A DNA stretch of 57,183 nt from Bryobacterales bacterium. GTDB taxonomy: Bacteria > Acidobacteriota > Terriglobia > Bryobacterales > Bryobacteraceae. The position numbers were made by a program, and so were the translations under genes. The notes beneath the pieces are model-generated. The model had not been told where the DNA came from, did not search any database, and was given only the letters and a program-made list of their open reading frames with translations. This document shows positions 1-57,183 of this stretch, in pieces (within the stretch, counting starts at the first letter, position 1; every line of letters begins with the position of its first letter). The stretch is from the NCBI GenBank assembly GCA_003166475.1, contig PMVV01000438.1, positions 1 to 57,183 on the forward strand, in the 5' to 3' direction.

Positions 1-816
1 GCTCTTGATGCGCGCCAGCGCCCCGATCATACGCGAGTTGCCGAGGCAGTAACCCACGCGCCAGCCGGCCATGTTGTAACTCTTGGACATGGAGAAGATC
101 TCGACGGCCACTTCCTTGGCGCCTTCCACCTGCAGGATGCTGGGCGGCTTGTAGCCATCGAAGCCCAGGTCGGCATAGGCGAAATCGTGGACCACCAGCG
201 TGCCGTGGCGGCTGGCCATGGCGACGATTTCGCGGAAGAAATCGAGTTCCACGCAGGTGGTGGTGGGGTTGTGGGGAAACGAGATCAGGATCAGCTTGGG
301 TGGGCGCGTGGAGGTGCGGTACAGGTCTTCGAGGCGGTTCAGGAATTCCGCTGGACTGGGCAGGGGAAGCAGGCAGGCGTGGCCCTCGGCCATGATTACG
401 CCGTATTGATGGATGGGGTAGGCCGGATTCGGCGAGACCACCACATCGCCCGGTCCGACCACGGCGAAGAGCAGATGCGCGAGGGCGTCCTTGGCGCCGA
501 TGGTGACGATGGCTTCCTTATCGGGATCGAGGTCGACGCCGTAGTTGGTTTGGTAGCGCCGGGTGATTTCCTCGCGCAGGCGGGGGATGCCGCGGGAAGC
601 CGAATAACGGTGGTTGCGGGCGTTGCGGGCGGCTTCCACCATTTTGCTGACGACCACGCGCGGGGTGGCGCCATCGGGATTGCCCATGCCCAGGTCGATG
701 ACGTCCTGCTGCGCGGCGCGCGCTGTCGCCCGCATTTCGTTGATCACGGCAAACACGTAAGGAGGTAGCTTTTGAATCCTGTAAAACTCTTCGGTACTTT
801 GAGCCATTCTTTCCAT
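1..816 (-). CDS. Class I/II PLP-dependent aminotransferase (3-prime end runs off the window)
   Basis: Not in the ORF track because there is no stop inside the window. My reverse-complement translation is open from ATG 816 (alternative 807) to base 1: MERMAQSTEEFYRIQKLPPYVF...SPNPAYPIH...FPHNPTT...FSMSKSYNMAGWRVGY. This includes the SxSK PLP-lysine motif. Confidence 0.85.
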   Translation of the reverse strand, partial: MERMAQSTEEFYRIQKLPPYVFAVINEMRATARAAQQDVIDLGMGNPDGATPRVVVSKMVEAARNARNHRYSASRGIPRLREEITRRYQTNYGVDLDPDKEAIVTIGAKDALAHLLFAVVGPGDVVVSPNPAYPIHQYGVIMAEGHACLLPLPSPAEFLNRLEDLYRTSTRPPKLILISFPHNPTTTCVELDFFREIVAMASRHGTLVVHDFAYADLGFDGYKPPSILQVEGAKEVAVEIFSMSKSYNMAGWRVGYCLGNSRMIGALARIKS

Positions 817-875
817 TCTACGCCGGGCGGCGGTTTGGCACGGGGCGGGGAACCGCTCCCTGACGGTCGCGGCTC

Positions 876-983
876 GGTAAGCGGCGGTGGCGCGGTAAGC
901 GGCGGTGGCGCGGTGGCCGGTTGCGGCGCGGTAAGCGGCGGTGGGGCGGTAGCCGGCAGTGGGGCGGTAGCCGGTCGCGGGTC
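876..983. repeat. Six imperfect tandem copies of an 18-bp unit (GGTAAGCGGCGGTGGCGC; the first two are identical)
   Basis: Units read at 876, 894, 912, 930, 948 and 966. They lie between the divergent aminotransferase and methyltransferase genes. The rare GTA codons in the only open frame argue that this stretch is non-coding. Confidence 0.8.
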
Positions 984-1041
984 GGGGACAGGGTCCGCGA
1001 CGGCGTATGGGCAATACATCCTCAACACGGATGAGGGGATC

Positions 1042-1641
1042 GTGGGCCAGATCGAAATGGTATGGGGCAGATTCTGGTATGAATCGAGATTTCAGGGCAA
1101 GCAGCCGGTCGCCGACGTGGGGCCGGGCCGCTGCTGGTTCACCCGGCAGAACCCGAGCGGCATCGTGGCCATCGACAATGCGCCGGATCTGGTGGAGCAT
1201 TACGCCGCGCAACAGCTTCAGATCACGCTGGGCAGCGCTTACGAGATCCCTTTCCCCGACGCTTATTTCGAAGGCGTATTCTGCTGCTGGCTGCTGGAGC
1301 ATTTGCCCGATCCCGCGCGCGCCATGGTGGAGTTTCATCGCGTGCTGAAACCCGGTGGCCTGTGTACGGTTGTGGTCCCGACGCCGGTGGACATGGTCAG
1401 GTTTTATGAGGACTACACACACATTCGTCCTTTCACGGTACCCTCGCTGCGGCAGTTGGCGGCCGCCGGCGGCTTCACGCGGGCGCGCACGGAGAACCTG
1501 CCTTGGACTCGCGGCATGCGTTACATCTACGGCCGCTTGGGCGCGCAGGCCAGCTACCGCTACATGCTTTTCGGCGATCGCTATTTGCGGCGGCTGGGGA
1601 TGCGGAACCGGGCCCACCTGGTGCTGGATGCGTGGAAGTGA
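1042..1641 (+). CDS. Class I SAM-dependent methyltransferase (start uncertain: GTG 1042 or ATG 1057)
   Basis: C-terminal part of ORF 772..1641. Motif I-like VADVGPGRCW and motif LLEHLPDP...VLKPGG are typical of the Methyltransf_11/25 fold. The upstream part of the ORF is the tandem repeat and overlaps the opposite gene. Confidence 0.7.
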   Translation: MGQIEMVWGRFWYESRFQGKQPVADVGPGRCWFTRQNPSGIVAIDNAPDLVEHYAAQQLQITLGSAYEIPFPDAYFEGVFCCWLLEHLPDPARAMVEFHRVLKPGGLCTVVVPTPVDMVRFYEDYTHIRPFTVPSLRQLAAAGGFTRARTENLPWTRGMRYIYGRLGAQASYRYMLFGDRYLRRLGMRNRAHLVLDAWK

Positions 1642-1653
1642 GTTTGATGGCGA

Positions 1654-1700
1654 GGCTGAAGCCCCGCGCACTGAAAGGCCGCCCTGCGTTAGATTATATT
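1654..1700. repeat. REP-like palindromic repeat, copy A (GGCTGAAGCCCCGCGC...GGCCGCCCT...)
   Basis: Shares an identical 16-mer and a similar about 30-nt tail with copy B at 2330. It contains the hairpin GGCT-GA-AGCC. Confidence 0.6.
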
Positions 1701-1724
1701 TAGATATAACGCGTAATCGAGATC

Positions 1725-1985
1725 GTGATGCACACAACAAGTCTGCGGAAGGTGGGCGGCTCGGTCATGCTGGCGGTTCCGCCCGCGCTGCTCGATATCC
1801 TGCGTCTCCGGCCGGGAGCCAAGGTGGGCATCGCGGTCGAGAGTGGGCGGCTGGTCGTGGCGCCGCAGAGGCGGCCCCGCTATACGTTGGACGAACTTCT
1901 GGCCCAATGCAACCCCAAAGCTGCGCGCAGCAAGGAAGAGCGCGAATGGCTCGGCAACAGAACCACAGGCGGCGAGTTGCTCTGA
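1725..1985 (+). CDS. mazE: AbrB/MazE (SpoVT-AbrB fold) type II antitoxin
   Basis: 86 aa. The N-terminus LRKVGGSVMLAVPPALLDILRLRPGAKVGI is a typical looped-hinge-helix antitoxin. It overlaps the downstream toxin gene. Confidence 0.8.
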   Translation: MMHTTSLRKVGGSVMLAVPPALLDILRLRPGAKVGIAVESGRLVVAPQRRPRYTLDELLAQCNPKAARSKEEREWLGNRTTGGELL

Positions 1986-2317
1986 TAAAGCGGGGCGAAA
2001 TCTGGTTGGTGGGGCTTGATCCGACCGAGGGACACGAGCAAAAGGGACGCTGGCCGGTCCTGATCGTGTCGCCGGAGGCGTTCAACCGGACGACCAAAGT
2101 GCCCGTTGTTCTCCCGATCACCAGCGGCGGGAATTTCGCGCGGACGGCCGGGTTTGCCGTGCCGCTAACGGGCGCGGGGACCAAAACGGCAGGCATCGTC
2201 CGGTGCGACCAGGCGCGGGCGCTCGATGTTGGCGCGCGCAATGGCAGAAAGTTGGAAAGCGTTCCCGAGGCGATCATGGACGAAGTCCTGGCGAGGGTTG
2301 CGGCGATTTTTGAGTAG
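1946..2317 (+). CDS. mazF: MazF/PemK-family endoribonuclease toxin
   Basis: In-frame ATG at 1946 within ORF 1355..2317. The sequence IKRGEIWLVGLDPTEGHEQKGRWPVLIVSP...LPITS...VRCDQARALD matches the PemK/MazF pattern. There is a 40-nt overlap with the antitoxin. Confidence 0.8.
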   Translation: MARQQNHRRRVALIKRGEIWLVGLDPTEGHEQKGRWPVLIVSPEAFNRTTKVPVVLPITSGGNFARTAGFAVPLTGAGTKTAGIVRCDQARALDVGARNGRKLESVPEAIMDEVLARVAAIFE

Positions 2318-2329
2318 ACGGCAGAGCGG

Positions 2330-2378
2330 GGCTGAAGCCCCGCGCGGGCTCAAGCCCGCCCTCCAAAGGTAGTATAGG
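2330..2378. repeat. REP-like palindromic repeat, copy B
   Basis: GGCTGAAGCCCCGCGC GGGCTCAAGCCCGCCCTCC AAAGGTAGTATAGG. This is a direct repeat of copy A and is related to copy C at 10926. Confidence 0.6.
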
Positions 2379-2479
2379 TTTGCGCTGCACGGGTCCGGTC
2401 TGATACTATCTAGGTGGCAGAGCGGAATCCTTCCCTTGAAGTGCCACAAATCCAACCAACGGAGTAAACGAATCACTGA

Positions 2480-2860
2480 ATGAATTTCACTGTTTTTTTA
2501 GGCAACCTGCCCACGTGGGTCACTGCCGACGATATTAAAGCGTGGCTGACGGCCGAGAATCTGGTCGCGGATTCGGTTAAAGTGATCCGCAACCACGAAA
2601 CGCAAGAATCCAAGGGCTTCGCATTTGTGGAAGCGCCTACCACCGACGAGATGCAGGCGATCATCCGCCGCTTCGATCGGGCGCCTCTGGAAGACCGGCT
2701 GTTGCGGGCCAATCCGGCGCAGCCTTCCAAGGGTAAAGACAGCAAACCGGCGACGACGATGGAGCGTCCCGTACAGCAGCGCAACGGCCGCAAGCCGCGG
2801 CGCGGCAAAGATGCAGCTCCCAAGACCGCCTTTGGCGCCGAGCTGGCCAAGGCATTATAA
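2480..2860 (+). CDS. RRM-domain RNA-binding protein with a basic C-terminal tail
   Basis: RNP-2 VFLGNL and RNP-1 KGFAFVE are present. The protein is 126 aa. Confidence 0.85.
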   Translation: MNFTVFLGNLPTWVTADDIKAWLTAENLVADSVKVIRNHETQESKGFAFVEAPTTDEMQAIIRRFDRAPLEDRLLRANPAQPSKGKDSKPATTMERPVQQRNGRKPRRGKDAAPKTAFGAELAKAL

Positions 2861-2988
2861 AACGGGCAGCGTTTGCCCACCATAACGGGTCCTCCCACAC
2901 CTGTGAAGTATAGTCACAGCCCTCATTCCTTTAAGTTGTTCCATTGCAGCAACTTCCTTTTGGCCAATCACCTGCATCGCTCCCGACC

Positions 2989-4245
2989 ATGAGATTCGTC
3001 TGGCTCGCCTCGATTTTATGGAGCAGCCTGCTCCTGGCCGGGACTCCGGAACAGGAGATGAACGTCAACACACGCTACACGGTGGAGAGCGTGGAGGTGG
3101 CCGGCGACAATCCGGCCGGCATCAGCACGGGCCTGCGCGGCGAGCTGACGCGACTGGTGGGCGCCAAGCTGAATCCGGCCACGCTCGACGATCTGGCGAC
3201 GCGCATCCGGCGCGAGTTGCACGTGCGGGCAGTTACGCATCGCCTGCTGCGCGGGCAGACGCCGGAACACGTGCGGGTGGTGTTTGTGGTGCGCGGGACG
3301 CCGGCGAAATTCGAGGCGTCGGTACCGAAGCTTGTCTACCGCTCCGACGGGGGCTTTTCCGGACTGGCGGAAGGCACTGCCACGGTGGGATCGCAGGCGT
3401 TCACGTTGGGCGGGGTGAGCGACGGCGACGATCTGGCGGAGCGCTATACCGGGATCGTGGCGCGCTACGAGGACAAGCGCCTGGCGAGCGATCGCGTGCG
3501 GTTCCGGGTGGATTTTGCGAGCTATCACGAGCAGTGGAACCAGGCTACCGCGAATGCCCTGGATCAAGCCGGCGCGGAGAGCGACACTTCCGGGATGTAC
3601 CGGACCCGGCAGAATATCGAACCGCTGGTGACGTTCGTGCTCGCCAGAAGCGGTTCGGGGCTCGTGAACCTTACCGTGGGCACCAGTTTTGAACGATTTC
3701 AATCGCAGTTTCCGGCCGCGCGGACGGAGTCCGCCAACGCGATGGTGACTACTCTGCGCTATCATCGGCGCGTGGAGGGTTCCGACGCCAACCAGCAAGA
3801 ATGGGACGCAGGTTACAGCCTGCGCGCGGCCACCAATCTTCTAGGCAGCGATTTCGCCTATGCCCGTCACCTGGGAGACGCGCACTACGTCTACTCCTGG
3901 GGACATAGCCAGTTTGTGGACGATCTGACGGGCGGGGCCATCACCGGGCGCGCGCCGCTTTTCGAACGCTTTATACTGGGTAACAGCACCTTGCTCCGCG
4001 GGTGGAACCGATTTGAGCTGGATCCGCTGGGCGGGGACCGAATGGTGGCCAACACCGCGGAGTACCGGTACCGGCTCTTCGACGTTTTCTACGATTGTGG
4101 GGCAATATGGGACCAGGGCCAGACGGTGGTGTTGCGGCATTCGGCGGGTGTGGGCATCCGGCAGAACGGGATGTACGCGGCGTTGGCATTTCCGATCAAG
4201 GAAGGCCATATTGAACCGGTTTTCATGGTGGGCATGAACTATTGA
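2989..4245 (+). CDS. Omp85/BamA-family (surface antigen D15) outer-membrane protein
   Basis: ORF 2944..4245. The likely start is ATG 2989 (MRFVWLASILWSSLLLAG signal peptide). It has a POTRA-like N-terminus and a beta-barrel C-terminus ending LGNSTLLRGW...GVGIR...VGMNY. Confidence 0.7.
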   Translation: MRFVWLASILWSSLLLAGTPEQEMNVNTRYTVESVEVAGDNPAGISTGLRGELTRLVGAKLNPATLDDLATRIRRELHVRAVTHRLLRGQTPEHVRVVFVVRGTPAKFEASVPKLVYRSDGGFSGLAEGTATVGSQAFTLGGVSDGDDLAERYTGIVARYEDKRLASDRVRFRVDFASYHEQWNQATANALDQAGAESDTSGMYRTRQNIEPLVTFVLARSGSGLVNLTVGTSFERFQSQFPAARTESANAMVTTLRYHRRVEGSDANQQEWDAGYSLRAATNLLGSDFAYARHLGDAHYVYSWGHSQFVDDLTGGAITGRAPLFERFILGNSTLLRGWNRFELDPLGGDRMVANTAEYRYRLFDVFYDCGAIWDQGQTVVLRHSAGVGIRQNGMYAALAFPIKEGHIEPVFMVGMNY

Positions 4246-4899
4246 ATGGCGCAAGCCGGAGCGGACAGACTGAGCCGCGACCGTAAGGAAGCGGTATCGA
4301 TCAGCCGACGGCGCTGGCTTCTGGCCGGTGTGGCTATACCTCTGTCTTGCCTGGGGGCAGCCGAGCGCCTGAGCGTCACCTGGGATGGCGACGATCTGCA
4401 CGTGGCCGCGCCGCAACTGCATTTCCTGGCCGGCAAGCCGCTGGATCGCCTGCGAGACGGCGCGGCGGTGGTGTTCCTGACGCAGTTGACCCTCACCACC
4501 GACAACTTTACGACCAGCCTTCGGCGGACGCCCGAGCGTTTCGTATTCAGCTACGACCTGTGGGAAGAGAAATTCTCAGTGACGAAGCTGGGCGAAGGGC
4601 AGCGGACGGTCGCGCACCTGTCGGCGACGGCGGCGGAGGCCTGGTGCCTGGACAACGTGGCCATCAGCGCCACGGGCCTGCCGCAGGACCGTCCCTTCTG
4701 GTTGCGCTTCGAACTGCGCACGGCCGAACCGAAGGACGAAGCCGCGGTGATCGGGGAGAGCGGCCTGAACCTGACACGGCTCATCGAGATCTTCAGCCGG
4801 CGTCCGCGCGACCAGCAGCCGCAGTGGAACGCGGACGCCGGACCGCTGCGCCTGGGCGATCTGAAGAGGCTGGTGGGCCGCGCCGCGCGAACGCTGTGA
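4246..4899 (+). CDS. Hypothetical exported protein (RRRWLL twin-arginine-like signal)
   Basis: 217 aa. The ATG directly abuts the upstream stop, and its own stop overlaps the kinase GTG (GTGA). I recognise no family. Confidence 0.55.
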   Translation: MAQAGADRLSRDRKEAVSISRRRWLLAGVAIPLSCLGAAERLSVTWDGDDLHVAAPQLHFLAGKPLDRLRDGAAVVFLTQLTLTTDNFTTSLRRTPERFVFSYDLWEEKFSVTKLGEGQRTVAHLSATAAEAWCLDNVAISATGLPQDRPFWLRFELRTAEPKDEAAVIGESGLNLTRLIEIFSRRPRDQQPQWNADAGPLRLGDLKRLVGRAARTL

Positions 4900-6311
4900 A
4901 CCGGCTACGCAACAGGCTGATCGGGATCTTTCTGGCGGCTACTCTAGTGCCGCTAGCCGCCACGCTCTGGATTACAACTTCCCTGCTGGATCGCAGCCTG
5001 AGCTATGCCTCCACAGGGGAACTGGACCGGCTGTCGCGCTCGCTGCAAAAGACCGGCAAAGAGTTGTACCAGCGCGCCTGCGACGCTCTGAAAAACGATG
5101 CGCTGGGCGGACGTGTGGAACCGCTGCGTTACGGCGCGGGCCGGCAGGGCGGGTGGCCGGCGCCGGTGAAGACGTTCTTCGACAGCGGCGACGCCGAACG
5201 TTTCGTCATTTCCGGAAGCGGCGGGGACCGGATCGAATACCTGGCGCGGCGCGGCGATGAGGTATGGCAATGGTCCACCAGCCTGGGCGGCGTGGGTCTG
5301 GACGATCTTTCGCGCGAGATCCGCAGCGCGCGGGAAATCGTGGAAAAGCGGCAATCGCGCGATCTGCTGCGCGGGTTCACGTACACTTATGTGCTGCTGG
5401 CGGCTTCGGTGTGGATCGCATCGCTGGTGCTGCTGGTATATCTGGCGCATCGCATCAGCCGCCCCATACAACAACTGACGGCGGGCCTCGCGCAACTGGC
5501 GGCAGGGGACCTGGCCACGCGCGTGGAAGCGCGCCGCGACGACGAGGTGGGCCGTGCCATGCGCGCCTTCAACGACATGGCGGAGCGCCTGCAGCGCTCG
5601 ACCGAACGCCTGGTATACCTGACGCAACTGGCAAGCTGGCGGACTCTGGCGCGCAAGATGGCGCACGAGGTGAAGAACTCGCTGACGCCCATCCGGCTCA
5701 CCGTGGAGGAGATGCTGGCGCGTTCGGGCGATAGCGACCGCGCGTTCATGGAACAGGCCGCGCAGATCGTGGTGGAAGAGGTGGAGAGCCTGGAACGCCG
5801 CGTGCGTGCGTTCTCGCAATTCGCCGCCGAGCCCGCGGTCGAGCCCGTGCCGCTGGATCTGAATGCGCTGCTGGAAGAGCGCATCGCTTTTTTGAAGAGC
5901 GGGCATCCTGAACTGAGCTACGACCTGCGCCTGGACGCCAGCCATCCCACCGCGCTGGCCGATCAGGATCTGGTGAAAGGCATTCTGACGAACCTGCTGG
6001 AAAACGCCGCGGAAGCCGCGGGCGCGGGCGGGCGCATTCTGGGCATTACCGCGGTGCACAACGGCCACGCGCTGGTGGAAGTACACGATTCCGGCCCGGG
6101 CCTGAGCGAACAGATTCGGCAATCCTTGTTTCAGCCTTCCATTTCGTTCAAGAAGGGCGGTATGGGACTGGGGCTTTCGATCTCCCGTAAGGGCGCCCTG
6201 CTGACGGGCGGCGATATCGTGCTGGTGAAAGGAGAACTGGGCGGCGCCGCATTCCGCGTGCTGCTGCCCGTCGAGCGAAATGGCATCCAAGCGCATTCTG
6301 ATCGTGGATGA
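4896..6311 (+). CDS. HAMP-domain sensor histidine kinase (NtrY-like)
   Basis: GTG 4896 lies in frame within ORF 4347..6311. It has two TM segments, a HAMP domain, the H-box MAHEVKNSLTPI, the N-box NLLENAAEA, G1 DSGPG and G2 GMGLGLS. Confidence 0.85.
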   Translation: MNRLRNRLIGIFLAATLVPLAATLWITTSLLDRSLSYASTGELDRLSRSLQKTGKELYQRACDALKNDALGGRVEPLRYGAGRQGGWPAPVKTFFDSGDAERFVISGSGGDRIEYLARRGDEVWQWSTSLGGVGLDDLSREIRSAREIVEKRQSRDLLRGFTYTYVLLAASVWIASLVLLVYLAHRISRPIQQLTAGLAQLAAGDLATRVEARRDDEVGRAMRAFNDMAERLQRSTERLVYLTQLASWRTLARKMAHEVKNSLTPIRLTVEEMLARSGDSDRAFMEQAAQIVVEEVESLERRVRAFSQFAAEPAVEPVPLDLNALLEERIAFLKSGHPELSYDLRLDASHPTALADQDLVKGILTNLLENAAEAAGAGGRILGITAVHNGHALVEVHDSGPGLSEQIRQSLFQPSISFKKGGMGLGLSISRKGALLTGGDIVLVKGELGGAAFRVLLPVERNGIQAHSDRG

Positions 6312-7626
6312 CGAAGAGAATATCGGCCGCTCGCTGCGTCTGATCCTGGAGCGCGAGGGCTACTCGATCGCGGTTTGCCGATCCATGCGGGAGTTTCGCG
6401 CGCATCCGGATGTGGAGCGCGCCGACGCGTTCCTGTTCGACGTGCGCCTGCCGGACGGCAGCGGCATCGACCTGCTGCGCTCGGTGCGGCAGAACGGCAA
6501 TCCCGCGCCCGCGGTGATGATCTCGGGGCACGGCACCATCGCGGACGCGGTGGAGGCTACGCGCGCCGGCGCCTTCGATTTTCTGGAGAAGCCGCTGAGC
6601 CGCGATAAGGTGCTGCTGGCCATCAAGAACGCTTTGGAGCACTCCAGCCTGCGCGCGGAAAACGAGCGGCTGCGGGAGTTGGTGGGGGTCAGTCCGAAGA
6701 TGATCGGCTCCAGCCCGGCGTTTCAGCGCGCCGTGGAGCAGGCCAGCATGGCGGCGCGCTCGGATGCGCGCGTGCTGCTGATCGGCGAATCGGGCTCGGG
6801 CAAGGAACTGCTGGCGGCGCACATCCATCAGAACAGCCCGTTCGCCGCGGGACCGTTTGTGAAGGTGAATTGCGCGGCGATCCCGACGGAATTGATCGAA
6901 ACCGAATTGTTCGGCCACGAGAAGGGCGCGTTCACCGGCGCGGCCGGGGCGCGGCGCGGCAAGTTCGAGCTGGCCGACAGCGGCACGATATTCCTGGACG
7001 AAGTGGGCGATCTGCACGGGGCATCGCAGGCCAAGCTGCTGCGCGTACTGCAAGAGGGCGAATTCCACCGGGTGGGCGGCGAGCAGACCATTCGCGTGGC
7101 GGTGCGCGTGGTTTCGGCGACCAACCGCGATCTGAGCGCGCTGGTGGCGCAGGCGAAGTTTCGCGAGGACCTGTATTACCGGCTGAGCGTGGTGCCCATC
7201 CGGGTGCCGTCGCTGCGCGAGCGGCCGCAGGATATCAAGCTGCTGGCCGAGTATTTCCTGGACGATTTCTGCGCGCGCAACAATTTCAAACAGAAAAAGC
7301 TGGACGATTCGGTTTACCCGATTCTGGAGAGCTACCCGTGGCCGGGCAATGCGCGGGAGCTGCGCAACGCCATCGAGCGCATGGCCATTCTGACGGCGGG
7401 CGAGCGGCTGACGCGCGAGGCGATCCCGGTGGAGATTCGGGTGCAGCGGGAGCCGGGGCCGCGGTCGAGCGTGCAAGAGGCGCGGGAATCGGCGGAGCGC
7501 GATCATATTCTGCGGGCGCTGGAGGAGGCGAATTGGAACGTGTCGGGGGCGGCGCGGGCGCTGGGGATGGAGCGGACGAATTTGCATAAGCGGATTCGGG
7601 CGCTGGGGTTGAGCAGGGGGAAGTAG
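6280..7626 (+). CDS. Sigma-54-dependent response regulator (NtrC/NtrX family)
   Basis: REC domain with ILIVDDE and FLFDVRLPDGSG. AAA+ domain with GESGSGKE, GAFTGA and ESELFGHEKG-like motifs. C-terminal Fis-type HTH. It overlaps the kinase by 32 nt. Confidence 0.9.
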   Translation: MASKRILIVDDEENIGRSLRLILEREGYSIAVCRSMREFRAHPDVERADAFLFDVRLPDGSGIDLLRSVRQNGNPAPAVMISGHGTIADAVEATRAGAFDFLEKPLSRDKVLLAIKNALEHSSLRAENERLRELVGVSPKMIGSSPAFQRAVEQASMAARSDARVLLIGESGSGKELLAAHIHQNSPFAAGPFVKVNCAAIPTELIETELFGHEKGAFTGAAGARRGKFELADSGTIFLDEVGDLHGASQAKLLRVLQEGEFHRVGGEQTIRVAVRVVSATNRDLSALVAQAKFREDLYYRLSVVPIRVPSLRERPQDIKLLAEYFLDDFCARNNFKQKKLDDSVYPILESYPWPGNARELRNAIERMAILTAGERLTREAIPVEIRVQREPGPRSSVQEARESAERDHILRALEEANWNVSGAARALGMERTNLHKRIRALGLSRGK

Positions 7627-7750
7627 GGGGGAGGCCGCCGTTTCGGCCGGCTTGAGATAGGGCCTTCTTTGACCCTCGCGGGAGGCGCCGTGTTGTAAGC
7701 TGGGAAAGGCTGCACCCTGCAGTTGTCGGCAGAGGGCAAAGGGCATTCCA

Positions 7751-9037
7751 ATGGCACGGATCGAAGGCATCCGCATACACAACTTCCGGGCTTTACGCGA
7801 CGTAACTCTGGGTAGGGTTTGGAGTCAACAGAAGCCCGAACCACTCACGCCGATGACCGCGGTCATCGGGAAGAACGGCTCTGGAAAGAGCACCCTGTTT
7901 GACGCGTTTGGCTTTTTGGCAGATTGCCTCAGAACAGGGGTAGAAGAGGCATTCGACGCACGCGGGCGAGGCGGCTTCGGCCGGGTTAAGTCGCAGGGCT
8001 CCGAAGGACCAATCGCGTTTGAGGTCTACTACAAAGAAGAGGGGAACGCTCGTCCGATCACGTACGAACTCTCGATTGATCGGGATGCATCTGGCCGTCC
8101 TTATGTGGTGCGGGAGAGGCTGCGACAGAGACGCAAGGGACAGAAGCACGGCTGGCCGTTCTCTTTCCTAATACTTAATGAGGGAAAGGGGGTTGCGTGG
8201 AGGGGTGAGACGGAAGGACAGCAGATCGAAGAAGGCCAACTTGATCTCCTCCATCTGATGGAGACCGTCAAACATACTCAGGATAAGGAAGAAAGCAGAG
8301 AAACCGAAGTCGTGGAGCTCGATGATAAACGAAAGCTTGGGATTGCGACGCTGGGATCGTTGAAGCAGCATCCGCGCGTTTCTGCGTTCAGGCGCTTCAT
8401 AGAAGGCTGGTACCTAAGCTATTTCAATCCCGATGCCGCTCGAAGCCTCCCGCTGGCCGGACCCCAGAAGCACTTGAACGTTCATGGAGACAACCTGGGG
8501 AATGTCGTGCAGTTCATGGAGCGGGAGTACCCTAAGCAGTTTCGCGCGATCCTTGAGCGCATTGCCGCGAAGATCCCTGGAATTACCAGAATAGATACGG
8601 AGAGAACGCCCGATGGGAGATTGCTTCTTCGTTTCAACGATAGAGGGTTCCAAGATCCCTTCTACGCCCAACAGATGTCTGACGGAACGCTGAAGATATT
8701 TGCGTACCTTCTGCTCCTGGAGGACCCCACACCACCGCCGTTCTTGTGTGTAGAAGAGCCGGAAAATGGCTTGTACCACAAGCTGCTGGAAACTCTCGCC
8801 AAGGAATTGCGTGAGCATGCTACCGGCCGGAAATCCGGATCGCAGGTATTTGTTACCACTCATCAGCCGTATTTCGTCGATGCCCTGTCCCCAGCAGAGG
8901 TTTGGATTCTGGAGAAGGCGGCGGACGGATTCGCCGTGATCAGGCGAGCGAGTGACGATGCGACCGTAGATAATATGGTGAAGGAAGGGCTGCCGCTGGG
9001 CGGGCTATGGTATAGCGACTATCTGGACGCGAGGTGA
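7751..9037 (+). CDS. ABC/SMC-type (AAA_15/AAA_21-like) ATPase
   Basis: Walker A GKNGSGKST, signature-like MSDGTLK, Walker B FLCVEEPENGLH and H-loop VTTHQP. A long insert sits between Walker A and the signature. GC is lower than in the flanks. Confidence 0.85.
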   Translation: MARIEGIRIHNFRALRDVTLGRVWSQQKPEPLTPMTAVIGKNGSGKSTLFDAFGFLADCLRTGVEEAFDARGRGGFGRVKSQGSEGPIAFEVYYKEEGNARPITYELSIDRDASGRPYVVRERLRQRRKGQKHGWPFSFLILNEGKGVAWRGETEGQQIEEGQLDLLHLMETVKHTQDKEESRETEVVELDDKRKLGIATLGSLKQHPRVSAFRRFIEGWYLSYFNPDAARSLPLAGPQKHLNVHGDNLGNVVQFMEREYPKQFRAILERIAAKIPGITRIDTERTPDGRLLLRFNDRGFQDPFYAQQMSDGTLKIFAYLLLLEDPTPPPFLCVEEPENGLYHKLLETLAKELREHATGRKSGSQVFVTTHQPYFVDALSPAEVWILEKAADGFAVIRRASDDATVDNMVKEGLPLGGLWYSDYLDAR

Positions 9038-9042
9038 GCGTA

Positions 9043-9690
9043 ATGCACGTCGAGATACTTGTAGAAGACCTATCTGGCAAGAAGGCTCTGGACGTTCTGG
9101 TCCCTAAAATAATTTCCGGGCAAGATACGTTCCGCGTCCATTCCTATAAGGGGCTCGGGCGCATTCCCCAACACATGAAAGACGCAACCGATCCCAGCAA
9201 ACGGATCCTCTTGACAAATCTGCCTAAATTGCTGAAAGGGTATGGGCGGACTTTCCAGGGATACCACCCAAGTTACAAAGCTGCGGTGGTCTTGATCTGC
9301 GACCTTGATGAGAGAAATCTCCAGGACTTTCTGGAAGAGTTGCGCGTCATCCTGAACGCATGCCACCCGAAGCCTGAAGCTCGCTTTTGCATTGCGATTG
9401 AGGAGGGCGAAGCCTGGTTCTTGGGAGACCTGCCGGCAGTCAAGTCGGCGTATCCCCAAGCCGACGATCAGGTTCTCATCTCCTACGTCAACGACAGCAT
9501 TTGCGGAACCTGGGAGAAATTAGCAGACGCCGTTTACCCTGGCGGGGCGAAGGCCCTGTCCCTGAAGGGCTGGCAAGCTGTGGGTGCGGAAAAGGCCCGT
9601 TGGGCAGACGACATATCTCCCCGGATGGACATTGAAAGCAACAAGTCGCCCAGCTTTTGTTCTTTTCGGGACGGGATTCGGTCGCTGTAG
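9043..9690 (+). CDS. DUF4276-like protein with a Toprim-type acidic pattern
   Basis: ATG 9043 is preceded by a GAGGTGA Shine-Dalgarno site (alternative start GTG 9034, overlapping the ATPase stop). Motifs MHVEILVED, LICDLDE and AIEEGEAW are present. The family assignment is from memory of the motif pattern and is not a search result. Confidence 0.7.
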   Translation: MHVEILVEDLSGKKALDVLVPKIISGQDTFRVHSYKGLGRIPQHMKDATDPSKRILLTNLPKLLKGYGRTFQGYHPSYKAAVVLICDLDERNLQDFLEELRVILNACHPKPEARFCIAIEEGEAWFLGDLPAVKSAYPQADDQVLISYVNDSICGTWEKLADAVYPGGAKALSLKGWQAVGAEKARWADDISPRMDIESNKSPSFCSFRDGIRSL

Positions 9691-9795
9691 AGTACCCTCG
9701 GTGCTTCGGCCAACCGAAGGCGGTCTATGGCGGCCCGAATCGCGGCGCGAGCTGAAAGCCGCAAGCGCGCCTGAGGCGACGCTGGAGCCGATAGC

Positions 9796-10029
9796 ATGTC
9801 GCCACCTGGCGAAAAGGCCCAGCGCAGGTATCCACCGAAGATATACGAGGACTTGCGGCGAGCCCTCCGGGTGCCTGACAACATAACTGACGAAGAGATA
9901 CGCCTCGCGATGCTCTGGAAGTGGGGTCACCTTCGGAAAGAACGTATTCCATCCCATCATGAAGCGCTGATCTCCTGGGCTGCACTTTCACCGGGTGTGT
10001 CCGGATGCGCGGCCGCCGGTGAATCGTGA
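9796..10029 (+). CDS. Orphan small ORF, possibly a gene fragment
   Basis: 77 aa. The first about 50 aa look protein-like (PPKIYEDLRRALRVPDNITDEEIRLAMLWKWGHLRKERIP). There is no recognised family and no clear RBS. Confidence 0.25.
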   Translation: MSPPGEKAQRRYPPKIYEDLRRALRVPDNITDEEIRLAMLWKWGHLRKERIPSHHEALISWAALSPGVSGCAAAGES

Positions 10030-10069
10030 GACAATACCGCTGGTTGGGTGGAGCATTAAGGAGGCGAGA

Positions 10070-10915
10070 ATGCCCGTAGTTTCGCGAAGAGAGTTCTTGC
10101 TGGGTGCGGCGGCAGGCACCGCTTTGGCCGCGCGGGAGCTGCGCGGCAATCCGCTGGGCATGCCGATCGGATGCCAGACCTATCCCGTCAGGAACATGAT
10201 CGCCAAGGACTTTCCCGGCACGATCAAGCAGCTTGCCGAGGCTGGGTTTCAGACCATCGAGCTGTGCTCGCCGGTGGGTTATGCCGATTCGGGTTTTGCC
10301 GGTCTCGCCAAATATAAAGGGGCGGAGCTGCGGAGAATGCTGGGCGATCTGGGAGTCAAGTGCGAGAGCTCTCACTTCGATATCAAAGAGCTGCGGGAGA
10401 ATCTGCCGGGCAGAATTGCTTGGGCCGTCGATCTGGGCCTGACGCAGATGATGGTGCCCAGCCTGGACGGGCCGCGGAATCCGACTCTCGACGATGTGAA
10501 GCGGGCGGCCGACGAATACAACAAGATGGGTGAACAGTCGGCCAAGGCGGGAATCCAGCAGGGCCTTCACAACGAGGGGTTTGAGCTATCCATGGTGGGC
10601 GGCAAGCGGACCTACGACCTTTTGCTCGAGATGCTCGATCCAAAGGTGGTCAAGTTTCAGTTCCAGGTTTCGACGATCAGCAGGGGCTATGACGCAGCGG
10701 AGTACTTCACGAAATATCCTGGCCGCTTTGTGTCGATGCACGTGCAGGACTGGTCGGCGGTAACCAGGAAGACGATGGCTGTGGGGCAGGGCACGCTCGA
10801 CTGGCGGAGGATCTTTACCGCGGCTAAAACGGGGGGCCTCAAGAATTACTTCGTGGAGATGAACCTGGACCTGATGAGGGCCAGCGTTCCTTTCCTTCGG
10901 CAGATGCAGGTCTGA
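10070..10915 (+). CDS. Sugar-phosphate isomerase/epimerase (xylose-isomerase-like TIM barrel), TAT-exported
   Basis: ATG 10070 follows an AAGGAGG site. SRREFLLGAAAG is a twin-arginine signal. The TIM-barrel pattern IELCS...HNEG...VEMN is present. Confidence 0.75.
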   Translation: MPVVSRREFLLGAAAGTALAARELRGNPLGMPIGCQTYPVRNMIAKDFPGTIKQLAEAGFQTIELCSPVGYADSGFAGLAKYKGAELRRMLGDLGVKCESSHFDIKELRENLPGRIAWAVDLGLTQMMVPSLDGPRNPTLDDVKRAADEYNKMGEQSAKAGIQQGLHNEGFELSMVGGKRTYDLLLEMLDPKVVKFQFQVSTISRGYDAAEYFTKYPGRFVSMHVQDWSAVTRKTMAVGQGTLDWRRIFTAAKTGGLKNYFVEMNLDLMRASVPFLRQMQV

Positions 10916-10925
10916 GGGCGACAGC

Positions 10926-10956
10926 GGGGCTAAAGCCCGCCCTCCGGTACAATAGC
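10926..10956. repeat. REP-like palindromic repeat, copy C
   Basis: GGGGCTAAAGCCCGCCCTCCGGTACAATAGC. It has the same GGGCTNAAGCCCGCCCTCC core as copy B. Confidence 0.55.
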
Positions 10957-10983
10957 AGTGTTCCTAACTGCAGGAGGCATCTT

Positions 10984-12585
10984 ATGATTATTCCCCTGAC
11001 GCCGGTGCGGTGCTTGTACCGGGGCGTCGATCTGTATCGAGAAAAGGTAGGCATTGTGTCGGGCGCCGACCGGTTCACCTACGCGCAGTTCGGCGAGCGC
11101 TCGGAGCGGCTGGCTGCGGGGCTGATCGCCGAAGGCGTCCGGCGGGGCGACCGGGTGGCCTATTTGAGCTTCAACAACAACGCGCTGCTGGAAGGCTACT
11201 ATGGCGTGGTGCTGGCGCAGGCGGTGGTGATGCCGCTCAACGTGCGGCTGACGCCCGCGGAGCTGATCGCCATATTGAACCACTCCGAAGCCAGGGTGCT
11301 GATCTTCGAAAAAGACTTTACGCCGCTGGTGGAGCACATCCGCAAGGCGTGCCCGGCGATCGCGCGGTACGTGGGCATTACCGAGGCGGGCGGCGCGGCG
11401 AGTCCGCTGGCGGATTTCACGTATGAGGAACTGCTGACGCGCGGACGGATCGAGCGGCCCGACATCTTCGCTTTCGACGAGAACGCCATCGCGGAGCTGT
11501 TCTACACCAGCGGCAGCACGGGGACGCCCAAGGGCGTGATGCTGTCGCATCGCACGTTGTACTTGCACGCGCTGGCAGTGGCCGGCACGTTCAACCACGA
11601 CGATACGGCGGTGGAACTGCATACCATCCCGTTGTTCCATGCCAACGGGTGGGGCCGGCCGCAGGCTTCCACGATGATGGGGCTGAAGCAGGTGATGGTG
11701 CGGCGGTTCGAGCCGACGCTGGTCTTCCGGCTGATTCAGGAGGAGAAGGCTACGGCCATGTCGCTGGTGCCGACCATGGCGAACGCGCTGCTGAACGCGC
11801 CGGATCTGGGGGCGTTCGATCTCTCCAGCCTGAAGGAGATTCATGTGGGCGGCGCGGCGGCCTCGCCGGAGTTGATCGGAAGGCTGGAACAGGCCTTCCA
11901 CTGTACGGCCATGGGCGGCTACGGGCTGACGGAGACCTGTCCGGTAGCCAGTTCGGCGCGGCGCAAGGGGACCGTCGAATACGCGGATGAAGCCGACCGT
12001 TTGGGGCACCAGGCCATGGCCGGGTGGCCCATACCGGGGGTTGAGATCCGGGTGGTGGATCTCCACATGAAAGACGTGCCGCGGGACATGCAAACCGTGG
12101 GCGAGGTCGTTATTCGCGGCGACGGGGTGATGGACGGCTACTACAAAGACCCGCAGGGCACTGCCGCGGTGATGACCGGCGGCTGGTTTCACAGCGGCGA
12201 CATGGCGGTGTGGGACGATCAGAACTACATCCACATCGTGGACCGGAAGAAGGACATCATCATCAGCGGCGGGGAGAACATCTCCTCGCTGGAAGTGGAG
12301 AAGGCCATTTTCGCGCACCCGGCGGTTCTGGAATGCGCGGTGGTGGCGGCGCCCGACAGCAAATGGGGCGAAATCCCGGCGGCTTTCGTGGTGCTCAAGG
12401 CTGGACAGGAGCTGACGGCGGAGCAACTATGCGAGTTCCTGGCCGGGCGCATCGCCAGATTCAAGATTCCGCGCACGTTCGAATTCCTGGAGACGCCGCT
12501 GCCCAAGACCGGCACGGGCAAGATCGTGAAGCGCGAGTTGCGCGAGATGTTCTGGGCGGGGCGGGCCAAGCGGGTGCAGGGGTAA
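10984..12585 (+). CDS. AMP-dependent acyl-CoA synthetase/ligase
   Basis: AMP-binding motif YTSGSTGTPKGV, plus GYGLTE and the C-terminal PKTGTGKI. The protein is 533 aa. Confidence 0.9.
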   Translation: MIIPLTPVRCLYRGVDLYREKVGIVSGADRFTYAQFGERSERLAAGLIAEGVRRGDRVAYLSFNNNALLEGYYGVVLAQAVVMPLNVRLTPAELIAILNHSEARVLIFEKDFTPLVEHIRKACPAIARYVGITEAGGAASPLADFTYEELLTRGRIERPDIFAFDENAIAELFYTSGSTGTPKGVMLSHRTLYLHALAVAGTFNHDDTAVELHTIPLFHANGWGRPQASTMMGLKQVMVRRFEPTLVFRLIQEEKATAMSLVPTMANALLNAPDLGAFDLSSLKEIHVGGAAASPELIGRLEQAFHCTAMGGYGLTETCPVASSARRKGTVEYADEADRLGHQAMAGWPIPGVEIRVVDLHMKDVPRDMQTVGEVVIRGDGVMDGYYKDPQGTAAVMTGGWFHSGDMAVWDDQNYIHIVDRKKDIIISGGENISSLEVEKAIFAHPAVLECAVVAAPDSKWGEIPAAFVVLKAGQELTAEQLCEFLAGRIARFKIPRTFEFLETPLPKTGTGKIVKRELREMFWAGRAKRVQG

Positions 12586-12611
12586 GGCGGCCCCGCGAGC
12601 GCGCGACCGCC

Positions 12612-12639
12612 TACAGTCGCTCTCCGGGTCAGCCGATAG
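12612..12639 (+). promoter_or_regulatory. Candidate sigma-28 promoter (TACA-N16-GCCGATAG)
   Basis: 3/4 and 7/8 matches to TAAA-N15-GCCGATAA. It lies about 70 nt upstream of the HEAT/EAL gene pair. Confidence 0.35.
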
Positions 12640-12710
12640 AGGAGGCAGACGGATGGCCGCGCTATCCGTAGTGGAACGGCAACCCTTGCGCGGATAGGAC
12701 GACGCGACCC

Positions 12711-13802
12711 GTGCTTCTCAGACTAGGGCTTAACGACGAAGCCGAGCCCGCGGGAACGTGCCCCGAGACGGGAAGTCCCCCGTTTCCGGCGGACCCGTTC
12801 TCCTCGCTCGACGAAGCCCTTCAGCAACTCGCACAGTCGGAGCCGGAACTTGCCGAACCAGCTATGGTGGCGAAGGCTGCGGAGATTCCGAAGGCCGTGC
12901 CGGAGGACGCGGCCGAAGCCGTGGTGTACTGGCTGACCCACTACAAAGCAAACCCCGCATGGGCCGCGCGCAACATTCGCGAATTGGTTGCCAAGGCACC
13001 GGAAGGGGTGGTGGAGGCGGTGTTACCGCTGTGCCAGCCGGGAGGCTGGGGGGAGGCAGCCCCCTTGCTAGCGCGCTTGCTGAGCACCCTCGACACGACG
13101 GCCGAAAAGCTGTGCGATCCGGCCGCCTCCCTGGAAAGCTCGGTCTGCATCGCCAAGGCCGTGATGCAGTACGAACCGAGCTTCGACGCGCGCTTCGCCA
13201 GAAGCCTGCTGGATGACGATCGGATGACCGAAGCAGCGCGCCAGCGAGGGTTGGCGGTTATGCAGAAACTCGGCGGCGGCCGCCGGCTGATCCCCATACT
13301 GATACAGTTTCTGCGGGATCCGGACAGCCGCATTCGGTCCAAAGCGGCCCTGATGTTCGGACAAATCATGCCACCGCAGGGCATCATGGACCGGCTGATG
13401 GGGGATGCCGACGCCAGGGTCCGCGCGAACTTCGTGGAGGGCCTTTGGAACTGCTCAACCAACGATTGCCAGCCGCTGTTCCGCCAGGCATTGGAGGATT
13501 CGAACCACCGTGTAATGGGCAATGCGCTGGTCGGTTTGCATCGCCTGGGAGAGTCCCGCGAAGTGATGCGGCACTTGGGCAGAATGGTCCGCCGTCCGGA
13601 AGCGCTCTTTCGGGCCGCGGCCGCGTGGGTTATGGGCCAAACCGGTGAGGAGCGCTATGCCGATGTGTTGCGCCAGATGACGCGCGACGCGGACCGGCTG
13701 GTGCGGCGCAACGCGCTCCGTTCCCTGCGGCAGATCCGTCCGGTGTCTGCCGTTGGAGGAAACCCACAATCCGGATCGCCGGGAGATCGCGGTGCTGCAT
13801 GA
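12711..13802 (+). CDS. HEAT-repeat protein
   Basis: Repeated LxxxLxDxDxxVRxxAaxaLG-type units (DPDSRIRSKAALMFG, DADARVRANFVEGL, DSNHRVMGNALVGL, DADRLVRRNALRSL). The GTG start is uncertain. Confidence 0.7.
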   Translation: MLLRLGLNDEAEPAGTCPETGSPPFPADPFSSLDEALQQLAQSEPELAEPAMVAKAAEIPKAVPEDAAEAVVYWLTHYKANPAWAARNIRELVAKAPEGVVEAVLPLCQPGGWGEAAPLLARLLSTLDTTAEKLCDPAASLESSVCIAKAVMQYEPSFDARFARSLLDDDRMTEAARQRGLAVMQKLGGGRRLIPILIQFLRDPDSRIRSKAALMFGQIMPPQGIMDRLMGDADARVRANFVEGLWNCSTNDCQPLFRQALEDSNHRVMGNALVGLHRLGESREVMRHLGRMVRRPEALFRAAAAWVMGQTGEERYADVLRQMTRDADRLVRRNALRSLRQIRPVSAVGGNPQSGSPGDRGAA

Positions 13803-13838
13803 CGGCGCCCACTGCGCGCAACGACCTCGGACCGGGCG

Positions 13839-15377
13839 GTGATGCAAATGGACGTTTTCATTGCGCGCCAACCGATACTCGACCGGCAACGCCAGCTCTA
13901 CGCCTACGAACTGCTCTTTCGTTCCGAGGCGCGCCACAATGCCTTCGACGGCGGGGACGGCGCGGCCGCCACTACCCGGCTGATTGCCAACGCCCTCCTG
14001 GCGATGGGGCTGGAGAGCTTGCTGTGCGGCAAGAAGGCCTTCATCAACTTCGATCGCAGCCTGCTGCTTGGCGGATTGCATTCCGTTCTCCCGCCCGAGA
14101 TTCTGGTGATCGAGGTTCTCGAAACGGTCGAACCGGATGGCGAAGTCCTGGCCGCCTGCCAGAGGCTCTCCAAACAGGGCTATACCTTGGCCATGGACGA
14201 TTTTGTCCCGGATGCCCGTTTTGAACCGCTGGCCCGCTTGGCGAAGCTCATCAAGGTGGACCTGCTGGCGACGTCGCGGCCGGACCAGGAGCGCCTGCTG
14301 CGGAAGTACCAGCCCCTGGGAATCGCCATCCTCGCCGAGAAGGTCGAAACCGCCGAAGAGTTCCAATGGGCGCTGGGCGCCGGGTACGACTATTTCCAAG
14401 GCTACTTCTTCGCGCGCCCGGAGATCGTGCGCGGGCGGCGCATCCCGGCGTCGAAACTGACGTGTCTGCGCCTGCTCGCGGAGGCGCAGCAGATGGAACC
14501 GGACTTCGGCCGGTTAGAGACGATTGTCTCCAGCGACGTGTCGCTCTCTTACAGTCTTCTACTCTACGTGAACTCGGCGCTTTTTTCGCGCGGAACCGAG
14601 ATTGGCTCGATCCGGCAAGCCATCGCCGTGCTCGGCGAGGAGGGCATCCGGCACTGGGCCGTGCTGGCTGCCCTGCCCATGATGGCGAAAGACAAGCCGG
14701 GCGAACTGATCACCCTATCGCTGGTGCGCGCGCGCTTCTGCGAGCGCCTGGCCGGTCTGGCGCGAATCGCCCCACCCAACCTGGCGTTCCTGATGGGCTT
14801 GTTTTCCCTGCTGGACGGGCTCATCGACCTTCCCATCCGGGAAGCCCTGGCGAAAGTCCACGCCGATCCCGCCATCACGGGCGCCCTGACCGGCACCGCG
14901 CCGCCCGGCGATCGCTACCGGGACGTGTATCAGATGGCGCGCCGCTACGAGGCGGGCGATTGGGACGGCGCGGGGGCGCTGGCGGCGGCGTCCGGCATCG
15001 AGACCTGCCAACTCGCCGAAGCTTACGCGGAATCCGCCTTTTGGACCCAACAGGCGCTGCACGCCACGTCTCGAAAAACCAATGTACGGCGGCACGTGCG
15101 CCACCCCGCCGCGGGCGAACTGCGCCTCCGATGGCAAGAGCCTTCCGGACGGGAGCGGGTGGTTGCCGCCACCATCGTGAACGCGTCGGCCGAGGGTTTG
15201 CAGTTGCGGATATCCGAGCCGATTCCCGTTCGTTCTCCGGTCAGTTGCACCGGCCCGAAGATGTGCGTATCCGGCAGAGGCACGGTTCGCTATTGCAACT
15301 TGGTCAAGGGAAAGTATCTCATCGGCGTCGAATTTCGCGGCGGTACCGGGTGGAGCGGAGCGCCGGCTTCCCGCTAG
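13839..15377 (+). CDS. EAL-HDOD-PilZ three-domain c-di-GMP protein
   Basis: N-terminus ARQPILD...EVLE...NFD...DDF...KVD...EKVE...FQGYFF (EAL residues). The middle HDOD-like region is LSYSLLLYVNSALF...IRQAIAVLG. The C-terminus has RRHVR...NASAEG (PilZ RxxxR and D/NxSxxG motifs). Confidence 0.8.
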   Translation: MMQMDVFIARQPILDRQRQLYAYELLFRSEARHNAFDGGDGAAATTRLIANALLAMGLESLLCGKKAFINFDRSLLLGGLHSVLPPEILVIEVLETVEPDGEVLAACQRLSKQGYTLAMDDFVPDARFEPLARLAKLIKVDLLATSRPDQERLLRKYQPLGIAILAEKVETAEEFQWALGAGYDYFQGYFFARPEIVRGRRIPASKLTCLRLLAEAQQMEPDFGRLETIVSSDVSLSYSLLLYVNSALFSRGTEIGSIRQAIAVLGEEGIRHWAVLAALPMMAKDKPGELITLSLVRARFCERLAGLARIAPPNLAFLMGLFSLLDGLIDLPIREALAKVHADPAITGALTGTAPPGDRYRDVYQMARRYEAGDWDGAGALAAASGIETCQLAEAYAESAFWTQQALHATSRKTNVRRHVRHPAAGELRLRWQEPSGRERVVAATIVNASAEGLQLRISEPIPVRSPVSCTGPKMCVSGRGTVRYCNLVKGKYLIGVEFRGGTGWSGAPASR

Positions 15378-15417
15378 TGTAGATCGTTGTTTGTCGTCTG
15401 CGCACCGCTCTCGAACT

Positions 15418-15450
15418 CGGCAGGCCACGAAAAACGATGGCCTGCCCCAC
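15418..15450. terminator. 9-bp-stem hairpin (GGCAGGCCA-N10-TGGCCTGCC) plus CCCACC, between convergent genes
   Basis: Read directly from the sequence. It sits between the EAL gene stop (15377) and the flgL stop (15478). It is a member of the hairpin family also found inside the element at 54531. Confidence 0.6.
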
Positions 15451-15477
15451 CGCTAAATTTGGCCGGCGGCGCCTGCA

Positions 15478-16395
15478 TTACCCCAGGTAGTTAAACAAGC
15501 TTTGGGGCTTGAGCATGGCCTGCGCGGACATGGCGGCCTGTTCATCGGTGGTGGCCATGGTCAAGTCCAGGGAGGATTGGGCCGCGTCGGCATCCTGCTC
15601 GTTGCTAAGTTGCTGTTGCAGTTGGATGAGCGTCTGGCTGGCCGAGTTGCCGGCGGCGGTCAGGTTATTCTGCGCCGCGCCATAGAAACTGCTTTCGTCG
15701 TTCAGATGCGCCGAGGCGGTCTGAATGTCGGTCACGGCCGTCAGGATGCCTGGGCTGTCGTTATTCTGCAGCGCTGTCAGGAAGCCGGTAACCGCCGCGA
15801 AGGCGCTAGCCGCCGTGGGATTGCCGTTGGCATCCTGGTCGTCGAAGATTTGCTGGGCGGTCAATCCGATCGAAATCGGCAGGCCGTTGGCGTCCTGGAT
15901 TTGTCCGGCAGGGCCGGGCTGGGTCGCCTGCTGCACGGAGTTGCCGTTGGCTGCCAGGGTGTACTGCGGTTGCCCGCTCAGGTCGCCGCTGAAGATGTAT
16001 TGGCCGTTGACGGCGGTCTGGCTCAGGCTGAGCAACTGTTCGAGGATGCCCTGCACCTGGGGGATTTCGTCCTGCCGCTGGCTGGCATTCGAGGTGCTTC
16101 CGGCGGCCTCGGTGGCTAGCGACGTGGCTGTATCCAGCACCTGAATAGCCTGCTGTATGGCGTTCTCGCCGCTTTCCACCTGGGGTGTCACGTTGGACAG
16201 GTTTTCCTGCGTCTGCTGCACTCCCGCGATTTGGGCGCGCAGTTGCAAGATGCTGGAAATCTGGTCGGGATCGTCGGAGGCCACGGAAACCCGCAACCCG
16301 GAGGAGAGCTGGCGTTCGGCCATGCCGATGCGGTTTTGGATCTGCTGCAGGTTGCTGAGGAAGATTTCGGAATTTGGATTGATGCTGGGGGTCAT
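15478..16395 (-). CDS. flgL: Flagellar hook-associated protein 3
   Basis: Flagellin-family N- and C-termini (SSGLRVSVASDDP...). It lies immediately downstream of flgK. Confidence 0.85.
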   Translation of the reverse strand: MTPSINPNSEIFLSNLQQIQNRIGMAERQLSSGLRVSVASDDPDQISSILQLRAQIAGVQQTQENLSNVTPQVESGENAIQQAIQVLDTATSLATEAAGSTSNASQRQDEIPQVQGILEQLLSLSQTAVNGQYIFSGDLSGQPQYTLAANGNSVQQATQPGPAGQIQDANGLPISIGLTAQQIFDDQDANGNPTAASAFAAVTGFLTALQNNDSPGILTAVTDIQTASAHLNDESSFYGAAQNNLTAAGNSASQTLIQLQQQLSNEQDADAAQSSLDLTMATTDEQAAMSAQAMLKPQSLFNYLG

Positions 16396-16409
16396 AGGGG
16401 CGCTCGCTT

Positions 16410-17849
16410 TCAGGAGATTGGAATCATGTCGATCACCGATTGGGTCAGCGTGGCGAGGGTGTTTATCATTTTGGCGACCGCCTGGTAGCCCGCCTGGAAC
16501 TGCAGGACATTGATGGCCTCGGCGTCGAGCGATACGCCCGACTCATTCTGGCGCATGCTTTGCGCCTGGGCCAGGGTCTGCGCGGTCATGGTCTGATTGC
16601 TCTGGGCCTGGTTCAATTGGGACCCGACCAGCGCAACGGTATTCCCGTAAAACGTGGAGTAACCGGTCGAGCCGAGACTTGCGGGGGTGGAGTTGGCCAG
16701 CGCCCCTAGCGCCAGTGGCACGCCGTTGGCGACGCCGTTCTGGTCGACGGGCGGCAACTGGCTGGCGGTCATATTTGGATTCGCCGCCATGGCGGACGCG
16801 GCTTGGGCGGGGTGGGCCGGATCCGGCGCCGTGAACAGAGCGAGGCCGGTGGGCGCCGCACCCGGCGAGACGGATCCCCGACTGACGATGCCGTTCACAT
16901 CGCCGGCTATTTGGGCCGCCAAAGTATTCAGAGCGCCAGGCTGGCTGGCATCGCCGATCAAGCCGGGTATGGTCACGTTGCGGACCTGCAGCAAGCCGGC
17001 CAAGGAGCCGGATGAAATCTGGCCGTTCACCACGGAACCGTCCGCAGCGTAGATGTCGATGTCGGGCGGGGCTTGGGGATCGGTGGATTCCGCCGGTGGG
17101 GGGGCATTTCCCGCGGTCAGCGCGTACTGCCGACCCTCCATGACCAGCGCCGCGCCGCTCGAGAGGGTGACGTCGACACTGCCATCGGGCTGCTGGAGGA
17201 CGTTGATGTTGACCAGTCCGGACAGGGTCTCGAGGGCGCTGTACACTTGGGCCTGCATCCCCTCGTCGTGCGCGCCGCCGTTCTGGATACTCGCGTTCAG
17301 CGTGGCGATCTGGCTGGTTGCCTGATTGATCTGGCCCACCGTGCTGCCGATCTCCTGGCTGACGGATTGGGATGCGCTGGACACGGCGGCGGCGGTGGTC
17401 TGGAAGCTCTGGGCCAGGGAACCGGCTGCCACCATCACGTCCTGCTGGGCGGTGCCGCTGGTGGGGGCGGCACTCCACGCCGATACCTCGCTAAAGAAGG
17501 TCGTCAGGGCGGCCGGGATACCCGCTCCGGCCGATACCGGTACGGCATTCTGGACGGCGGTCAGGGCGCTCGACTGGGCGCTGGCATCGCCCTGCGCGCC
17601 GGCCTGCTGCCACACATCGCTCTCGGCCAGCAGATCGCGGCTATCGACCAGCGGACCCGGAGAAACGCCGCCGCCCAGGCCCACGGCCGGGTCGAAGGGA
17701 TCGGCCTGGAGCGCCACGGTTTGTTTGGCGTAATCCGGCGTTGACGCGTTGTCGATATTATTCTGCGTGACGCTCAAGGCGTATTGGAACGATTGCAGGG
17801 CGCTGTCCGCTCCGAGCATGGTGGAATTCAGGGAACTCACGGAACTCAT
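16410..17849 (-). CDS. flgK: Flagellar hook-associated protein 1
   Basis: ATG 17849 lies inside ORF 16410..18119. The N-terminus LSVTQNNIDNASTPDYAKQ and the C-terminus DAEAINVLQFQAGYQAVAKMI are characteristic. Confidence 0.9.
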   Translation of the reverse strand: MSSVSSLNSTMLGADSALQSFQYALSVTQNNIDNASTPDYAKQTVALQADPFDPAVGLGGGVSPGPLVDSRDLLAESDVWQQAGAQGDASAQSSALTAVQNAVPVSAGAGIPAALTTFFSEVSAWSAAPTSGTAQQDVMVAAGSLAQSFQTTAAAVSSASQSVSQEIGSTVGQINQATSQIATLNASIQNGGAHDEGMQAQVYSALETLSGLVNINVLQQPDGSVDVTLSSGAALVMEGRQYALTAGNAPPPAESTDPQAPPDIDIYAADGSVVNGQISSGSLAGLLQVRNVTIPGLIGDASQPGALNTLAAQIAGDVNGIVSRGSVSPGAAPTGLALFTAPDPAHPAQAASAMAANPNMTASQLPPVDQNGVANGVPLALGALANSTPASLGSTGYSTFYGNTVALVGSQLNQAQSNQTMTAQTLAQAQSMRQNESGVSLDAEAINVLQFQAGYQAVAKMINTLATLTQSVIDMIPIS

Positions 17850-17854
17850 GACTT

Positions 17855-18220
17855 TTATCCTAAGAACGAGATGCGCCCGCGGATGTGGAGCGGCGCGGCG
17901 CTGCCGGAGGCCGTGTACTCGGGGGCCATGGCGCGCAGGCCCGCGAGCCAGCGGCGGCCCAGAAGCGCGCCTTGCTGGAGCAGGACGCCGGCCTGACGAA
18001 TCTCGCATGCCAGGGTGGCGGCCCGCGGGCGCAAGCCGCGGCTGACGGGCCCCGCCTGGGGGAGGCTGTCGCGCAACCACTCCAGATAACCCTGCGCCTC
18101 GCGAACCAGCGTGACGCATTCCTCCAGATTGCAGGCGCGCGGCCGCGCCAGCAGGGCGTGCACTGCGCGCACGCGCGACTCGGCAGCCGCCAGCAATCCC
18201 TGCAGATCGCGGTCCCGCAT
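17855..18220 (-). CDS. Hypothetical helical protein in the flgN position (possible FlgK/FlgL chaperone)
   Basis: In-frame ATG 18220 lies 5 nt after the flgM stop, and the ORF ends 5 nt before the flgK start. The call rests on position only; I recognise no motif. Confidence 0.45.
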   Translation of the reverse strand: MRDRDLQGLLAAAESRVRAVHALLARPRACNLEECVTLVREAQGYLEWLRDSLPQAGPVSRGLRPRAATLACEIRQAGVLLQQGALLGRRWLAGLRAMAPEYTASGSAAPLHIRGRISFLG

Positions 18221-18225
18221 GTTTT

Positions 18226-18510
18226 TCAGGACCTCGCCATGACGCTGGCGATCTGCTGCGCGTCCGGTTGGTAGCGGCCGGCGCGGTAGTCCTTGTTCAA
18301 TTGGCCGACACGTTGCGCCGACTGGCTCGCCAGGGCCTGCATGGTTTGCGAAATCCGTCCGGTGAGTCCGGAAAGATCCACGCGATCCCCGGCCGCGGCC
18401 GCGGCGGCGCCGGAGGTGGTGGCGGTGTCTACCTGAATGCGCTGGGATTCCGCCGCGCGGGTGGCGGTGGAGGAAACCTGATCGGTCGGGCTGTGTTCGT
18501 CGACTCGCAT
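18226..18510 (-). CDS. flgM: Anti-sigma-28 factor
   Basis: 94 aa. The C-terminus VGQLNKDYRAGRYQPDAQQIASVM is FlgM-like, and a perfect sigma-28 promoter lies upstream. Confidence 0.8.
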   Translation of the reverse strand: MRVDEHSPTDQVSSTATRAAESQRIQVDTATTSGAAAAAAGDRVDLSGLTGRISQTMQALASQSAQRVGQLNKDYRAGRYQPDAQQIASVMARS

Positions 18511-18540
18511 ATCGGGGGCCTGGGTTGCTCCTCGTTACCC

Positions 18541-18567
18541 TTATCGGCGCAAGTGCGGGTAACTTTA
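18541..18567 (-). promoter_or_regulatory. Sigma-28 promoter of the flgM operon (TAAA-N15-GCCGATAA, perfect)
   Basis: The reverse complement reads TAAAGTTACCCGCACTTGCGCCGATAA. It ends 30 nt upstream of the flgM ATG. Confidence 0.8.
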
Positions 18568-18711
18568 GGAAGTGGGCGCGCGAGCCCAAGGCCGGTTCCG
18601 CCGAAATCTCGCTAAGTGTCGATTCTTCCGCAACCTTCCGCCCTTCCGCGCGATATGAGAATCGTAGGCGGCGAAAGCCGCAGCCCCGGCAAGACGCCGG
18701 GAAATCTCAAG

Positions 18712-18723
18712 AATAAGGATTAT
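18712..18723 (+). promoter_or_regulatory. Candidate CsrA site overlapping the fliC-1 Shine-Dalgarno site (AATAAGGATTAT)
   Basis: A GGA triplet sits in the loop of an ATAA/TTAT mini-hairpin 4 nt before the ATG. The sequence is identical at the second flagellin gene. Confidence 0.5.
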
Positions 18724-18726
18724 CCA

Positions 18727-20151
18727 ATGATTTCCATTCAAACGAATCTCGATTCTTTAATCGCGCAGCAGAACCTGAACGTGAACAACCAGTTTCAAAG
18801 CAACACCATTCAGCAGTTGACCTCCGGCTACCGCATCAACTCCTCGGCCGACGACGCCGCCGGGTTGTCGGTGGCCAACAGCTACCGCAACCAGATCGCC
18901 GAGCTGAACCAGGGCGTGCTGAACGCCAACCAGGGCGTGAGCCAGTTGCAGATCATCGACGGCGGCCTGAGCAACGTCTCCCAGATGCTCGACCGTCTGC
19001 AGACGCTGGCCACCGAGTCGGCCTCGCAAACCTTCACCGGCAACCGCGCCACCCTGGAAAACGAGTACTCGGGGCTGTTATCGGAAATCGACCGGCAGGC
19101 GAACAATGTCGGCCTGGGCGATAACAACACGGCCAACGCCGTCAACCTCGGGGTGTATATCGGCGGCGGCCAGAGCTCCAACGCGAACTCCACGGTGACG
19201 GTAAACCTGGGCAGCCAGTCCGTGAGCGCCGCGGGTCTGGGACTGGCGGGCACCAGCGTGCTTACCACCGCCGCGGTGAAAGTAGGCACGGCGGCCGCCA
19301 CGGCCATCGCCGCGGGGAACAGCGATAGCTTTACGGTGAACACCGCGGCCGGATCGCGACTCATTACCGTCGCCGGCCAGACCGGCGATACCGTCCAGGG
19401 ACAGGTGAATGAGTTGAATGCCCAGCTCAACGTACTCGGCATCTCGGCCAGCCTCGACCAAAGCGGGGTTCTTCAATTCCAGTCGGGCAACGCTTTCTCG
19501 GTGAGCGCCATTGCCAACAACCAAAACACCAGCGGCGCCGGCGACCTGGTCGACATCACCGCCGACGCACAGGACAACCTGGGCTTAAACAACATGCAGT
19601 ACACCGCTGCGACGGCGGGCGACGTGCTCACCATCAACGTGGGCTCGAACAAAACGGCGGCGATCACCATCGCCGGCGCCACTACCCAGGACATGGCGAC
19701 GCAAATCAACCAGGCCCTCCAGACCGCCGGCATCACGGGCGTCTCCGCAGTGGTGGACGCCACCACCGGTACCACCATCGATCTCCAGGGCCCCAGTACG
19801 TTCACCAATACTTTCGTCAGCGGCGGCGGCACCCTGGGCGCGACCCCCACGACCGCTACGGCCGGGGGCGATCCGAATGCGGCCATCAACGCCATCGCCC
19901 AGGCGGTGCAAAGCCTGGGCTCGGTGCAAGGTATCGTCGGGGCGGGTGAGAACACCCTGAACTACGCCATCAACCTGGCGCAATCGCAGATCACCAGCTT
20001 CTCCTCGGCCCAGTCGCAGATCCGGGACTCCAACGTGGCTGCCGAAGCCGCCGACCTGACCAAGGCGCAAGTGTTGCAGCAGGCTTCCATCGCCGCCATG
20101 GCGCAGGCCAACCAGGAGCCGCAAGCCATCCTGGCGCTGCTGAAGCAATAA
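18727..20151 (+). CDS. fliC: Flagellin, copy 1
   Basis: ATG 18727 lies within ORF 18616..20151. It has MISIQTN...LTSGYRINSSADDAAGLSVAN and the conserved C-terminus. Confidence 0.95.
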   Translation: MISIQTNLDSLIAQQNLNVNNQFQSNTIQQLTSGYRINSSADDAAGLSVANSYRNQIAELNQGVLNANQGVSQLQIIDGGLSNVSQMLDRLQTLATESASQTFTGNRATLENEYSGLLSEIDRQANNVGLGDNNTANAVNLGVYIGGGQSSNANSTVTVNLGSQSVSAAGLGLAGTSVLTTAAVKVGTAAATAIAAGNSDSFTVNTAAGSRLITVAGQTGDTVQGQVNELNAQLNVLGISASLDQSGVLQFQSGNAFSVSAIANNQNTSGAGDLVDITADAQDNLGLNNMQYTAATAGDVLTINVGSNKTAAITIAGATTQDMATQINQALQTAGITGVSAVVDATTGTTIDLQGPSTFTNTFVSGGGTLGATPTTATAGGDPNAAINAIAQAVQSLGSVQGIVGAGENTLNYAINLAQSQITSFSSAQSQIRDSNVAAEAADLTKAQVLQQASIAAMAQANQEPQAILALLKQ

Positions 20152-20571
20152 GCGCGCCACAATGCTAAAGCGCGGGCCAGCCGGCTTCGTCCGGCCTGGC
20201 CTGAGTATTCCTTGAACGGCCTGGAACGAGGACGCAACCCGTCTGGCCGATGGGTTCCCGGATAGGCGCTCGGGAAGCCACTGCCACGGCCGGCGCAACC
20301 GCTCGCAAAACCTGCATACCTAACCCGCGCGAGGTGCACCTCGGTGGCGACCCGTCCAACGGCTTCAAGGCAACTTGACGGCCATGCGGGCCGCCGCAGG
20401 CAGCGACTCCCGTGGGGCCGACCCCTGTGCCCGCTCCGGCTGCGCAGGCGCATCGGCGCCGGCAACGGATGCATTCCGCTTCCCATCGGGCTGGCACGCG
20501 GCAAACCCGGCGCGCGGCGGTACGGGGCGGCAGTCGCGCGTCTGGCGAGCGTGTTTAGCCGCGCGCCGCGA

Positions 20572-21996
20572 TTACTGCTTCAGGAGCGCCAGGACCGCCT
20601 GCGGCTCCTGATTGGCCTGCGCCATGGCGGCGATGGAAGCCTGCTGCAGCACCTGCGCCTTGGTCAGATTGGCGGCTTCGGCGGCCACGTTGGCATCGCG
20701 GATCTGGGACTGGGCCGCGGAGAAGCTGGTGATCTGCGATTGCGCCAGATTGATGGCGTAGTTCAGGGTGTTCTCGCCCGCCCCGACGATGCCCTGCACC
20801 GTGCCCAAGCTCTGCACCGCCTGGGTGATGGCGTTGATGGCCGCATTCGGATCGCCCCCGGCGACAGCGGTCGTGGGGGCCGCGCCCAGGGCGCCGCCGC
20901 CGCTGACAAAGGTATTGGTGAAATCGCTGGGGCCCTGGAGATCGATGGTGGTACCGGTGGTGGCGTCCACCACCGCGGAGACGCCCGAGATGCCGGCGGC
21001 CTGGAGGGCCTGGTTGATTTGCGTCGCCATGTCCTGGGTGGTGGCGCCGGCGATGGCGATCGCCGCCGTTTTGTTCGAGCCCACGTTGATGGTGAGCACG
21101 TCGCCGGCCGTCGCACTGGTGTACTGCATGTTGTTTAAGCCCAGGTTGTCCTGTGCGTCGGCGGCGATGTCGACCAGATCGCCGACGCCGCTGGTGTTTT
21201 GGTTGTTAGCGATGGCGCTCACCGAGAAGGCGTCGCTCGACTGGAATTGGAGAATGCCACTCTGATCGAGGCTGGCCGAGACGCCCAGTACGTTGAGCTG
21301 GGCATTCAGTTCATTGACCTGTCCCTGGACGGTATCGCCGGTCTGTCCGGCGATGGTAATGAGGTGCGATCCCGCCGCGGTGTTCACTGTATAGGTATCG
21401 GTATTCCCCGCTTGGATGGCCGAGGCGGCCACCGTGCCTACTCTCACCGCGGCGGTGGTGAGCACGCTGGTGCCCGCCAGTCCCAGGCCGGTCGAACTGG
21501 CGGACTGGTTGCTCAAGTTCACCGCCACCGAAGAATTCGCGTCGGAGCTCTGGCCGCCGCCGATAAAAACCTGCAGGTCGGTGGCGTTGGCGGCGTTCTG
21601 ATCGCCGAGGCCGACATTGTTTGCCTGCCGGTCGATTTCGGTCAACAGCCCCTGGTATTCGTTGTTCAGCGTAGCGCGGTTGCCGGTGAAGGTTTGCGAG
21701 GCCGACTCGGTGGCCAGGGTTTGCAGACGGTCGAGCATCTGGGAGATGTTGCTCAGGCCGCCGTCGATGATCTGCAACTGGCTGACGCCCTGGTTGGCGT
21801 TCAGCACGCCCTGGTTCAGCTCGGCGATCTGGTTGCGGTAGCTGTTGGCCACCGACAACCCGGCGGCGTCGTCGGCCGAGGAGTTGATGCGGTAGCCGGA
21901 GGTCAACTGCTGAATGGTGTTGCTTTGAAACTGGTTGTTGACGTTGAGGTTCTGCTGCGCGAGCAAAGAATCGATATTCGTTTGAATGGAAATCAT
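20572..21996 (-). CDS. fliC: Flagellin, copy 2
   Basis: 474 aa. By my manual alignment it is about 90 percent identical to copy 1 (roughly 50 scattered substitutions). Confidence 0.95.
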   Translation of the reverse strand: MISIQTNIDSLLAQQNLNVNNQFQSNTIQQLTSGYRINSSADDAAGLSVANSYRNQIAELNQGVLNANQGVSQLQIIDGGLSNISQMLDRLQTLATESASQTFTGNRATLNNEYQGLLTEIDRQANNVGLGDQNAANATDLQVFIGGGQSSDANSSVAVNLSNQSASSTGLGLAGTSVLTTAAVRVGTVAASAIQAGNTDTYTVNTAAGSHLITIAGQTGDTVQGQVNELNAQLNVLGVSASLDQSGILQFQSSDAFSVSAIANNQNTSGVGDLVDIAADAQDNLGLNNMQYTSATAGDVLTINVGSNKTAAIAIAGATTQDMATQINQALQAAGISGVSAVVDATTGTTIDLQGPSDFTNTFVSGGGALGAAPTTAVAGGDPNAAINAITQAVQSLGTVQGIVGAGENTLNYAINLAQSQITSFSAAQSQIRDANVAAEAANLTKAQVLQQASIAAMAQANQEPQAVLALLKQ

Positions 21997-21999
21997 TGG

Positions 22000-22011
22000 A
22001 TAATCCTTATT
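22000..22011 (-). promoter_or_regulatory. Candidate CsrA site overlapping the fliC-2 Shine-Dalgarno site
   Basis: The reverse complement reads AATAAGGATTAT, identical to the site at 18712. Confidence 0.5.
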
Positions 22012-22066
22012 TTCGAGACTTACCGGCGTCTTGCCGGGGGGGCGGCTCTAGCTGCCGCCGGTTTTT

Positions 22067-22094
22067 ATATCGGCGGAATGGCAATTTCTACTTA
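22067..22094 (-). promoter_or_regulatory. Sigma-28 promoter of fliC-2 (TAAG-N16-GCCGATAT)
   Basis: The reverse complement reads TAAGTAGAAATTGCCATTCCGCCGATAT. Confidence 0.7.
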
Positions 22095-22139
22095 GGGACA
22101 CATGCGTAGAACCGGAGTCCCGGACCGCGCGCCCGCTCC

Positions 22140-22166
22140 TAAAGTTAATGGCCCTTGCGCCGATAA
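22140..22166 (+). promoter_or_regulatory. Sigma-28 promoter of the fliD operon (TAAA-N15-GCCGATAA, perfect)
   Basis: TAAAGTTAATGGCCCTTGCGCCGATAA. It is very similar to the flgM promoter, including flanking bases. Confidence 0.8.
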
Positions 22167-22242
22167 GGTAACCGGGAGCCACAGAGGTCCCGGACCGGGC
22201 CCTCCCCGGCCTGGATGCGCCTTTTCGGGAAAGAGAGGAATC

Positions 22243-23631
22243 ATGAGTAGCGCCGCTTCTTCGCTCAGCAGCAGTACTACCGGGACAAACTATTTCACCG
22301 GCATGAGCACTTTTTCGTCGTCGCTGAACAGCGAGATCTCGCAGGAAGTGCAGATCGCCGCGCTGCCCTACCAACTGCTCGAAGACGACGTTGCCAACAT
22401 GACCAGCCAGTCCAACGAACTCGAAACGCTGGACGGCGACGTCGCGGCGGTGCAGACCGCCGTCTCCGGTCTGAGCTCGGCGGCCGGCAGCATGCTTTCG
22501 GCGAGCGTGTCGAACGGCTCGGTGGCTACCGCCACGGTGGGCAGCGGCGCCATCGCGGGCAGCTATACGCTGGCAGTCACCAACCTGGGATCTTACAGCG
22601 ACGCCCTCAGCAACGCGGACCTGCCCACGGTGACGGATCCGGCTTCGCAGAACATCAGCTCGAGCGGCAGCTATACGCTCACCGTGGGCACCACCACCAC
22701 TTCCCTCTCCTACTCGGGGGGAAACCTCAACGGGCTGGCGCAGGCCATCAACGACGCCGGTGCGGGGGTCCAAGCCACGGTGGTTGACGTGGGCAGCAAT
22801 TCCGCGCCGAGCTACGTCCTCTCGCTGCAGAGCGGTCAACTGGGTCCGGTGCTCATGCAATTGTACGACGGGAGCCAGGATCTGCTGACCGCCAGCGGCG
22901 ACCCGGGTGTGCTGGCGCAGTACAGCGTTAACGGACAGTCCATCCAAAGCGATTCGGACACGGTAACTCTGGCGCCCGGTCTTACGGTCCAGTTGACGGG
23001 CACCGATAGCGGCGCTTCGACCACCGTTACCGTGGCGGCGGATCCTTCCGGCATCGGCAACGCCTTGCAGTCCATCGTCACCGCATACAACGCCGCCATG
23101 ACCGAGCTCGGCAACAACCGCGGGCAAGCCACCGGCGCGCTGGGTGGCCAGAGCATCGTTTACCAGCTCACCGACGCCTTGCAAGGACTCGCCAATTACT
23201 CCACCGGAGACGGCGCCGTCAACTCCCTGGCCACCCTGGGAGTGACCTTTAACGACACCACGGGACAGTTGTCCTTCGATCAGAGCGCATTCGATTCCGC
23301 CACCAGCGGACAGACCGGCGCGCTGACGCAGTTTCTGGGCTCGGGGGCCGGCGGCGGGTTTCTGGAGGCGGCCACCAATACCCTGACCGGCCTGGTAGAT
23401 CCCACCACCGGCGTGCTCACCAACGAAATCGGCACCGTGGGAGCGAGCATCGCCAGCACCAATACGCAGATCGCCGGCGAACAGGCGCAGGTGAGCCAAC
23501 TGCAGACCAATCTCACGCAGCAGATGGCGGCGGCGGATGCCATGATCTACCAACTGCAGCAGCAGGCCACCCAGATGCAAGGTATTTTCACGGCCGAGCA
23601 GGACGCCGAGATCGAGAGCGCCAGCGTATGA
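22243..23631 (+). CDS. fliD: Flagellar filament cap protein
   Basis: ATG 22243 follows a GAGAGGAA site. The sequence has FliD-type N-terminal and C-terminal helices (...QIAGEQAQVSQLQTNLTQQMAAADAMIYQLQQQ). Confidence 0.85.
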   Translation: MSSAASSLSSSTTGTNYFTGMSTFSSSLNSEISQEVQIAALPYQLLEDDVANMTSQSNELETLDGDVAAVQTAVSGLSSAAGSMLSASVSNGSVATATVGSGAIAGSYTLAVTNLGSYSDALSNADLPTVTDPASQNISSSGSYTLTVGTTTTSLSYSGGNLNGLAQAINDAGAGVQATVVDVGSNSAPSYVLSLQSGQLGPVLMQLYDGSQDLLTASGDPGVLAQYSVNGQSIQSDSDTVTLAPGLTVQLTGTDSGASTTVTVAADPSGIGNALQSIVTAYNAAMTELGNNRGQATGALGGQSIVYQLTDALQGLANYSTGDGAVNSLATLGVTFNDTTGQLSFDQSAFDSATSGQTGALTQFLGSGAGGGFLEAATNTLTGLVDPTTGVLTNEIGTVGASIASTNTQIAGEQAQVSQLQTNLTQQMAAADAMIYQLQQQATQMQGIFTAEQDAEIESASV

Positions 23632-23945
23632 AATCCGGCGAAACGGAACTGGACGTCCTGGCGGGCCGTCTGCGGGCGCGGGTTGCCGAAGGGCGCTACG
23701 GGGAGGCGCAACTCCCTCTCCAGGAGTACTGCCGGGTGCTGCGGAAAACGGCGGGCGGGCTGCCTTCCGGCGATCCCGGCCTCGGCCGGTTGGAAGACGA
23801 TTGGCGGCGGCTGCTGGAGGAGACGCGGCGGCGGGTGCTGGCGGGACGGGCGCATGCCTTCGTACGGCTGGCGCGGCTGCCCAAGGTTCTCCCGCTCTAC
23901 CGTGAGCCTTGCCCGCCACGCCACACCTGGGAGTATTCGGGCTAA
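23628..23945 (+). CDS. Hypothetical helical protein translationally coupled to fliD
   Basis: An ATGA start/stop overlap links it to fliD. It is 105 aa with no recognised family, and it occupies the slot where fliS/fliT often sit. Confidence 0.5.
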   Translation: MKSGETELDVLAGRLRARVAEGRYGEAQLPLQEYCRVLRKTAGGLPSGDPGLGRLEDDWRRLLEETRRRVLAGRAHAFVRLARLPKVLPLYREPCPPRHTWEYSG

Positions 23946-23982
23946 GCGGGTTTGGCACTGCTATTGCTCTTAAGGCCGGCGT

Positions 23983-24462
23983 ATGGTTACGATTCAAACT
24001 CCCCCACAGCGCTGCGACACCCGGTACTTCGGACCGGTGGACTACGACGAGCAATCCGTGATGCTATTCCCGGATGGCATCCCCGCTTTCGAGCAGGAGC
24101 AGCGCTTTTTGGCACTACGCCAGCCGATCAACGAACCGCTGGTTTTCCTGCAGAGCTTGGCGAACCCGAACCTCTGCTTCGCGACGCTGCCGGCGCTGTC
24201 GGCCTGCCCCGGTTACCAACTGAGCATGGCGCCGGAGGACCTGGATGCGCTGGGGCTCGAAGCGGGCCGGCAACCGGCGATCGGCCACGATGTGCTATGC
24301 CTGGCGATCCTTTCATTGGAAGAGAATGCGCCCCCTACGGTCAATCTGCTGGCGCCCATCGTGGTGAATCTCCACACGCTGTGCGGCCGGCAGGCGATCC
24401 AAACGGATTCTCCCTACTCCCATCGGGAGGTGTTGCCGCTGCGCGAGGCCGCATGCTCGTAA
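23983..24462 (+). CDS. fliW: Flagellar assembly factor FliW
   Basis: FPDGIPAFEQEQRFLAL...FLQS...TVNLLAPIVVN...GRQ pattern. It lies directly upstream of csrA. Confidence 0.85.
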   Translation: MVTIQTPPQRCDTRYFGPVDYDEQSVMLFPDGIPAFEQEQRFLALRQPINEPLVFLQSLANPNLCFATLPALSACPGYQLSMAPEDLDALGLEAGRQPAIGHDVLCLAILSLEENAPPTVNLLAPIVVNLHTLCGRQAIQTDSPYSHREVLPLREAACS

Positions 24463-24701
24463 TGCGGCGGCGGGCCGGGGAGTCGATTTTGATTGGCGAA
24501 GATATAGAGATCCAGATCATCCATATTGGAGAGTCCCGCATCAAGATCGGGATTACCGCGCCCAAGTCGGTGCCAGTCAGCATGAAAGAGGTCAAGCTGG
24601 TCGGACAGGAGAACCTGGCGGCGGCCCAACTGCGGTCGGTGGCCGCGCTGCGCCACCTGTTGGACCGGCTGATCGAGGGTACCGCGGGCGGCGAAAAATG
24701 A
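24453..24701 (+). CDS. csrA: Carbon storage regulator CsrA (long C-terminal form)
   Basis: MLVMRRRAGESILIGEDIEIQIIHIGESRIKIGITAPKSVPV. It overlaps the end of fliW by 10 nt. Confidence 0.9.
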   Translation: MLVMRRRAGESILIGEDIEIQIIHIGESRIKIGITAPKSVPVSMKEVKLVGQENLAAAQLRSVAALRHLLDRLIEGTAGGEK

Positions 24702-25366
24702 GCGCGCGGCAAAAACTTGCCTGGCTGGGGTGGTGCTTGGGGCAGGCTGCGTGGGTGGCGGCGGCCCAGTCTCCGCAGGAGGCGGCGCGTCAGGCCATGG
24801 AGGCCTCCATAGCCCGCCAGCGGCAGGCGGTGGCGGCCATGCAGATTCCCATCGAGAGGCAGCGCGCGGCGGTGGCGGCGGCGCGCGCGGACTCGGGCGG
24901 CGGCGGCGCGGCCGGACAGGCTCCCCCGGCGCCCTTCTTCACGCTTTCCTGGCCCGCCCTGGGCGTCGAATGCGATCCGTTGCCCGAGATCGAGCTGACT
25001 CCGCTGATCCAGCAGGCTGCCCAGCGCGAGGGATTGGACGCCAACCTGTTGCGGGCGGTCGCCCGGCAGGAGTCCGGATTCCGATCCTGCGCCGTTTCGC
25101 CAAAGGGCGCCATGGGACTGATGCAGTTGATGCCGGCCACGGCCCTGGAATTGGGCGTGCGCGATCCCTTCGATCCGGCCGAGAACCTGTCGTCCGGCGC
25201 CCACCTTCTGAAGCAACTGCTGGCGCGTTTTGGCGGCGACACGGCGCTGGCGCTGGGCGCTTACAATGCAGGACCAAACCGGGTGGAGGAGAGCGGCGGG
25301 GTGCCCCAGATTCCGGAGACCATCCGTTACGTGCAGCAGATTCTGAGCCGGCTTCCCATACCCTAA
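24698..25366 (+). CDS. Soluble lytic transglycosylase (SLT domain), exported
   Basis: The SLT catalytic region is ARQESGFRSCAVSPKGAMGLMQLMPATA...GAYNAGP. The ATGA start overlaps the csrA stop. Confidence 0.85.
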   Translation: MSARQKLAWLGWCLGQAAWVAAAQSPQEAARQAMEASIARQRQAVAAMQIPIERQRAAVAAARADSGGGGAAGQAPPAPFFTLSWPALGVECDPLPEIELTPLIQQAAQREGLDANLLRAVARQESGFRSCAVSPKGAMGLMQLMPATALELGVRDPFDPAENLSSGAHLLKQLLARFGGDTALALGAYNAGPNRVEESGGVPQIPETIRYVQQILSRLPIP

Positions 25367-25413
25367 ACAAGCGAAGGCCGCACATTCTCCGGCGCGCGCC
25401 CGATAAGATCGGC

Positions 25414-25803
25414 GTGGGAGCTTTTTGGGCAGACGCGGAAAATCTTTTCGAAACGGCTCGTCAAGCCTCCGGATCGCCGGATTGCGACTGGGCCATCCTG
25501 ATCGGCCCCCAAGGCGAAATCCGCATGCTGGACGCCGCCGGCTGGGCCCTCCCCAGTTTGCTGGCCCAGCATGGCGCGGAAACCGCGTATCGGATCACCC
25601 GGGAGGGCGGCCGCGTGTGCCTGGAAGGGCGCCGCGGATCCCAGACTTGCCAGCTCCGGAGCGAATCGCCGGCCGCCGCCGCCCGCCACCTGCTGGCCGG
25701 CCATCGTCTCCCGTCCACCGCCTGGTGCCCGCCCCGCCCCGCGTTGCCGGCGGAAGCCGCTCCCGCACCGCCTGCCGAGGAAACATGCAGAATGTTTGCA
25801 TGA
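25414..25803 (+). CDS. Hypothetical protein (weak call)
   Basis: GTG 25414 lies in the frame of ORF 24730..25803. The first about 85 aa look globular (AILIGPQGEIRMLDAAGWALPSLLAQHGAETAYRITREGGRVCLEG). I recognise no family. Confidence 0.3.
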   Translation: MGAFWADAENLFETARQASGSPDCDWAILIGPQGEIRMLDAAGWALPSLLAQHGAETAYRITREGGRVCLEGRRGSQTCQLRSESPAAAARHLLAGHRLPSTAWCPPRPALPAEAAPAPPAEETCRMFA

Positions 25804-25955
25804 TCGGACTGGACGCGCAAGAAGTCCAGTGGCTGCGCCTGGTGATCGCCTTGCTGCGGCACCCGGATCCGGTGGTGGGAGAAGTCGCCCGGGAAGCGCT
25901 GCGGTATCTGGAGGATGTTGCGGGCCGCGCGAATCAGTCGCGGCACACCGGCTGA
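25800..25955 (+). CDS. Hypothetical small protein (weak call)
   Basis: An ATGA overlap links it to the previous ORF. The 51-aa product is MIGLDAQEVQWLRLVIALLRHPDPVVGEVAREALRYLEDV. Confidence 0.25.
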   Translation: MIGLDAQEVQWLRLVIALLRHPDPVVGEVAREALRYLEDVAGRANQSRHTG

Positions 25956-26423
25956 CTGGATCGCAGCCGGTTCGCCGGCCGCGCCCGCAGGGGCGCGCAG
26001 ATGGCCGGCCCACCGGAAGGCGCTCGGGACCGTCTCGTGGAGCGCCAATACGACTTCTATCCGCTGGATGCCTGGTGGAGGCCTCCGCCGGGCACAGGCC
26101 GGTTCCGGGGCGTCCCCGACTTTCCGCTTTGCCGCCCGCACCGGGCTGCTAGGGGAAACGGAGCCATTGGCTGGCCAACCGGCATCCGCCTCAAAGCCAA
26201 ACCGAAATGCCTTCCGCCGGCGCCGCGATGCGCAAGACGGGGGATGCCGGCTGTTACAGCGCCAACCGGCCGGCGCGCGGCGCGGACAAAATGGGAACGG
26301 CCGCTGGATGCCCACCGCCAGATGGAAAGGCTCCGCGCTCCCGCCGCCGTGGGCCTCGCGGTTGCCGCTTAATAGCCCATTGGGAGGACGCCAGTCCCCT
26401 GCGGGCCGCCATCCCGGTTCCAT

Positions 26424-26864
26424 TCAATCGGCCTGGCGGTTCCACCGGGCCAGGAAAGACTCCGCGGCAACGCTCTCCGTTTCCCGGTCCTGCGCTCTGC
26501 GCCATTCCGCATGGCGGCGCTGTTCGAGTTTCTCCAGCAGACGGCACTGGCGCTGAGCTTCCAGCACCTTCTGTCTCTGCGCGGCCACCTGCCGTTCGGC
26601 TGCCGCCCGCCGCAGCGCCAGCGCCTGCAATTCCGCGATCAAGCGCTGGCGGTAGGCCGCCAGAGCCCAAAGGTCGCCCGCCTCGACCGCCGCAGACTGG
26701 CACACGGCCCCCTCCGCCCGGCTTTTCACCAGGCCGAGCCGGACCGCCGCCAACGCCATTTCCGCGAGGCCGGCCGTCCCTTGCCGCAGCTTGTCCCGTT
26801 CCAATTCCAGTTGCATGGTGCGCCATTCGAGGGCCCGGCGCAAGGAGAATTCGAAAGCCGGCAT
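26424..26864 (-). CDS. fliJ: Flagellar export chaperone FliJ
   Basis: 146-aa coiled-coil protein, rich in R, Q and E, directly downstream of fliI. Confidence 0.75.
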   Translation of the reverse strand: MPAFEFSLRRALEWRTMQLELERDKLRQGTAGLAEMALAAVRLGLVKSRAEGAVCQSAAVEAGDLWALAAYRQRLIAELQALALRRAAAERQVAAQRQKVLEAQRQCRLLEKLEQRRHAEWRRAQDRETESVAAESFLARWNRQAD

Positions 26865-26874
26865 ACAGCGCTCC

Positions 26875-28197
26875 TTAGCCCAGTGCGGCGGCTATCTGGG
26901 CGAGCCGGCCCAGAGTTTCCGCGCGGCTTGATTCCACACCCGGCGCCTGCTGCAGGAATTCCAGAATCTGCGGCCGCGCCCGAATGGCCGCGTCCAACTG
27001 CGGGTTCGAGCCGGAAACATAAGCGCCCAACTGGATCAGGTCCTCGGCCTGGCGATACACCGCCAGCGCCTGCCGGACGGCGCGGGCGTGCGCGCCCTGC
27101 GCGGGCGACGCCAATTGGGACTCCAGGCGGCTCACCGATTGCAGAATATCGATGGCCGGATAATGATTGGCGGCGGCCAGTTGCCGGGAGAGCACAATGT
27201 GCCCGTCCAGAATGGCCCGCGCGGCGTCGCAGATGGGCTCGCTGAAATCGTCCCCCTCCACCAGCACGGTGAAGAAACCGGTGATGGACCCGCGCGGGAA
27301 GTTGCCGGCTCTCTCGAAGACCCTGGGCAGCAGGGCGAACACCGATGGGGTGTACCCCTTCTGCGCCGGCGGTTCCCCGGCCGCCAAGCCGATCTCCCGC
27401 TGGGCCATGGCCAGCCGCGTGACCGAATCCATGACCAGCAGCACGTTGGCGCCCTGGTCGCGGAAGTACTCGGCGATCGCCAGGGAGGTGAAGCAGGCCC
27501 TCACCCGCAGCGGCGCGGGACGGTCCGAAGTAGCCACTACCACCACGGCCCGCCGCATTCCCTCCGCCCCCATCTCGTGCTCCAGGAAGGCGCGCACTTC
27601 GCGGTTGCGCTCCCCAACCAGCGCGATCACCGCGATATCCGCCGAGTGGTGGCGCGCCATGGAGCCCAACAGCGTGCTTTTGCCCACCCCGCTGCCGCCG
27701 AAGATGCCGATGCGCTGGCCCTGCCCCACCGGCAGCAGACTATCGACGGCGCGCAGTCCGGTCTCGAGCGGCCGGGTGATGTGCTCCCGGTCGAGCGGAC
27801 CCGGCGCGGCGCTATACAGGCTGTAAGCGGCGTGGGCCTCGATGCGCGGCCCGTGGTCGATAGGGTGGCCGAATCCATCGAGCACGCGGCCGGCCAGGGC
27901 GGGCCCCACGGCCACGCGCGCCGCGTCGGTGCGCGCCACCACGCGGTTGCCCAACTCGATGCCTCCGGTTTCCTCCAGGGGCATCGACAGCACGCGGCCG
28001 TCGCGGAAGCCGATCACCTGGCTGCGCACGCGCCGTCCGCCGGACGCCGAGATCTCGCAGAAGTCGCCGATGGCCGCCGCCGGACCCGCGGATTCGATCA
28101 GCAAACCGGCCATCTCCACCACTTCGCCCACGTGCAGCATGGGTTCGAGATCGTCGAGAGCCGCCAGGCAAGGGCTGAGGATGCCGTCCACCGTCAT
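26875..28197 (-). CDS. fliI: Flagellum-specific ATPase
   Basis: ATG 28197 lies within ORF 26875..28806. It has Walker A GGSGVGKST, Walker B LLVMDSVTR and a C-terminal FliI pattern. Confidence 0.95.
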   Translation of the reverse strand: MTVDGILSPCLAALDDLEPMLHVGEVVEMAGLLIESAGPAAAIGDFCEISASGGRRVRSQVIGFRDGRVLSMPLEETGGIELGNRVVARTDAARVAVGPALAGRVLDGFGHPIDHGPRIEAHAAYSLYSAAPGPLDREHITRPLETGLRAVDSLLPVGQGQRIGIFGGSGVGKSTLLGSMARHHSADIAVIALVGERNREVRAFLEHEMGAEGMRRAVVVVATSDRPAPLRVRACFTSLAIAEYFRDQGANVLLVMDSVTRLAMAQREIGLAAGEPPAQKGYTPSVFALLPRVFERAGNFPRGSITGFFTVLVEGDDFSEPICDAARAILDGHIVLSRQLAAANHYPAIDILQSVSRLESQLASPAQGAHARAVRQALAVYRQAEDLIQLGAYVSGSNPQLDAAIRARPQILEFLQQAPGVESSRAETLGRLAQIAAALG

Positions 28198-28859
28198 CTC
28201 TCCGGCAGGCGGTCGGCCAGCCCGCGCCCGATCTCGGAAAGCTGGGTTTCGATCGATGCGTCCAGCTTGCCGCGCGCCGTCTCGACCAGGATGGCGCCGC
28301 GCTCCAGGGTGGCGTCGGCGATCAAGGCGAGGCCGCCGCGGCCCTCGCGCTCGAGCGCCTGGCGGACGCCCGGCTCCAGCTCCGGATGGATGCGCAGGCG
28401 GCAGATCTCCTGCGCCGGCATTTTTTGCAGGGCGCTGGAGACCAGGCCCTCCAAAGCGCCGGGATCGACCGATAACTCGCGGTGCAGGATGCGGCGCGCG
28501 ATCCCCACCGACAGGCGCACCAGGTCGGCGGCGGCCTCGCTCACGATTTGCGGGCGCAACCCGGCGATTTCCTGGATGCCGCGCGCCAGCTTCTCCAGCG
28601 CCGGCTGCAACTGGGCGGCGGCCGCGGCGCGCCCCGCGGCTTCTCCCTCCCGGTGGCCGGTCTCGCGCGCCTCGCGCGCCTCGCGCGCGATCTGCTGTTC
28701 CAGTTGGGCGATGCGGCGGGCATCCCGCCCGGCTTGGCCGCCGGCGCCGCCGGCGCCGCCCGAAGCCGCGCCGGGCGCGTCGTCCGGTCCGGCCGCCGCG
28801 GGCCAACTCCAGCGCGGCACCGCGGCCCCCTCGGTGCCGCTCAAAATCTTAGACAACAT
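28194..28859 (-). CDS. fliH: Flagellar assembly protein FliH
   Basis: It lies between fliG and fliI. It has a charged coiled-coil N-terminal half and a FliH-type C-terminus. There is a 4-nt overlap with fliI. Confidence 0.75.
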   Translation of the reverse strand: MLSKILSGTEGAAVPRWSWPAAAGPDDAPGAASGGAGGAGGQAGRDARRIAQLEQQIAREAREARETGHREGEAAGRAAAAAQLQPALEKLARGIQEIAGLRPQIVSEAAADLVRLSVGIARRILHRELSVDPGALEGLVSSALQKMPAQEICRLRIHPELEPGVRQALEREGRGGLALIADATLERGAILVETARGKLDASIETQLSEIGRGLADRLPER

Positions 28860-29877
28860 ATTGTTCGCCGCCGGCGCCCTTCAGGTTGATGGTGCCGTCG
28901 CTCTCCAACTGCCGCACCACGCCGATGATCTGCTGCTGCGCGGCTTCGACCTCCTTGATCTTCACCGGGCCCATGGCGTCCATGTCTTCCAGCAGCATCT
29001 CGGCGCCGCGCTGCGAAAGACAGGCCACGAAGTGTTTGCGCACCTGTTCGCTGGTTCCCTTGAGCGCCAGCGTCAGAATCTTGCGGTCCACCTTGGTCAA
29101 GACCTCCTTGAGGCTGTTGCCTTCCAGCAGCAGCATGTCCTCGAAGACGAACATGAGGTGCCGGATGGTGTCGGCCAGCGCGGCATTCTCCTTCTCGATG
29201 GATTCCAGGATCTCCTTGCTGGCGCCCGATTCCAGGCGGTTGAACATCTCCGAGACCGCCCGTACGCCGCCATACGATTCCCGGCTGAAATCGCCCAGCG
29301 CCTGCAGTTTCTGTCCGATCACGGCGGCGATCTTGTGGATGATTTCGGGCGAGATCTGATCCAGGTGCGCCATGCGCAGCGCCACGTCCGCGCGAATCTG
29401 GGCGGGCAGCGAGAACAGCAGCGCGGCGGCCTGCGACGAGCTGAGGTGCGAGAGGATGAACGCGATGGTCTGGGGATGCTCGCTGTGGATGAATTTTGCC
29501 AGTTGCTGGGGGTCGGCTTTTTGCAGCGCGTCGAAGGCCGCCGTGTCGTTGCCCAGGGTCTTCACCAGCCGGTCCACCAGCTTGCGGGCGGTCTCCGGCC
29601 CGAAAGCGCTCATCAGCAACTTGCGGGCGTAGTCGATGCCGCCGCGGGAAACGTACTCCCGCGCCATGCACATCTGGTAGAACTCTTCGAGCACCGCCTC
29701 GCCTTCCTCGTTGGGGATGGTCGAGATGCGGGCCACCTCCCGCGAGACGCTTTGGATCTCTTCCTCGGACAACTCCCGCATGAGCTGCACGCTGGCTTCT
29801 TCGCCCAGCAGCACGATCAGCATGGCGGCCTTGCGCAAGCCGGAAATCAGCTCGTTACGCTTAATGTTGGCAATCAT
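28849..29877 (-). CDS. fliG: Flagellar motor switch protein FliG
   Basis: LRKAAMLIVLLGEE...MFVFEDM...LALKG pattern. The protein is 342 aa. Confidence 0.95.
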   Translation of the reverse strand: MIANIKRNELISGLRKAAMLIVLLGEEASVQLMRELSEEEIQSVSREVARISTIPNEEGEAVLEEFYQMCMAREYVSRGGIDYARKLLMSAFGPETARKLVDRLVKTLGNDTAAFDALQKADPQQLAKFIHSEHPQTIAFILSHLSSSQAAALLFSLPAQIRADVALRMAHLDQISPEIIHKIAAVIGQKLQALGDFSRESYGGVRAVSEMFNRLESGASKEILESIEKENAALADTIRHLMFVFEDMLLLEGNSLKEVLTKVDRKILTLALKGTSEQVRKHFVACLSQRGAEMLLEDMDAMGPVKIKEVEAAQQQIIGVVRQLESDGTINLKGAGGEQYVV

Positions 29878-29906
29878 CGCGTTGGGTTCCGGCCCGGCGG
29901 CCGCCT

Positions 29907-31592
29907 TCAGGCTTTTTCATGCAGCCATGTCCGCAGAATCTGCACCTGGACGACGGGGTCTTTCTTGAGGCTCTCCCGCAGGTACTTGGTTAACGCCTCT
30001 TTTTTCTTGGTGCCTTGGGTGGGCGTTTTGATGGCGTCGAGCGCCTCGGCTTCCAGGCGCGCCTGCGTCTCGGCCTGGTCGCCCAAGTGGGCCTGGATTT
30101 TCTTTTCCACGGAATCGCCGGCCACCGCGGGCGCGCTCTGGGCGCCCGGCGGCAAGGCCGTGCGCGCCGCGGCGGAGCCTGCCGGCCGGCGGCGGAGCAG
30201 GCGCAGCCCCACCCCCGCCAGCACCAGAAGAAGGATGGCGCCGCCGGCCGCGGCGCCCATTCCCCGGGGACTGCGCAGCCATGCCGACAGCGGGCTGGCG
30301 GGCGGCGCGGGCCCGGCAGCCGGGGCCGCCCCGGACGGGGGCTCGCTGCGCAGCGTGGCCTCGAACGGCAGCGTCTCCACGATCAATTGGTCGCCGCGAT
30401 CGACCTTCAGGCTGATGACTCCGGCCACCAGGTCGCGGATGGTCTTCAACTTCTCCGCCGAAGGCGGGACCAGGACCTGTTGCAGGTGCCCAGCTTTGCC
30501 TTCCCAGCGCACTTCCTGGTCCAGCAGCAGCGAGACCGAAATCCGCTTCAATTCGCCCTGCGGCAGCTTCACCCGGCGCACCACGCGGCTGGACTGGTAG
30601 TTGATTTCCTCGGTCCGCCGCGAGGCGGCGGAGTTCCCCCCGCCCGGGCGGGCCGGAGGACGGGGCAGATTGGAGGCCGTGCCCGGCACGCCTCCGGCCA
30701 TGGCCCCCGGCGCTACGTCCTCGCTCTTCTGCGAGCTGACCATGACCGAGCGGGCCGGATCGAAACTCTCTTCGCTCTGCTCGCCGCTCGAAAAATCGCA
30801 CTCCGCCGAAACCGTCGCCCGGAAGCGGTCGGCGCCCAACAGCGGCTCGAGGGTGGACTGGATCTTGGCCAACAGGCTCTTCTCCACCATTTCGCGGTAT
30901 TCGAGATTGGCTTCCGATCCCTCCAGCCCGTCGCCGCCGGCCGAACTGCGCGGGCGGTTGAGCAGGTTCCCTCGGGTGTCCACCACCGCGACGGATTCCG
31001 GCGCCAGACCCTCCACGGCGCTGGCCAGCAGGTTGCAGACGGCCATCACGTTTTGGGCCGAAAGCTGGGCGCCCGCGCGCAGCCCCAGCACCACGCTGGC
31101 CTTGGCCGGCTGGCGGGCCTCCAGGTAGACGGATTCCTTGGGGAAGGTCAGGTGCACGCGGGCCCGCTCCACTGCCGCCAGCGAGACGATGGAACGCTCC
31201 AACTCGCCCTCCAGGGCCCGGCGGTAGTTGACGTGTTCGGCGAAGTCGGTCAACCCGAAGCTGGTCTTGTCGAACAGTTCAAAGCCCATGCGGCCGCTTT
31301 TGGGCAAGCCTCCGGCGGCCAGTTGCAGGCGCAGTTCGGCCAGCCTCGCCGAGGGCGCCAGCACCGTCGAGCCGTTCTCGGAAAGCCGGAATTCCGTGCC
31401 GGTTTCCTTGAGCTTCTGGACCACCGCGCCGGCGTCCTCGGCGGCCAACCCGGTATAGAGCGGGCGGAAATCCGCCTCGCGCCGCCATTGCGCGAATCCG
31501 AATAGGGCGGCGGCTACCAGTACCGCGGCGGCCGCGATGCTGAATTTTTGCGCCATCGAGAGGCGCTCCAGAAGCTTTCTCATCTGTTCCAT
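29907..31592 (-). CDS. fliF: Flagellar MS-ring protein FliF
   Basis: 561 aa. It has an N-terminal TM segment, the RPLY...LRLQLAAGGLP region, and a second TM segment near the C-terminus. Confidence 0.9.
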   Translation of the reverse strand: MEQMRKLLERLSMAQKFSIAAAAVLVAAALFGFAQWRREADFRPLYTGLAAEDAGAVVQKLKETGTEFRLSENGSTVLAPSARLAELRLQLAAGGLPKSGRMGFELFDKTSFGLTDFAEHVNYRRALEGELERSIVSLAAVERARVHLTFPKESVYLEARQPAKASVVLGLRAGAQLSAQNVMAVCNLLASAVEGLAPESVAVVDTRGNLLNRPRSSAGGDGLEGSEANLEYREMVEKSLLAKIQSTLEPLLGADRFRATVSAECDFSSGEQSEESFDPARSVMVSSQKSEDVAPGAMAGGVPGTASNLPRPPARPGGGNSAASRRTEEINYQSSRVVRRVKLPQGELKRISVSLLLDQEVRWEGKAGHLQQVLVPPSAEKLKTIRDLVAGVISLKVDRGDQLIVETLPFEATLRSEPPSGAAPAAGPAPPASPLSAWLRSPRGMGAAAGGAILLLVLAGVGLRLLRRRPAGSAAARTALPPGAQSAPAVAGDSVEKKIQAHLGDQAETQARLEAEALDAIKTPTQGTKKKEALTKYLRESLKKDPVVQVQILRTWLHEKA

Positions 31593-31604
31593 GGCGGATC
31601 TCCG

Positions 31605-31913
31605 CTAGACCTGCATCTGCATGACCGCCTGATAGGCCGAGACAACCTTATTGCGGATCTGCAGGAACGTTTCAAAGGCCAATTCCGCGCGCTGCGTGGC
31701 CAGCGCCACGGTGTGCACTTCCTCGCCGTCGCCGGCCAGAAAGCGCTGCGCGGTTTGGGCCGCATCGCCGCGCAGCCGCTCGACGCCGCCGATGGCATTG
31801 GCCAGCAGCGACTGAAAATCGCCGACGCCGCCGGCCGGGCCGCCGGCGAGGGGCGCGCGCAGATCCGGCAAGGGCACGCCGCGAATGGGTGAAATCGGTG
31901 AAGACATAGGCAT
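31605..31913 (-). CDS. fliE: Flagellar hook-basal body complex protein FliE
   Basis: 102 aa. The C-terminus HTVALATQRAELAFETFLQIRNKVVSAYQAVMQMQV is characteristic. Confidence 0.85.
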   Translation of the reverse strand: MPMSSPISPIRGVPLPDLRAPLAGGPAGGVGDFQSLLANAIGGVERLRGDAAQTAQRFLAGDGEEVHTVALATQRAELAFETFLQIRNKVVSAYQAVMQMQV

Positions 31914-31923
31914 TTCCCGGCTT

Positions 31924-32352
31924 TCACTTGAACAGATCGATGGAACGCATGATCATGTCCTTGACCGCGGAGATGGCCGCCACATTGGCCTCGAAGCCGC
32001 GCGCCGCGCCGGTCAGGTCCACCATGTCTTCGGCCGGATTGAGGCGCGGATACGCCACGTAGCCGTCCGGGCCGGCGTCGGGATGGCCCGGCAAATAGCG
32101 CCGCTCCGGATCGCGCTGGTCCACGCTGACCTCCGCGACCGCCACCCCTTCGGCGAGATGCGACTCGAATAACGAAGCAAAAGAAGCGGCCATGGGCTGG
32201 GAGGCGAAGACCGCATCCTTGCGGCGGTAGGGGCCGCCCTCGGGAGTGCGCGTGGTTTCGGCGTTGGCCAGGTTCTCGACCAGCAACTCCGCGCGTGTGC
32301 GCTCGGCCGCCATGCCCGACGCGCTGACCGCCATGGCCGAAAACAGGCTCAT
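31924..32352 (-). CDS. flgC: Flagellar basal-body rod protein FlgC
   Basis: The N-terminus SASGMAAERTRAELLVENLANAETTRTP and the C-terminus VDLTGAARGFEANV are characteristic. Confidence 0.9.
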   Translation of the reverse strand: MSLFSAMAVSASGMAAERTRAELLVENLANAETTRTPEGGPYRRKDAVFASQPMAASFASLFESHLAEGVAVAEVSVDQRDPERRYLPGHPDAGPDGYVAYPRLNPAEDMVDLTGAARGFEANVAAISAVKDMIMRSIDLFK

Positions 32353-32687
32353 GAATTGCTCCCGCTCTGCAGCGCCGCCCGGATCGACTGCACCTCGCTG
32401 CGCACCAGGTTGGACGCCAGATTGAAACGCATATCGTTCTCCGCCAGCAGCCGGGACTCCCGGTCCAGGCTGACGTTGTTGCCGTCGTTCTTCGCCGGCA
32501 ATCCGGCGACTTCGAAGGATGCCGGGACCCCGCCGCCCAGAGCCGACCGGAACTCCGACTGGAAGTCGATGTCCTTGGTTTTATACCCGGGCGTGTCGGC
32601 ATTGGCGATATTGGAGGCCACCACCTTCTGGCGGGCGCTCAGCAGATCCATATATCGTTCCAAGGTGTCCGACAGACGGCTTAGCAT
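32349..32687 (-). CDS. flgB: Flagellar basal-body rod protein FlgB
   Basis: ARQKVVASNIANADTPGYKTKDIDF is present. It overlaps flgC by 4 nt. Confidence 0.9.
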   Translation of the reverse strand: MLSRLSDTLERYMDLLSARQKVVASNIANADTPGYKTKDIDFQSEFRSALGGGVPASFEVAGLPAKNDGNNVSLDRESRLLAENDMRFNLASNLVRSEVQSIRAALQSGSNS

Positions 32688-32701
32688 GCCACCTTCTTGC
32701 A

Positions 32702-32717
32702 GGCAACCGCAGTTCCA
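32702..32717 (-). promoter_or_regulatory. Candidate sigma-54 promoter (TGGAAC-N5-TTGCC) for the flgB operon
   Basis: The reverse complement reads TGGAACTGCGGTTGCC. The GG and GC are correctly spaced, but the site lies only 15 nt from the flgB ATG, so the leader would be very short. Confidence 0.3.
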
Positions 32718-32747
32718 CGGCTAAATGCCGCAGAATGAGCGGTGGAC

Positions 32748-32785
32748 AGGACCCGCGCCGCCAAGATCCCGCCGCCGGCGCAAGG
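32748..32785. promoter_or_regulatory. Inverted repeat CCGCCAAGATCC-N14-GGATCTTGGCGG
   Basis: Perfect 12-bp arms between the cheY stop and the flgB start. The same arm sequence forms an 18-bp palindrome at 42707. Confidence 0.6.
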
Positions 32786-32937
32786 ATCTTGGCGGCCGGT
32801 GCGGGCCCTTTGGCGGGCCAGGCGAGGCACAAGGCTAGGCACAAGGCTAGGCTGCGGCGTGGCCACTGCGCTTGGGATAGGCGCGCCATAGGGGAGGGGA
32901 GGCTGCCCCCTGGGGGCGGGTCCAGCCGGGCGGCGGG

Positions 32938-33309
32938 TCAAAGAATGGAGCCGATCTTTTCCTGGATTTGTTCGGCGGTGAAGGGCTTCCGGATATAGGC
33001 GGCCGAACCCAGCCGGATCGCCTGGCCGACCTTTTCTTCGCCGCCTTCGGTGGTGATCATCACCACCGGAAGGGACCGCCACTGTTCGTTGCCCTTCAAC
33101 TCCGCCAGCAGGCCCAGGCCGTCCAGGTTGGGCATATTGATGTCCGACAGGACCAGATTGAGGGGATGGTTCCGGACGATGTCCAGAGCTTCGAGGCCGT
33201 CGCGGGCCTCGAAGATCTCGCCGATCGCCAGGGCGGTTTGCCGCAGCACGCGGATTAGAATCTTCCGGATCGCGGTGGAATCGTCTACCACTAGAATGTT
33301 CAAAGCCAT
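32938..33309 (-). CDS. cheY: CheY-like single-domain response regulator
   Basis: ILVVDDS...VLSDINMPNLDG...MITTEG...YIRKPF. All REC signature residues are present. Confidence 0.9.
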   Translation of the reverse strand: MALNILVVDDSTAIRKILIRVLRQTALAIGEIFEARDGLEALDIVRNHPLNLVLSDINMPNLDGLGLLAELKGNEQWRSLPVVMITTEGGEEKVGQAIRLGSAAYIRKPFTAEQIQEKIGSIL

Positions 33310-33395
33310 ACTCCTTCTTACTATCGGTCCATTGCCGGGTTTCCTTTACGGCTGCGGCCGGCGGTTGCTCATCCGTTCTTTCCGCACCGGCGGCA

Positions 33396-33422
33396 TAAAG
33401 ATCCGCCAGGTTCCGCCGATAA
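33396..33422 (+). promoter_or_regulatory. Sigma-28 promoter upstream of cheX (TAAA-N15-GCCGATAA, perfect)
   Basis: TAAAGATCCGCCAGGTTCCGCCGATAA. It ends 18 nt before the cheX ATG. Confidence 0.7.
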
Positions 33423-33440
33423 GCATATGGGACACACGCC

Positions 33441-33971
33441 ATGATAGACCGGGATCAAATCGTCAGCCAAATTCGCGCCGCCGCGGAGGACGTCTTTGCG
33501 ACCATGTTGGGCACCCAACTTTGTTTCGCGGAGTCTCACGGGGATAAAGGCTCCGCCGAGCCCATGGACGGCGTGATCTGCCTGATCGGAATGGCCGGCG
33601 CGTGGACCGGCACCGGCACCCTATCCTGCTCGCCCGAGTTCGCCTGCCGGATCGCCTCCCAGATGCTGATGGCCGAATACGCGGTGGTGGACGCCGACGT
33701 CCTGGACGCGGTGGCGGAGGTCGCCAACATGGTGCTGGGCAATGTGAAGACGGCGCTCGAGAAGTCCCTCGGAACCATGGGAATGAGCATCCCGACGGCC
33801 ATTTATGGCAAGAACTTCCTAGCCAAGAGCTTCGGCGACGAAACCTGGACCGTAGTGGTGTTCGACTGCGAGGGACAGCGGCTGGAGGTCAAGTTGTTCC
33901 TGAAGCGGGCTCCCGCGGCGCCGGTACAGGGGCCGGGAAGGCTCTGCACGCCGGTCTATCTGCGGGCCTGA
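33441..33971 (+). CDS. cheX: CheX-like chemotaxis phosphatase (CheC/CheX/FliY family)
   Basis: AAEDVFATMLG...ICLIGMAG...EVANMVLGNVKT pattern. Confidence 0.75.
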   Translation: MIDRDQIVSQIRAAAEDVFATMLGTQLCFAESHGDKGSAEPMDGVICLIGMAGAWTGTGTLSCSPEFACRIASQMLMAEYAVVDADVLDAVAEVANMVLGNVKTALEKSLGTMGMSIPTAIYGKNFLAKSFGDETWTVVVFDCEGQRLEVKLFLKRAPAAPVQGPGRLCTPVYLRA

Positions 33972-34081
33972 CCCGAGGGAGGCGCGCCCGGCCCGGCCCG
34001 GCGGACGGCGATGGCCCCCACGCTGCGCGGACCGGCGGACAGCCGGCCATTCAAGAGCCTATGGGCCGTTCAGCAGGCCGT

Positions 34082-34870
34082 TCACCGGCGCCCCCCCGCA
34101 TCCGGTTCCGGGCCCATGCCGCGCTCGTTGAGAATCACGATATCCACGCGGCGGTTATGCGCGCGTCCCTGTTCGCTATCGTTGGATTCGACCGGCGCCG
34201 TGTCGGCGTAACCGGCCACCGCCAGGCGCTCGGGCGGGATGTCGAAGCGGGCCGACAGCAACTCCAGCATGGCGATACTGCGCGCGGCCGAGAGTTCCCA
34301 GTTGTTGCGGAAGCGGGAGTTGTGAATGGGCACGGAATCGGTGTGCCCCTCCAGCCGCACCTGGCTGGGCAACAGGGCGATGGCCCGCGCGATTTTTTCG
34401 ATGCTGGAATACGTCCCCGGATACACGGCGTCGCCGCCGGAGGCGAAGAAACCGGCCTCGCGCAAGCTGATCACCAGTCCGCGCCGGTCCATGGCGATCT
34501 GGATCTGGCCCCCTTCGATCTCCAACTTCAGGGCGGCGCGCAAGGAATTGAGGGAACCGGCCAGATCGGGCGCCGGAGGCGGGTTCTTCCGGACGGTTGG
34601 CTGGGCCCCTCCGGGACCCTTCAGCATGGCGTTGCCCTTGCCCTTTTCGTCCTTCGCGCCCCCCAGAATGGCGGCCATCACCACCTTCACCTGCCCCTCT
34701 TCAAGCGCCTTTTTGACCGACGCCGAGACGCGCACGGCATTGCCGTGATCCGCTTGGGCCGAGGCGAACATCACCACGAAAAAAGCGAACAGCAAGGTGA
34801 TGAAATCCGCATAGGAAACCAGCCAGCGCTCGTGGTTGGCGTGTTGCTCGGCTTTTCGGCGGCGGCGCAT
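34082..34870 (-). CDS. motB: Flagellar stator protein MotB (OmpA-like C-terminus)
   Basis: WLVSYADFITLLFAFFVVMF with the conserved Asp, and an OmpA-like C-terminus GHTD...N..LS..RA. Confidence 0.9.
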   Translation of the reverse strand: MRRRRKAEQHANHERWLVSYADFITLLFAFFVVMFASAQADHGNAVRVSASVKKALEEGQVKVVMAAILGGAKDEKGKGNAMLKGPGGAQPTVRKNPPPAPDLAGSLNSLRAALKLEIEGGQIQIAMDRRGLVISLREAGFFASGGDAVYPGTYSSIEKIARAIALLPSQVRLEGHTDSVPIHNSRFRNNWELSAARSIAMLELLSARFDIPPERLAVAGYADTAPVESNDSEQGRAHNRRVDIVILNERGMGPEPDAGGRR

Positions 34871-34881
34871 GCGATCCGGCT

Positions 34882-35766
34882 TCAGTCCCCCGCGGCGGCT
34901 TCGGCGGGCTGGCCGGCGGTGCCCGCCTCCGGGTTTTTCCCGGGCGCCTTGCGGGGGGCCCGCGGGGGCGCATAGGCCTCCAGCTTGATCCGGATCAGCT
35001 TGGGATTCAAGCCTTCCGCGATTCCCAGCACGCCTTCGAGCATCAACTCGCGCAACTCGATGGCGGCCTGCATGCGGAAGCGGAGCTTGCTGCCGGCCGG
35101 AAGAAAGAATAAGTTCGCCGAGGCCACGCCGTAGACCGTGGCCACAAAGGCCACCGCGATTCCCTTGCCCACTTCGTCGATATTAGCCAGGTGCTTCATC
35201 ACCTGCATCAGCCCCAGCACCGCGCCGATGATCCCGATGGTGGGAGCGTATCCGCCGGCCGCTTCATAGACCTTGGCTTCGGCTTCCCCGCGATGCTCTT
35301 CCAAGGCGAGATCCAGCTCCATCATGCGGCGCAGCTCCTGCAGGTCGGTCCCATCCACCGCCAGGTTCAAAGCCTTGCGCAGAAAGGGGTCTTCAATGGA
35401 CTCGGTATCTTCCTCCAGCGAGACGATGCCGTTCTTGCGGGCTTTGGTGGCGTAGCCGATGATCTGCTCGACGACGGCTTCGGGCGCGTGGGTGGCCTCG
35501 AAAAAAACCGTGAGCAGCTTGCCGGCGGCGCTGCGCAGAATACCCATCGGGGTGGTCACCATGACCGCCCCCAGGGTGCCTCCCAGAACGATGATGGCGG
35601 CGGTCAACTGCGCGACATCCTTGACTTTGCCGTCTTCGAGCACCAGCCCTCCCAGGATGCCGGCCAGCGCCAGGGCCAGGCCGCCCATGGTCGCCAGGTC
35701 CGGCCGGCGCCCGGGCTTTTTCCCCTGGGAATCAGGAGCCGGCGCGGTTGTCTCGGTCTGTGCCAT
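34882..35766 (-). CDS. motA: Flagellar stator protein MotA
   Basis: ATG 35766 follows a GGAG site (the ORF track begins at TTG 35790). It has four TM segments and the sequence APTIGIIGAVLGLMQ...VATVYGVASANLFFLP. Confidence 0.9.
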   Translation of the reverse strand: MAQTETTAPAPDSQGKKPGRRPDLATMGGLALALAGILGGLVLEDGKVKDVAQLTAAIIVLGGTLGAVMVTTPMGILRSAAGKLLTVFFEATHAPEAVVEQIIGYATKARKNGIVSLEEDTESIEDPFLRKALNLAVDGTDLQELRRMMELDLALEEHRGEAEAKVYEAAGGYAPTIGIIGAVLGLMQVMKHLANIDEVGKGIAVAFVATVYGVASANLFFLPAGSKLRFRMQAAIELRELMLEGVLGIAEGLNPKLIRIKLEAYAPPRAPRKAPGKNPEAGTAGQPAEAAAGD

Positions 35767-36031
35767 GTTCGATTCGATCTCCACCGGCAACCACGGCCGC
35801 GTCCCCCGAGGCGCCCCGCCCTCCCGGGATGGACGGGCCCAGGAGCGCGCCGCTATAGATGGCCCGGCGGAACTCCACCACCCGCCGGACTACCTCTTCG
35901 GCCGATTCCAGCACCACCAGCTTCTGCCCGGTGGTCAGACTGATCACCGTATCGGGGGTGGCCTCGATCCATTCGATGAGGTCCGCGTTGAGCACCAGCG
36001 GCAGATGGTTGAGGCGCGTGAGGTGAATCAT
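35732..36031 (-). CDS. flbD: Flagellar protein FlbD
   Basis: MIHLTRLNHLPLVLNADLIEWIEATPDTVISLTTGQKLVV is the FlbD signature. The C-terminal tail overlaps the motA start. Confidence 0.85.
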   Translation of the reverse strand: MIHLTRLNHLPLVLNADLIEWIEATPDTVISLTTGQKLVVLESAEEVVRRVVEFRRAIYSGALLGPSIPGGRGASGDAAVVAGGDRIEHGTDRDNRAGS

Positions 36032-36037
36032 GCGCCC

Positions 36038-37015
36038 TCAATCCTCATCGGCCGCGCCCGCCGCAACCGGCCCGGTTTCGAGCAGAAAGCCGCGCTTCCG
36101 GCCGCTGGAGACGACCCGGCCGCAAAACCGCAGCTTGCCGTTGAGCAGACCGTCCAGCGGCCGGCTCACGGGATAGTCGAGGATCAGCACGTCGCCTTCG
36201 GTCAGGCGCAGCAGATCCCGCGCCAGCAAGCGGGGGCCGCTCAGGCGCACGTCCAGGGCCAGCCGCGAGGGCCGGATGCGGGCCAGCATGGCCGCCTGTT
36301 CGGCCTCGGTCGACTGGGTGCGGCGCATGGACCACTGCTGGTCGAACTTCTGCCGCATCATCTTGGCGATGATGGACGGGACCGCGATGTTCATCATCCC
36401 CACGTTGTCCCCGATGCGGATTTCAATGCCCACCGCCACCACCGCTTCGGTGGGCGCCAGCACGCGCAGGAATTGAGGTTCGGTCTCGACCGTATGGATG
36501 GTGAACTCGATCGGGGCGACCGCTTGCCAGGCTTCCTTGAGATCGTTCAGAATGATGCGGAAAAGGCTGTCGAGCAGTTTCTGCTCGATCTCGGTGATCT
36601 CCCGCCGCAAAGCCGATGTGGACTTGCCATCGCCTCCCAACAGCACTTCCAGGATGGGGAAGACCAGCGCCGGGCTGAGCTCCAGCAGTCCGTAGCCGTC
36701 GTAGGGCCGCAGCCCCAGCGAGAGCATGCACGTGGGCGACGGCAGCCCGTTCAGAAACTCCTCGCAGGAGAGTTGCTCGACGCTGACCAGGTTTACCAGC
36801 AGGTAGGTGCGCAAATAGGCCGAGAGGCTGGAGACCAGATTGTGGACGAAGGTCTCATGCAGTTGGTGAATGGCCCGTAATTGGGATTTGGCGATGCGAT
36901 CCGGGCGGCGGAAGTCGAAAGGCACTACCTTCCTGCCAGGGGACTCCTGCGCCTGGCCACCGGCTGCATTATTGAACAGTGCGTCGATTTCCCGCTGCGA
37001 TAAGGTGCGATTCAC
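36038..37015 (-). CDS. fliM: Flagellar motor switch protein FliM
   Basis: The N-terminal CheY-P binding peptide LSQREIDALF is present, then FDFRRPDR and a C-terminal SpoA-like domain. The start codon is GTG. Confidence 0.9.
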   Translation of the reverse strand: MNRTLSQREIDALFNNAAGGQAQESPGRKVVPFDFRRPDRIAKSQLRAIHQLHETFVHNLVSSLSAYLRTYLLVNLVSVEQLSCEEFLNGLPSPTCMLSLGLRPYDGYGLLELSPALVFPILEVLLGGDGKSTSALRREITEIEQKLLDSLFRIILNDLKEAWQAVAPIEFTIHTVETEPQFLRVLAPTEAVVAVGIEIRIGDNVGMMNIAVPSIIAKMMRQKFDQQWSMRRTQSTEAEQAAMLARIRPSRLALDVRLSGPRLLARDLLRLTEGDVLILDYPVSRPLDGLLNGKLRFCGRVVSSGRKRGFLLETGPVAAGAADED

Positions 37016-37035
37016 GCTAGGCCGTCCCGTATAGT

Positions 37036-37062
37036 CTATCGGCAGGCGGGGCTCGGGCTTTA
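37036..37062 (-). promoter_or_regulatory. Sigma-28 promoter of fliM-flbD-motAB (TAAA-N15-GCCGATAG)
   Basis: The reverse complement reads TAAAGCCCGAGCCCCGCCTGCCGATAG. It ends 20 nt upstream of GTG 37015. Confidence 0.7.
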
Positions 37063-37074
37063 GAGCGGAGAGCG

Positions 37075-37100
37075 CAAATCCGCCTGCGGGCGGCCGATAA
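37075..37100 (+). promoter_or_regulatory. Sigma-28 promoter of flaG-fliS (CAAA-N14-GCCGATAA)
   Basis: CAAATCCGCCTGCGGGCGGCCGATAA. It lies back-to-back with the fliM promoter. Confidence 0.6.
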
Positions 37101-37138
37101 GATGGTGGGGGAGCAGACGGTTCCCCGGAGCGGTTCTT

Positions 37139-37423
37139 ATGGATGTCGCACCTGTCAGCAGTCCGCAGCAGCTTCTCGCGGCCGTGCCCGGCACCGCCAG
37201 TCCCAATTGGCTGGCGGAAAACCGGGACCTGATCCGCAGCGTCAAGAGCATCGACGCCTCCGCACTATTCGGCGAAGGCAGCGAACTGACCTTCGCCCTG
37301 GATCGGGACACCAAGCGGCCGGTGGTGCGGGTGGTCAACCAGCAGACTGGCGAGATCCTGTGGCAATCGCCGCCGGAGTATATGCTGCGCCTGGCGCAGA
37401 CTATGAGCCGGCCGGGCGGCTAG
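37139..37423 (+). CDS. flaG: FlaG-family protein
   Basis: 94 aa. LTFALDRDTKRPVVRVVNQQTGEILWQSPPEYMLRLAQ is the FlaG signature. Confidence 0.8.
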   Translation: MDVAPVSSPQQLLAAVPGTASPNWLAENRDLIRSVKSIDASALFGEGSELTFALDRDTKRPVVRVVNQQTGEILWQSPPEYMLRLAQTMSRPGG

Positions 37424-37476
37424 CGGGCCGCGCAAGTCCGGGCGCATTTTCCCGATATGGAGGGTGAGGAGATCCG

Positions 37477-37971
37477 ATGCCGCCGCAAGATGCCTATCTG
37501 GAAAGCCAAGTTCTGACCGCCGACCCCATGGAGTTGGTCCGCCTGCTCTATCGCGGCGCCGGCGACGCCGTGCGCAGCGCCGGCGCGCACCTGGCAGCCG
37601 GGCGTATCGCCGAGCGATCCCGCCAAATCTCGAAGGCCCATGCCATTCTCTCGCAGTTGTCCTGCTCGCTCGACCATGCGCGCGGAGGCGCGCTCAGCCG
37701 CAGCCTGGCGGAGTTGTACGACTATATGCAACGCCGCCTGCTGGAGGCCAATCTGCGCCAGACCGCCGAGCCGCTGTCGGAAGTGGAAAGCCTGCTGGCC
37801 ACCCTGCTGGAAGGCTGGGATCAGATCCGCACCGCGCCCGAGCATGCCGCTCCCCAGGGCAACCCGCGCCGGCCGGCGGGCGCGGACCCGTCCCCCGCCT
37901 ACGGCGGGTATCCCGCGGTCTTCGCGCCGGGCGCTTCGGCCGAGTATCGCTCGCAGAGTTGGAGTTTGTAG
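37477..37971 (+). CDS. fliS: Flagellin-specific chaperone FliS (with a C-terminal extension)
   Basis: YLESQVLTADPMELVRLLY...AELYDYMQRRLLEANL...LLEGW pattern. Confidence 0.85.
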   Translation: MPPQDAYLESQVLTADPMELVRLLYRGAGDAVRSAGAHLAAGRIAERSRQISKAHAILSQLSCSLDHARGGALSRSLAELYDYMQRRLLEANLRQTAEPLSEVESLLATLLEGWDQIRTAPEHAAPQGNPRRPAGADPSPAYGGYPAVFAPGASAEYRSQSWSL

Positions 37972-38025
37972 GACCGCCGGGCGCCGGGGCGATCCCCCGG
38001 GGCGGGCCCCCACCGCCTGCGGGAT

Positions 38026-38319
38026 CTAGCGGGCGCGCGCCGACAGGCTGGAGACGATCTGAGCGCCCAAGCCCAAGCCCCCGTTTTGCGCCAGAGCCTG
38101 CGCAAATTGCTCCTCGGCCAGGCCGGCCTGGGTGGCGCTCCCGGCGTCCTCTGCGCTTCCCAGCCAGCCGTCCTCGTCGCCGCGGGCCTCCTTGAGCAGT
38201 TGCTCGATCATGAGGGCTTCGAACTGCTTGGCCGCTTCCGCCAGAGTTTGCGGCGGACGCGCGGCGGGCGGTTCCACCGCCCCCACCGCCGCGGTTCCCA
38301 GGGTCGCCGGCGCGCTCAT
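38026..38319 (-). CDS. Rod-binding protein (FlgJ N-terminal domain only)
   Basis: 97 aa. AAKQFEALMIEQLLKEAR is the rod-binding motif, and there is no muramidase domain. Confidence 0.75.
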   Translation of the reverse strand: MSAPATLGTAAVGAVEPPAARPPQTLAEAAKQFEALMIEQLLKEARGDEDGWLGSAEDAGSATQAGLAEEQFAQALAQNGGLGLGAQIVSSLSARAR

Positions 38320-39425
38320 CAGATCACCTCCAACTCGGCTTCCAGCGCGCCGGCCGCGCGCAGGCTCTGCAGGATGGCAATCACGTCCCGCGGCGTCGAG
38401 CCGATGGCCGCCAGCGCACGCACCAACTCCTCCACCGTGGCGCCGCGCTGGAGCACCAGGTTGCGGGCAGGCTCCTCTTTGGCGTCCACGGCTGCCTTGC
38501 CCCCCGCGGCGGCCGCGGCGGCCCCGGCCGGCGGAGCCGGCGGCAAGATATCCAGACTGGTCTGGATCTCGACGGTCAGATTGCCGTGCAGGATGGCCAC
38601 GGGAGAAATGTGTACGTCGCGGCCCGTGACGATGGTGCCGGTGCGCTCGTTCACCACCACGCGGGCCGGCTGGTCCGCATCCACGGTGAGCATCTCCATC
38701 TCCGCGATGAAATCGATGGGGCGGGCGGCGTAAGACGGGGGAACCAGCACGCTCACCAGGGCCGAGTTTTCGGCCCGCGCCGGCAAGGCTCCCGCCGCGC
38801 CGTATTTGGCGTTGAGCGCCGCGGCAATGCGGGAGGCCGTGGTAAAATCCGCATACCGGAGTTGCAGATGCAGGACTCCCTTGAGCGCCAGCGCCGGCGC
38901 GGGGCGCTCCACGATGGCGCCGCCGGGCACGCGGCCCACCGTGGGATGATTCACGGTCCGGCTGCCGCCGGCGCGGCCCGCCGCGAATCCGCCGGTAACC
39001 ACGCCGCCCTGGGCTACGGCATAAACCTGGCCGTCGGCGGCTTTCAGGGGCGTGAGGATCAGCAGGCCGCCCTGCAAATTAGCGGCGTCCCCGATGGCCG
39101 CCGCCACGGCGTCCAGGCGGGTGCCCGGCTGCGCGAAAGGCGGCAGCGTGGCGGTGATCATGACGGCCGCGGTGTTTTTCACGATGAGCGTGGCTCCGGG
39201 AACCGAGACGCCCATGCGCTCCAGCAGATTGGCCAGGCTTTGCGGCGAGAACAAGGTCATCTGCCGGTCCCCGGTCCCGGCCAGTCCCACCACCAGCCCG
39301 TAGCCGATGAGCTGGTTGTCGCGCACGCCTTCGATGCCCGCCAGATCCTTCAAGCGCGTGGCGCCCGGCGCGGGGGCCGCCAGCGCCGCCGCCATACAGA
39401 AACCTATCCAACCTATCGATCGCAT
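38319..39425 (-). CDS. flgI: Flagellar P-ring protein
   Basis: It has a signal peptide, then RLKDLAGIEGVRDNQLIGYGLVVGL and the C-terminus LRAAGALEAELEVI. Confidence 0.95.
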   Translation of the reverse strand: MRSIGWIGFCMAAALAAPAPGATRLKDLAGIEGVRDNQLIGYGLVVGLAGTGDRQMTLFSPQSLANLLERMGVSVPGATLIVKNTAAVMITATLPPFAQPGTRLDAVAAAIGDAANLQGGLLILTPLKAADGQVYAVAQGGVVTGGFAAGRAGGSRTVNHPTVGRVPGGAIVERPAPALALKGVLHLQLRYADFTTASRIAAALNAKYGAAGALPARAENSALVSVLVPPSYAARPIDFIAEMEMLTVDADQPARVVVNERTGTIVTGRDVHISPVAILHGNLTVEIQTSLDILPPAPPAGAAAAAAGGKAAVDAKEEPARNLVLQRGATVEELVRALAAIGSTPRDVIAILQSLRAAGALEAELEVI

Positions 39426-39438
39426 GGTCCCTCCAACT

Positions 39439-40146
39439 CTAGAACGGAAGCAGTCCCATCAGCAGCCGGTACAGGATGAAGGGACGCTTGATGGCGTCCC
39501 CCACCACACCCTTGCCATTGACGGAGACCTCCAGTTGCGCGATCAGGTACGACTGGACCACGTTGTTCGGACCCAGATCCGCCGGCCGCACCACGCCGCG
39601 CACGGTGATGATTTGCTGTTCGGAACTGACGCGGATCTCCTTGACTCCTTCCACTACCAGATAACCGTTGGGCAGCACGTGCACCACGCGCGTGCCCAGC
39701 GTGGTGGAGATCACCGTGGTGCGGCCGATGGTGCCGGCTCCCTTCAACTCCTGGTCGCCGGTAGTGCCCAGCAGGTTGGCCAGCGCGCCGGTGGCCTTGG
39801 TCAGCCCGCCCAGAGCCGTGATGGAGGCCGAGGCGCTCGAAGTGCGCGAAGTTTGCACATTGCCGGTGCTCACCGCGGAGGCATTCTCCGCCACCAGCAC
39901 GGTGACCGCGTCGTTCACCCGGCTGGCCCGCAGGTCGCGCGCCAGGTCGTTGAACAGGGCCGCCGACGACCACAGTGAGCCGGGCGAAGCGTCGTTGTTG
40001 GCGCGCGCCGCCGCGGTGGCCTCCGCTACGTAACGTTCCAGCGCGGATGCCTGCGGCGGCGCCGGGGCCTTCTTTTTGGCTGCCGCCCAGGCGGGGACCG
40101 GCGCCGCGGCCAGAGCCAGCAGCGCCAGCAGCGGTCCCGGTTTCAT
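39439..40146 (-). CDS. flgH: Flagellar L-ring protein
   Basis: SLWSS...LFNDLRA...VNDAVTVLV...NVVQSYLIAQLEV pattern. I see no lipobox cysteine after the signal peptide. Confidence 0.9.
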   Translation of the reverse strand: MKPGPLLALLALAAAPVPAWAAAKKKAPAPPQASALERYVAEATAAARANNDASPGSLWSSAALFNDLARDLRASRVNDAVTVLVAENASAVSTGNVQTSRTSSASASITALGGLTKATGALANLLGTTGDQELKGAGTIGRTTVISTTLGTRVVHVLPNGYLVVEGVKEIRVSSEQQIITVRGVVRPADLGPNNVVQSYLIAQLEVSVNGKGVVGDAIKRPFILYRLLMGLLPF

Positions 40147-41051
40147 CGGTTGCCTCCCTCGTCCGGGGCTATTTCTCCCTGGTCCGCCGCCACCATCACG
40201 CGTCCGCGGTCCGCGACCGTGGCGCGCAGGATCGTGCCATTGGCGGGATTGCGCACCCCGACGACCTCGCCCCGCTTTCCGGACGACTGCGCCTCCCCTT
40301 CCAGCAGCACCCGCGCCCGGCCGCTCCGGATTTCAACCCTCACGCGCTGGCCGCGCACCACCTCGGCCGGGGAATCCAGCCACTCGGCCTCGATGGCCGC
40401 GCCCGCCGCAATCGGCCGCCGCGGCACCCGGCCCACGACTTGGGACAGGTCCGGCAGCCCGGGCGGCCCTGCATAGGGTTCCTCGCGCAGTTGGGCGCGC
40501 TCGATGGGCCGGCCCGGCGCCAGCGCCTCGGCGGCGATGGCGCGCTTTCCCGAAACCTCGATGCGCGCCTTGGCCCAAACCGGAAAATCGTCCCGGCCGG
40601 GCGCCGATACCACGCCGCGCCAGAGCGGCGCGGACCCGCCGGCCCGCTCCGCAGGCGGCGCGGAGAGCGGAAAGCGCAATTCGCCGGGCGGGATGGGTTG
40701 ACGGCTGAAGTCCAGCACCTCGATGCGCGCCGCCGGCATGGCTGCGCGCAGGGCGGCCGCCACGCGCTCGCCGGTGAGCGTCTCCACGGGCCGCACGAAA
40801 CAGGCTTCGAGGCCCGCTTCTACGGACAGTCCGTAGCGCCGCGCCAGGCGCGCCAACTCCGCCGCGCCGTAAGTGCGGCGCGCCCCCGCGGCGGCGGCCG
40901 AACCCAAATCCAACTCCGGCGCGATCCCCGCGAAGGCCGGCGCCGCGCGGGCCATGTCGCCCGCCCGGATGCGCTCGCCCAAAACCGGCAGGCATTGTGC
41001 GGCCGCCGCGGCCAGCGCGGCAAGTACCAGGAAGAGCATCCGCCGGATCAT
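40143..41051 (-). CDS. flgA: Flagellar P-ring assembly chaperone FlgA
   Basis: It has a signal peptide. The C-terminal SAF/ChapFlgA region is VVRGQRVRVEIRSGRARVLLEGEAQSSGKRGEVVGVRNPANG. Confidence 0.8.
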   Translation of the reverse strand: MIRRMLFLVLAALAAAAAQCLPVLGERIRAGDMARAAPAFAGIAPELDLGSAAAAGARRTYGAAELARLARRYGLSVEAGLEACFVRPVETLTGERVAAALRAAMPAARIEVLDFSRQPIPPGELRFPLSAPPAERAGGSAPLWRGVVSAPGRDDFPVWAKARIEVSGKRAIAAEALAPGRPIERAQLREEPYAGPPGLPDLSQVVGRVPRRPIAAGAAIEAEWLDSPAEVVRGQRVRVEIRSGRARVLLEGEAQSSGKRGEVVGVRNPANGTILRATVADRGRVMVAADQGEIAPDEGGNR

Positions 41052-41842
41052 TGCTGCACCAGGCCGTTGGCCTCCTGGTACATCTCGTTGGCGGCCGTGA
41101 CCACTTTGGAATTGGCTTCGTAGGCCCGCTGGGCGACGATCAGGTTGACCATTTCCTGGACCACGCTGACGTTGGACTGTTCGGTATATCCCTGCAGCAA
41201 CGCGCCCATGCCCTGGGCCCCGCCGGGTGTGCCCGTGGTCGCCGCGCCGGAAGCTTCCGTGGGCGTGTACAGATTGCCGCCGATGGTGCTCAAGCCCGCC
41301 GGATTCTGGAAATTGGCAAGCTGGATCTGGCCGGCCACCTGCGCCGTGGTCTGGTTCGGCTGGGTGTAGCTCACCGTGCCGTCGCCGGCAATGGTGATGG
41401 ATTGGGCATCCGACGGAATGGTGATCTGGGGCTGCAAGGGATTGCCGCTGGCGGTCACCACATTGCCATTCTGGTCGAGCTGAAACTCCCCGTCGCGGGT
41501 GTAGGCCAACTGTCCGTTGGGCTGCAGCACTTGAAAGAAGCCGGGCCCTTGGAGGGCCACATCCAGCGGGTTGCCGGTCTCCGAGGCGCTGCCCGGCGTG
41601 AAGATAATCTCGTTGCCCGAAGGCCGCGTGCCGAGCCCCAGTTGCAGTCCGGCGGGAACCACGGTCTGCTGGCTGGCGGAAGCCCCCGGCTGCAGCAGGT
41701 TCTGGTAGAGCAGGTCCTGAAATTGAACCCGCCGCGCCTTGTATCCGTTGGTGTTGGCGTTGGCCAGGTTGTTGGCGATGTTGTCTACGTTCATCTGTTG
41801 CGCCGTCATCCCGCTGGCGGCGCTGAAAAGCGCTCGCATCAT
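41048..41842 (-). CDS. flgG: Flagellar distal rod protein FlgG
   Basis: MMRALFSAASGMTAQQMNVDNIANNLANANTNGYK and the C-terminus EQSNVSVVQEMVNLIVAQRAYEANSKVV are characteristic. Confidence 0.95.
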   Translation of the reverse strand: MMRALFSAASGMTAQQMNVDNIANNLANANTNGYKARRVQFQDLLYQNLLQPGASASQQTVVPAGLQLGLGTRPSGNEIIFTPGSASETGNPLDVALQGPGFFQVLQPNGQLAYTRDGEFQLDQNGNVVTASGNPLQPQITIPSDAQSITIAGDGTVSYTQPNQTTAQVAGQIQLANFQNPAGLSTIGGNLYTPTEASGAATTGTPGGAQGMGALLQGYTEQSNVSVVQEMVNLIVAQRAYEANSKVVTAANEMYQEANGLVQQ

Positions 41843-41865
41843 AATTGCTCCTTCCCCTGGGGCTC

Positions 41866-42597
41866 TTACGAAGCCACCCGGGCTACCTCTTCGACGGCCT
41901 CGCGATTCATCTGTGAACCCAGCGTGGCGGCCTTCTGCAGCATTTCAAACTGGCGCATGACCGCCACCAGGCGCACGGCCGATTCCGCGGCGCCGACATT
42001 GGAACTCTCCAGTTTGCCCTGCTCGACTACGGCTCCGGATGCCGGCTGGGACGCCGCCGCGCTGCGAAAATAGCTGGCCCCTTGCTTGACCAGCGAACCG
42101 GTATCGGAGAAGTCCGCTATCTCGAGCTGGCCCAGGACTTGGCCGCTCTGGCTCACCGTGCCGTCGGGCGCCACCTGCAGATCGCCGGACGTTTGGATGG
42201 CCAGGTTCGCGCCGGATACCGTCCGCACCGCGTATCCCTCGGTGGTGACCAGCGCTCCGCCGGGGGACACCCGAAAACTCCCATTGCGTGTGAAGAGGCT
42301 TCCGGAAGGCCCGTCCACGGCGAAGAAGCCACTGCCGGAAAGCGCCAGATCCGAGGGGCTGCCGGTCGCGCGCAGCGTGCCTTGGGAGAAATCGGTCCAG
42401 GGACGCTCGACCACCGGGAGCGTGGCCGCCGATCCGTCCTGCGGGCCGGCGGCTTCGGCGGACACATAAAGGTTATAGAACTCGCGGTCGGTCTTGTAGC
42501 CGCCGGTTTCCGTGTTGGCCAGATTGTTGGCCAGCATGTCCAGAGACTCCATGCGGGCCCGCATACCGCCGGCCGCCGAGATCGTTAGGGTATCCAT
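41866..42597 (-). CDS. flgF: Flagellar proximal rod protein FlgF
   Basis: ATG 42597 lies within ORF 41866..43548. It has the N-terminus MLANNLANTETGGYKTD and the C-terminus LESSNVGAAESAVRLVAVMRQFE. Confidence 0.9.
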   Translation of the reverse strand: MDTLTISAAGGMRARMESLDMLANNLANTETGGYKTDREFYNLYVSAEAAGPQDGSAATLPVVERPWTDFSQGTLRATGSPSDLALSGSGFFAVDGPSGSLFTRNGSFRVSPGGALVTTEGYAVRTVSGANLAIQTSGDLQVAPDGTVSQSGQVLGQLEIADFSDTGSLVKQGASYFRSAAASQPASGAVVEQGKLESSNVGAAESAVRLVAVMRQFEMLQKAATLGSQMNREAVEEVARVAS

Positions 42598-42620
42598 GGC
42601 ACGTTCCCAGCGGAGTCTGG

Positions 42621-42636
42621 TGCAAGCGGGGAGCCG
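42621..42636 (-). promoter_or_regulatory. Candidate sigma-54 promoter of the flgF operon (cGGCTC-N5-TTGCA)
   Basis: The reverse complement reads CGGCTCCCCGCTTGCA. The -12 element is perfect. It ends 23 nt upstream of the flgF ATG. Confidence 0.45.
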
Positions 42637-42706
42637 AAGGGTGGGCGCACAAAAGGAAAGGTTTGTGGTCCAGCGCCGGGACAAGTTCCCGGCGGAAACG
42701 GCCCCA

Positions 42707-42724
42707 CCGCCAAGATCTTGGCGG
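42707..42724. promoter_or_regulatory. Perfect 18-bp palindrome CCGCCAAGATCTTGGCGG
   Basis: It lies in the divergent flgF/fliK intergenic region. The arms are identical to those of the inverted repeat at 32748-32785. Confidence 0.6.
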
Positions 42725-42782
42725 CGCCCGGCGCGCAACTGCTTGGAATCGAGCGCAGAGCTTTGGTTGCCGGAGTGCGCTT

Positions 42783-44243
42783 GTGCGGGACGTGATCGCC
42801 GTCTCTTCAGAATTACCGGGCGCCTCCGGCGCCAATACCGCGATGGCCGCCGGCGGGGCGGCCATGGGCGCAGGAACGGTGCCGGCGGCAGTGGCGGGCG
42901 GCGGTTTCCGGTCGCTTCTGGATGGCTGCCTGGACTGCGGCGGGGACCAACCGCCCGCGCCGGAGCCGCGCCGGGCGCCCGGCGGGAAGAAACCAAACTC
43001 CGGCACGGCGGCTCCCACTGCGATTCCAGTTCCGGCGGCAGCCACCGCCCTCCGGACGTCCGCATTGGGCTTGGGAGCATGGGGAAGTCCCGGAGAGACA
43101 ACGGCGGCGGTGGCCCAGGAAGTCGACGCCGTGAGCGCCCGGGACCTCTCCGGCGCCGGCGGTTCCGCGCCAGATCCCGCGCCGCTGCCCGGCTGGGCGC
43201 AAGCGGCCGGCCGGTTGGCATGGGATCTCCCCTTACCGCCGGACGCTCCGGCCGCGGCCGCCGATCGAGACCAAGGGCCGGGCGCCCGACCGGCGGCCGC
43301 GCCCGAGTTGGCGTTCGCAGCTCGCTTGCTCCCGCCCGAACCGGCGCCACCCTCGCACCAGGCCGCGGAGGGGCTTCCCGGTCCCGCGTCCGCCGCGGTT
43401 TCGGGAGAGGCAGCCGCCAGCTCCGCAACCGATCCCCGGGACCGGAGTATGCCGGCGGAGAGCGTCGAGGCCCAACCCGGCCATGCCGGGATCCCGGAAC
43501 CCCCGCATGGCCTGCGCACCGCACCGCTCGACGAGGGGCAAGCCGCATCGCCGGACACAGCTATCGCCGGAAATGCCCGCAACGCTTTCTCCGCGGCAGA
43601 AGGGCAAGCGACCCCCGCCGCAGACCGGCGGGATGCCGGCCCAGTTGCCGGCGCCGCCCCCAAGGGTGCGGCACCTGCTATGGGACACCCCACGGGCGAC
43701 CAGGGCGGGGGTGCCACCGCTGGACAGGCGGATATGGGGAGCGTGGGGAACGCAGCCAGCCCACTTCCCGCCAGCCGGGAGGTGCAGGTCCCCGTTTCCG
43801 GGCAGCAAGCCGGCGCAGCGCGTCCCGCCGAGGCGGAGCCCCCCGAACCGGCGGCGCAGCCGGTCTCCCGCGACGTCTCCCTGCATCTGGCCGATGGCGA
43901 AAGCAGCGTGGACATCCGCATGGCCGAGCGCGCCGGAGAGATCCGCGTGACGGTGCACACTCCGGACCGCGATCTGGCCAACTCTTTGCGTGCAGACCTG
44001 CCGGATCTGGTCGGCAAGCTGCGGCAAAGCGGATTCCAGGCGGAGGCCTGGCGTCCGGCCTCGACAGCATCGGACGCGGGCCGCCGCGGCGGTTCGGACG
44101 GCTCGCCCTACCAGGAGCATTCGCCGGGCGCGCGCAAAGACGGCCGGCAACCGCAACCGCAGCAACGGCAGTCGAAAGATCCATCCCGCTGGGCCGGGGA
44201 ATGGCAGTCCAGCCTCGACCCCGCACAGGAGCCCCCCCTATGA
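42783..44243 (+). CDS. fliK: Flagellar hook-length control protein FliK (start uncertain: GTG 42783/42792 or ATG 42843)
   Basis: The body is rich in Pro and Ala. The C-terminal Flg_hook-type domain is VSLHLADGESSVDIRMAERAGEIRVTVHTPDRDLANSLRADLPDLVGKLRQSGF. Confidence 0.75.
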   Translation: MRDVIAVSSELPGASGANTAMAAGGAAMGAGTVPAAVAGGGFRSLLDGCLDCGGDQPPAPEPRRAPGGKKPNSGTAAPTAIPVPAAATALRTSALGLGAWGSPGETTAAVAQEVDAVSARDLSGAGGSAPDPAPLPGWAQAAGRLAWDLPLPPDAPAAAADRDQGPGARPAAAPELAFAARLLPPEPAPPSHQAAEGLPGPASAAVSGEAAASSATDPRDRSMPAESVEAQPGHAGIPEPPHGLRTAPLDEGQAASPDTAIAGNARNAFSAAEGQATPAADRRDAGPVAGAAPKGAAPAMGHPTGDQGGGATAGQADMGSVGNAASPLPASREVQVPVSGQQAGAARPAEAEPPEPAAQPVSRDVSLHLADGESSVDIRMAERAGEIRVTVHTPDRDLANSLRADLPDLVGKLRQSGFQAEAWRPASTASDAGRRGGSDGSPYQEHSPGARKDGRQPQPQQRQSKDPSRWAGEWQSSLDPAQEPPL

Positions 44244-44518
44244 CGATTCAACCCTTGGCAACATTGCCGCAGAGCGAGAGCGGCGCCGCGGCTACCACTA
44301 CTACGACTCAAACGAGCACAACTGGAACGAGCTCGAACGATTCGGCCGGAAATGTCAGCGAGACCGCGTTCTTGCAGCTTCTGGTGGCTCAAATCCAGTA
44401 TCAGGATCCCACCAATCCGACCGACAGCACCGCTTTTGTCACGCAACTGGCGCAGTTCAGCTCACTCGAACAACTCATCGCCATTCATGGCGATCTCGAC
44501 AGCCTGAACGGCAAATAG
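44240..44518 (+). CDS. flgD: Hook capping protein FlgD (short, N-terminal domain only)
   Basis: An ATGA overlap links it to the fliK stop. TAFLQLLVAQIQYQDPTNPTDSTAFVTQLAQFSSLEQ is the FlgD signature. The protein is only 92 aa. Confidence 0.8.
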   Translation: MTIQPLATLPQSESGAAATTTTTQTSTTGTSSNDSAGNVSETAFLQLLVAQIQYQDPTNPTDSTAFVTQLAQFSSLEQLIAIHGDLDSLNGK

Positions 44519-44548
44519 AATACCCTGGCACGCAAGGAGAGACGAATA

Positions 44549-45793
44549 ATGTTTGCAGCATTCAACACCGCACTATCCGGCTTGGACGCCAACGGCGTGG
44601 CCGTCGACGTGATCGGCAACAACCTGGCCAACATGAACACCACCGGTTACAAGGAGAGCGTCGCCTACTTCCAAAACCTGGTCAGCGAATCGATGAACGG
44701 CGGCCAGACCCAAGTGGGGTTCGGCGTGGCGCCGCCGCTGACCATCACGCAGTTCACCCAAGGCGCCATTAGCGCCAGCAGCGGGCTTCAGGACGCGGCT
44801 ATCCAGGGGAGCGGATTTTTCGTGGTCGACGACAACGGCATGACCCAGTACACCAGAGCCGGCAGTTTCCAGGTGGACCTTTCGGGCAACCTGCTCACTC
44901 CCAGCGGGCAGCAGGTCCAGGGCTGGATGGCTACCAACGGTGTGGTCGACACCGGCGGGCCGGTAGGCAACATCACCGTACCGGTGGGCTCCATGCAACC
45001 GCCGGTGGCCACCCAGAACCTGACCCTGGGCGCCAACTTCGATGCCTCCGCCGTCACCGGAACGGCGTCGGACTGGTCCGCCCCCATAACGGTCTACGAC
45101 TCCCTGGGGACCGCCCATGTCCTGACCCTCAACTTCGAACAGACCGCCGCCAACACCTGGTCTTGCCAAGCCACCGTCCCCGGCGTGGATGTCCAGGGCG
45201 GCACGGCGGGCACGCCATCCACCGTGGGGAACCCCATCACCCTGCAATTCAGCGGCAGCGGGCTATTAACCGGCACGACGCCGGCCGAACCCATCAATTT
45301 CGGCTTTCAGCCCGCTAACGGCGCCGCGGCCATTAGCGTCAACTGGAATCCCATCGCCGCGGACGGCACCAGCAGCCTCACCCAGTTCGACCAGAGCTCG
45401 GCCACTTCCGCGATCACCCAGGACGGCTCGGCGGCCTCCCAACTCACCACGGTAACCATGGCCAGCGGCGGCCAGTTGCTGGCGACCTACTCCGACGGTC
45501 AACAGACCGTGGTCGGACAACTGGCCATGGCTAACATTCAAAACCCGCAAACTCTGCTGAATGTGGGAAACAACAACTTCCAGGTGACCGCCGACACCGG
45601 CGCGCCGGCCGTGGGTGCGCCCGGCACCGGCGGACGCGGCACCGTCGTGGGCGGCGCTCTGGAAGCCTCGAACGTGGATATGGCCACGGAACTTACCGAT
45701 TTGATCGTGCTGCAGAGCGCCTACCAAGCCAATGCCAAGGTGGTGACCACCGTGGACTCCATGGCGCAAGCCACCACCAATCTGATCACCTAG
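44549..45793 (+). CDS. flgE: Flagellar hook protein
   Basis: MFAAFNTALSGLDANGVAVDVIGNNLANMNTTGYK and the C-terminus LEASNVDMATELTDLIVLQSAYQANAKVV are characteristic. Confidence 0.95.
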   Translation: MFAAFNTALSGLDANGVAVDVIGNNLANMNTTGYKESVAYFQNLVSESMNGGQTQVGFGVAPPLTITQFTQGAISASSGLQDAAIQGSGFFVVDDNGMTQYTRAGSFQVDLSGNLLTPSGQQVQGWMATNGVVDTGGPVGNITVPVGSMQPPVATQNLTLGANFDASAVTGTASDWSAPITVYDSLGTAHVLTLNFEQTAANTWSCQATVPGVDVQGGTAGTPSTVGNPITLQFSGSGLLTGTTPAEPINFGFQPANGAAAISVNWNPIAADGTSSLTQFDQSSATSAITQDGSAASQLTTVTMASGGQLLATYSDGQQTVVGQLAMANIQNPQTLLNVGNNNFQVTADTGAPAVGAPGTGGRGTVVGGALEASNVDMATELTDLIVLQSAYQANAKVVTTVDSMAQATTNLIT

Positions 45794-45806
45794 GAGCCGC
45801 GCGGAT

Positions 45807-46055
45807 ATGACAGCCATGGAAGAGATCGCCGCCTTTGCCGGCGTGCCGGTGGACATCGAGGCCGAGCTGGACCGCCGCATCCTGAGCGTGGGGCAGATCC
45901 TGCAAATGGAACCCGGCAGCCTGATCGGCATGAAGCGCTCGGCGGGGGAAAACATAGACCTGTACGTGGGCGGCACGCTGATCGGTTGCGGCGAAATCGT
46001 GGTCGTCGAAAACAGCCTGGGAGTCCGCATCACGGACTTCAACAGCGATGCGTAA
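45807..46055 (+). CDS. fliN: Flagellar motor switch protein FliN (SpoA domain only, 82 aa)
   Basis: VPVDIEAELDRRILSVGQILQMEPGSLIGM...IDLYVGGTLIGCGEIVVVENSLGVRI. Confidence 0.85.
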   Translation: MTAMEEIAAFAGVPVDIEAELDRRILSVGQILQMEPGSLIGMKRSAGENIDLYVGGTLIGCGEIVVVENSLGVRITDFNSDA

Positions 46056-46079
46056 CGCCGGCGGCGGGAAGAGGAGCGA

Positions 46080-46373
46080 ATGGAAGCGATGCGGCAAGTT
46101 TGGGCGGTGAGCGCGGTGCTGGCGGTGCTGGCGGCCTCGCTCTGGTGGCTGCGGCGCAAAGGACTGGCCCGCTTTCGCCCGCGCGGCCGCAAGCCGACGA
46201 TTCTGGCCGTGGAGCGGCTGACGCTGGGACCCCAACACGCGCTGCACCTGGTGCGGCTGGCGGGCCGCGGGCTGCTGGTGGGGACTTCTCCGGCGGGATG
46301 CGCGGTGCTGGATAGTTTCGAGTGGTCGAGTCTGGAATCCCGGCCTTCGGCCGGAACCCCGGAGGCGCGCTGA
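46080..46373 (+). CDS. fliO: Flagellar biosynthesis protein FliO
   Basis: A single TM segment followed by LTLGPQHALHLVRLAGRGLLVG. It lies just before fliP. Confidence 0.7.
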   Translation: MEAMRQVWAVSAVLAVLAASLWWLRRKGLARFRPRGRKPTILAVERLTLGPQHALHLVRLAGRGLLVGTSPAGCAVLDSFEWSSLESRPSAGTPEAR

Positions 46374-47110
46374 TGTCCCGCCGGCTGGCGCACGCAGGCT
46401 GTCTGGCGCTGCTGTTGCCCGCCGCCGCCTGGGCGGCTCGCGGGGCTTCCCCGGCGTCCGGGCTGGACATCGGCAAAACCGGTTCGATGAGCGCGCCGAT
46501 GCAGATTGTCCTGCTGCTGACGGCGCTGACGCTGCTGCCGGCGGCGCTGGTGTCGGTAACCCCTTTCCTGCGCATCTCCGTCGTGCTGCATTTCCTGCGG
46601 CAGGCGTTGGCCACGCAGACGGCCCCCTCCAACCAGGTGCTGGTGGGACTGGCGCTGTTCCTGAGCCTGCTCAGCATCGAACCCATGGCCAGCCAGATCT
46701 ACGAACAGGCCTGGATTCCCCTGGACCACGGCCAGATGACCGTCCCGCAAGCGGCCCAGGAGGCCGCCCGGCCGCTGCGCCAGTTCTGGCTGCGCTTCGC
46801 CCGCGAGAAAGACATCGCTTTGTTGCTGGAGGTATCCCACTCGCCGGCGCCGCGCACTCCGGCCGACGTGGATCTGAGAGTCCTGATTCCCGCCTATATT
46901 CTGTCGGAGTTGAAGGCGTCCTTTCAAATTGGCGCGGTGCTCTACCTGCCCTTCCTGGTCATCGATCTGGTGGTGGCCTCGGTGACCCTCTCGGTGGGCA
47001 TGGTGCAGTTGCCGCCCGTCATGATTTCGGCGCCCTTCAAGATTCTGCTGTTCGTGCTGGTGGACGGCTGGAACCTGGTGGTCGGATCGCTGATGAAGAG
47101 CTTTAGCTGA
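46373..47110 (+). CDS. fliP: Flagellar export apparatus protein FliP
   Basis: ATG 46373 overlaps the fliO stop. The sequence is LLLTALTLLPAALVSVTPFLRISVVLHFLRQALATQTAPSNQVL...FLVIDLVVASVTLSVGMVQLPP. Confidence 0.95.
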   Translation: MSRRLAHAGCLALLLPAAAWAARGASPASGLDIGKTGSMSAPMQIVLLLTALTLLPAALVSVTPFLRISVVLHFLRQALATQTAPSNQVLVGLALFLSLLSIEPMASQIYEQAWIPLDHGQMTVPQAAQEAARPLRQFWLRFAREKDIALLLEVSHSPAPRTPADVDLRVLIPAYILSELKASFQIGAVLYLPFLVIDLVVASVTLSVGMVQLPPVMISAPFKILLFVLVDGWNLVVGSLMKSFS

Positions 47111-47119
47111 GGAACGCTT

Positions 47120-47389
47120 ATGACCAGCGACGCCGTCGTCGAAATCCTGCGCCACGCGCTGCTGGCGGCCTTCTGGCTGGTGGCGCCGCTGCTGGCCATC
47201 GCCTTCGTCACCGGGGTGGTGGTCAGCCTGGCGCAGATCGTGACCTCCATTCAGGACACCGCCTTCAGCACCATTCCCCGCCTGGTGGTGTTTGTGCTGG
47301 CCATCCTGATGCTGATGCCCTGGATGATCCAGCGGATCGCGGTTTACACCACGGCTTTGTTCGGCGATCTGGGGCGGTATGCCCGCTGA
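47120..47389 (+). CDS. fliQ: Flagellar export apparatus protein FliQ
   Basis: 89 aa. GVVVSLAQIVTSIQDTAFSTIPRL is characteristic. Confidence 0.9.
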   Translation: MTSDAVVEILRHALLAAFWLVAPLLAIAFVTGVVVSLAQIVTSIQDTAFSTIPRLVVFVLAILMLMPWMIQRIAVYTTALFGDLGRYAR

Positions 47390-48149
47390 GATCGGCGTGG
47401 GCCTCCCCACGCTGTACGGATTTCTGCTGGTGCTTGCAAGAGTCTCCGGGGTCTTTGCCCTGGTGCCCCTGCCCGGCTTTCAAAGCGGCCCGCGGCTGGC
47501 GCGCATTGTCCTGTCGGTGACCATTACCATGGCGCTTTATCCCCTTTGGCCCCGCGTGGACGCGCCGCGGGCGGACGCCGCGCGCCTGCTGCTGTGGGTG
47601 CTGCCGGAGATCGGGGTGGGAGTCACCATTGGCTTGGGCGTAGCGCTGATCCTGGAAGTCTTCCTGATGACGGCCCAAATCCTCAGCCTGAACGCGGGGT
47701 TCAGTTTTGCCCAGACCATCGATCCGACCACGCAGGCCGAGTCGGGCGTGCTGCTGGTGTTCGCGCAGTTGGCCGGCGGCATGGTTTTTCTGGCGCTGGG
47801 CCTGGACCGGGAGGTGATCCGGACCCTGGCTTACAGCCTGGAAGCGCATCCGGCCGGCGCCTGGATTACACCGCCCGCGGCCGAGGCGCTGCTGCGCCTG
47901 GGCGGAGACATGCTGGCGCTGGCGGTGCGGCTGGCCGTGCCGTCGATCGCGCTGCTGGTGCTGGCGGACATCGCCCTGGGGCTGCTGGGGCGGCTCAACG
48001 CCCAACTGCAACTGCTGACCTTGTCTTTCCCCATCAAGATGACCGCGTCGCTGGTGCTGTTGGGGTGGGTTGCCGCGCTGCTCCCCAAGTTCCTGGCGGC
48101 CTACGGCGATGCGGTTTTCGGAACGCTGCGCCAGGCGCTCGGCTTTTGA
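47379..48149 (+). CDS. fliR: Flagellar export apparatus protein FliR
   Basis: 256-aa polytopic membrane protein. It has LLVLARVSGVFALVPLPG and a FliR-type core. Confidence 0.9.
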   Translation: MPAEIGVGLPTLYGFLLVLARVSGVFALVPLPGFQSGPRLARIVLSVTITMALYPLWPRVDAPRADAARLLLWVLPEIGVGVTIGLGVALILEVFLMTAQILSLNAGFSFAQTIDPTTQAESGVLLVFAQLAGGMVFLALGLDREVIRTLAYSLEAHPAGAWITPPAAEALLRLGGDMLALAVRLAVPSIALLVLADIALGLLGRLNAQLQLLTLSFPIKMTASLVLLGWVAALLPKFLAAYGDAVFGTLRQALGF

Positions 48150-48161
48150 TGCGGAAACTTT

Positions 48162-49226
48162 GTGGCTGACAACAACGGGCAGAGAACCGAACAGCCCACC
48201 GTCAAGCGCCTGGACAAGGCGCGCAAGGAAGGCCAGTTCCCCACCGCGCGCCAGTTCGTCTCGGCCATGCAGTTCCTGGCGTTCGTGGCGGCGCTGGAGG
48301 CCTGGGGCGGCCAATGGCTCGCCGAACTGCGCCGGCTCATGCGCCACACGCTGGCGGCGGCTTTCGCCGCCGACGCGGGAGCCAAGGCAGCGGAGACCAG
48401 CCACTACCTGCTGCTGGACGTTCTGCGGCTGCTGGCGCCCGCAGCGGGCGTGCTGCTGGCAGTCACCCTGGGCGTGCAACTGGCCGCCACGCAATTCGGC
48501 GTGAGCGGGAAAAAGCTGGCGCCCGATCTGCAGCGGCTGAATCCGCTGGCGCGGCTGCGCGAGATGCCCAAGCAGAACCTGCCCGCGCTGCTGCGGGCGG
48601 CGGTCATGCTGCCGCTGTTCGGGATGGCGGTGTACGGCATCGTCCGGGACAACCTGGCGGCCTACATGGCGCTCCCCTTTCAGGGCGTCGAATCGGCCTT
48701 CAGCCAGGTCTGCGGTTCGTTCGCCGCGCTGCTATGGAAGGCTGGAGGCGTCTTCCTGCTTTTCGGCGCGGTGGACCTGTTCCGGCAGCGTCGCCGCTAC
48801 CGCAAGGACCTGCGCATGAGCAAACAGGAGATTCGCGACGAGGTCAAGGAGACGGAAGGCAATCCGCAAATGAAGGCGCGCATCCGGCGCCTGGCGCGGG
48901 AACGTCTGCGGCACAAAATGATGAAAGAAGTTCCCACCGCCACCGCCGTGATCGTCAACCCGACGCATTACGCGGTGGCGCTGCGCTATGCCCTGGATTC
49001 CATGGCCACGCCGGTGGTGGTGGCCAAGGGGAAGAATTACCTGGCGCAGCGCATTCGCCAGCGGGCCATGGAATACCAGGTGCCCATCGTCGAGAACCCC
49101 CCGCTGGCGCAGGCGCTGTACCGCTCGGTGGACATCGGACAGGAGATCCCGGCGCACCTGTATCGCGCCGTGGCCGAGATCCTGGCCTATGTTTATAAAC
49201 TCATGAACGGCCGATTACCTGGGTAG
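48162..49226 (+). CDS. flhB: Flagellar export switch protein FlhB
   Basis: TEQPTVKRLDKARKEGQFP, and the NPTH autocleavage site in VIVNPTHYAVAL. Confidence 0.95.
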   Translation: MADNNGQRTEQPTVKRLDKARKEGQFPTARQFVSAMQFLAFVAALEAWGGQWLAELRRLMRHTLAAAFAADAGAKAAETSHYLLLDVLRLLAPAAGVLLAVTLGVQLAATQFGVSGKKLAPDLQRLNPLARLREMPKQNLPALLRAAVMLPLFGMAVYGIVRDNLAAYMALPFQGVESAFSQVCGSFAALLWKAGGVFLLFGAVDLFRQRRRYRKDLRMSKQEIRDEVKETEGNPQMKARIRRLARERLRHKMMKEVPTATAVIVNPTHYAVALRYALDSMATPVVVAKGKNYLAQRIRQRAMEYQVPIVENPPLAQALYRSVDIGQEIPAHLYRAVAEILAYVYKLMNGRLPG

Positions 49227-49250
49227 GGGAAGAATCGAGAGATATCGGGA

Positions 49251-51323
49251 ATGGCGGAAGCGGCGGCGATGGCCAAGACGGGATGGAAGCCGCTGGAGTT
49301 CTTCTCCGGCGGGGGCGCGGCGGAGCTGGCCGTGCCGGTAGCCGTGCTGGCCATCGTGATGGCCCTCATCGCGCCTCTGCCGCCCTTCCTGTTGGACCTG
49401 CTGCTGGTGGTGGACATCATGATGTCGGTCATCGTGATGATGACGGCCATGTACATCCAGCGCCCGTCGGACTTCAACGTTTTTCCCACCACGCTGCTGT
49501 TGCTGACGCTGTACAGGCTGGCCTTGAACGTATCCTCGGCGCGCCTGATCCTGCTCAACGGCAACACCGGAACCGCCGCCGCCGGGCACGTCATCGAAGC
49601 CTTCGGCAGCTTTGTGGTGGGAGGCAACTACATCATCGGCGCGGTGATCTTCCTGTTGTTGATCGCCATCCAGTACGTGGTCATCAATCACGGCGCGGTG
49701 CGCATCTCCGAAGTCACGGCGCGCTTCACCCTGGACGCGCTGCCCGGCAAGCAGATGTCCATCGATTCGGATCTGAGTTCGGGGCTGATCGACGAATCCG
49801 AAGCCCGCCGGCGGCGCAAGCAACTGGCGGCCGAGGCTGAGTTCTACGGCGCCATGGACGGCGCCTCCCGCTTCACCCAGCGCGATGCGGTGGCCAGCAT
49901 CCTGATCACCGGCATCAACATTATTGCTGGTTTTCTGATCGGCGTGCTGCAGCACGGCATGGAACTGCGGCACGCGCTGGAGACCTACACGGTGCTGACC
50001 ATCGGAGACGGCCTGGTGACGGTGGTTCCGGCCCTGATGATCTCGGTTTCAGGCGCCCTGGTCATCACCCGTTCCGGTTCCGAAGCGCGGCTCAGCGCGG
50101 ATTTCCGCAAGCAGATCTTCGGCAGCCCGCAACCGCTGCTGCTGGCCAGCGGCGTATTGATCGTGCTGGCATGCCTCCCGGGCATGCCCGGCATCCCTTT
50201 TCTGTTGCTGGGCCTGGGGCTGGGAGTGGGGGGCTGGCGCATGCGGGCGCGGCCGGCCGCCAAGGGGCAGGCGCCCAGCGCCGCCAAACCCGCCCGCGAG
50301 AATCTGGAAGGCCTGCTCAAGGTGGAGCCGCTGGCGATCGAAGTGGGGCTGGGGCTGGTCAAGATGGTGGAAGGCGCCCAGAACTCGCCGCTGCTGAAGC
50401 GCATCTCGGGCATCCGGCGGCAACTGGCCGCGGATCTGGGCTACCTTTTGCCGCCGGTGCGGGTCTCCGACAATCTGGCGCTGCGCGCGCGGGAATACAC
50501 CATCTCGCTGAAGGGCGCGGAGATCGCCCGCTACGAATTGCCGCAGGGGTGCCAGTTGGCCATCCCCTCCGGACGGAACCCCGCGGCGCTCGAAGGCACG
50601 CCCACCCGCGAGCCGGCCTTTGGATTGGCGGCCTGGTGGATTCCCGACCAGCGCGCCGAGCAGGCCCGCGCGGCCGGGTACACGCTGGTGGATGCGGTCA
50701 GCGTGCTGGGCACTCACATTGCGGAGCTGGCCCGGCGGTACGCGCACGAGCTGTTCTCGCGCCAGGACGCCAAGAAAGTGCTGGATCTGGTGGCGGTCGA
50801 TCAGCCCAAGGTAGTCGAGGATCTGGTGCCCAAACAGCTCCCGCTCTCGGCGGTCCAACGCGTGTTGCAGAATCTGCTGCGCGAGCGGGTTTCCATCCGC
50901 GACACCGGCTCGATTCTGGAGGCGCTGGGCGAGGCGGCGCTCTCGACGCGCAACCTGGTGCTGCTCACCGAGTACGCCCGGCAGGCCATCCGGCGCACGG
51001 TTGCCAAGCGCTATCTGGACGCTTCCGGCAACCTGCCGGCCTATTTTCTGGACGCCTCGATCGAGCAGGCGGTGGAGTCCGCGGTGCAGCATACCGAGCA
51101 GAACAGCCACTTGAGCATGGCGCCGCAGACCATCCGCGAGATTCTGGACCGCATCCAGCGCAAAGTGGGCAGTCCGGAGGGGCCGGTGGCGGCGGTAACC
51201 ACAGCCGGCGCCCGGTATTTTCTGCAGCAAATGGTGGAGCCGGTCCTGCCGAACCTGTTCTTCCTTTCGCACAACGAGATTCCGGCCGGCGTGAAGGTAG
51301 TGTCGCTGGGAGTCGTTCAATAA
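49251..51323 (+). CDS. flhA: Flagellar export gate protein FlhA
   Basis: 690 aa. It has the FHIPEP region FTLDALPGKQMSIDSDL and a C-terminal cytoplasmic domain. Confidence 0.95.
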   Translation: MAEAAAMAKTGWKPLEFFSGGGAAELAVPVAVLAIVMALIAPLPPFLLDLLLVVDIMMSVIVMMTAMYIQRPSDFNVFPTTLLLLTLYRLALNVSSARLILLNGNTGTAAAGHVIEAFGSFVVGGNYIIGAVIFLLLIAIQYVVINHGAVRISEVTARFTLDALPGKQMSIDSDLSSGLIDESEARRRRKQLAAEAEFYGAMDGASRFTQRDAVASILITGINIIAGFLIGVLQHGMELRHALETYTVLTIGDGLVTVVPALMISVSGALVITRSGSEARLSADFRKQIFGSPQPLLLASGVLIVLACLPGMPGIPFLLLGLGLGVGGWRMRARPAAKGQAPSAAKPARENLEGLLKVEPLAIEVGLGLVKMVEGAQNSPLLKRISGIRRQLAADLGYLLPPVRVSDNLALRAREYTISLKGAEIARYELPQGCQLAIPSGRNPAALEGTPTREPAFGLAAWWIPDQRAEQARAAGYTLVDAVSVLGTHIAELARRYAHELFSRQDAKKVLDLVAVDQPKVVEDLVPKQLPLSAVQRVLQNLLRERVSIRDTGSILEALGEAALSTRNLVLLTEYARQAIRRTVAKRYLDASGNLPAYFLDASIEQAVESAVQHTEQNSHLSMAPQTIREILDRIQRKVGSPEGPVAAVTTAGARYFLQQMVEPVLPNLFFLSHNEIPAGVKVVSLGVVQ

Positions 51324-51333
51324 GGGAGAAACA

Positions 51334-52437
51334 ATGCGAATCAAGTCTTTTTATGCAGCCTCGGTGGAAGGCGCGGTGGCCCTGGCCCGCCGGGAAATGG
51401 GGGCCGAGGCCATGCTGGTGGAATCCCGCAAGGCGCCGCTGGAGGCGCGCCACTTGGGCGAGTACGAAGTGGTGTGCGCACTGGTGCCGGAAGCCGAGCC
51501 GGTCCCGCCGCAGCCGCCGGAGGATGCCGGCGCGCAGGATGCCCGGCTGGCCGGCGAACTGGCCGAGATGCGCCGCCAACTGGACCTGATGGGCAAGACC
51601 ATTACGCGCTCGGCCTGGAGCGGCGCGCGCTGGGGATGCTCGAGCCCCGAGATGTCGGAGTGGCACGCCCGCCTGATGGCGACGGACATGGACGGGGAAC
51701 TGGTCCACGAAATCCTGAGCGCCGCCGAGCGCCGCGCGGGGCCGGGGTTGAGCGGGCTGGAAGACGCCGTAGCGGCGGAGCTCGAACGGCGCATCCTGGT
51801 GGATGGCGCATGGGAAGCGCCCAACGGACCGCGCGCGGTGGCCTTGGCCGGCCCCCCGGGCGCCGGCAAGACCACCATGCTCGCCAAGCTGGCGGTGATC
51901 CGCGGTCTGGCCCAGCGCCGGCCCATGGCGCTGGTGTCCATGGACGATTTCCGGGTGGGGGGAGCCGACCAGTTGCGCTCCTATGCCGCCATTCTGGGCA
52001 TCGGTTTCCAAGCGCTGGACAATCTGGGCGCGCTGGCGCAAGCTCTGGCGGAGCATCAGGGGAAACGGCTGGTTTTGATCGACACTCCCGGGTACGGCCC
52101 GCACGACATGGACCGCGCGGCGGATCTGGCCCGCTTCCTGTCCGGCCGGCCGGGCACGGCCACCTGGCTGGTGCTAACGGCATGCATGAAATCCGCCGAT
52201 CTAACGCATGTGGCGGAACGCTTCGAGATTTTCCGTCCGTCCAGCCTGCTGTTCACCGGGCTGGACGAGACCGCCTGCTTCGGCACGGCGTTCTCGTTGT
52301 CCGTGCGGCAGGCGAAGCCCATCTCGTTCCTGGGAACCGGACAGGAGATCCCGGACGACGCCGCGCCGGCCACCAAAGAGCGCATCCTGAGTCTGCTGTG
52401 GCCGGAGACGCTCGCCGCCAGGCGGTTAGCCGCATGA
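51334..52437 (+). CDS. flhF: Flagellar SRP-type GTPase FlhF
   Basis: G1 GPPGAGKTT, G3 LIDTPG and TGLDE (TKLDE-like). It follows flhA. Confidence 0.9.
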   Translation: MRIKSFYAASVEGAVALARREMGAEAMLVESRKAPLEARHLGEYEVVCALVPEAEPVPPQPPEDAGAQDARLAGELAEMRRQLDLMGKTITRSAWSGARWGCSSPEMSEWHARLMATDMDGELVHEILSAAERRAGPGLSGLEDAVAAELERRILVDGAWEAPNGPRAVALAGPPGAGKTTMLAKLAVIRGLAQRRPMALVSMDDFRVGGADQLRSYAAILGIGFQALDNLGALAQALAEHQGKRLVLIDTPGYGPHDMDRAADLARFLSGRPGTATWLVLTACMKSADLTHVAERFEIFRPSSLLFTGLDETACFGTAFSLSVRQAKPISFLGTGQEIPDDAAPATKERILSLLWPETLAARRLAA

Positions 52438-52457
52438 AAGGAACCCCATGAGGCGCT

Positions 52458-53222
52458 ATGACTAACCCGTATTGCCGCCCGGAAGCCGCAGAGGCGGACG
52501 CCGAGGAACGCGAGCGCCTCATCCTGGAGCATTTGCCGCAAGTCCGGCTGATTGCCCGCCGCATCCGCGACCGCCTGCCCGATAACGTGAGCCTCGACGA
52601 CCTGGTGTCCGCCGGCATCGTCGGACTGATCGCAGCCGTGGACCAGTACGATCCGGCGCACAACGTCAAGCTGAAAACCTACGCCGAGCACAAAATCCGG
52701 GGCGCCATTCTGGACAGCCTGCGCGGTCTGGACTGGGCGCCGCGGCAGAGGCGCAAGAAAGCCAAGCAAATCGAGTTTGCGATCTGCCGCGCCGAGCAGC
52801 GGCTGCGCCGGATTCCGGACGAAGACGAGATTGCCGCCGAGATGGGCGTGGACCTGAAAGAATACCACCGCTGGCTGGTGGAAGTGCAAGGCCTCAACAT
52901 CGGCAGCCTGGAATACACCTCGGAGGATGGCGAAGGCAAGGGCCTGCTCGAATACCTTAGCGACGACCAGGACCAACTGCCTTCCCGCGCGCTGGAGCGG
53001 TCGGAGCTCGAACAACTGCTGTCCGCGGCCATTCGAAGAATACCTCCCATGGAGCGGACGGTGCTCGGCCTCTACTATCTGGAAGAGCTCACTTTGCGGG
53101 AAATTGCCCAGGTGGTGGACCTGCACGAGTCGCGCATCTCCCATCTGAAGTCGCAGGCCATCCTGCGGCTGCGGGCGGATATCGAGAAGGTCTGGCCCAA
53201 CCAGGCCGGGGGGATAGTGTGA
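52458..53222 (+). CDS. fliA: Flagellar sigma factor sigma-28 (FliA/WhiG)
   Basis: Region 2 is DLVSAGIVGLIAAVDQYDP...TYAEHKIRGAILD. Region 4 is LTLREIAQVVDLHESRISHLKSQA. Confidence 0.9.
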   Translation: MTNPYCRPEAAEADAEERERLILEHLPQVRLIARRIRDRLPDNVSLDDLVSAGIVGLIAAVDQYDPAHNVKLKTYAEHKIRGAILDSLRGLDWAPRQRRKKAKQIEFAICRAEQRLRRIPDEDEIAAEMGVDLKEYHRWLVEVQGLNIGSLEYTSEDGEGKGLLEYLSDDQDQLPSRALERSELEQLLSAAIRRIPPMERTVLGLYYLEELTLREIAQVVDLHESRISHLKSQAILRLRADIEKVWPNQAGGIV

Positions 53223-54073
53223 CCCAGGATCGTCCGAGTCCGGGGCGCTGGTTTGCCGAGGAATGGACGGCGCTGTTGGGCACCGTGCTGGAGTCTCTGG
53301 CGGGAGAGCGTCCCAAGCTGTCCTGCAGCGCGCCCGCCGCGGGCGCCACGCTGGCCGCCTGCGGCGAGGAAATCGGCGTGGAGCACGGCGCCATCCTCTG
53401 GTGGCAATACCACTTCCCATTGCCTGGTGCGCCCTCGATCTGGATTGGCGCGCCGCGGGATGCGTGGACTCAGCTTGCCGGGCGCATCCTGGGCGCGGCC
53501 GGTGTGGAGGACGATTCCCAGGCGCGGGAAACCTATCTAGAAGTCCTGCAGCAGTCGTTGGGAGAGTTGTCCCGCAGCGCGGGCCGCCGCTGGAACCGCC
53601 AGCTCGACTGCTCCGGAAGTGAAGGGACGGCCGCGCCGGAAACCACCGAATTCTACATGGTGGAGGCGGTCTACCCGGACGCGGCGATCCCGTCCCTGAT
53701 GGTGGCCATCACCGGGGCACCGCAAGATCCGCCCGCGGAGGCGGATTCCGCCGGGCCCCCCAAGGCGGCCAGTCCGGACGCCGCAGAGCCCGAGAACCAA
53801 CTTCCCGTGAGGTCCAAGACGTTCAACCTGCTCATGGGGGTGGATCTGCCCGTAAGCGTTTCGTTCGGCCACGTGCAGCTTCCCTTGAAGGACGTCCTCA
53901 AGCTTACGGCCGGATCGATCATCGAGTTGAACCGCACGGTGGACGAACTGGTAGAGGTAATTGTCAACAACTGCGTGGTGGCACGCGGAGAAGTGGTGGT
54001 AATGGAAGGCAACTATGGAGTGCGGATCCATGAAATCATGACCCGGCAGGAACGCCTGGAGACCCTGCCATGA
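53219..54073 (+). CDS. Second SpoA-domain (FliN/FliY-like) protein with an uncharacterised about 190-aa N-terminal region
   Basis: The C-terminal 80 aa read LLMGVDLPVSVSFGHVQLPLKDVLKLTAGSIIELNRTVDELVEVIVNNCVVARGEVVVMEGNYGVRI. It overlaps the fliA stop by 4 nt. Confidence 0.75.
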   Translation: MTQDRPSPGRWFAEEWTALLGTVLESLAGERPKLSCSAPAAGATLAACGEEIGVEHGAILWWQYHFPLPGAPSIWIGAPRDAWTQLAGRILGAAGVEDDSQARETYLEVLQQSLGELSRSAGRRWNRQLDCSGSEGTAAPETTEFYMVEAVYPDAAIPSLMVAITGAPQDPPAEADSAGPPKAASPDAAEPENQLPVRSKTFNLLMGVDLPVSVSFGHVQLPLKDVLKLTAGSIIELNRTVDELVEVIVNNCVVARGEVVVMEGNYGVRIHEIMTRQERLETLP

Positions 54074-54501
54074 GCGCCTTGCCGGGGATCGCCTGGAACC
54101 CCGACTGCATGCTGCAACCGCTAGCCTTCTATGTCCTGCTGGCGGCGGGTTTCGGATTGTGCCTGTACCTGTTCGCGACCCTCAAGGCCGAAATCCAGGG
54201 ATTGCTTCGCCGCTCGCTGGCGGAGCGGCAACAGTTGCAGATCCTGGAGAGCGCCCTGGGGGACGCGCGCCTCACGGTGCAGTCGCTCGAAACCGATCTG
54301 CGCGAAGTGGAACGGCAGACCGGCATGCTGGTGGCGCCGGCGCCCGCGCGATCGGGCCTCAACCTCAGCAAGCGCACGCAGGTTCTGCGGATGCACCGCG
54401 CCGGCCAGGACAGCGCGGGGATCGCGGCCGTGCTGGCCCTGCCGCGCAGCGAAGTGGAACTGTTGATTAAGGTCCAGCGCATCGTCGTGGGGCAGATCTG
54501 A
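54070..54501 (+). CDS. Membrane-anchored coiled-coil protein with a C-terminal HTH-like motif (DUF2802-like)
   Basis: It has a TM segment (LAFYVLLAAGFGLCLYLF), a coiled coil, then VLRMHRAGQDSAGIAAVLALPRSEVELLIKV. The family call is from memory of the motif and the flagellar context. Confidence 0.55.
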   Translation: MSALPGIAWNPDCMLQPLAFYVLLAAGFGLCLYLFATLKAEIQGLLRRSLAERQQLQILESALGDARLTVQSLETDLREVERQTGMLVAPAPARSGLNLSKRTQVLRMHRAGQDSAGIAAVLALPRSEVELLIKVQRIVVGQI

Positions 54502-54530
54502 ACACGGCGTCCGGCGGACCTGGGCTAAGG

Positions 54531-54656
54531 CCAATACTGTTCACTTTGGTGGGGCAGACCATCGCACTTCGTGGTCTGCCGCCTTCGGGGAGCGCTGGCA
54601 GACGACATAAAACGATCGTCTGCCCCACCGAAACATCATTAAGTGAACAGCATTGG
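54531..54656. mobile_element. 126-bp MITE-like element: 16-bp terminal inverted repeats and an 8-bp flanking direct repeat
   Basis: The terminal inverted repeats CCAATACTGTTCACTT / AAGTGAACAGCATTGG match at 15 of 16 positions. GGCTAAGG is present immediately on both sides. Two internal 9-bp-stem hairpins are present. Confidence 0.7.
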
Positions 54657-54694
54657 GGCTAAGGCGAGGCTAAAGGCTTTGTGCGCACCTGTCG

Positions 54695-56134
54695 ATGATT
54701 GCCATAGCCATGGATATTGTCGAACCAGCCCGGCTGTTATGGATTGCAGCGGAAGATAGCCTGACGGCAGCGGCCCGCGTCCCTGAAATCGGCGGACTTG
54801 CGGTGGAGTACGCCGCCGGAATCCCCGAAGCTTTGGAGTACCTCAAGCGCTCCCGGATCGACGCGGCGGTGGTCGTGTTTCCGCTCCCGGAATACACCCC
54901 CGCGGAGGCGCTGGAGGAATTGCAGCGCGCCGACGGCGGCATTCCGTTAATTCTTTGGGATCCGTCGATGGGATTGCAGGATGCCGTTCATTTGGTCAAG
55001 TTGGGAGCTTTCGACGTTCTGGGCGGGGAAGCCGGACCCGAGCGGCTTGCCGCGGTTATAGAGGACGCCATCGCCGACCGCCGCAGCCAGGTATCGGCTC
55101 ACCCAGACGCCGATGAGCCTTGGCGGCGGATCCTGGTCGGGTCCACCCAGCCGTTTCAGGAAGTGGTGCGGATGGTACGGCTGGTGGGAAGCCGGCGCTC
55201 CACCGTGCTGATCACGGGCGAGACCGGAACCGGCAAAGAGATGGCGGCGCGGGCGGTCCACATGGCGGGGCCGCGAGGCCGTCTGCCCATGGTGTCGGTT
55301 TGCTGCAGCGCGCTCCCCGAGAATCTGCTGGAGGCCGAGCTGTTTGGACATGTGCGGGGGGCTTTCACCGGCGCCCTCAACCAGCGCATCGGACGCTTTG
55401 AGCAGGCCGACCGCAGCACCCTGTTTCTGGACGAAATCGGAGATATGCCGCTGGAGTTGCAAGCCAAGCTGCTGCGCGTCCTGCAGGAGCGCGAGTTCCA
55501 GCGGCTGGGCAGTTCCGAGAACATACGGGTGGACGTGCGCGTGGTGGCCGCCACCAACGCCGACCTGCCGGAGCGGGTCCGGCAGGGCCGCTTTCGCGAA
55601 GACTTGTACTACCGTCTCCATGTGGTCCCCATCCATCTGCCGCCGCTGCGCGCGCGCTTGGGCGATGTGGCGGCTTTGACCCATCACTTTCTAAGGAAAA
55701 TCTGCCGCTTGGAGGACCTCCCGCTGAAGCAGATCTCCCGCGAGGCGCTGCACCGGTTAAGCGAGTATTCCTGGCCCGGTAACGTGCGCCAGTTGGAAAA
55801 CGCGATAGAACGCGCCATCGTCCTGAGCGGAGACCGGGCCATGCTGTACCCGTCCGACTTCCCGCTGGACGGCCCCATCCCGCGCCCGGCTACCGGGCGC
55901 GCGAGCGCCAACTTTGTGCATGTGCCCGACGACGGCCTGGATTTCGAGCAGACCGTAGGGCAGATCGCGCGCGGCATCCTGGAACAGGCGCTGCGCAAAA
56001 CCAACGGAAACAAGAAAATGGCGGCCGACCTGCTGCGTCTCAAACGCACGACCTTGGCCGCAAAACTGAGGAGCCTGGAAAGCATCGCTCCGGAACTTGC
56101 GGCGATGGCCTCGGATTTCGTGCATTGCGCGTGA
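54695..56134 (+). CDS. Sigma-54-dependent activator with a degenerate receiver domain (FleQ/FlrA-like)
   Basis: The AAA+ domain has GETGTGKE, GAFTGA and the ELFGH region. There is a C-terminal Fis-type HTH (NKKMAADLLRLKRTTL). The N-terminal REC-like fold has AVVVFPLPEY where the phospho-accepting Asp is expected. Confidence 0.85.
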   Translation: MIAIAMDIVEPARLLWIAAEDSLTAAARVPEIGGLAVEYAAGIPEALEYLKRSRIDAAVVVFPLPEYTPAEALEELQRADGGIPLILWDPSMGLQDAVHLVKLGAFDVLGGEAGPERLAAVIEDAIADRRSQVSAHPDADEPWRRILVGSTQPFQEVVRMVRLVGSRRSTVLITGETGTGKEMAARAVHMAGPRGRLPMVSVCCSALPENLLEAELFGHVRGAFTGALNQRIGRFEQADRSTLFLDEIGDMPLELQAKLLRVLQEREFQRLGSSENIRVDVRVVAATNADLPERVRQGRFREDLYYRLHVVPIHLPPLRARLGDVAALTHHFLRKICRLEDLPLKQISREALHRLSEYSWPGNVRQLENAIERAIVLSGDRAMLYPSDFPLDGPIPRPATGRASANFVHVPDDGLDFEQTVGQIARGILEQALRKTNGNKKMAADLLRLKRTTLAAKLRSLESIAPELAAMASDFVHCA

Positions 56135-56165
56135 GGCAGACCGGATCGATGCAGGATGGAAGTCA

Positions 56166-57128
56166 ATGCCGGATTTTCCAAGTATGCCTGAAGAGCTTCT
56201 AGCCACACAGCCAATCGGCCCGCGTCTTGGCATCGCCGTGTTGCGCAGAGTGCTGGAAGCGCACGGCGCCTGGCTCGAGCGGCGTCCGGGCGGCCGGCGG
56301 GCCAGCCTGAGCGGCGTGGTGCTGGCCGAGGCGGCCCTCGACAAAATCAATTTGGAGCGCGCCGACCTGAAAGCGGCGAACTTCATCGACGCCAGCATGT
56401 CCGGCGCTAATTTGAGCGGCGCGAGTCTGCACTTCGCCGACCTCAGCAACGCGACGCTGATCGAAGCGGACTTGTCGCACGCGGAGCTGGTGGACGCCAA
56501 ACTGGACTACGCTTTGCTGGGCGGGGCGAACTGCAGTGAAGCCCGGTTTCTGCGAGTCTCCTTACGCGGCGCGAATCTGCGCGACGCACACCTGTTGGAG
56601 GCGAGCATGGAGAACTGCGACTTCGCGCGCGCCGTGCTGCACCAAGCCCAGTTGCTGCAAGCCAAGGCGTTCGACTGCAACTTCGCGGAAGCGGAACTGG
56701 AGGAAGCCAATCTTTACCACAGCGTGTTCCGGCATTGCAAGCTGTCCGGAATATCCGCCGCCGGATCGAATTGGGTCACCGCCATGGTGCAGAATTGCGA
56801 ATTCCGGAGAGCCGATCTGAACTCCGCGCGTTTCGACCGGGCCGATCTGCGCCAAAGTTCCTTTTGGAAGGCCGATCTCAGCAACTGCAGCTTTCAGAAC
56901 ACCCGCGTGAACGGCGTCGACCTGGAAGGCGCAAACCTTACCGGCGCCCGTTTCCACGAAGCCGCCACCATGAGCGCGAGCTTTCGCGGGGCCGATCTGC
57001 GGGCCGCGCAAGGGCTCACCCCGACCCAACTCGGCCAAGCGCTTACGGACCGCGATACGATCCTGCCGGATGGTTCGCACGGTCCCTTCCTGCGGGGATC
57101 CGGGGCCAACCGGCCCTGCCGGATCTAG
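56166..57128 (+). CDS. Pentapeptide-repeat protein
   Basis: It carries dozens of A(D/N)LxX repeats (ADLKAANFIDASMSGANLSGASLHFADLSNATLIEADLSHAEL...). ATG 56166 is chosen within ORF 56097..57128. Confidence 0.8.
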   Translation: MPDFPSMPEELLATQPIGPRLGIAVLRRVLEAHGAWLERRPGGRRASLSGVVLAEAALDKINLERADLKAANFIDASMSGANLSGASLHFADLSNATLIEADLSHAELVDAKLDYALLGGANCSEARFLRVSLRGANLRDAHLLEASMENCDFARAVLHQAQLLQAKAFDCNFAEAELEEANLYHSVFRHCKLSGISAAGSNWVTAMVQNCEFRRADLNSARFDRADLRQSSFWKADLSNCSFQNTRVNGVDLEGANLTGARFHEAATMSASFRGADLRAAQGLTPTQLGQALTDRDTILPDGSHGPFLRGSGANRPCRI

Positions 57129-57183
57129 CTTAGCTCTCCGCGAATTAACGTACAATTCCGGCGCCCGGCGTGGCGCAGACGAT

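Follow-up and report, generated by a model that had tools for sequence, protein, structure and literature searches.

A stand-alone HEC-01 cassette, predicted to be a split OLD nuclease, in an uncultured Acidobacteriota population

OLD, Gabija and PARIS are related architectures with a known defence function. HEC-01 (Hma-embedded candidate 01), a candidate anti-phage family of PADLOC-DB v2 (Payne et al., 2024 preprint), was published as an ABC ATPase accompanied by a TOPRIM protein whose metal site is OLD-like. One HEC-01 representative, assayed by Payne et al. as a stand-alone clone in E. coli, did not protect against any of the phages used, whereas another representative protected by itself against at least one of T4, T5 and T7. 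These published phage assays conflict, and both concern representatives other than the copy described here. In MADS, Mad3 and Mad4 are genetically required for defence, and Mad3 also for the lethality of mad5 loss. A 2026 survey of BREX interprets TOPRIM-linked OLD-ABC modules as a back-up of that system at the effector level. The DUF4276 family has been placed in the Toprim superfamily in the literature, and published structural alignments report Toprim/OLD-like similarity.

The DNA analysed here (the window) is a stretch of 57,183 nt from a Bryobacterales bacterium (contig PMVV01000438.1). It harbors a two-gene cassette whose features are collected in Table 1. Both family models of HEC-01 were matched over their full length by adjacent genes: gene 1 matched HEC-01A (PDLC04182) with 654.7 bits (E = 1.3e-197, residues 1–427 on profile positions 1–402 of 406) and gene 2 matched HEC-01B (PDLC04205) with 308.2 bits (E = 6.8e-93). 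Judged by these profiles, the cassette is a member of an already catalogued candidate anti-phage family. Of the model searches proposed in the earlier note, that of PADLOC placed both proteins in HEC-01. That note had suggested a system of the PARIS, AbiL or OLD type; the OLD/PARIS/AbiL-like architecture stands, while the exact family is HEC-01 and not PARIS or AbiL. Taking all lines of evidence together, we consider it likely that the strain-variable segment is a horizontally acquired two-gene HEC-01 conflict cassette, in which a split OLD nuclease would act as an ATPase-gated Toprim nuclease.

Table 1. Features of the HEC-01 cassette and its surroundings, in window coordinates.
Feature	Position	Strand	Description	Basis or role
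Strain-variable segment with cassette	7632-9738	.	Absent from related contig L094	
Leader motif TGTAAGCTGGGAAAGGC	7694-7710	+	Candidate promoter or regulatory element	Upstream-sequence comparison
Gene 1 / ORF1	7751-9037	+	428 aa; TGA 9035-9037	OLD-type ABC ATPase, HEC-01A
Walker A GKNGSGKST	7868-7894	+	Residues 40-48	Sequence motif
Most variable ATPase patch	8171-8350	+	Residues 141-200	Insert between Walker A and signature
ABC signature-like MSDGTLK	8675-8695	+	Residues 309-315	Sequence motif
Walker B and D-loop region FLCVEEPENGLY	8741-8776	+	Residues 331-342	Sequence motif
H-loop VTTHQP	8852-8869	+	Residues 368-373	Sequence motif
GAGGTGA	9031-9037	+	Overlaps last sense codon and stop of gene 1	Shine-Dalgarno for gene 2
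Gene 2 / ORF2	9043-9690	+	215 aa	DUF4276-family Toprim-like protein, HEC-01B
E8	9064-9066	+	Invariant, end of strand 1	Aligns with P2 Old E398
D87-L-D89	9301-9309	+	Invariant DxD, end of strand 3	Aligns with P2 Old D453-C-D455
E120-E121-G122-E123	9400-9411	+	Acidic cluster after strand 4	E123 invariant, E121 at least 90% conserved
K184	9592-9594	+	Invariant lysine, helical C-terminal half	Homologue alignment
Hairpin CTTCGG-CCAA-CCGAAG	9704-9719	+	14 nt past gene 2 stop, no T-run	Read from sequence
ORF remnant ARAESRKRA*	9745-9774	+	Last 9 codons and stop; 62-codon ORF intact in L094	

The two genes lie on the same strand with a gap of 5 nt. The layout described in the earlier note, with its stop codon, its alternative starts for gene 2 and its ribosome-binding site, was recovered as described. 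ORF2, which ends at 9690, could begin at GTG 9034 or ATG 9043, the latter with GAGG 8 nt on its 5' side. The alignments support ATG 9043, since all 80 homologues compared align from residue 1 and most of them lie in a frame other than that of any overlapping GTG; the choice left between the two codons is thus settled in favour of the ATG. The short spacing between both genes (7–17 nt) is kept in 80 of 80 loci. The genes are probably co-transcribed and translationally coupled. The leader motif is common only to the closest acidobacterial copies (L002, L003 and, in part, L008), and a promoter scan of 7500–10100 returned no match to the sigma-70 consensus. The hairpin downstream of gene 2, which was not called by the terminator scan, could possibly mark the transcript end or stabilise the transcript.

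Gene 1 carries all motifs expected of an OLD-type ABC ATPase (Walker A, signature, Walker B and H-loop), and this assignment was confirmed by profile comparison. Three of the motifs quoted earlier begin exactly at residues 40, 309 and 368. Walker B is also present, although the string first given for it was wrong by one letter. The long insert separating Walker A from the signature is real, but measures about 260 rather than about 280 aa. The designation as an ABC ATPase is borne out by Pfam AAA_21 (1.6e-48), and the ORF1 family aligned with the ATPase half of OLD over 353 columns (hhalign, 98.9%, E = 1.1e-17). An AF2 model built from a shallow alignment (pLDDT 58.5) matched PtuA, Ts OLD, GajA, RecN and Rad50 in Foldseek, matches that serve as a coarse class assignment only. 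Conservation is uneven along the protein: identity in the blocks of the catalytic core reaches 0.8–0.9, and block 41–60 is 91% conserved across homologues, whereas the least conserved block (residues 161–180) falls to 0.35 among members of the main clade and to 0.02 in the divergent one. The AF2 confidence is low over the variable patch, which may form a sensor or specificity surface.

RecN and Rad50 among the structural matches of gene 1, together with weak SMC_N/RecF matches at its N-terminus and the housekeeping neighbours of many copies, would fit a pair that serves housekeeping DNA repair in the manner of RecF/RecN (ABC ATPase) and RecR (Toprim). We regard such a role as extremely improbable: the RecF and SbcC models scored far under their cut-offs on gene 1, while defence families are the best matches by a wide margin. 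Moreover, the composition of the cassette is foreign, it is present or absent between close strains, and its distribution is patchy and cross-domain at 60–90% identity.

The motifs described for gene 2, namely VEILVED with E8, LICDLDE with D87 and D89, and EEGE at residues 120–123, were found as claimed. Among relatives 32–57% identical to ORF2, only six residues are invariant: E8, D87, D89, E123, W125 and K184. Its proposed membership of DUF4276 holds at the family level, with all 69 ORF2 relatives matching this family (best E = 1.3e-14), while gene 2 itself scores below the gathering threshold of Pfam PF14103 (23.8 versus 30.2 bits) in a match covering profile positions 1–189 of 192. The assignment is therefore secured at the level of the family only. 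According to the AF2 model (pLDDT 80.6), the protein consists of a Toprim core of about 120 aa with a b-a-b-a-b-a-b order, in which E8 follows strand 1 and the DxD follows strand 3, and of a subsequent helical C-terminal half. In profile-profile comparison by hhalign with an 11-sequence OLD alignment, the ORF2 family matched the Toprim core of OLD with 82.6% (P = 9.6e-6). Null controls for this match stayed at or under 0.3%, and reversed, column-shuffled and unrelated controls gave 1.1% or less. The register of this alignment pairs E8 with E398, YKGLG with DGKGS, and D87xD89 with D453xD455. Profiles of ORF2 compared with the single P2 Old sequence gave non-significant values (1.4% and 4.1%), and phmmer and hmmsearch runs with ORF2, A1 and A4 against PDB sequences returned nothing meaningful.

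In Foldseek searches of the gene 2 model against PDB and BFVD, nothing passed E ≤ 0.001, and the top 50 contained only generic three-layer alpha/beta matches such as Arf GTPases and flavodoxins (TM 0.2–0.4), none of them a Toprim protein. We take this model-based result as a weak negative, because the small core of gene 2 has a disordered loop and precedes a large helical domain. The Toprim-type assignment proposed for gene 2 is backed by the controlled profile-profile comparison, but not by structure search with Foldseek. The only recurrent secondary Pfam and PADLOC matches of the ORF2 relatives were RloB, OLD-like_TOPRIM, DUF4435/AriB, DUF3226, RT-Toprim, PDC-M31B and PDC-M38B. The last two are uncharacterised PADLOC candidates, and we know of no relation to Toprim for DUF3226. 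The statement that a DUF4276 effector has no experimentally defined function was nearly right: the family lacks a defined biochemistry, yet by genetic evidence MADS defence requires Mad4, a DUF4276 homologue.

The cassette differs from its surroundings in composition. The 1940-nt stretch from 7751 has the lowest GC of any stretch of this length in the window (0.5515, about 3.6 SD below the window mean of 0.657, SD 0.029), and spot values previously given for single lines proved exact (0.517 at 8161–8220 and 0.70 at 7381–7440). GC3 is 0.63–0.65 in the cassette compared with 0.75–0.86 in most confidently called neighbour genes. Codons ending in A or T make up 36.6% of the cassette versus 19.2% of ten neighbouring genes (Fisher p = 5e-21), and the codons singled out earlier as common here, ATA, AAA and TTA, are each enriched 2.5–4-fold relative to these genes, the TTA figure resting on 2 codons. 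A shift in the same direction is seen elsewhere, with cassette GC under flank GC in 58 of 69 loci. The related strain represented by contig L094 has an identical upstream regulator and lacks the cassette; its homology with the window runs at 95.7% identity up to 7631 and returns from 9739, with 411 unrelated bp in place of the segment between. Just beyond the right boundary, the window retains the end of an ORF that is intact in L094, evidently the footprint of a replacement event in which the cassette displaced this small ORF. Horizontal acquisition, as proposed in the earlier note, is supported by the GC minimum, the odd codon usage, the absence from L094, the truncated-ORF footprint and the cross-phylum identity.

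The cassette ends showed no repeats, direct or inverted, of more than 9 nt, the cassette copies compared have no end motif conserved across phyla, and no integrase, transposase or terminal repeat accompanies the two-gene unit. Such a compact unit, which occurs across phyla at high identity, is inserted between genes of other operons and has replaced another small ORF in this genome, could be a selfish maintenance or self-spreading module, toxin-antitoxin-like or homing-like; Pfam AAA_21 also bears the historical label 'AbiEii toxin / type IV TA'. We judge this very unlikely, given that the insertion sites are unrelated between genomes with no common target sequence, that nothing antitoxin-like is present, and that OLD, Gabija and PARIS, which are of homologous architecture, are defence systems. 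The intact 62-codon ORF of L094 had been considered as antitoxin-like; it has no Pfam match, and this idea was dropped. In a narrower form, the ATPase-Toprim pair might itself promote insertion and spread of the cassette in a homing-like manner without an integrase. This would account for the bare two-ORF unit shared at 60–90% identity by bacteria and archaea without repeats or recombinase, for landing between genes of BREX and Hma operons, for the precise replacement of the small ORF in this genome, and for the stronger conservation of the ATPase than of the nuclease, which would be unexpected for an arms-race sensor. Nevertheless, the evidence is mostly against it, since the insertion sites are unrelated between genomes, and we hold it to be a long shot.

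The gene pair was found in at least 561 species genomes from many bacterial phyla and from archaea; in the index of the contig collection, this same gene 1 protein appears in 151 blocks. The ATPase gene immediately precedes the gene 2 homologue in each of the 80 loci examined. Identity across more than 15 phyla and archaea is 60–76% for ORF2 and 54–90% for ORF1. Type-3-like BREX or Hma systems enclose about 14 of the 80 copies (in BREX in the order PglX-[pair]-helicase-PglZ), and further copies adjoin IetAS, JetA, type I or type III RM, TOTE or SoFic. Roughly two-thirds of the homologous loci have housekeeping genes as immediate neighbours, and most copies, this one included, have no DNA methylase nearby. 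In the window, the cassette sits between genes for a sigma-54 response regulator and a TIM-barrel enzyme. A defence island around it was rejected for the 57-kb window, in which its neighbours are housekeeping genes; the window cassette is a fixed, stand-alone copy. Proximity to known defence genes is seen for the BREX and Hma copies and some others, but not for most copies or for this one.

The embedded copies suggest that the pair could assist methylation-based immunity (BREX, Hma or MADS-like) as an accessory or back-up effector, orphaned here and either working with unlinked modification genes or idle. The back-up role given to such modules in the BREX survey, the dependence of MADS on Mad3 and Mad4 for defence and on Mad3 for the lethality of mad5 loss, and the unprotective stand-alone clone in E. 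coli all point in the same direction. However, most copies lie among housekeeping genes away from any methylase, one cloned HEC-01 was protective by itself, and the present copy is intact with all catalytic residues, its gene 1 protein recurring in those 151 blocks. On balance we find this role unlikely.

We therefore return to the ATPase-gated nuclease. By analogy with OLD, Gabija and PARIS, the ATPase would assemble with the nuclease and restrain it. An invader-derived cue might be sensed by the variable insert of the ATPase (residues 141–200), and binding or hydrolysis of ATP would then license the putative metal-dependent Toprim centre formed by E8, D87, D89, E121/E123 and perhaps K184. 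This centre may cut nucleic acid, either DNA or RNA, so that the invader would be destroyed or the infection aborted. We infer the trigger, the substrate, the complex and the defence phenotype of the cassette from these analogies.

The family and architecture of HEC-01 are already published; the cassette is real, but a largely ordinary member, and leaves the understanding of its class unchanged. Its value lies in providing, from an uncultured Acidobacteriota population, a clean, well-bounded example of a stand-alone HEC-01 whose replacement footprint is mapped, and in an independent, controlled demonstration by sequence profiles that HEC-01 corresponds to a split OLD nuclease. E8, the DxD, E123 and K184 are the residues to mutate in HEC-01. 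As the published phenotypes of HEC-01 conflict, the conserved core together with the variable patch at residues 141–200 provides a concrete lead.

Several described systems resemble the cassette in architecture and differ in family. Gabija also joins an ABC ATPase of the OLD type to a Toprim nuclease, but there GajA is a fusion that works with the helicase GajB; gene 1 matched GajA only partially (42.6 bits), and no helicase gene is adjacent. AbiL combines an OLD-type ABC ATPase (AbiLi) with an RloB-like Toprim nuclease (AbiLii), as here; the AbiLi match was partial (87 bits), and gene 2 itself matched neither RloB nor AbiLii. MADS likewise pairs an AAA_21-type ATPase (Mad3) with a DUF4276 protein (Mad4), but gene 1 reached 105.8 bits with NCBIfam MAD3 against a cut-off of 420, gene 2 had no mad4 match, and neither genes like mad6-8, which are mandatory for MADS, nor other mad genes were found in the 57-kb window. 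PARIS has the same split two-gene architecture and gene order (ABC ATPase AriA followed by the DUF4435 Toprim AriB), and gene 1, like AriA, combines a conserved core with a variable surface. However, the AriA profile PDLC02979 matched gene 1 partially with 61 bits versus 655 for HEC-01A, and gene 2, a DUF4276 protein, had no DUF4435/AriB match, with AriB matched weakly by one of the 69 relatives. PDLC02980, whose score on gene 1 is far below that of HEC-01A, is taken to be the generic AAA_21 profile, because with 304 positions it has the length of Pfam AAA_21 and it covers the same residues of gene 1 (35–377). To our knowledge, HEC-01 has been linked neither to an Ocr trigger nor to cleavage of tRNA. 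Within HEC-01, this copy is distinguished by lying outside Hma and other defence systems. The closest correspondence is with OLD (P2 Old of class 1, Ts and Bp OLD), whose ATPase half and Toprim core are homologous to and colinear with the two proteins, with the glutamate and the DxD in register. The two parts are fused in OLD and separate here, and gene 2 has an additional insertion of about 16–20 residues between strand 2 and helix 2 and a helical C-terminal half of its own. On these profile comparisons, HEC-01 is in effect an OLD nuclease in two-protein form.

The assignment of the cassette is decided by the PADLOC scores, which place the predicted products over their full lengths in the candidate system HEC-01: gene 1, the ATPase, matches HEC-01A (654.7 bits) and gene 2, its Toprim-like partner, matches HEC-01B (308.2 bits). 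Gene 1 also matches Pfam AAA_21 (1.6e-48), and scored far lower against the rival PADLOC models (AriA-specific, 61 bits; AbiLi, 87; mad3, 98; GajA, 43) and 105.8 against NCBIfam MAD3, for which the cut-off is 420. Gene 2 had no match to the PADLOC models AriB, mad4 or RloB. PARIS, AbiL, MADS and Gabija, whose models all fell far below the HEC-01 scores, were rejected. For the DUF4276 assignment proposed in the earlier note, the Pfam match of gene 2 itself is full-length and sub-threshold (23.8 vs 30.2 bits). All motifs quoted there are present, but the Walker B string was misread and should be FLCVEEPENGLY, and the distance from Walker A to the signature measures about 260 aa, not about 280.

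In the AF2 model of gene 2 (pLDDT 80.6, pTM 0.78), the strands and helices of the core run b1-a1-b2-a2-b3-a3-b4, and a helical half comes after it. The structural comparison suggested previously did not recover a Toprim fold: Foldseek of this model against PDB and BFVD returned nothing significant and no Toprim protein, and PDB chains searched by sequence and by HMM yielded nothing either. Distant relatives were gathered (1138 representatives, E <= 1e-3), from which a 69-sequence alignment of members 32–57% identical to gene 2 was built. Only E8, D87, D89, E123, W125 and K184 are invariant in it. All 69 members match Pfam DUF4276; the only recurrent secondary Pfam families are DUF3226, RloB, OLD-like_TOPRIM and DUF4435, and the secondary PADLOC matches are RT-Toprim, AriB and the candidates PDC-M31B and PDC-M38B. 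When compared by hhalign with an OLD-family alignment (P2 Old plus ten homologues from phages or plasmids), the gene 2 family matched the OLD Toprim region (82.6% probability, P = 9.6e-6) with E8 in register with E398, YKGLG with DGKGS and D87xD89 with D453xD455, while controls gave 0.2% (reversed template), at most 0.3% (30 column shuffles) and at most 1.1% (unrelated profiles). The gene 1 family matched the ATPase half of OLD (98.9%, E 1.1e-17, 353 columns). Since both families match the halves of OLD, the pair is a predicted split OLD-like nuclease, with the negative Foldseek result as a caveat; the Toprim-like nature of the partner is upheld by the profile-profile match and the conserved metal-site residues. 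For gene 1 the structural model is of low confidence (pLDDT 58.5), yet its Foldseek matches are PtuA, Ts OLD, GajA, RecN and Rad50.

Coordinates of the cassette and of associated features
Feature	Contig	Position	Strand	Details
Gene 1	Window	7751-9037	+	428 aa
Gene 2	Window	9034 (GTG) or 9043 (ATG) to 9690	+	218 / 215 aa
Motif TGTAAGCTGGGAAAGGC	Window	7694-7710		40-55 nt 5' of gene 1
YSDYLDAR codons	Window	9013-9034		ATPase residues 421-428
GAGGTGA	Window	9031-9037		Shine-Dalgarno of gene 2
TGA	Window	9035-9037		Stop of gene 1
Homology to L094 ends / restarts	Window	7631 / 9739		411 bp between these points in L094
Tail of L094 62-codon ORF	Window	9745-9774		Final 9 codons and stop
MazE/MazF (PemK) pair	Window	~1700-2317	+	About 5.5 kb upstream of cassette
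MazE/MazF pair	L083	3956-4545
Second indel	Window	9827-10001		175 bp
Second indel	L094	7846-9646		1.8 kb
ORF across second indel junction	Window	9796-10029		77 aa
YhcG/DUF1016 PD-(D/E)xK nuclease gene	L009	4443-5558
IetA-like AAA ATPase and IetS-like subtilase	L023	4749-8394		IetAS defence pair

Re-reading of the sequence confirmed the junction between the two genes as previously described (TGA, GTG, ATG and GAGGTGA). In all 80 retrieved homologues the alignment begins at residue 1 of the protein read from the ATG, and for most of them an overlapping GTG would be out of frame; this supports ATG 9043, 5 nt past the gene 1 stop, as the true start of gene 2. Conservation of the eight C-terminal ATPase residues, YSDYLDAR, is about 95% in either ATPase clade and exceeds that of most of the catalytic core. 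Their codons also carry the gene 2 Shine-Dalgarno, and selection could act on the protein, as a partner interface, or on the RNA, or on the two together. The motif TGTAAGCTGGGAAAGGC is present again in the most similar acidobacterial copies (L002 and L003, and in part L008) and not in other phyla; it is possibly a lineage-specific promoter missed by the sigma-70 consensus scan.

The low GC content reported earlier was borne out: no 1940-nt stretch of the 57 kb has a lower GC than the one that begins precisely at 7751 (0.5515 vs 0.657 ± 0.029 for 1940-nt stretches), GC3 is 0.63–0.65 vs 0.75–0.86 in most confidently called neighbours, and A/T-ending codons are indeed commoner (36.6% vs 19.2%, p = 5e-21). 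The closest genome matches are Solibacteraceae and other Acidobacteriota MAGs. In the contig collection the ATPase is found unchanged in 151 indexed blocks, and all 23 contigs read share one gene order (HK, sigma-54 response regulator, cassette, AP_endonuc_2, AMP-binding, HEAT, EAL/HDOD, flagellar genes); the cassette is therefore fixed in one population. L094, a contig found through the flanking response regulator, encodes an identical regulator and has flanks 92–96% identical, and lacks the cassette. Where homology is interrupted it encodes a 62-codon ORF, whose end persists in the window; this truncated tail and the homology breaks are the footprint of a replacement, which the span 7627–9720 proposed in the earlier note matches almost exactly. 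The cassette ends are marked by no repeats and by no integrase or transposase.

Two further sites nearby vary. The MazE/MazF pair is strain-variable, being absent from L094 and preceded directly in L083, L084 and L086 by a 212–235 aa ResIII/DEAD fragment, and marks a second strain-variable spot within the same 10 kb. Just 3' of the cassette lies a second indel, which in L094 holds a 303-aa ORF whose product has a signal-peptide-like N-terminus. Pfam has no match to this ORF or to the 77-aa ORF that spans the junction in the window, and the latter was not found adjoining the cassette in other genomes.

Gene 2 relatives number 3945 among 90%-identity clusters and are encoded by at least 561 species genomes. 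In 80 loci fetched from more than 15 bacterial phyla and from Methanosarcinaceae and Methanovorans archaea, the ATPase gene lies directly upstream of the nuclease gene in every case, and the proteins share on average 74.7% (ATPase) and 64.6% (nuclease) identity with those of the window. In 58 of 69 loci the cassette has a lower GC than its flanks. Fourteen loci sit inside type-3-like BREX (BrxC, PglX, the pair, helicase, PglZ, BrxA) or Hma (in the HmaA-HmaB or HmaB-HmaC interval); in the other 57 the adjoining genes are mostly housekeeping, a minority adjoining IetAS, JetA, type I or III RM, TOTE, SoFic or PDC candidates. A 2026 BREX survey reported OLD-ABC ATPases with nucleases, chiefly TOPRIM, in at least 1242 taxa of BREX or BREX-related systems and read these modules as back-up suicidal effectors. 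The main rival explanation makes the pair an accessory effector that belongs to methylation-based systems and is orphaned in this genome; readings as a repair factor or as a selfish module are much less likely. The remainder of the window holds no other PADLOC system, only generic matches (sigma-54 activators to RtcR/PspF models, MotB to ZorB models). The BREX locus of L009 carries, besides the HEC-01 pair, a YhcG/DUF1016 nuclease gene between BrxC and PglX. In L023 an IetAS pair lies directly upstream of the HEC-01 pair, and VirJ and lysyl-phosphatidylglycerol synthase genes lie downstream.

The ABC ATPase core of gene 1 is conserved, and its variable patch comprises residues 141–200; identity at residues 161–180 is 35% for main-clade proteins and falls to 2% in a divergent clade. 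The ATPases of the latter (L023, L025, L030, L035, L036, L045, L056, L057 and L070) are 54–66% identical to gene 1, their differences being concentrated at residues 141–200, and their nuclease partners are 60–68% identical to gene 2, on par with the main clade. This suggests module shuffling or a fast-evolving ATPase insert. BREX-internal copies include both clades.

The gene 2 protein bears a metal-site signature of the Toprim type. If the pair works as OLD, Gabija and PARIS do, the ATPase of the predicted split nuclease would sequester and regulate its partner and would sense an invader cue, upon which the nuclease may cut DNA or RNA. In MADS, mad5 is deletable only along with mad2 or mad3, the related ATPase arm being toxic if unchecked. 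The architecture recognized in the earlier note is correct and the finding real; the cassette adds one more member to a candidate family that has already been catalogued, and little in it is new. HEC-01, 'Hma-embedded candidate 01', pairs an ABC ATPase with a TOPRIM protein in the description of Payne et al., whose E. coli assay showed no protection by it, and in a later study one representative was protective against at least one of T4, T5 and T7. DUF4276 has been placed in the Toprim superfamily, its homologue Mad4 is part of MADS, and Mad3-4 have been grouped with AbiL among the ABC-ATPase/TOPRIM systems.

What the first reader, a model, noticed from the sequence alone, without database searches (positions are those of the whole stretch)
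32748..32785. Shared CCGCCAAGATC palindrome at two flagellar promoter regions (copy 1, upstream of flgB)
- CCGCCAAGATCC-N14-GGATCTTGGCGG has perfect 12-bp arms. It lies 61-98 nt upstream of the flgB ATG, just after the cheY stop.
- The same arm sequence occurs as a contiguous perfect 18-bp palindrome, CCGCCAAGATCTTGGCGG, at 42707-42724 in the divergent flgF/fliK region.
- I found no other full copy while reading the window. There is only a partial GGATCTTGGCC inside fliF.
- Two identical dyad arms sit in the only two intergenic regions that precede the early structural operons. This suggests a dimeric regulator binding site, for example for the FleQ-like activator at 54695.
- The alternative is a shared RNA or terminator hairpin.
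Basis: seen in the sequence. Interest (0 to 1): 0.6.

Follow-up and report, generated by a model that had tools for sequence, protein, structure and literature searches.

The report
Enhancer boxes at sigma-54 flagellar promoters
The shared palindrome is most likely the docking site of the flagellar gene cluster's own sigma-54 activator protein, which makes it a new example, in an acidobacterium, of a kind of site already known from Pseudomonas and Vibrio.

Summary
The sequences are real, but copy 1 lies at 32758-32795, 10 nt right of the stated coordinates. Copy 2 is at 42707-42724 as stated.

What the sites are:
- The "N14 dyad" is two adjacent 18-bp near-palindromes of the copy-2 type, with core GCCA-N6-TGGC. 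Their centres lie at -75.5 and -95.5 from a conserved sigma-54 promoter of flgB.
- Copy 2, plus a weaker box 29 bp away, lies between divergent sigma-54 promoters of flgF and fliK. Each box is about -75 from one promoter and about -104 from the other.

Evidence that they are functional:
- Boxes and their distances recur in most of about 17 congeneric genomes, while the flanks diverge.
- The two arms show no covariation. There is no U-tract.
- Only these two dyads exist in the 7.56-Mb genome, so the element is neither a REP element nor a terminator.

Best reading (about 0.75): these are upstream activating sites for the cluster's FleQ/FlbD-like sigma-54 activator at 54695-56134.

A second flagellar cluster on another contig has a paralogous activator. 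It carries 9 of the genome's 26 intergenic GTCA-N6-TGAC boxes, which match the Pseudomonas FleQ box.

This is a known kind of site in a new lineage. The scan has reported FleQ-type boxes before on other DNA. Binding is untested.

The parts
32758..32795 (.). Composite dyad (copy 1): two 18-bp boxes, 32758-32775 and 32778-32795, in inverted orientation
   Evidence: inverted repeat I3, 32757-32796. Weight-matrix scores are 13.6 and 16.2 bits.
32760..32773 (.). Promoter-proximal box core, GGCGGGATCTTGGC read on the minus strand; centre -75.5 from the predicted flgB start site
   Evidence: A box scores at -74.5 to -76.5 in 9 of 17 congeners.
32780..32793 (.). Distal box core, GCCAAGATCCTTGC read on the minus strand; centre -95.5
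   Evidence: A box scores at -94.5 to -98.5 in 16 of 17 congeners.
32702..32717 (-). Sigma-54 promoter of the flgB-flgC-fliE-fliF-fliG... operon, TGGAAC-N5-TTGCC. Predicted start site 32691, 4 nt before the ATG.
   Evidence: A TGG-N9-TGC element sits at the same place in all congeners and most family-level relatives.
32349..32687 (-). flgB, first gene of the operon
   Evidence: Pfam Flg_bb_rod
42707..42724 (.). Box I (copy 2), a perfect 18-bp palindrome with core GCCAAGATCTTGGC at 42709-42722. Centre is -74.5 from the fliK start site and -105.5 from the flgF start site.
   Evidence: Conserved at -103.5 to -106.5 in 16 of 17 congeners.
42680..42693 (.). Box II, a weak copy (GCCGGGAACTTGTC read on the minus strand). 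Centre is -76.5 from flgF and -103.5 from fliK.
   Evidence: Only 4 bits in this genome. A scoring box (7.6-17.9 bits) sits at the same place in 10 of 17 congeners.
42621..42636 (-). Sigma-54 promoter of the flgF-flgG-flgA-flgH-flgI... operon, CGGCTC-N5-TTGCA. Predicted start site 42610.
   Evidence: Conserved in congeners
42764..42779 (+). Sigma-54 promoter of the fliK-flgD-flgE-...-flhA-flhF-fliA operon, TGGTTG-N5-GTGCG. Predicted start site about 42790, 2 nt before the GTG at 42792.
   Evidence: A TGG-N9-TGCA element is conserved in the reverse complement of the relatives' regions (read by eye).
54695..56134 (+). Candidate binder: a sigma-54 activator (EBP1) with a degenerate receiver domain, an AAA+ domain carrying GAFTGA, and a Fis-type HTH
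   Evidence: Orthologues are syntenic with the cluster in 17 congeners. The HTH is nearly invariant across the genus.
24706..24723 (.). Possible third box, GCGGCAAAAACTTGCCTG, at the csrA stop / SLT gene start. Its role is unknown.
   Evidence: 19.2 bits. The box pattern is kept in 17 of 18 congeners although the encoded residues vary.

Best explanation
The palindromes are upstream activating sequences (enhancers) for a sigma-54 enhancer-binding protein. The most likely binder is the cluster's own activator, EBP1 (54695-56134).

**Proposed mechanism**
- Dimers of its C-terminal Fis-type helix-turn-helix bind 14-bp cores of the form G-S-C-A-N6-T-G-S-C, extended to about 18 bp as CGCCAAGATCTTGGCG.
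- Each of the three early (class II) sigma-54 promoters has one box centred at about -75 and a second at -95 to -105.
- In the divergent flgF/fliK region, two boxes 29 bp apart serve both promoters in mirror image.
- Two adjacent bound dimers would nucleate the AAA+ ring. The ring loops to the promoter, contacts sigma-54 through its GAFTGA loop, and uses ATP to open the promoter.
- This turns on rod, ring, hook, export-gate and fliA (sigma-28) genes. FliA then drives the late genes.

**What is shown and what is inferred**
- Shown: the sequences, their positions, their conservation, the promoters, and the domain make-up of EBP1.
- Inferred: binding, who binds, ring assembly and activation.
For: 1. 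**Promoters.** Conserved -24/-12 promoters lie immediately upstream of flgB, flgF and fliK. rpoN is present in the genome.
2. **Fixed distances.** Box centres are -75.5 and -95.5 (flgB), -76.5 and -105.5 (flgF), and -74.5 and -103.5 (fliK). The same distances, within about 1-3 bp, recur across congeners in which the surrounding sequence has diverged.
3. **Independent detection.** The matrix used to find the flgB boxes was trained only on flgF box I of other genomes, so those hits are independent.
4. **Genome-wide specificity.** Box I is the top genomic hit. Paired with a sigma-54 promoter at -65 to -125, the flagellar sites rank first.
5. **The candidate binder.**
   - EBP1 has Sigma54_activat, GAFTGA and HTH_8, and a receiver-like domain with Val at the phospho-Asp position.
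   - It is the only such protein inside the 15.5-56 kb flagellar cluster.
   - It is syntenic in congeners, and its HTH is nearly invariant.
6. **Internal parallel.**
   - The second flagellar cluster (contig C204) carries the closest paralogue, EBP2 (52% identity).
   - C204 holds 9 of the genome's 26 intergenic GTCA-N6-TGAC boxes on 56 kb.
   - Some are tandem pairs at -98.5 and -114.5 from strong sigma-54 promoters.
7. **Match to known boxes.**
   - The 14-bp architecture is that of the Pseudomonas FleQ box GTCaNTAAAtTGAC (PMC6120874, PMC10723142).
   - It also matches yGTCA-N6-TGACr, predicted for a Desulfovibrio FlrA/FleQ-like activator.
   - A TGGC half-site is noted in the V. cholerae FlrA-bound region (PMC4641369).
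Against: - There are no binding, expression or start-site data.
- Box II is weak in this genome (4 bits). The proximal flgB box falls below threshold in about half of the congeners.
- The genome encodes about 21 other sigma-54 activators, including one at 6280-7626 in the window, so another could be the binder.
- EBP1 lacks the FleQ N-terminal Pfam domain. No fleN/flhG gene lies between flhF and fliA, so Pseudomonas details need not transfer.
- In this genome copy 1 would fold into a very stable hairpin if transcribed (-53.9 kcal/mol).
Confidence: 0.75

Rival explanations
1. The boxes are enhancers, but they are bound by a different sigma-54 activator encoded elsewhere. Candidates are the receiver-AAA+-HTH protein at 6280-7626 or one of about 20 others, acting like FleR/FlrC at class III promoters.
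For: There are 22 tblastn hits for such activators in the genome. A canonical response-regulator activator lies 9 kb from the cluster. An earlier scan note (e1-3072765, untested here) read a GGCA-N6-TGCC palindrome in another genome as a FlrC-type site.
Against: The 6280 gene sits among Omp85, methyltransferase and AMP-ligase genes, not flagellar ones. All three early operons carry the same box, so no second tier is needed. Each of the two flagellar clusters has exactly one activator of the same subfamily and its own box type.
Confidence: 0.1
2. The sites bind a non-activator regulator. This could be a repressor or a nucleoid protein of the Fis/other HTH type that modulates the sigma-54 promoters, or couples them to a signal such as c-di-GMP.
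For: Dyad symmetry alone does not identify the protein. A conserved box also lies at the csrA/SLT junction with no sigma-54 promoter nearby, which an activator-only model does not explain.
Against: Sigma-54 promoters need an activator, and no other conserved candidate enhancer was seen in these regions. The -75/-100 placement and the FleQ-box architecture fit an activator (PMC4641369).
Confidence: 0.08
3. Copy 1 acts as an RNA hairpin: a U-tract-less terminator or stabiliser at the 3' end of the cheY-like transcript, insulating the flgB operon from read-through.
For: The hairpin has a perfect 13-bp stem. The 101-nt fold is -53.9 kcal/mol with z = -2.7. It lies downstream of the cheY-like gene.
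Against: - There is no U-tract, and the terminator scan is silent there.
- Across 18 genomes the arms pair no better than shuffled columns (81.0% against 79.8%; 114 of 500 shuffles reach it) and show no excess of compensatory change.
- Copy 2 is a loop-less palindrome upstream of both divergent start sites, so it cannot share this role.
- The inner half-sites are conserved too.
Confidence: 0.05
4. The element is a chance similarity or a REP/MITE-type dispersed repeat.
For: The 11-mer occurs 26 times in the genome, against 0 for the reversed control.
Against: The other 22 copies are single arms without a partner. Only the two flagellar dyads exist. The sites are conserved at orthologous positions in about 17 other species.
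Confidence: 0.02

Closest known systems
Pseudomonas FleQ and its FleQ box (GTCaNTAAAtTGAC; Baraquet & Harwood 2016, as quoted in PMC6120874 and PMC10723142)
   Same: - The site is a 14-bp pseudo-palindrome with 4-nt outer half-sites of the form GxCA/TGxC and an A/T-rich centre.
- It is read by the Fis-type HTH of a sigma-54 activator whose receiver-like domain lacks the phospho-Asp.
- That activator is the master regulator of flagellar genes.
- The window genome's second flagellar cluster uses exactly GTCA-N6-TGAC.
   Different: - Here the half-site is GCCA/TGGC or GGCA/TGCC.
- Boxes come in pairs at fixed positions, -75 and about -100.
- The activator has no FleQ N-terminal Pfam domain.
- No FleN/FlhG gene lies beside flhF.
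- There is a single sigma-54 tier, with no FleSR.
- The host is an acidobacterium.
Vibrio cholerae FlrA and Desulfovibrio DVU2894 predicted sites (PMC4641369)
   Same: Both are inverted repeats: yGTCA-N6-TGACr, and GTCA-N6-TGGC in the FlrA-bound flrBC region. The TGGC half-site of the present boxes is therefore already seen there.
   Different: Those are single sites upstream of regulator genes, and in Desulfovibrio they are only predicted. Here both half-sites are of the GCCA type and the sites precede structural operons.
Caulobacter FlbD and ftr elements (PMC3930126)
   Same: A sigma-54 activator binds dyad elements near flagellar sigma-54 promoters, including a divergent pair served by shared sites. 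EBP1 aligns full-length to the FlbD model.
   Different: EBP1 scores 311.6 bits against a cut-off of 750, so it is not an equivalog. The ftr consensus could not be retrieved because the papers are not held. FlbD acts on middle and late genes and represses early ones, with FliX as partner.
NtrC tandem enhancer sites at glnA (own knowledge)
   Same: Two adjacent dyad sites about two to three helical turns apart nucleate an AAA+ oligomer upstream of a sigma-54 promoter.
   Different: The sequence differs (TGCACC-N5-GGTGCA), the sites lie further upstream, and activation is phosphorylation-controlled.

Membership tests
Upstream activating sequence of a sigma-54 enhancer-binding protein | Lies roughly 70-150 bp upstream of a -24/-12 promoter | tested here: met
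   Box centres lie at -74.5 to -105.5 from three conserved TGG-N9-TGC promoters.
Upstream activating sequence of a sigma-54 enhancer-binding protein | Dyad symmetry fit for a dimeric HTH, conserved at orthologous promoters | tested here: met
Upstream activating sequence of a sigma-54 enhancer-binding protein | The genome encodes sigma-54 and an activator with GAFTGA and a DNA-binding domain | tested here: met
   rpoN is on C140.
Upstream activating sequence of a sigma-54 enhancer-binding protein | The activator binds the site and transcription depends on it | not testable with these tools
   This needs EMSA, footprinting or DAP-seq, plus reporter assays.
FleQ box / FleQ regulon (Pseudomonas type) | 14-bp core with GxCA-N6-TGxC architecture | tested here: met
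   compared with PMC10723142
FleQ box / FleQ regulon (Pseudomonas type) | Consensus GTCA...TGAC | tested here: not met
   Cluster 1 boxes are GCCA/GGCA...TGGC/TGCC. GTCA...TGAC is found only in the second cluster, on C204.
FleQ box / FleQ regulon (Pseudomonas type) | The regulator carries the FleQ N-terminal domain (Pfam PF06490, recalled from own knowledge) | tested here: not met
   The Pfam scan of EBP1 lists only a sub-threshold Response_reg match in the N-terminus.
FleQ box / FleQ regulon (Pseudomonas type) | A FleN/FlhG partner is encoded with flhF | tested here: inconclusive
   flhF (51334-52437) is followed directly by fliA (52458). The rest of the genome was not searched for FlhG.
Caulobacter FlbD | Scores above the NCBIfam equivalog cut-off (NF050807) | tested here: not met
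   311.6 bits against a cut-off of 750
Intrinsic terminator / structured RNA | Stem followed by a U-tract, with pairing maintained by compensatory change | tested here: not met
   There is no U-tract and no covariation beyond column composition.
REP / MITE dispersed palindromic repeat | Many intergenic copies across the genome | tested here: not met
   Only two dyads exist in 7.56 Mb.

The most novel reading that the evidence does not exclude
One acidobacterial genome runs two paralogous flagellar systems, and a one-base-pair difference in the enhancer half-site keeps them transcriptionally separate. Cluster 1 uses G-S-C-A and cluster 2 uses G-T-C-A.

The difference would be read by a few residues of the Fis-type HTH. 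EBP1 has GNKKM...KRTTLAAKLR and EBP2 has GNRTA...KRTTLIMKLR. The differing positions align with Fis Q74-R76 and R89-K90, which contact DNA by own knowledge.

If true, this would be a natural, minimal example of how duplicated sigma-54 activators diverge in specificity.
Probability: 0.35. Interest if true: 0.5.

Novelty: new member of a known kind. Interest (0 to 1): 0.35.

Why it matters
**Regulation of motility in Acidobacteriota.** My literature searches found no work on this. This locus gives a complete, testable three-tier wiring:
- one orphan sigma-54 activator;
- three sigma-54 operons, each with a box at -75;
- FliA, then sigma-28 late genes.

**A defined site in a family where the consensus is disputed.** ChIP-seq in two Pseudomonas species failed to recover a robust FleQ consensus (PMC6120874).

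**A natural test of specificity.** Two paralogous activators, each with its own box type, sit in the same genome. This makes a ready experiment on half-site specificity.

**Practical use.** The boxes allow flagellar class II promoters to be annotated in related uncultured soil bacteria.

Tried and rejected
- **REP or dispersed repeat: rejected.** There are 26 copies of the 11-mer but only two dyads. The excess over the reversed control probably reflects the favoured codons GCC-AAG-ATC, which is an inference.
- **Exact-sequence conservation: not found.** The strict CCAAGATC...GATCTTGG pattern occurs in none of 40 relatives. The site is conserved as a degenerate box, not as a string.
- **Terminator or RNA hairpin: rejected as the shared explanation**.
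- **Wider regulon: nothing convincing.** Pairing box hits with sigma-54-like promoters genome-wide gives nothing above noise outside the flagellar cluster. The strong hit at C327:8420 looks like the end of a coding region in low-GC DNA.
- **Sigma-54 promoter near the 24706 box: none seen by eye.**
- **Taxon.** The genome-contig scan was dominated by generic AAA+ patterns and gave only a rough placement. The best named hit is a Bryobacter sp. MAG at 51% identity, followed by other Acidobacteriota MAGs.
- **ftr consensus of Caulobacter: not retrieved.** The papers are not held.
- **FleQ's own HTH alignment: not obtained.** FleQ ranked tenth and only five alignments are shown.

Full report
**Observation**

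Copy 1 reads CCGCCAAGATCC-N14-GGATCTTGGCGG at 32758-32795. The stated coordinates are 10 nt too low. With one more G/C pair the arms are 13 nt. The whole 32757-32796 stretch is a 40-bp near-palindrome (I3).

Copy 2, CCGCCAAGATCTTGGCGG, is at 42707-42724.

Pfam/NCBIfam confirm the genes:
- On the minus strand: a receiver-only CheY-like gene (32938-33309), then flgB (32349-32687), flgC, fliE, fliF.
- flgF (41866-42597, minus strand) diverges from a plus-strand operon that begins with a GTG at 42792 (fliK-like, no Pfam hit), followed by flgD and flgE.

The dyad lies 71-108 nt upstream of the flgB ATG and 142 nt past the cheY-like stop.

In the whole genome (7.56 Mb, 497 contigs, 62.6% G+C) the 11-mer occurs 26 times. 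The other 22 copies are lone arms.

**What the dyads sit next to**

All three adjacent operons have -24/-12 promoters:

| Operon | Promoter | Coordinates and strand |
|---|---|---|
| flgB | TGGAAC-N5-TTGCC | 32702-32717, minus |
| flgF | CGGCTC-N5-TTGCA | 42621-42636, minus |
| fliK | TGGTTG-N5-GTGCG | 42764-42779, plus |

I fetched the orthologous regions from 40 relatives and extracted the upstream sequences. The promoters are present at the same place in all congeners that have the cluster, and in most family-level relatives.

rpoN is present once in the genome.

Taking the second G of the GG as -24, the predicted start sites are 32691, 42610 and 42790.

**The N14 dyad is two boxes**

In relatives the flgB region reads, in consensus, GCGCCAAGATCTTTGCGC-nn-GACGGGATCTTGGCGG. 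This is two 18-bp near-palindromes of the copy-2 type, set side by side.
- The outer half-sites match the consensus.
- The inner half-sites deviate from it but are themselves conserved.

In the divergent region, box I (copy 2) is accompanied by a second box 29 bp away.

I built an 18-bp weight matrix only from flgF box I of other genomes and scanned every region.

| Region | Box | Centre in this genome | Range in congeners | Congeners with a scoring box |
|---|---|---|---|---|
| flgB | distal | -95.5 | -94.5 to -98.5 | 16 of 17 |
| flgB | proximal | -75.5 | -74.5 to -76.5 | 9 of 17 |
| flgF | box I | -105.5 | -103.5 to -106.5 | 16 of 17 |
| flgF | box II | -76.5 | -74.5 to -77.5 | 10 of 17 |

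For fliK the same two boxes are at -74.5 and -103.5. Each of the three promoters therefore has a box at about -75 and another at -95 to -105. The divergent region is mirror-symmetric.

In this genome box II is weak, at 4 bits.

**Specificity**

- Box I is the best-scoring site in the genome: 26.7 bits, against a maximum of 21 in a reversed-genome control.
- In the window the only hits of 13 bits or more are the three boxes and a fourth at 24706.
- Paired with a sigma-54-like promoter at enhancer distance, the flagellar sites rank first genome-wide and nothing else stands out.

**Hairpin or protein site?**

Across 18 genomes the 12 putative pairs form in 81.0% of cells, against 79.8% after shuffling partners among sequences. 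114 of 500 shuffles reach the observed value, and compensatory changes are not in excess. Complementarity therefore follows from both arms drifting around one consensus, as expected for half-sites.

Three further points argue against a shared RNA role:
- There is no U-tract, and the terminator scan is silent there.
- Copy 2 has no loop.
- Copy 2 lies upstream of both start sites.

The very stable hairpin of copy 1 in this genome (-53.9 kcal/mol) leaves a small chance of a secondary role.

**Who binds**

EBP1 (54695-56134, 479 aa) has these features:
- Sigma54_activat, AAA lid and HTH_8 domains.
- A Walker A motif and a GAFTGA motif.
- A sub-threshold receiver domain in which Val replaces the phospho-accepting Asp.

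It is the only sigma-54 activator inside the flagellar cluster, which runs from flgL at 15478 to EBP1. The other activator in the window (6280-7626) sits among unrelated genes.

EBP1 orthologues are found in 17 of 20 congeners, on the same contig as flgF where assemblies allow. They are missing from G007 and G020, which also lack the flagellar genes searched for. They are also missing from G019, where flgC and the SLT gene were found but flgF and EBP1 were not. Its HTH, GNKKMAADLLRLKRTTLAAKLR, is nearly invariant in the genus.

EBP1 is below the cut-offs for FlbD, NtrC and the other named families. It has no FleQ N-terminal domain.

**An internal parallel**

- Contig C204 carries a second flagellar cluster.
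- That cluster has the closest paralogue, EBP2, at 52% identity.
- Of the 26 intergenic GTCA-N6-TGAC sites in the genome, 9 lie on this 56-kb contig.
- Tandem pairs lie at -98.5 and -114.5 from TGGAACGGCGCTTGCT and TGGCACGGCACTTGCT.
- No GTCA...TGAC box lies in intergenic DNA of cluster 1. Only one G+C-rich GCCA...TGGC match lies in cluster 2.
- The EBP2 HTH differs at GNRTA versus GNKKM, and KRTTLIM versus KRTTLAA. These positions align with Fis Q74-R76 and R89-K90, which contact DNA by own knowledge.

**Comparison with known systems**

- The Pseudomonas FleQ box is GTCaNTAAAtTGAC: a 14-bp core with inverted GTCAAT/ATTGAC repeats. It is modelled as bound by a symmetric Fis-like HTH dimer that reads the 5'-GxC ends (PMC6120874, PMC10723142).
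- Kazakov et al. predicted yGTCA-N6-TGACr for a Desulfovibrio FlrA/FleQ-like activator. They also note GTCA-N6-TGGC in the V. cholerae FlrA-bound flrBC region (PMC4641369).

The present boxes share the architecture and differ at positions 2 and 13. Cluster 2 of the same genome matches the classical box.

The scan has already reported FleQ-type boxes in other genomes, so the kind is known. My literature searches found nothing on flagellar regulation in Acidobacteriota. The taxon is inferred only from the best named hits.

**Verdict**

The sites are most likely enhancers for EBP1 that drive three sigma-54 early flagellar operons. Confidence is 0.75 that they are enhancer sites, and somewhat less that EBP1 is the binder.

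Novelty is modest: a new member of a known kind. The most interesting open reading is paralogue insulation by a single half-site position.

Noticed in passing
window 24706-24723: A third box (GCGGCAAAAACTTGCCTG, 19.2 bits) starts 4 nt after the csrA stop, inside the first codons of the SLT lytic transglycosylase gene. The GNCA-N6-TGNC pattern is kept in 17 of 18 congeners although the encoded residues vary (RQKLA, RQEFA, RQEIV, RRKLG...). I saw no sigma-54 promoter nearby. It may give the activator early or internal control of the SLT gene, or it may be a coding constraint.
   Followed up: partly
own genome, contig C204 (about 10-54 kb): A second complete flagellar cluster has its own activator (35187-36485, 52% identical to EBP1). 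It holds 9 of the genome's 26 intergenic GTCA-N6-TGAC boxes. Tandem pairs 16 bp apart lie at -98.5 and -114.5 from strong sigma-54 promoters.
   Followed up: partly
window 32685-32717 and 42764-42794: The sigma-54 -12 elements lie so close to the start codons that flgB and fliK mRNAs would have leaders of only about 4 nt and about 2 nt, so they would be nearly leaderless. The 4-5-nt spacing for flgB recurs in almost all relatives. By contrast flgF has a 12-13-nt leader.
   Followed up: partly
window 42737-42750; also 32718-32757 and 42637-42679: Further conserved elements lie between the boxes and the promoters. AACTGCTTGGAATC precedes PfliK and resembles the reverse of the IHF consensus (own knowledge). 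T-rich tracts, CTTTCCTTTTGTG before PflgF and TCATTCTG...ATTTAG before PflgB, are conserved in congeners. They are candidate bending or IHF sites.
   Followed up: no
window 32763-32766, 32787-32790, 42714-42717: All three strong boxes of this genome carry GATC at their centre. The tetranucleotide is not kept in many congeners, so a methylation link is unlikely, but it was not examined.
   Followed up: no
window 51334-53222: flhF is followed directly by fliA, with no flhG/fleN gene between them, unlike the flhA-flhF-fleN-fliA arrangement of Pseudomonas (PMC6424431). I did not search the rest of the genome for FlhG.
   Followed up: no
window 13839-15377: A protein with EAL and HDOD domains is encoded immediately next to the flagellar cluster (flgL at 15478). 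It is a possible c-di-GMP link to motility.
   Followed up: no
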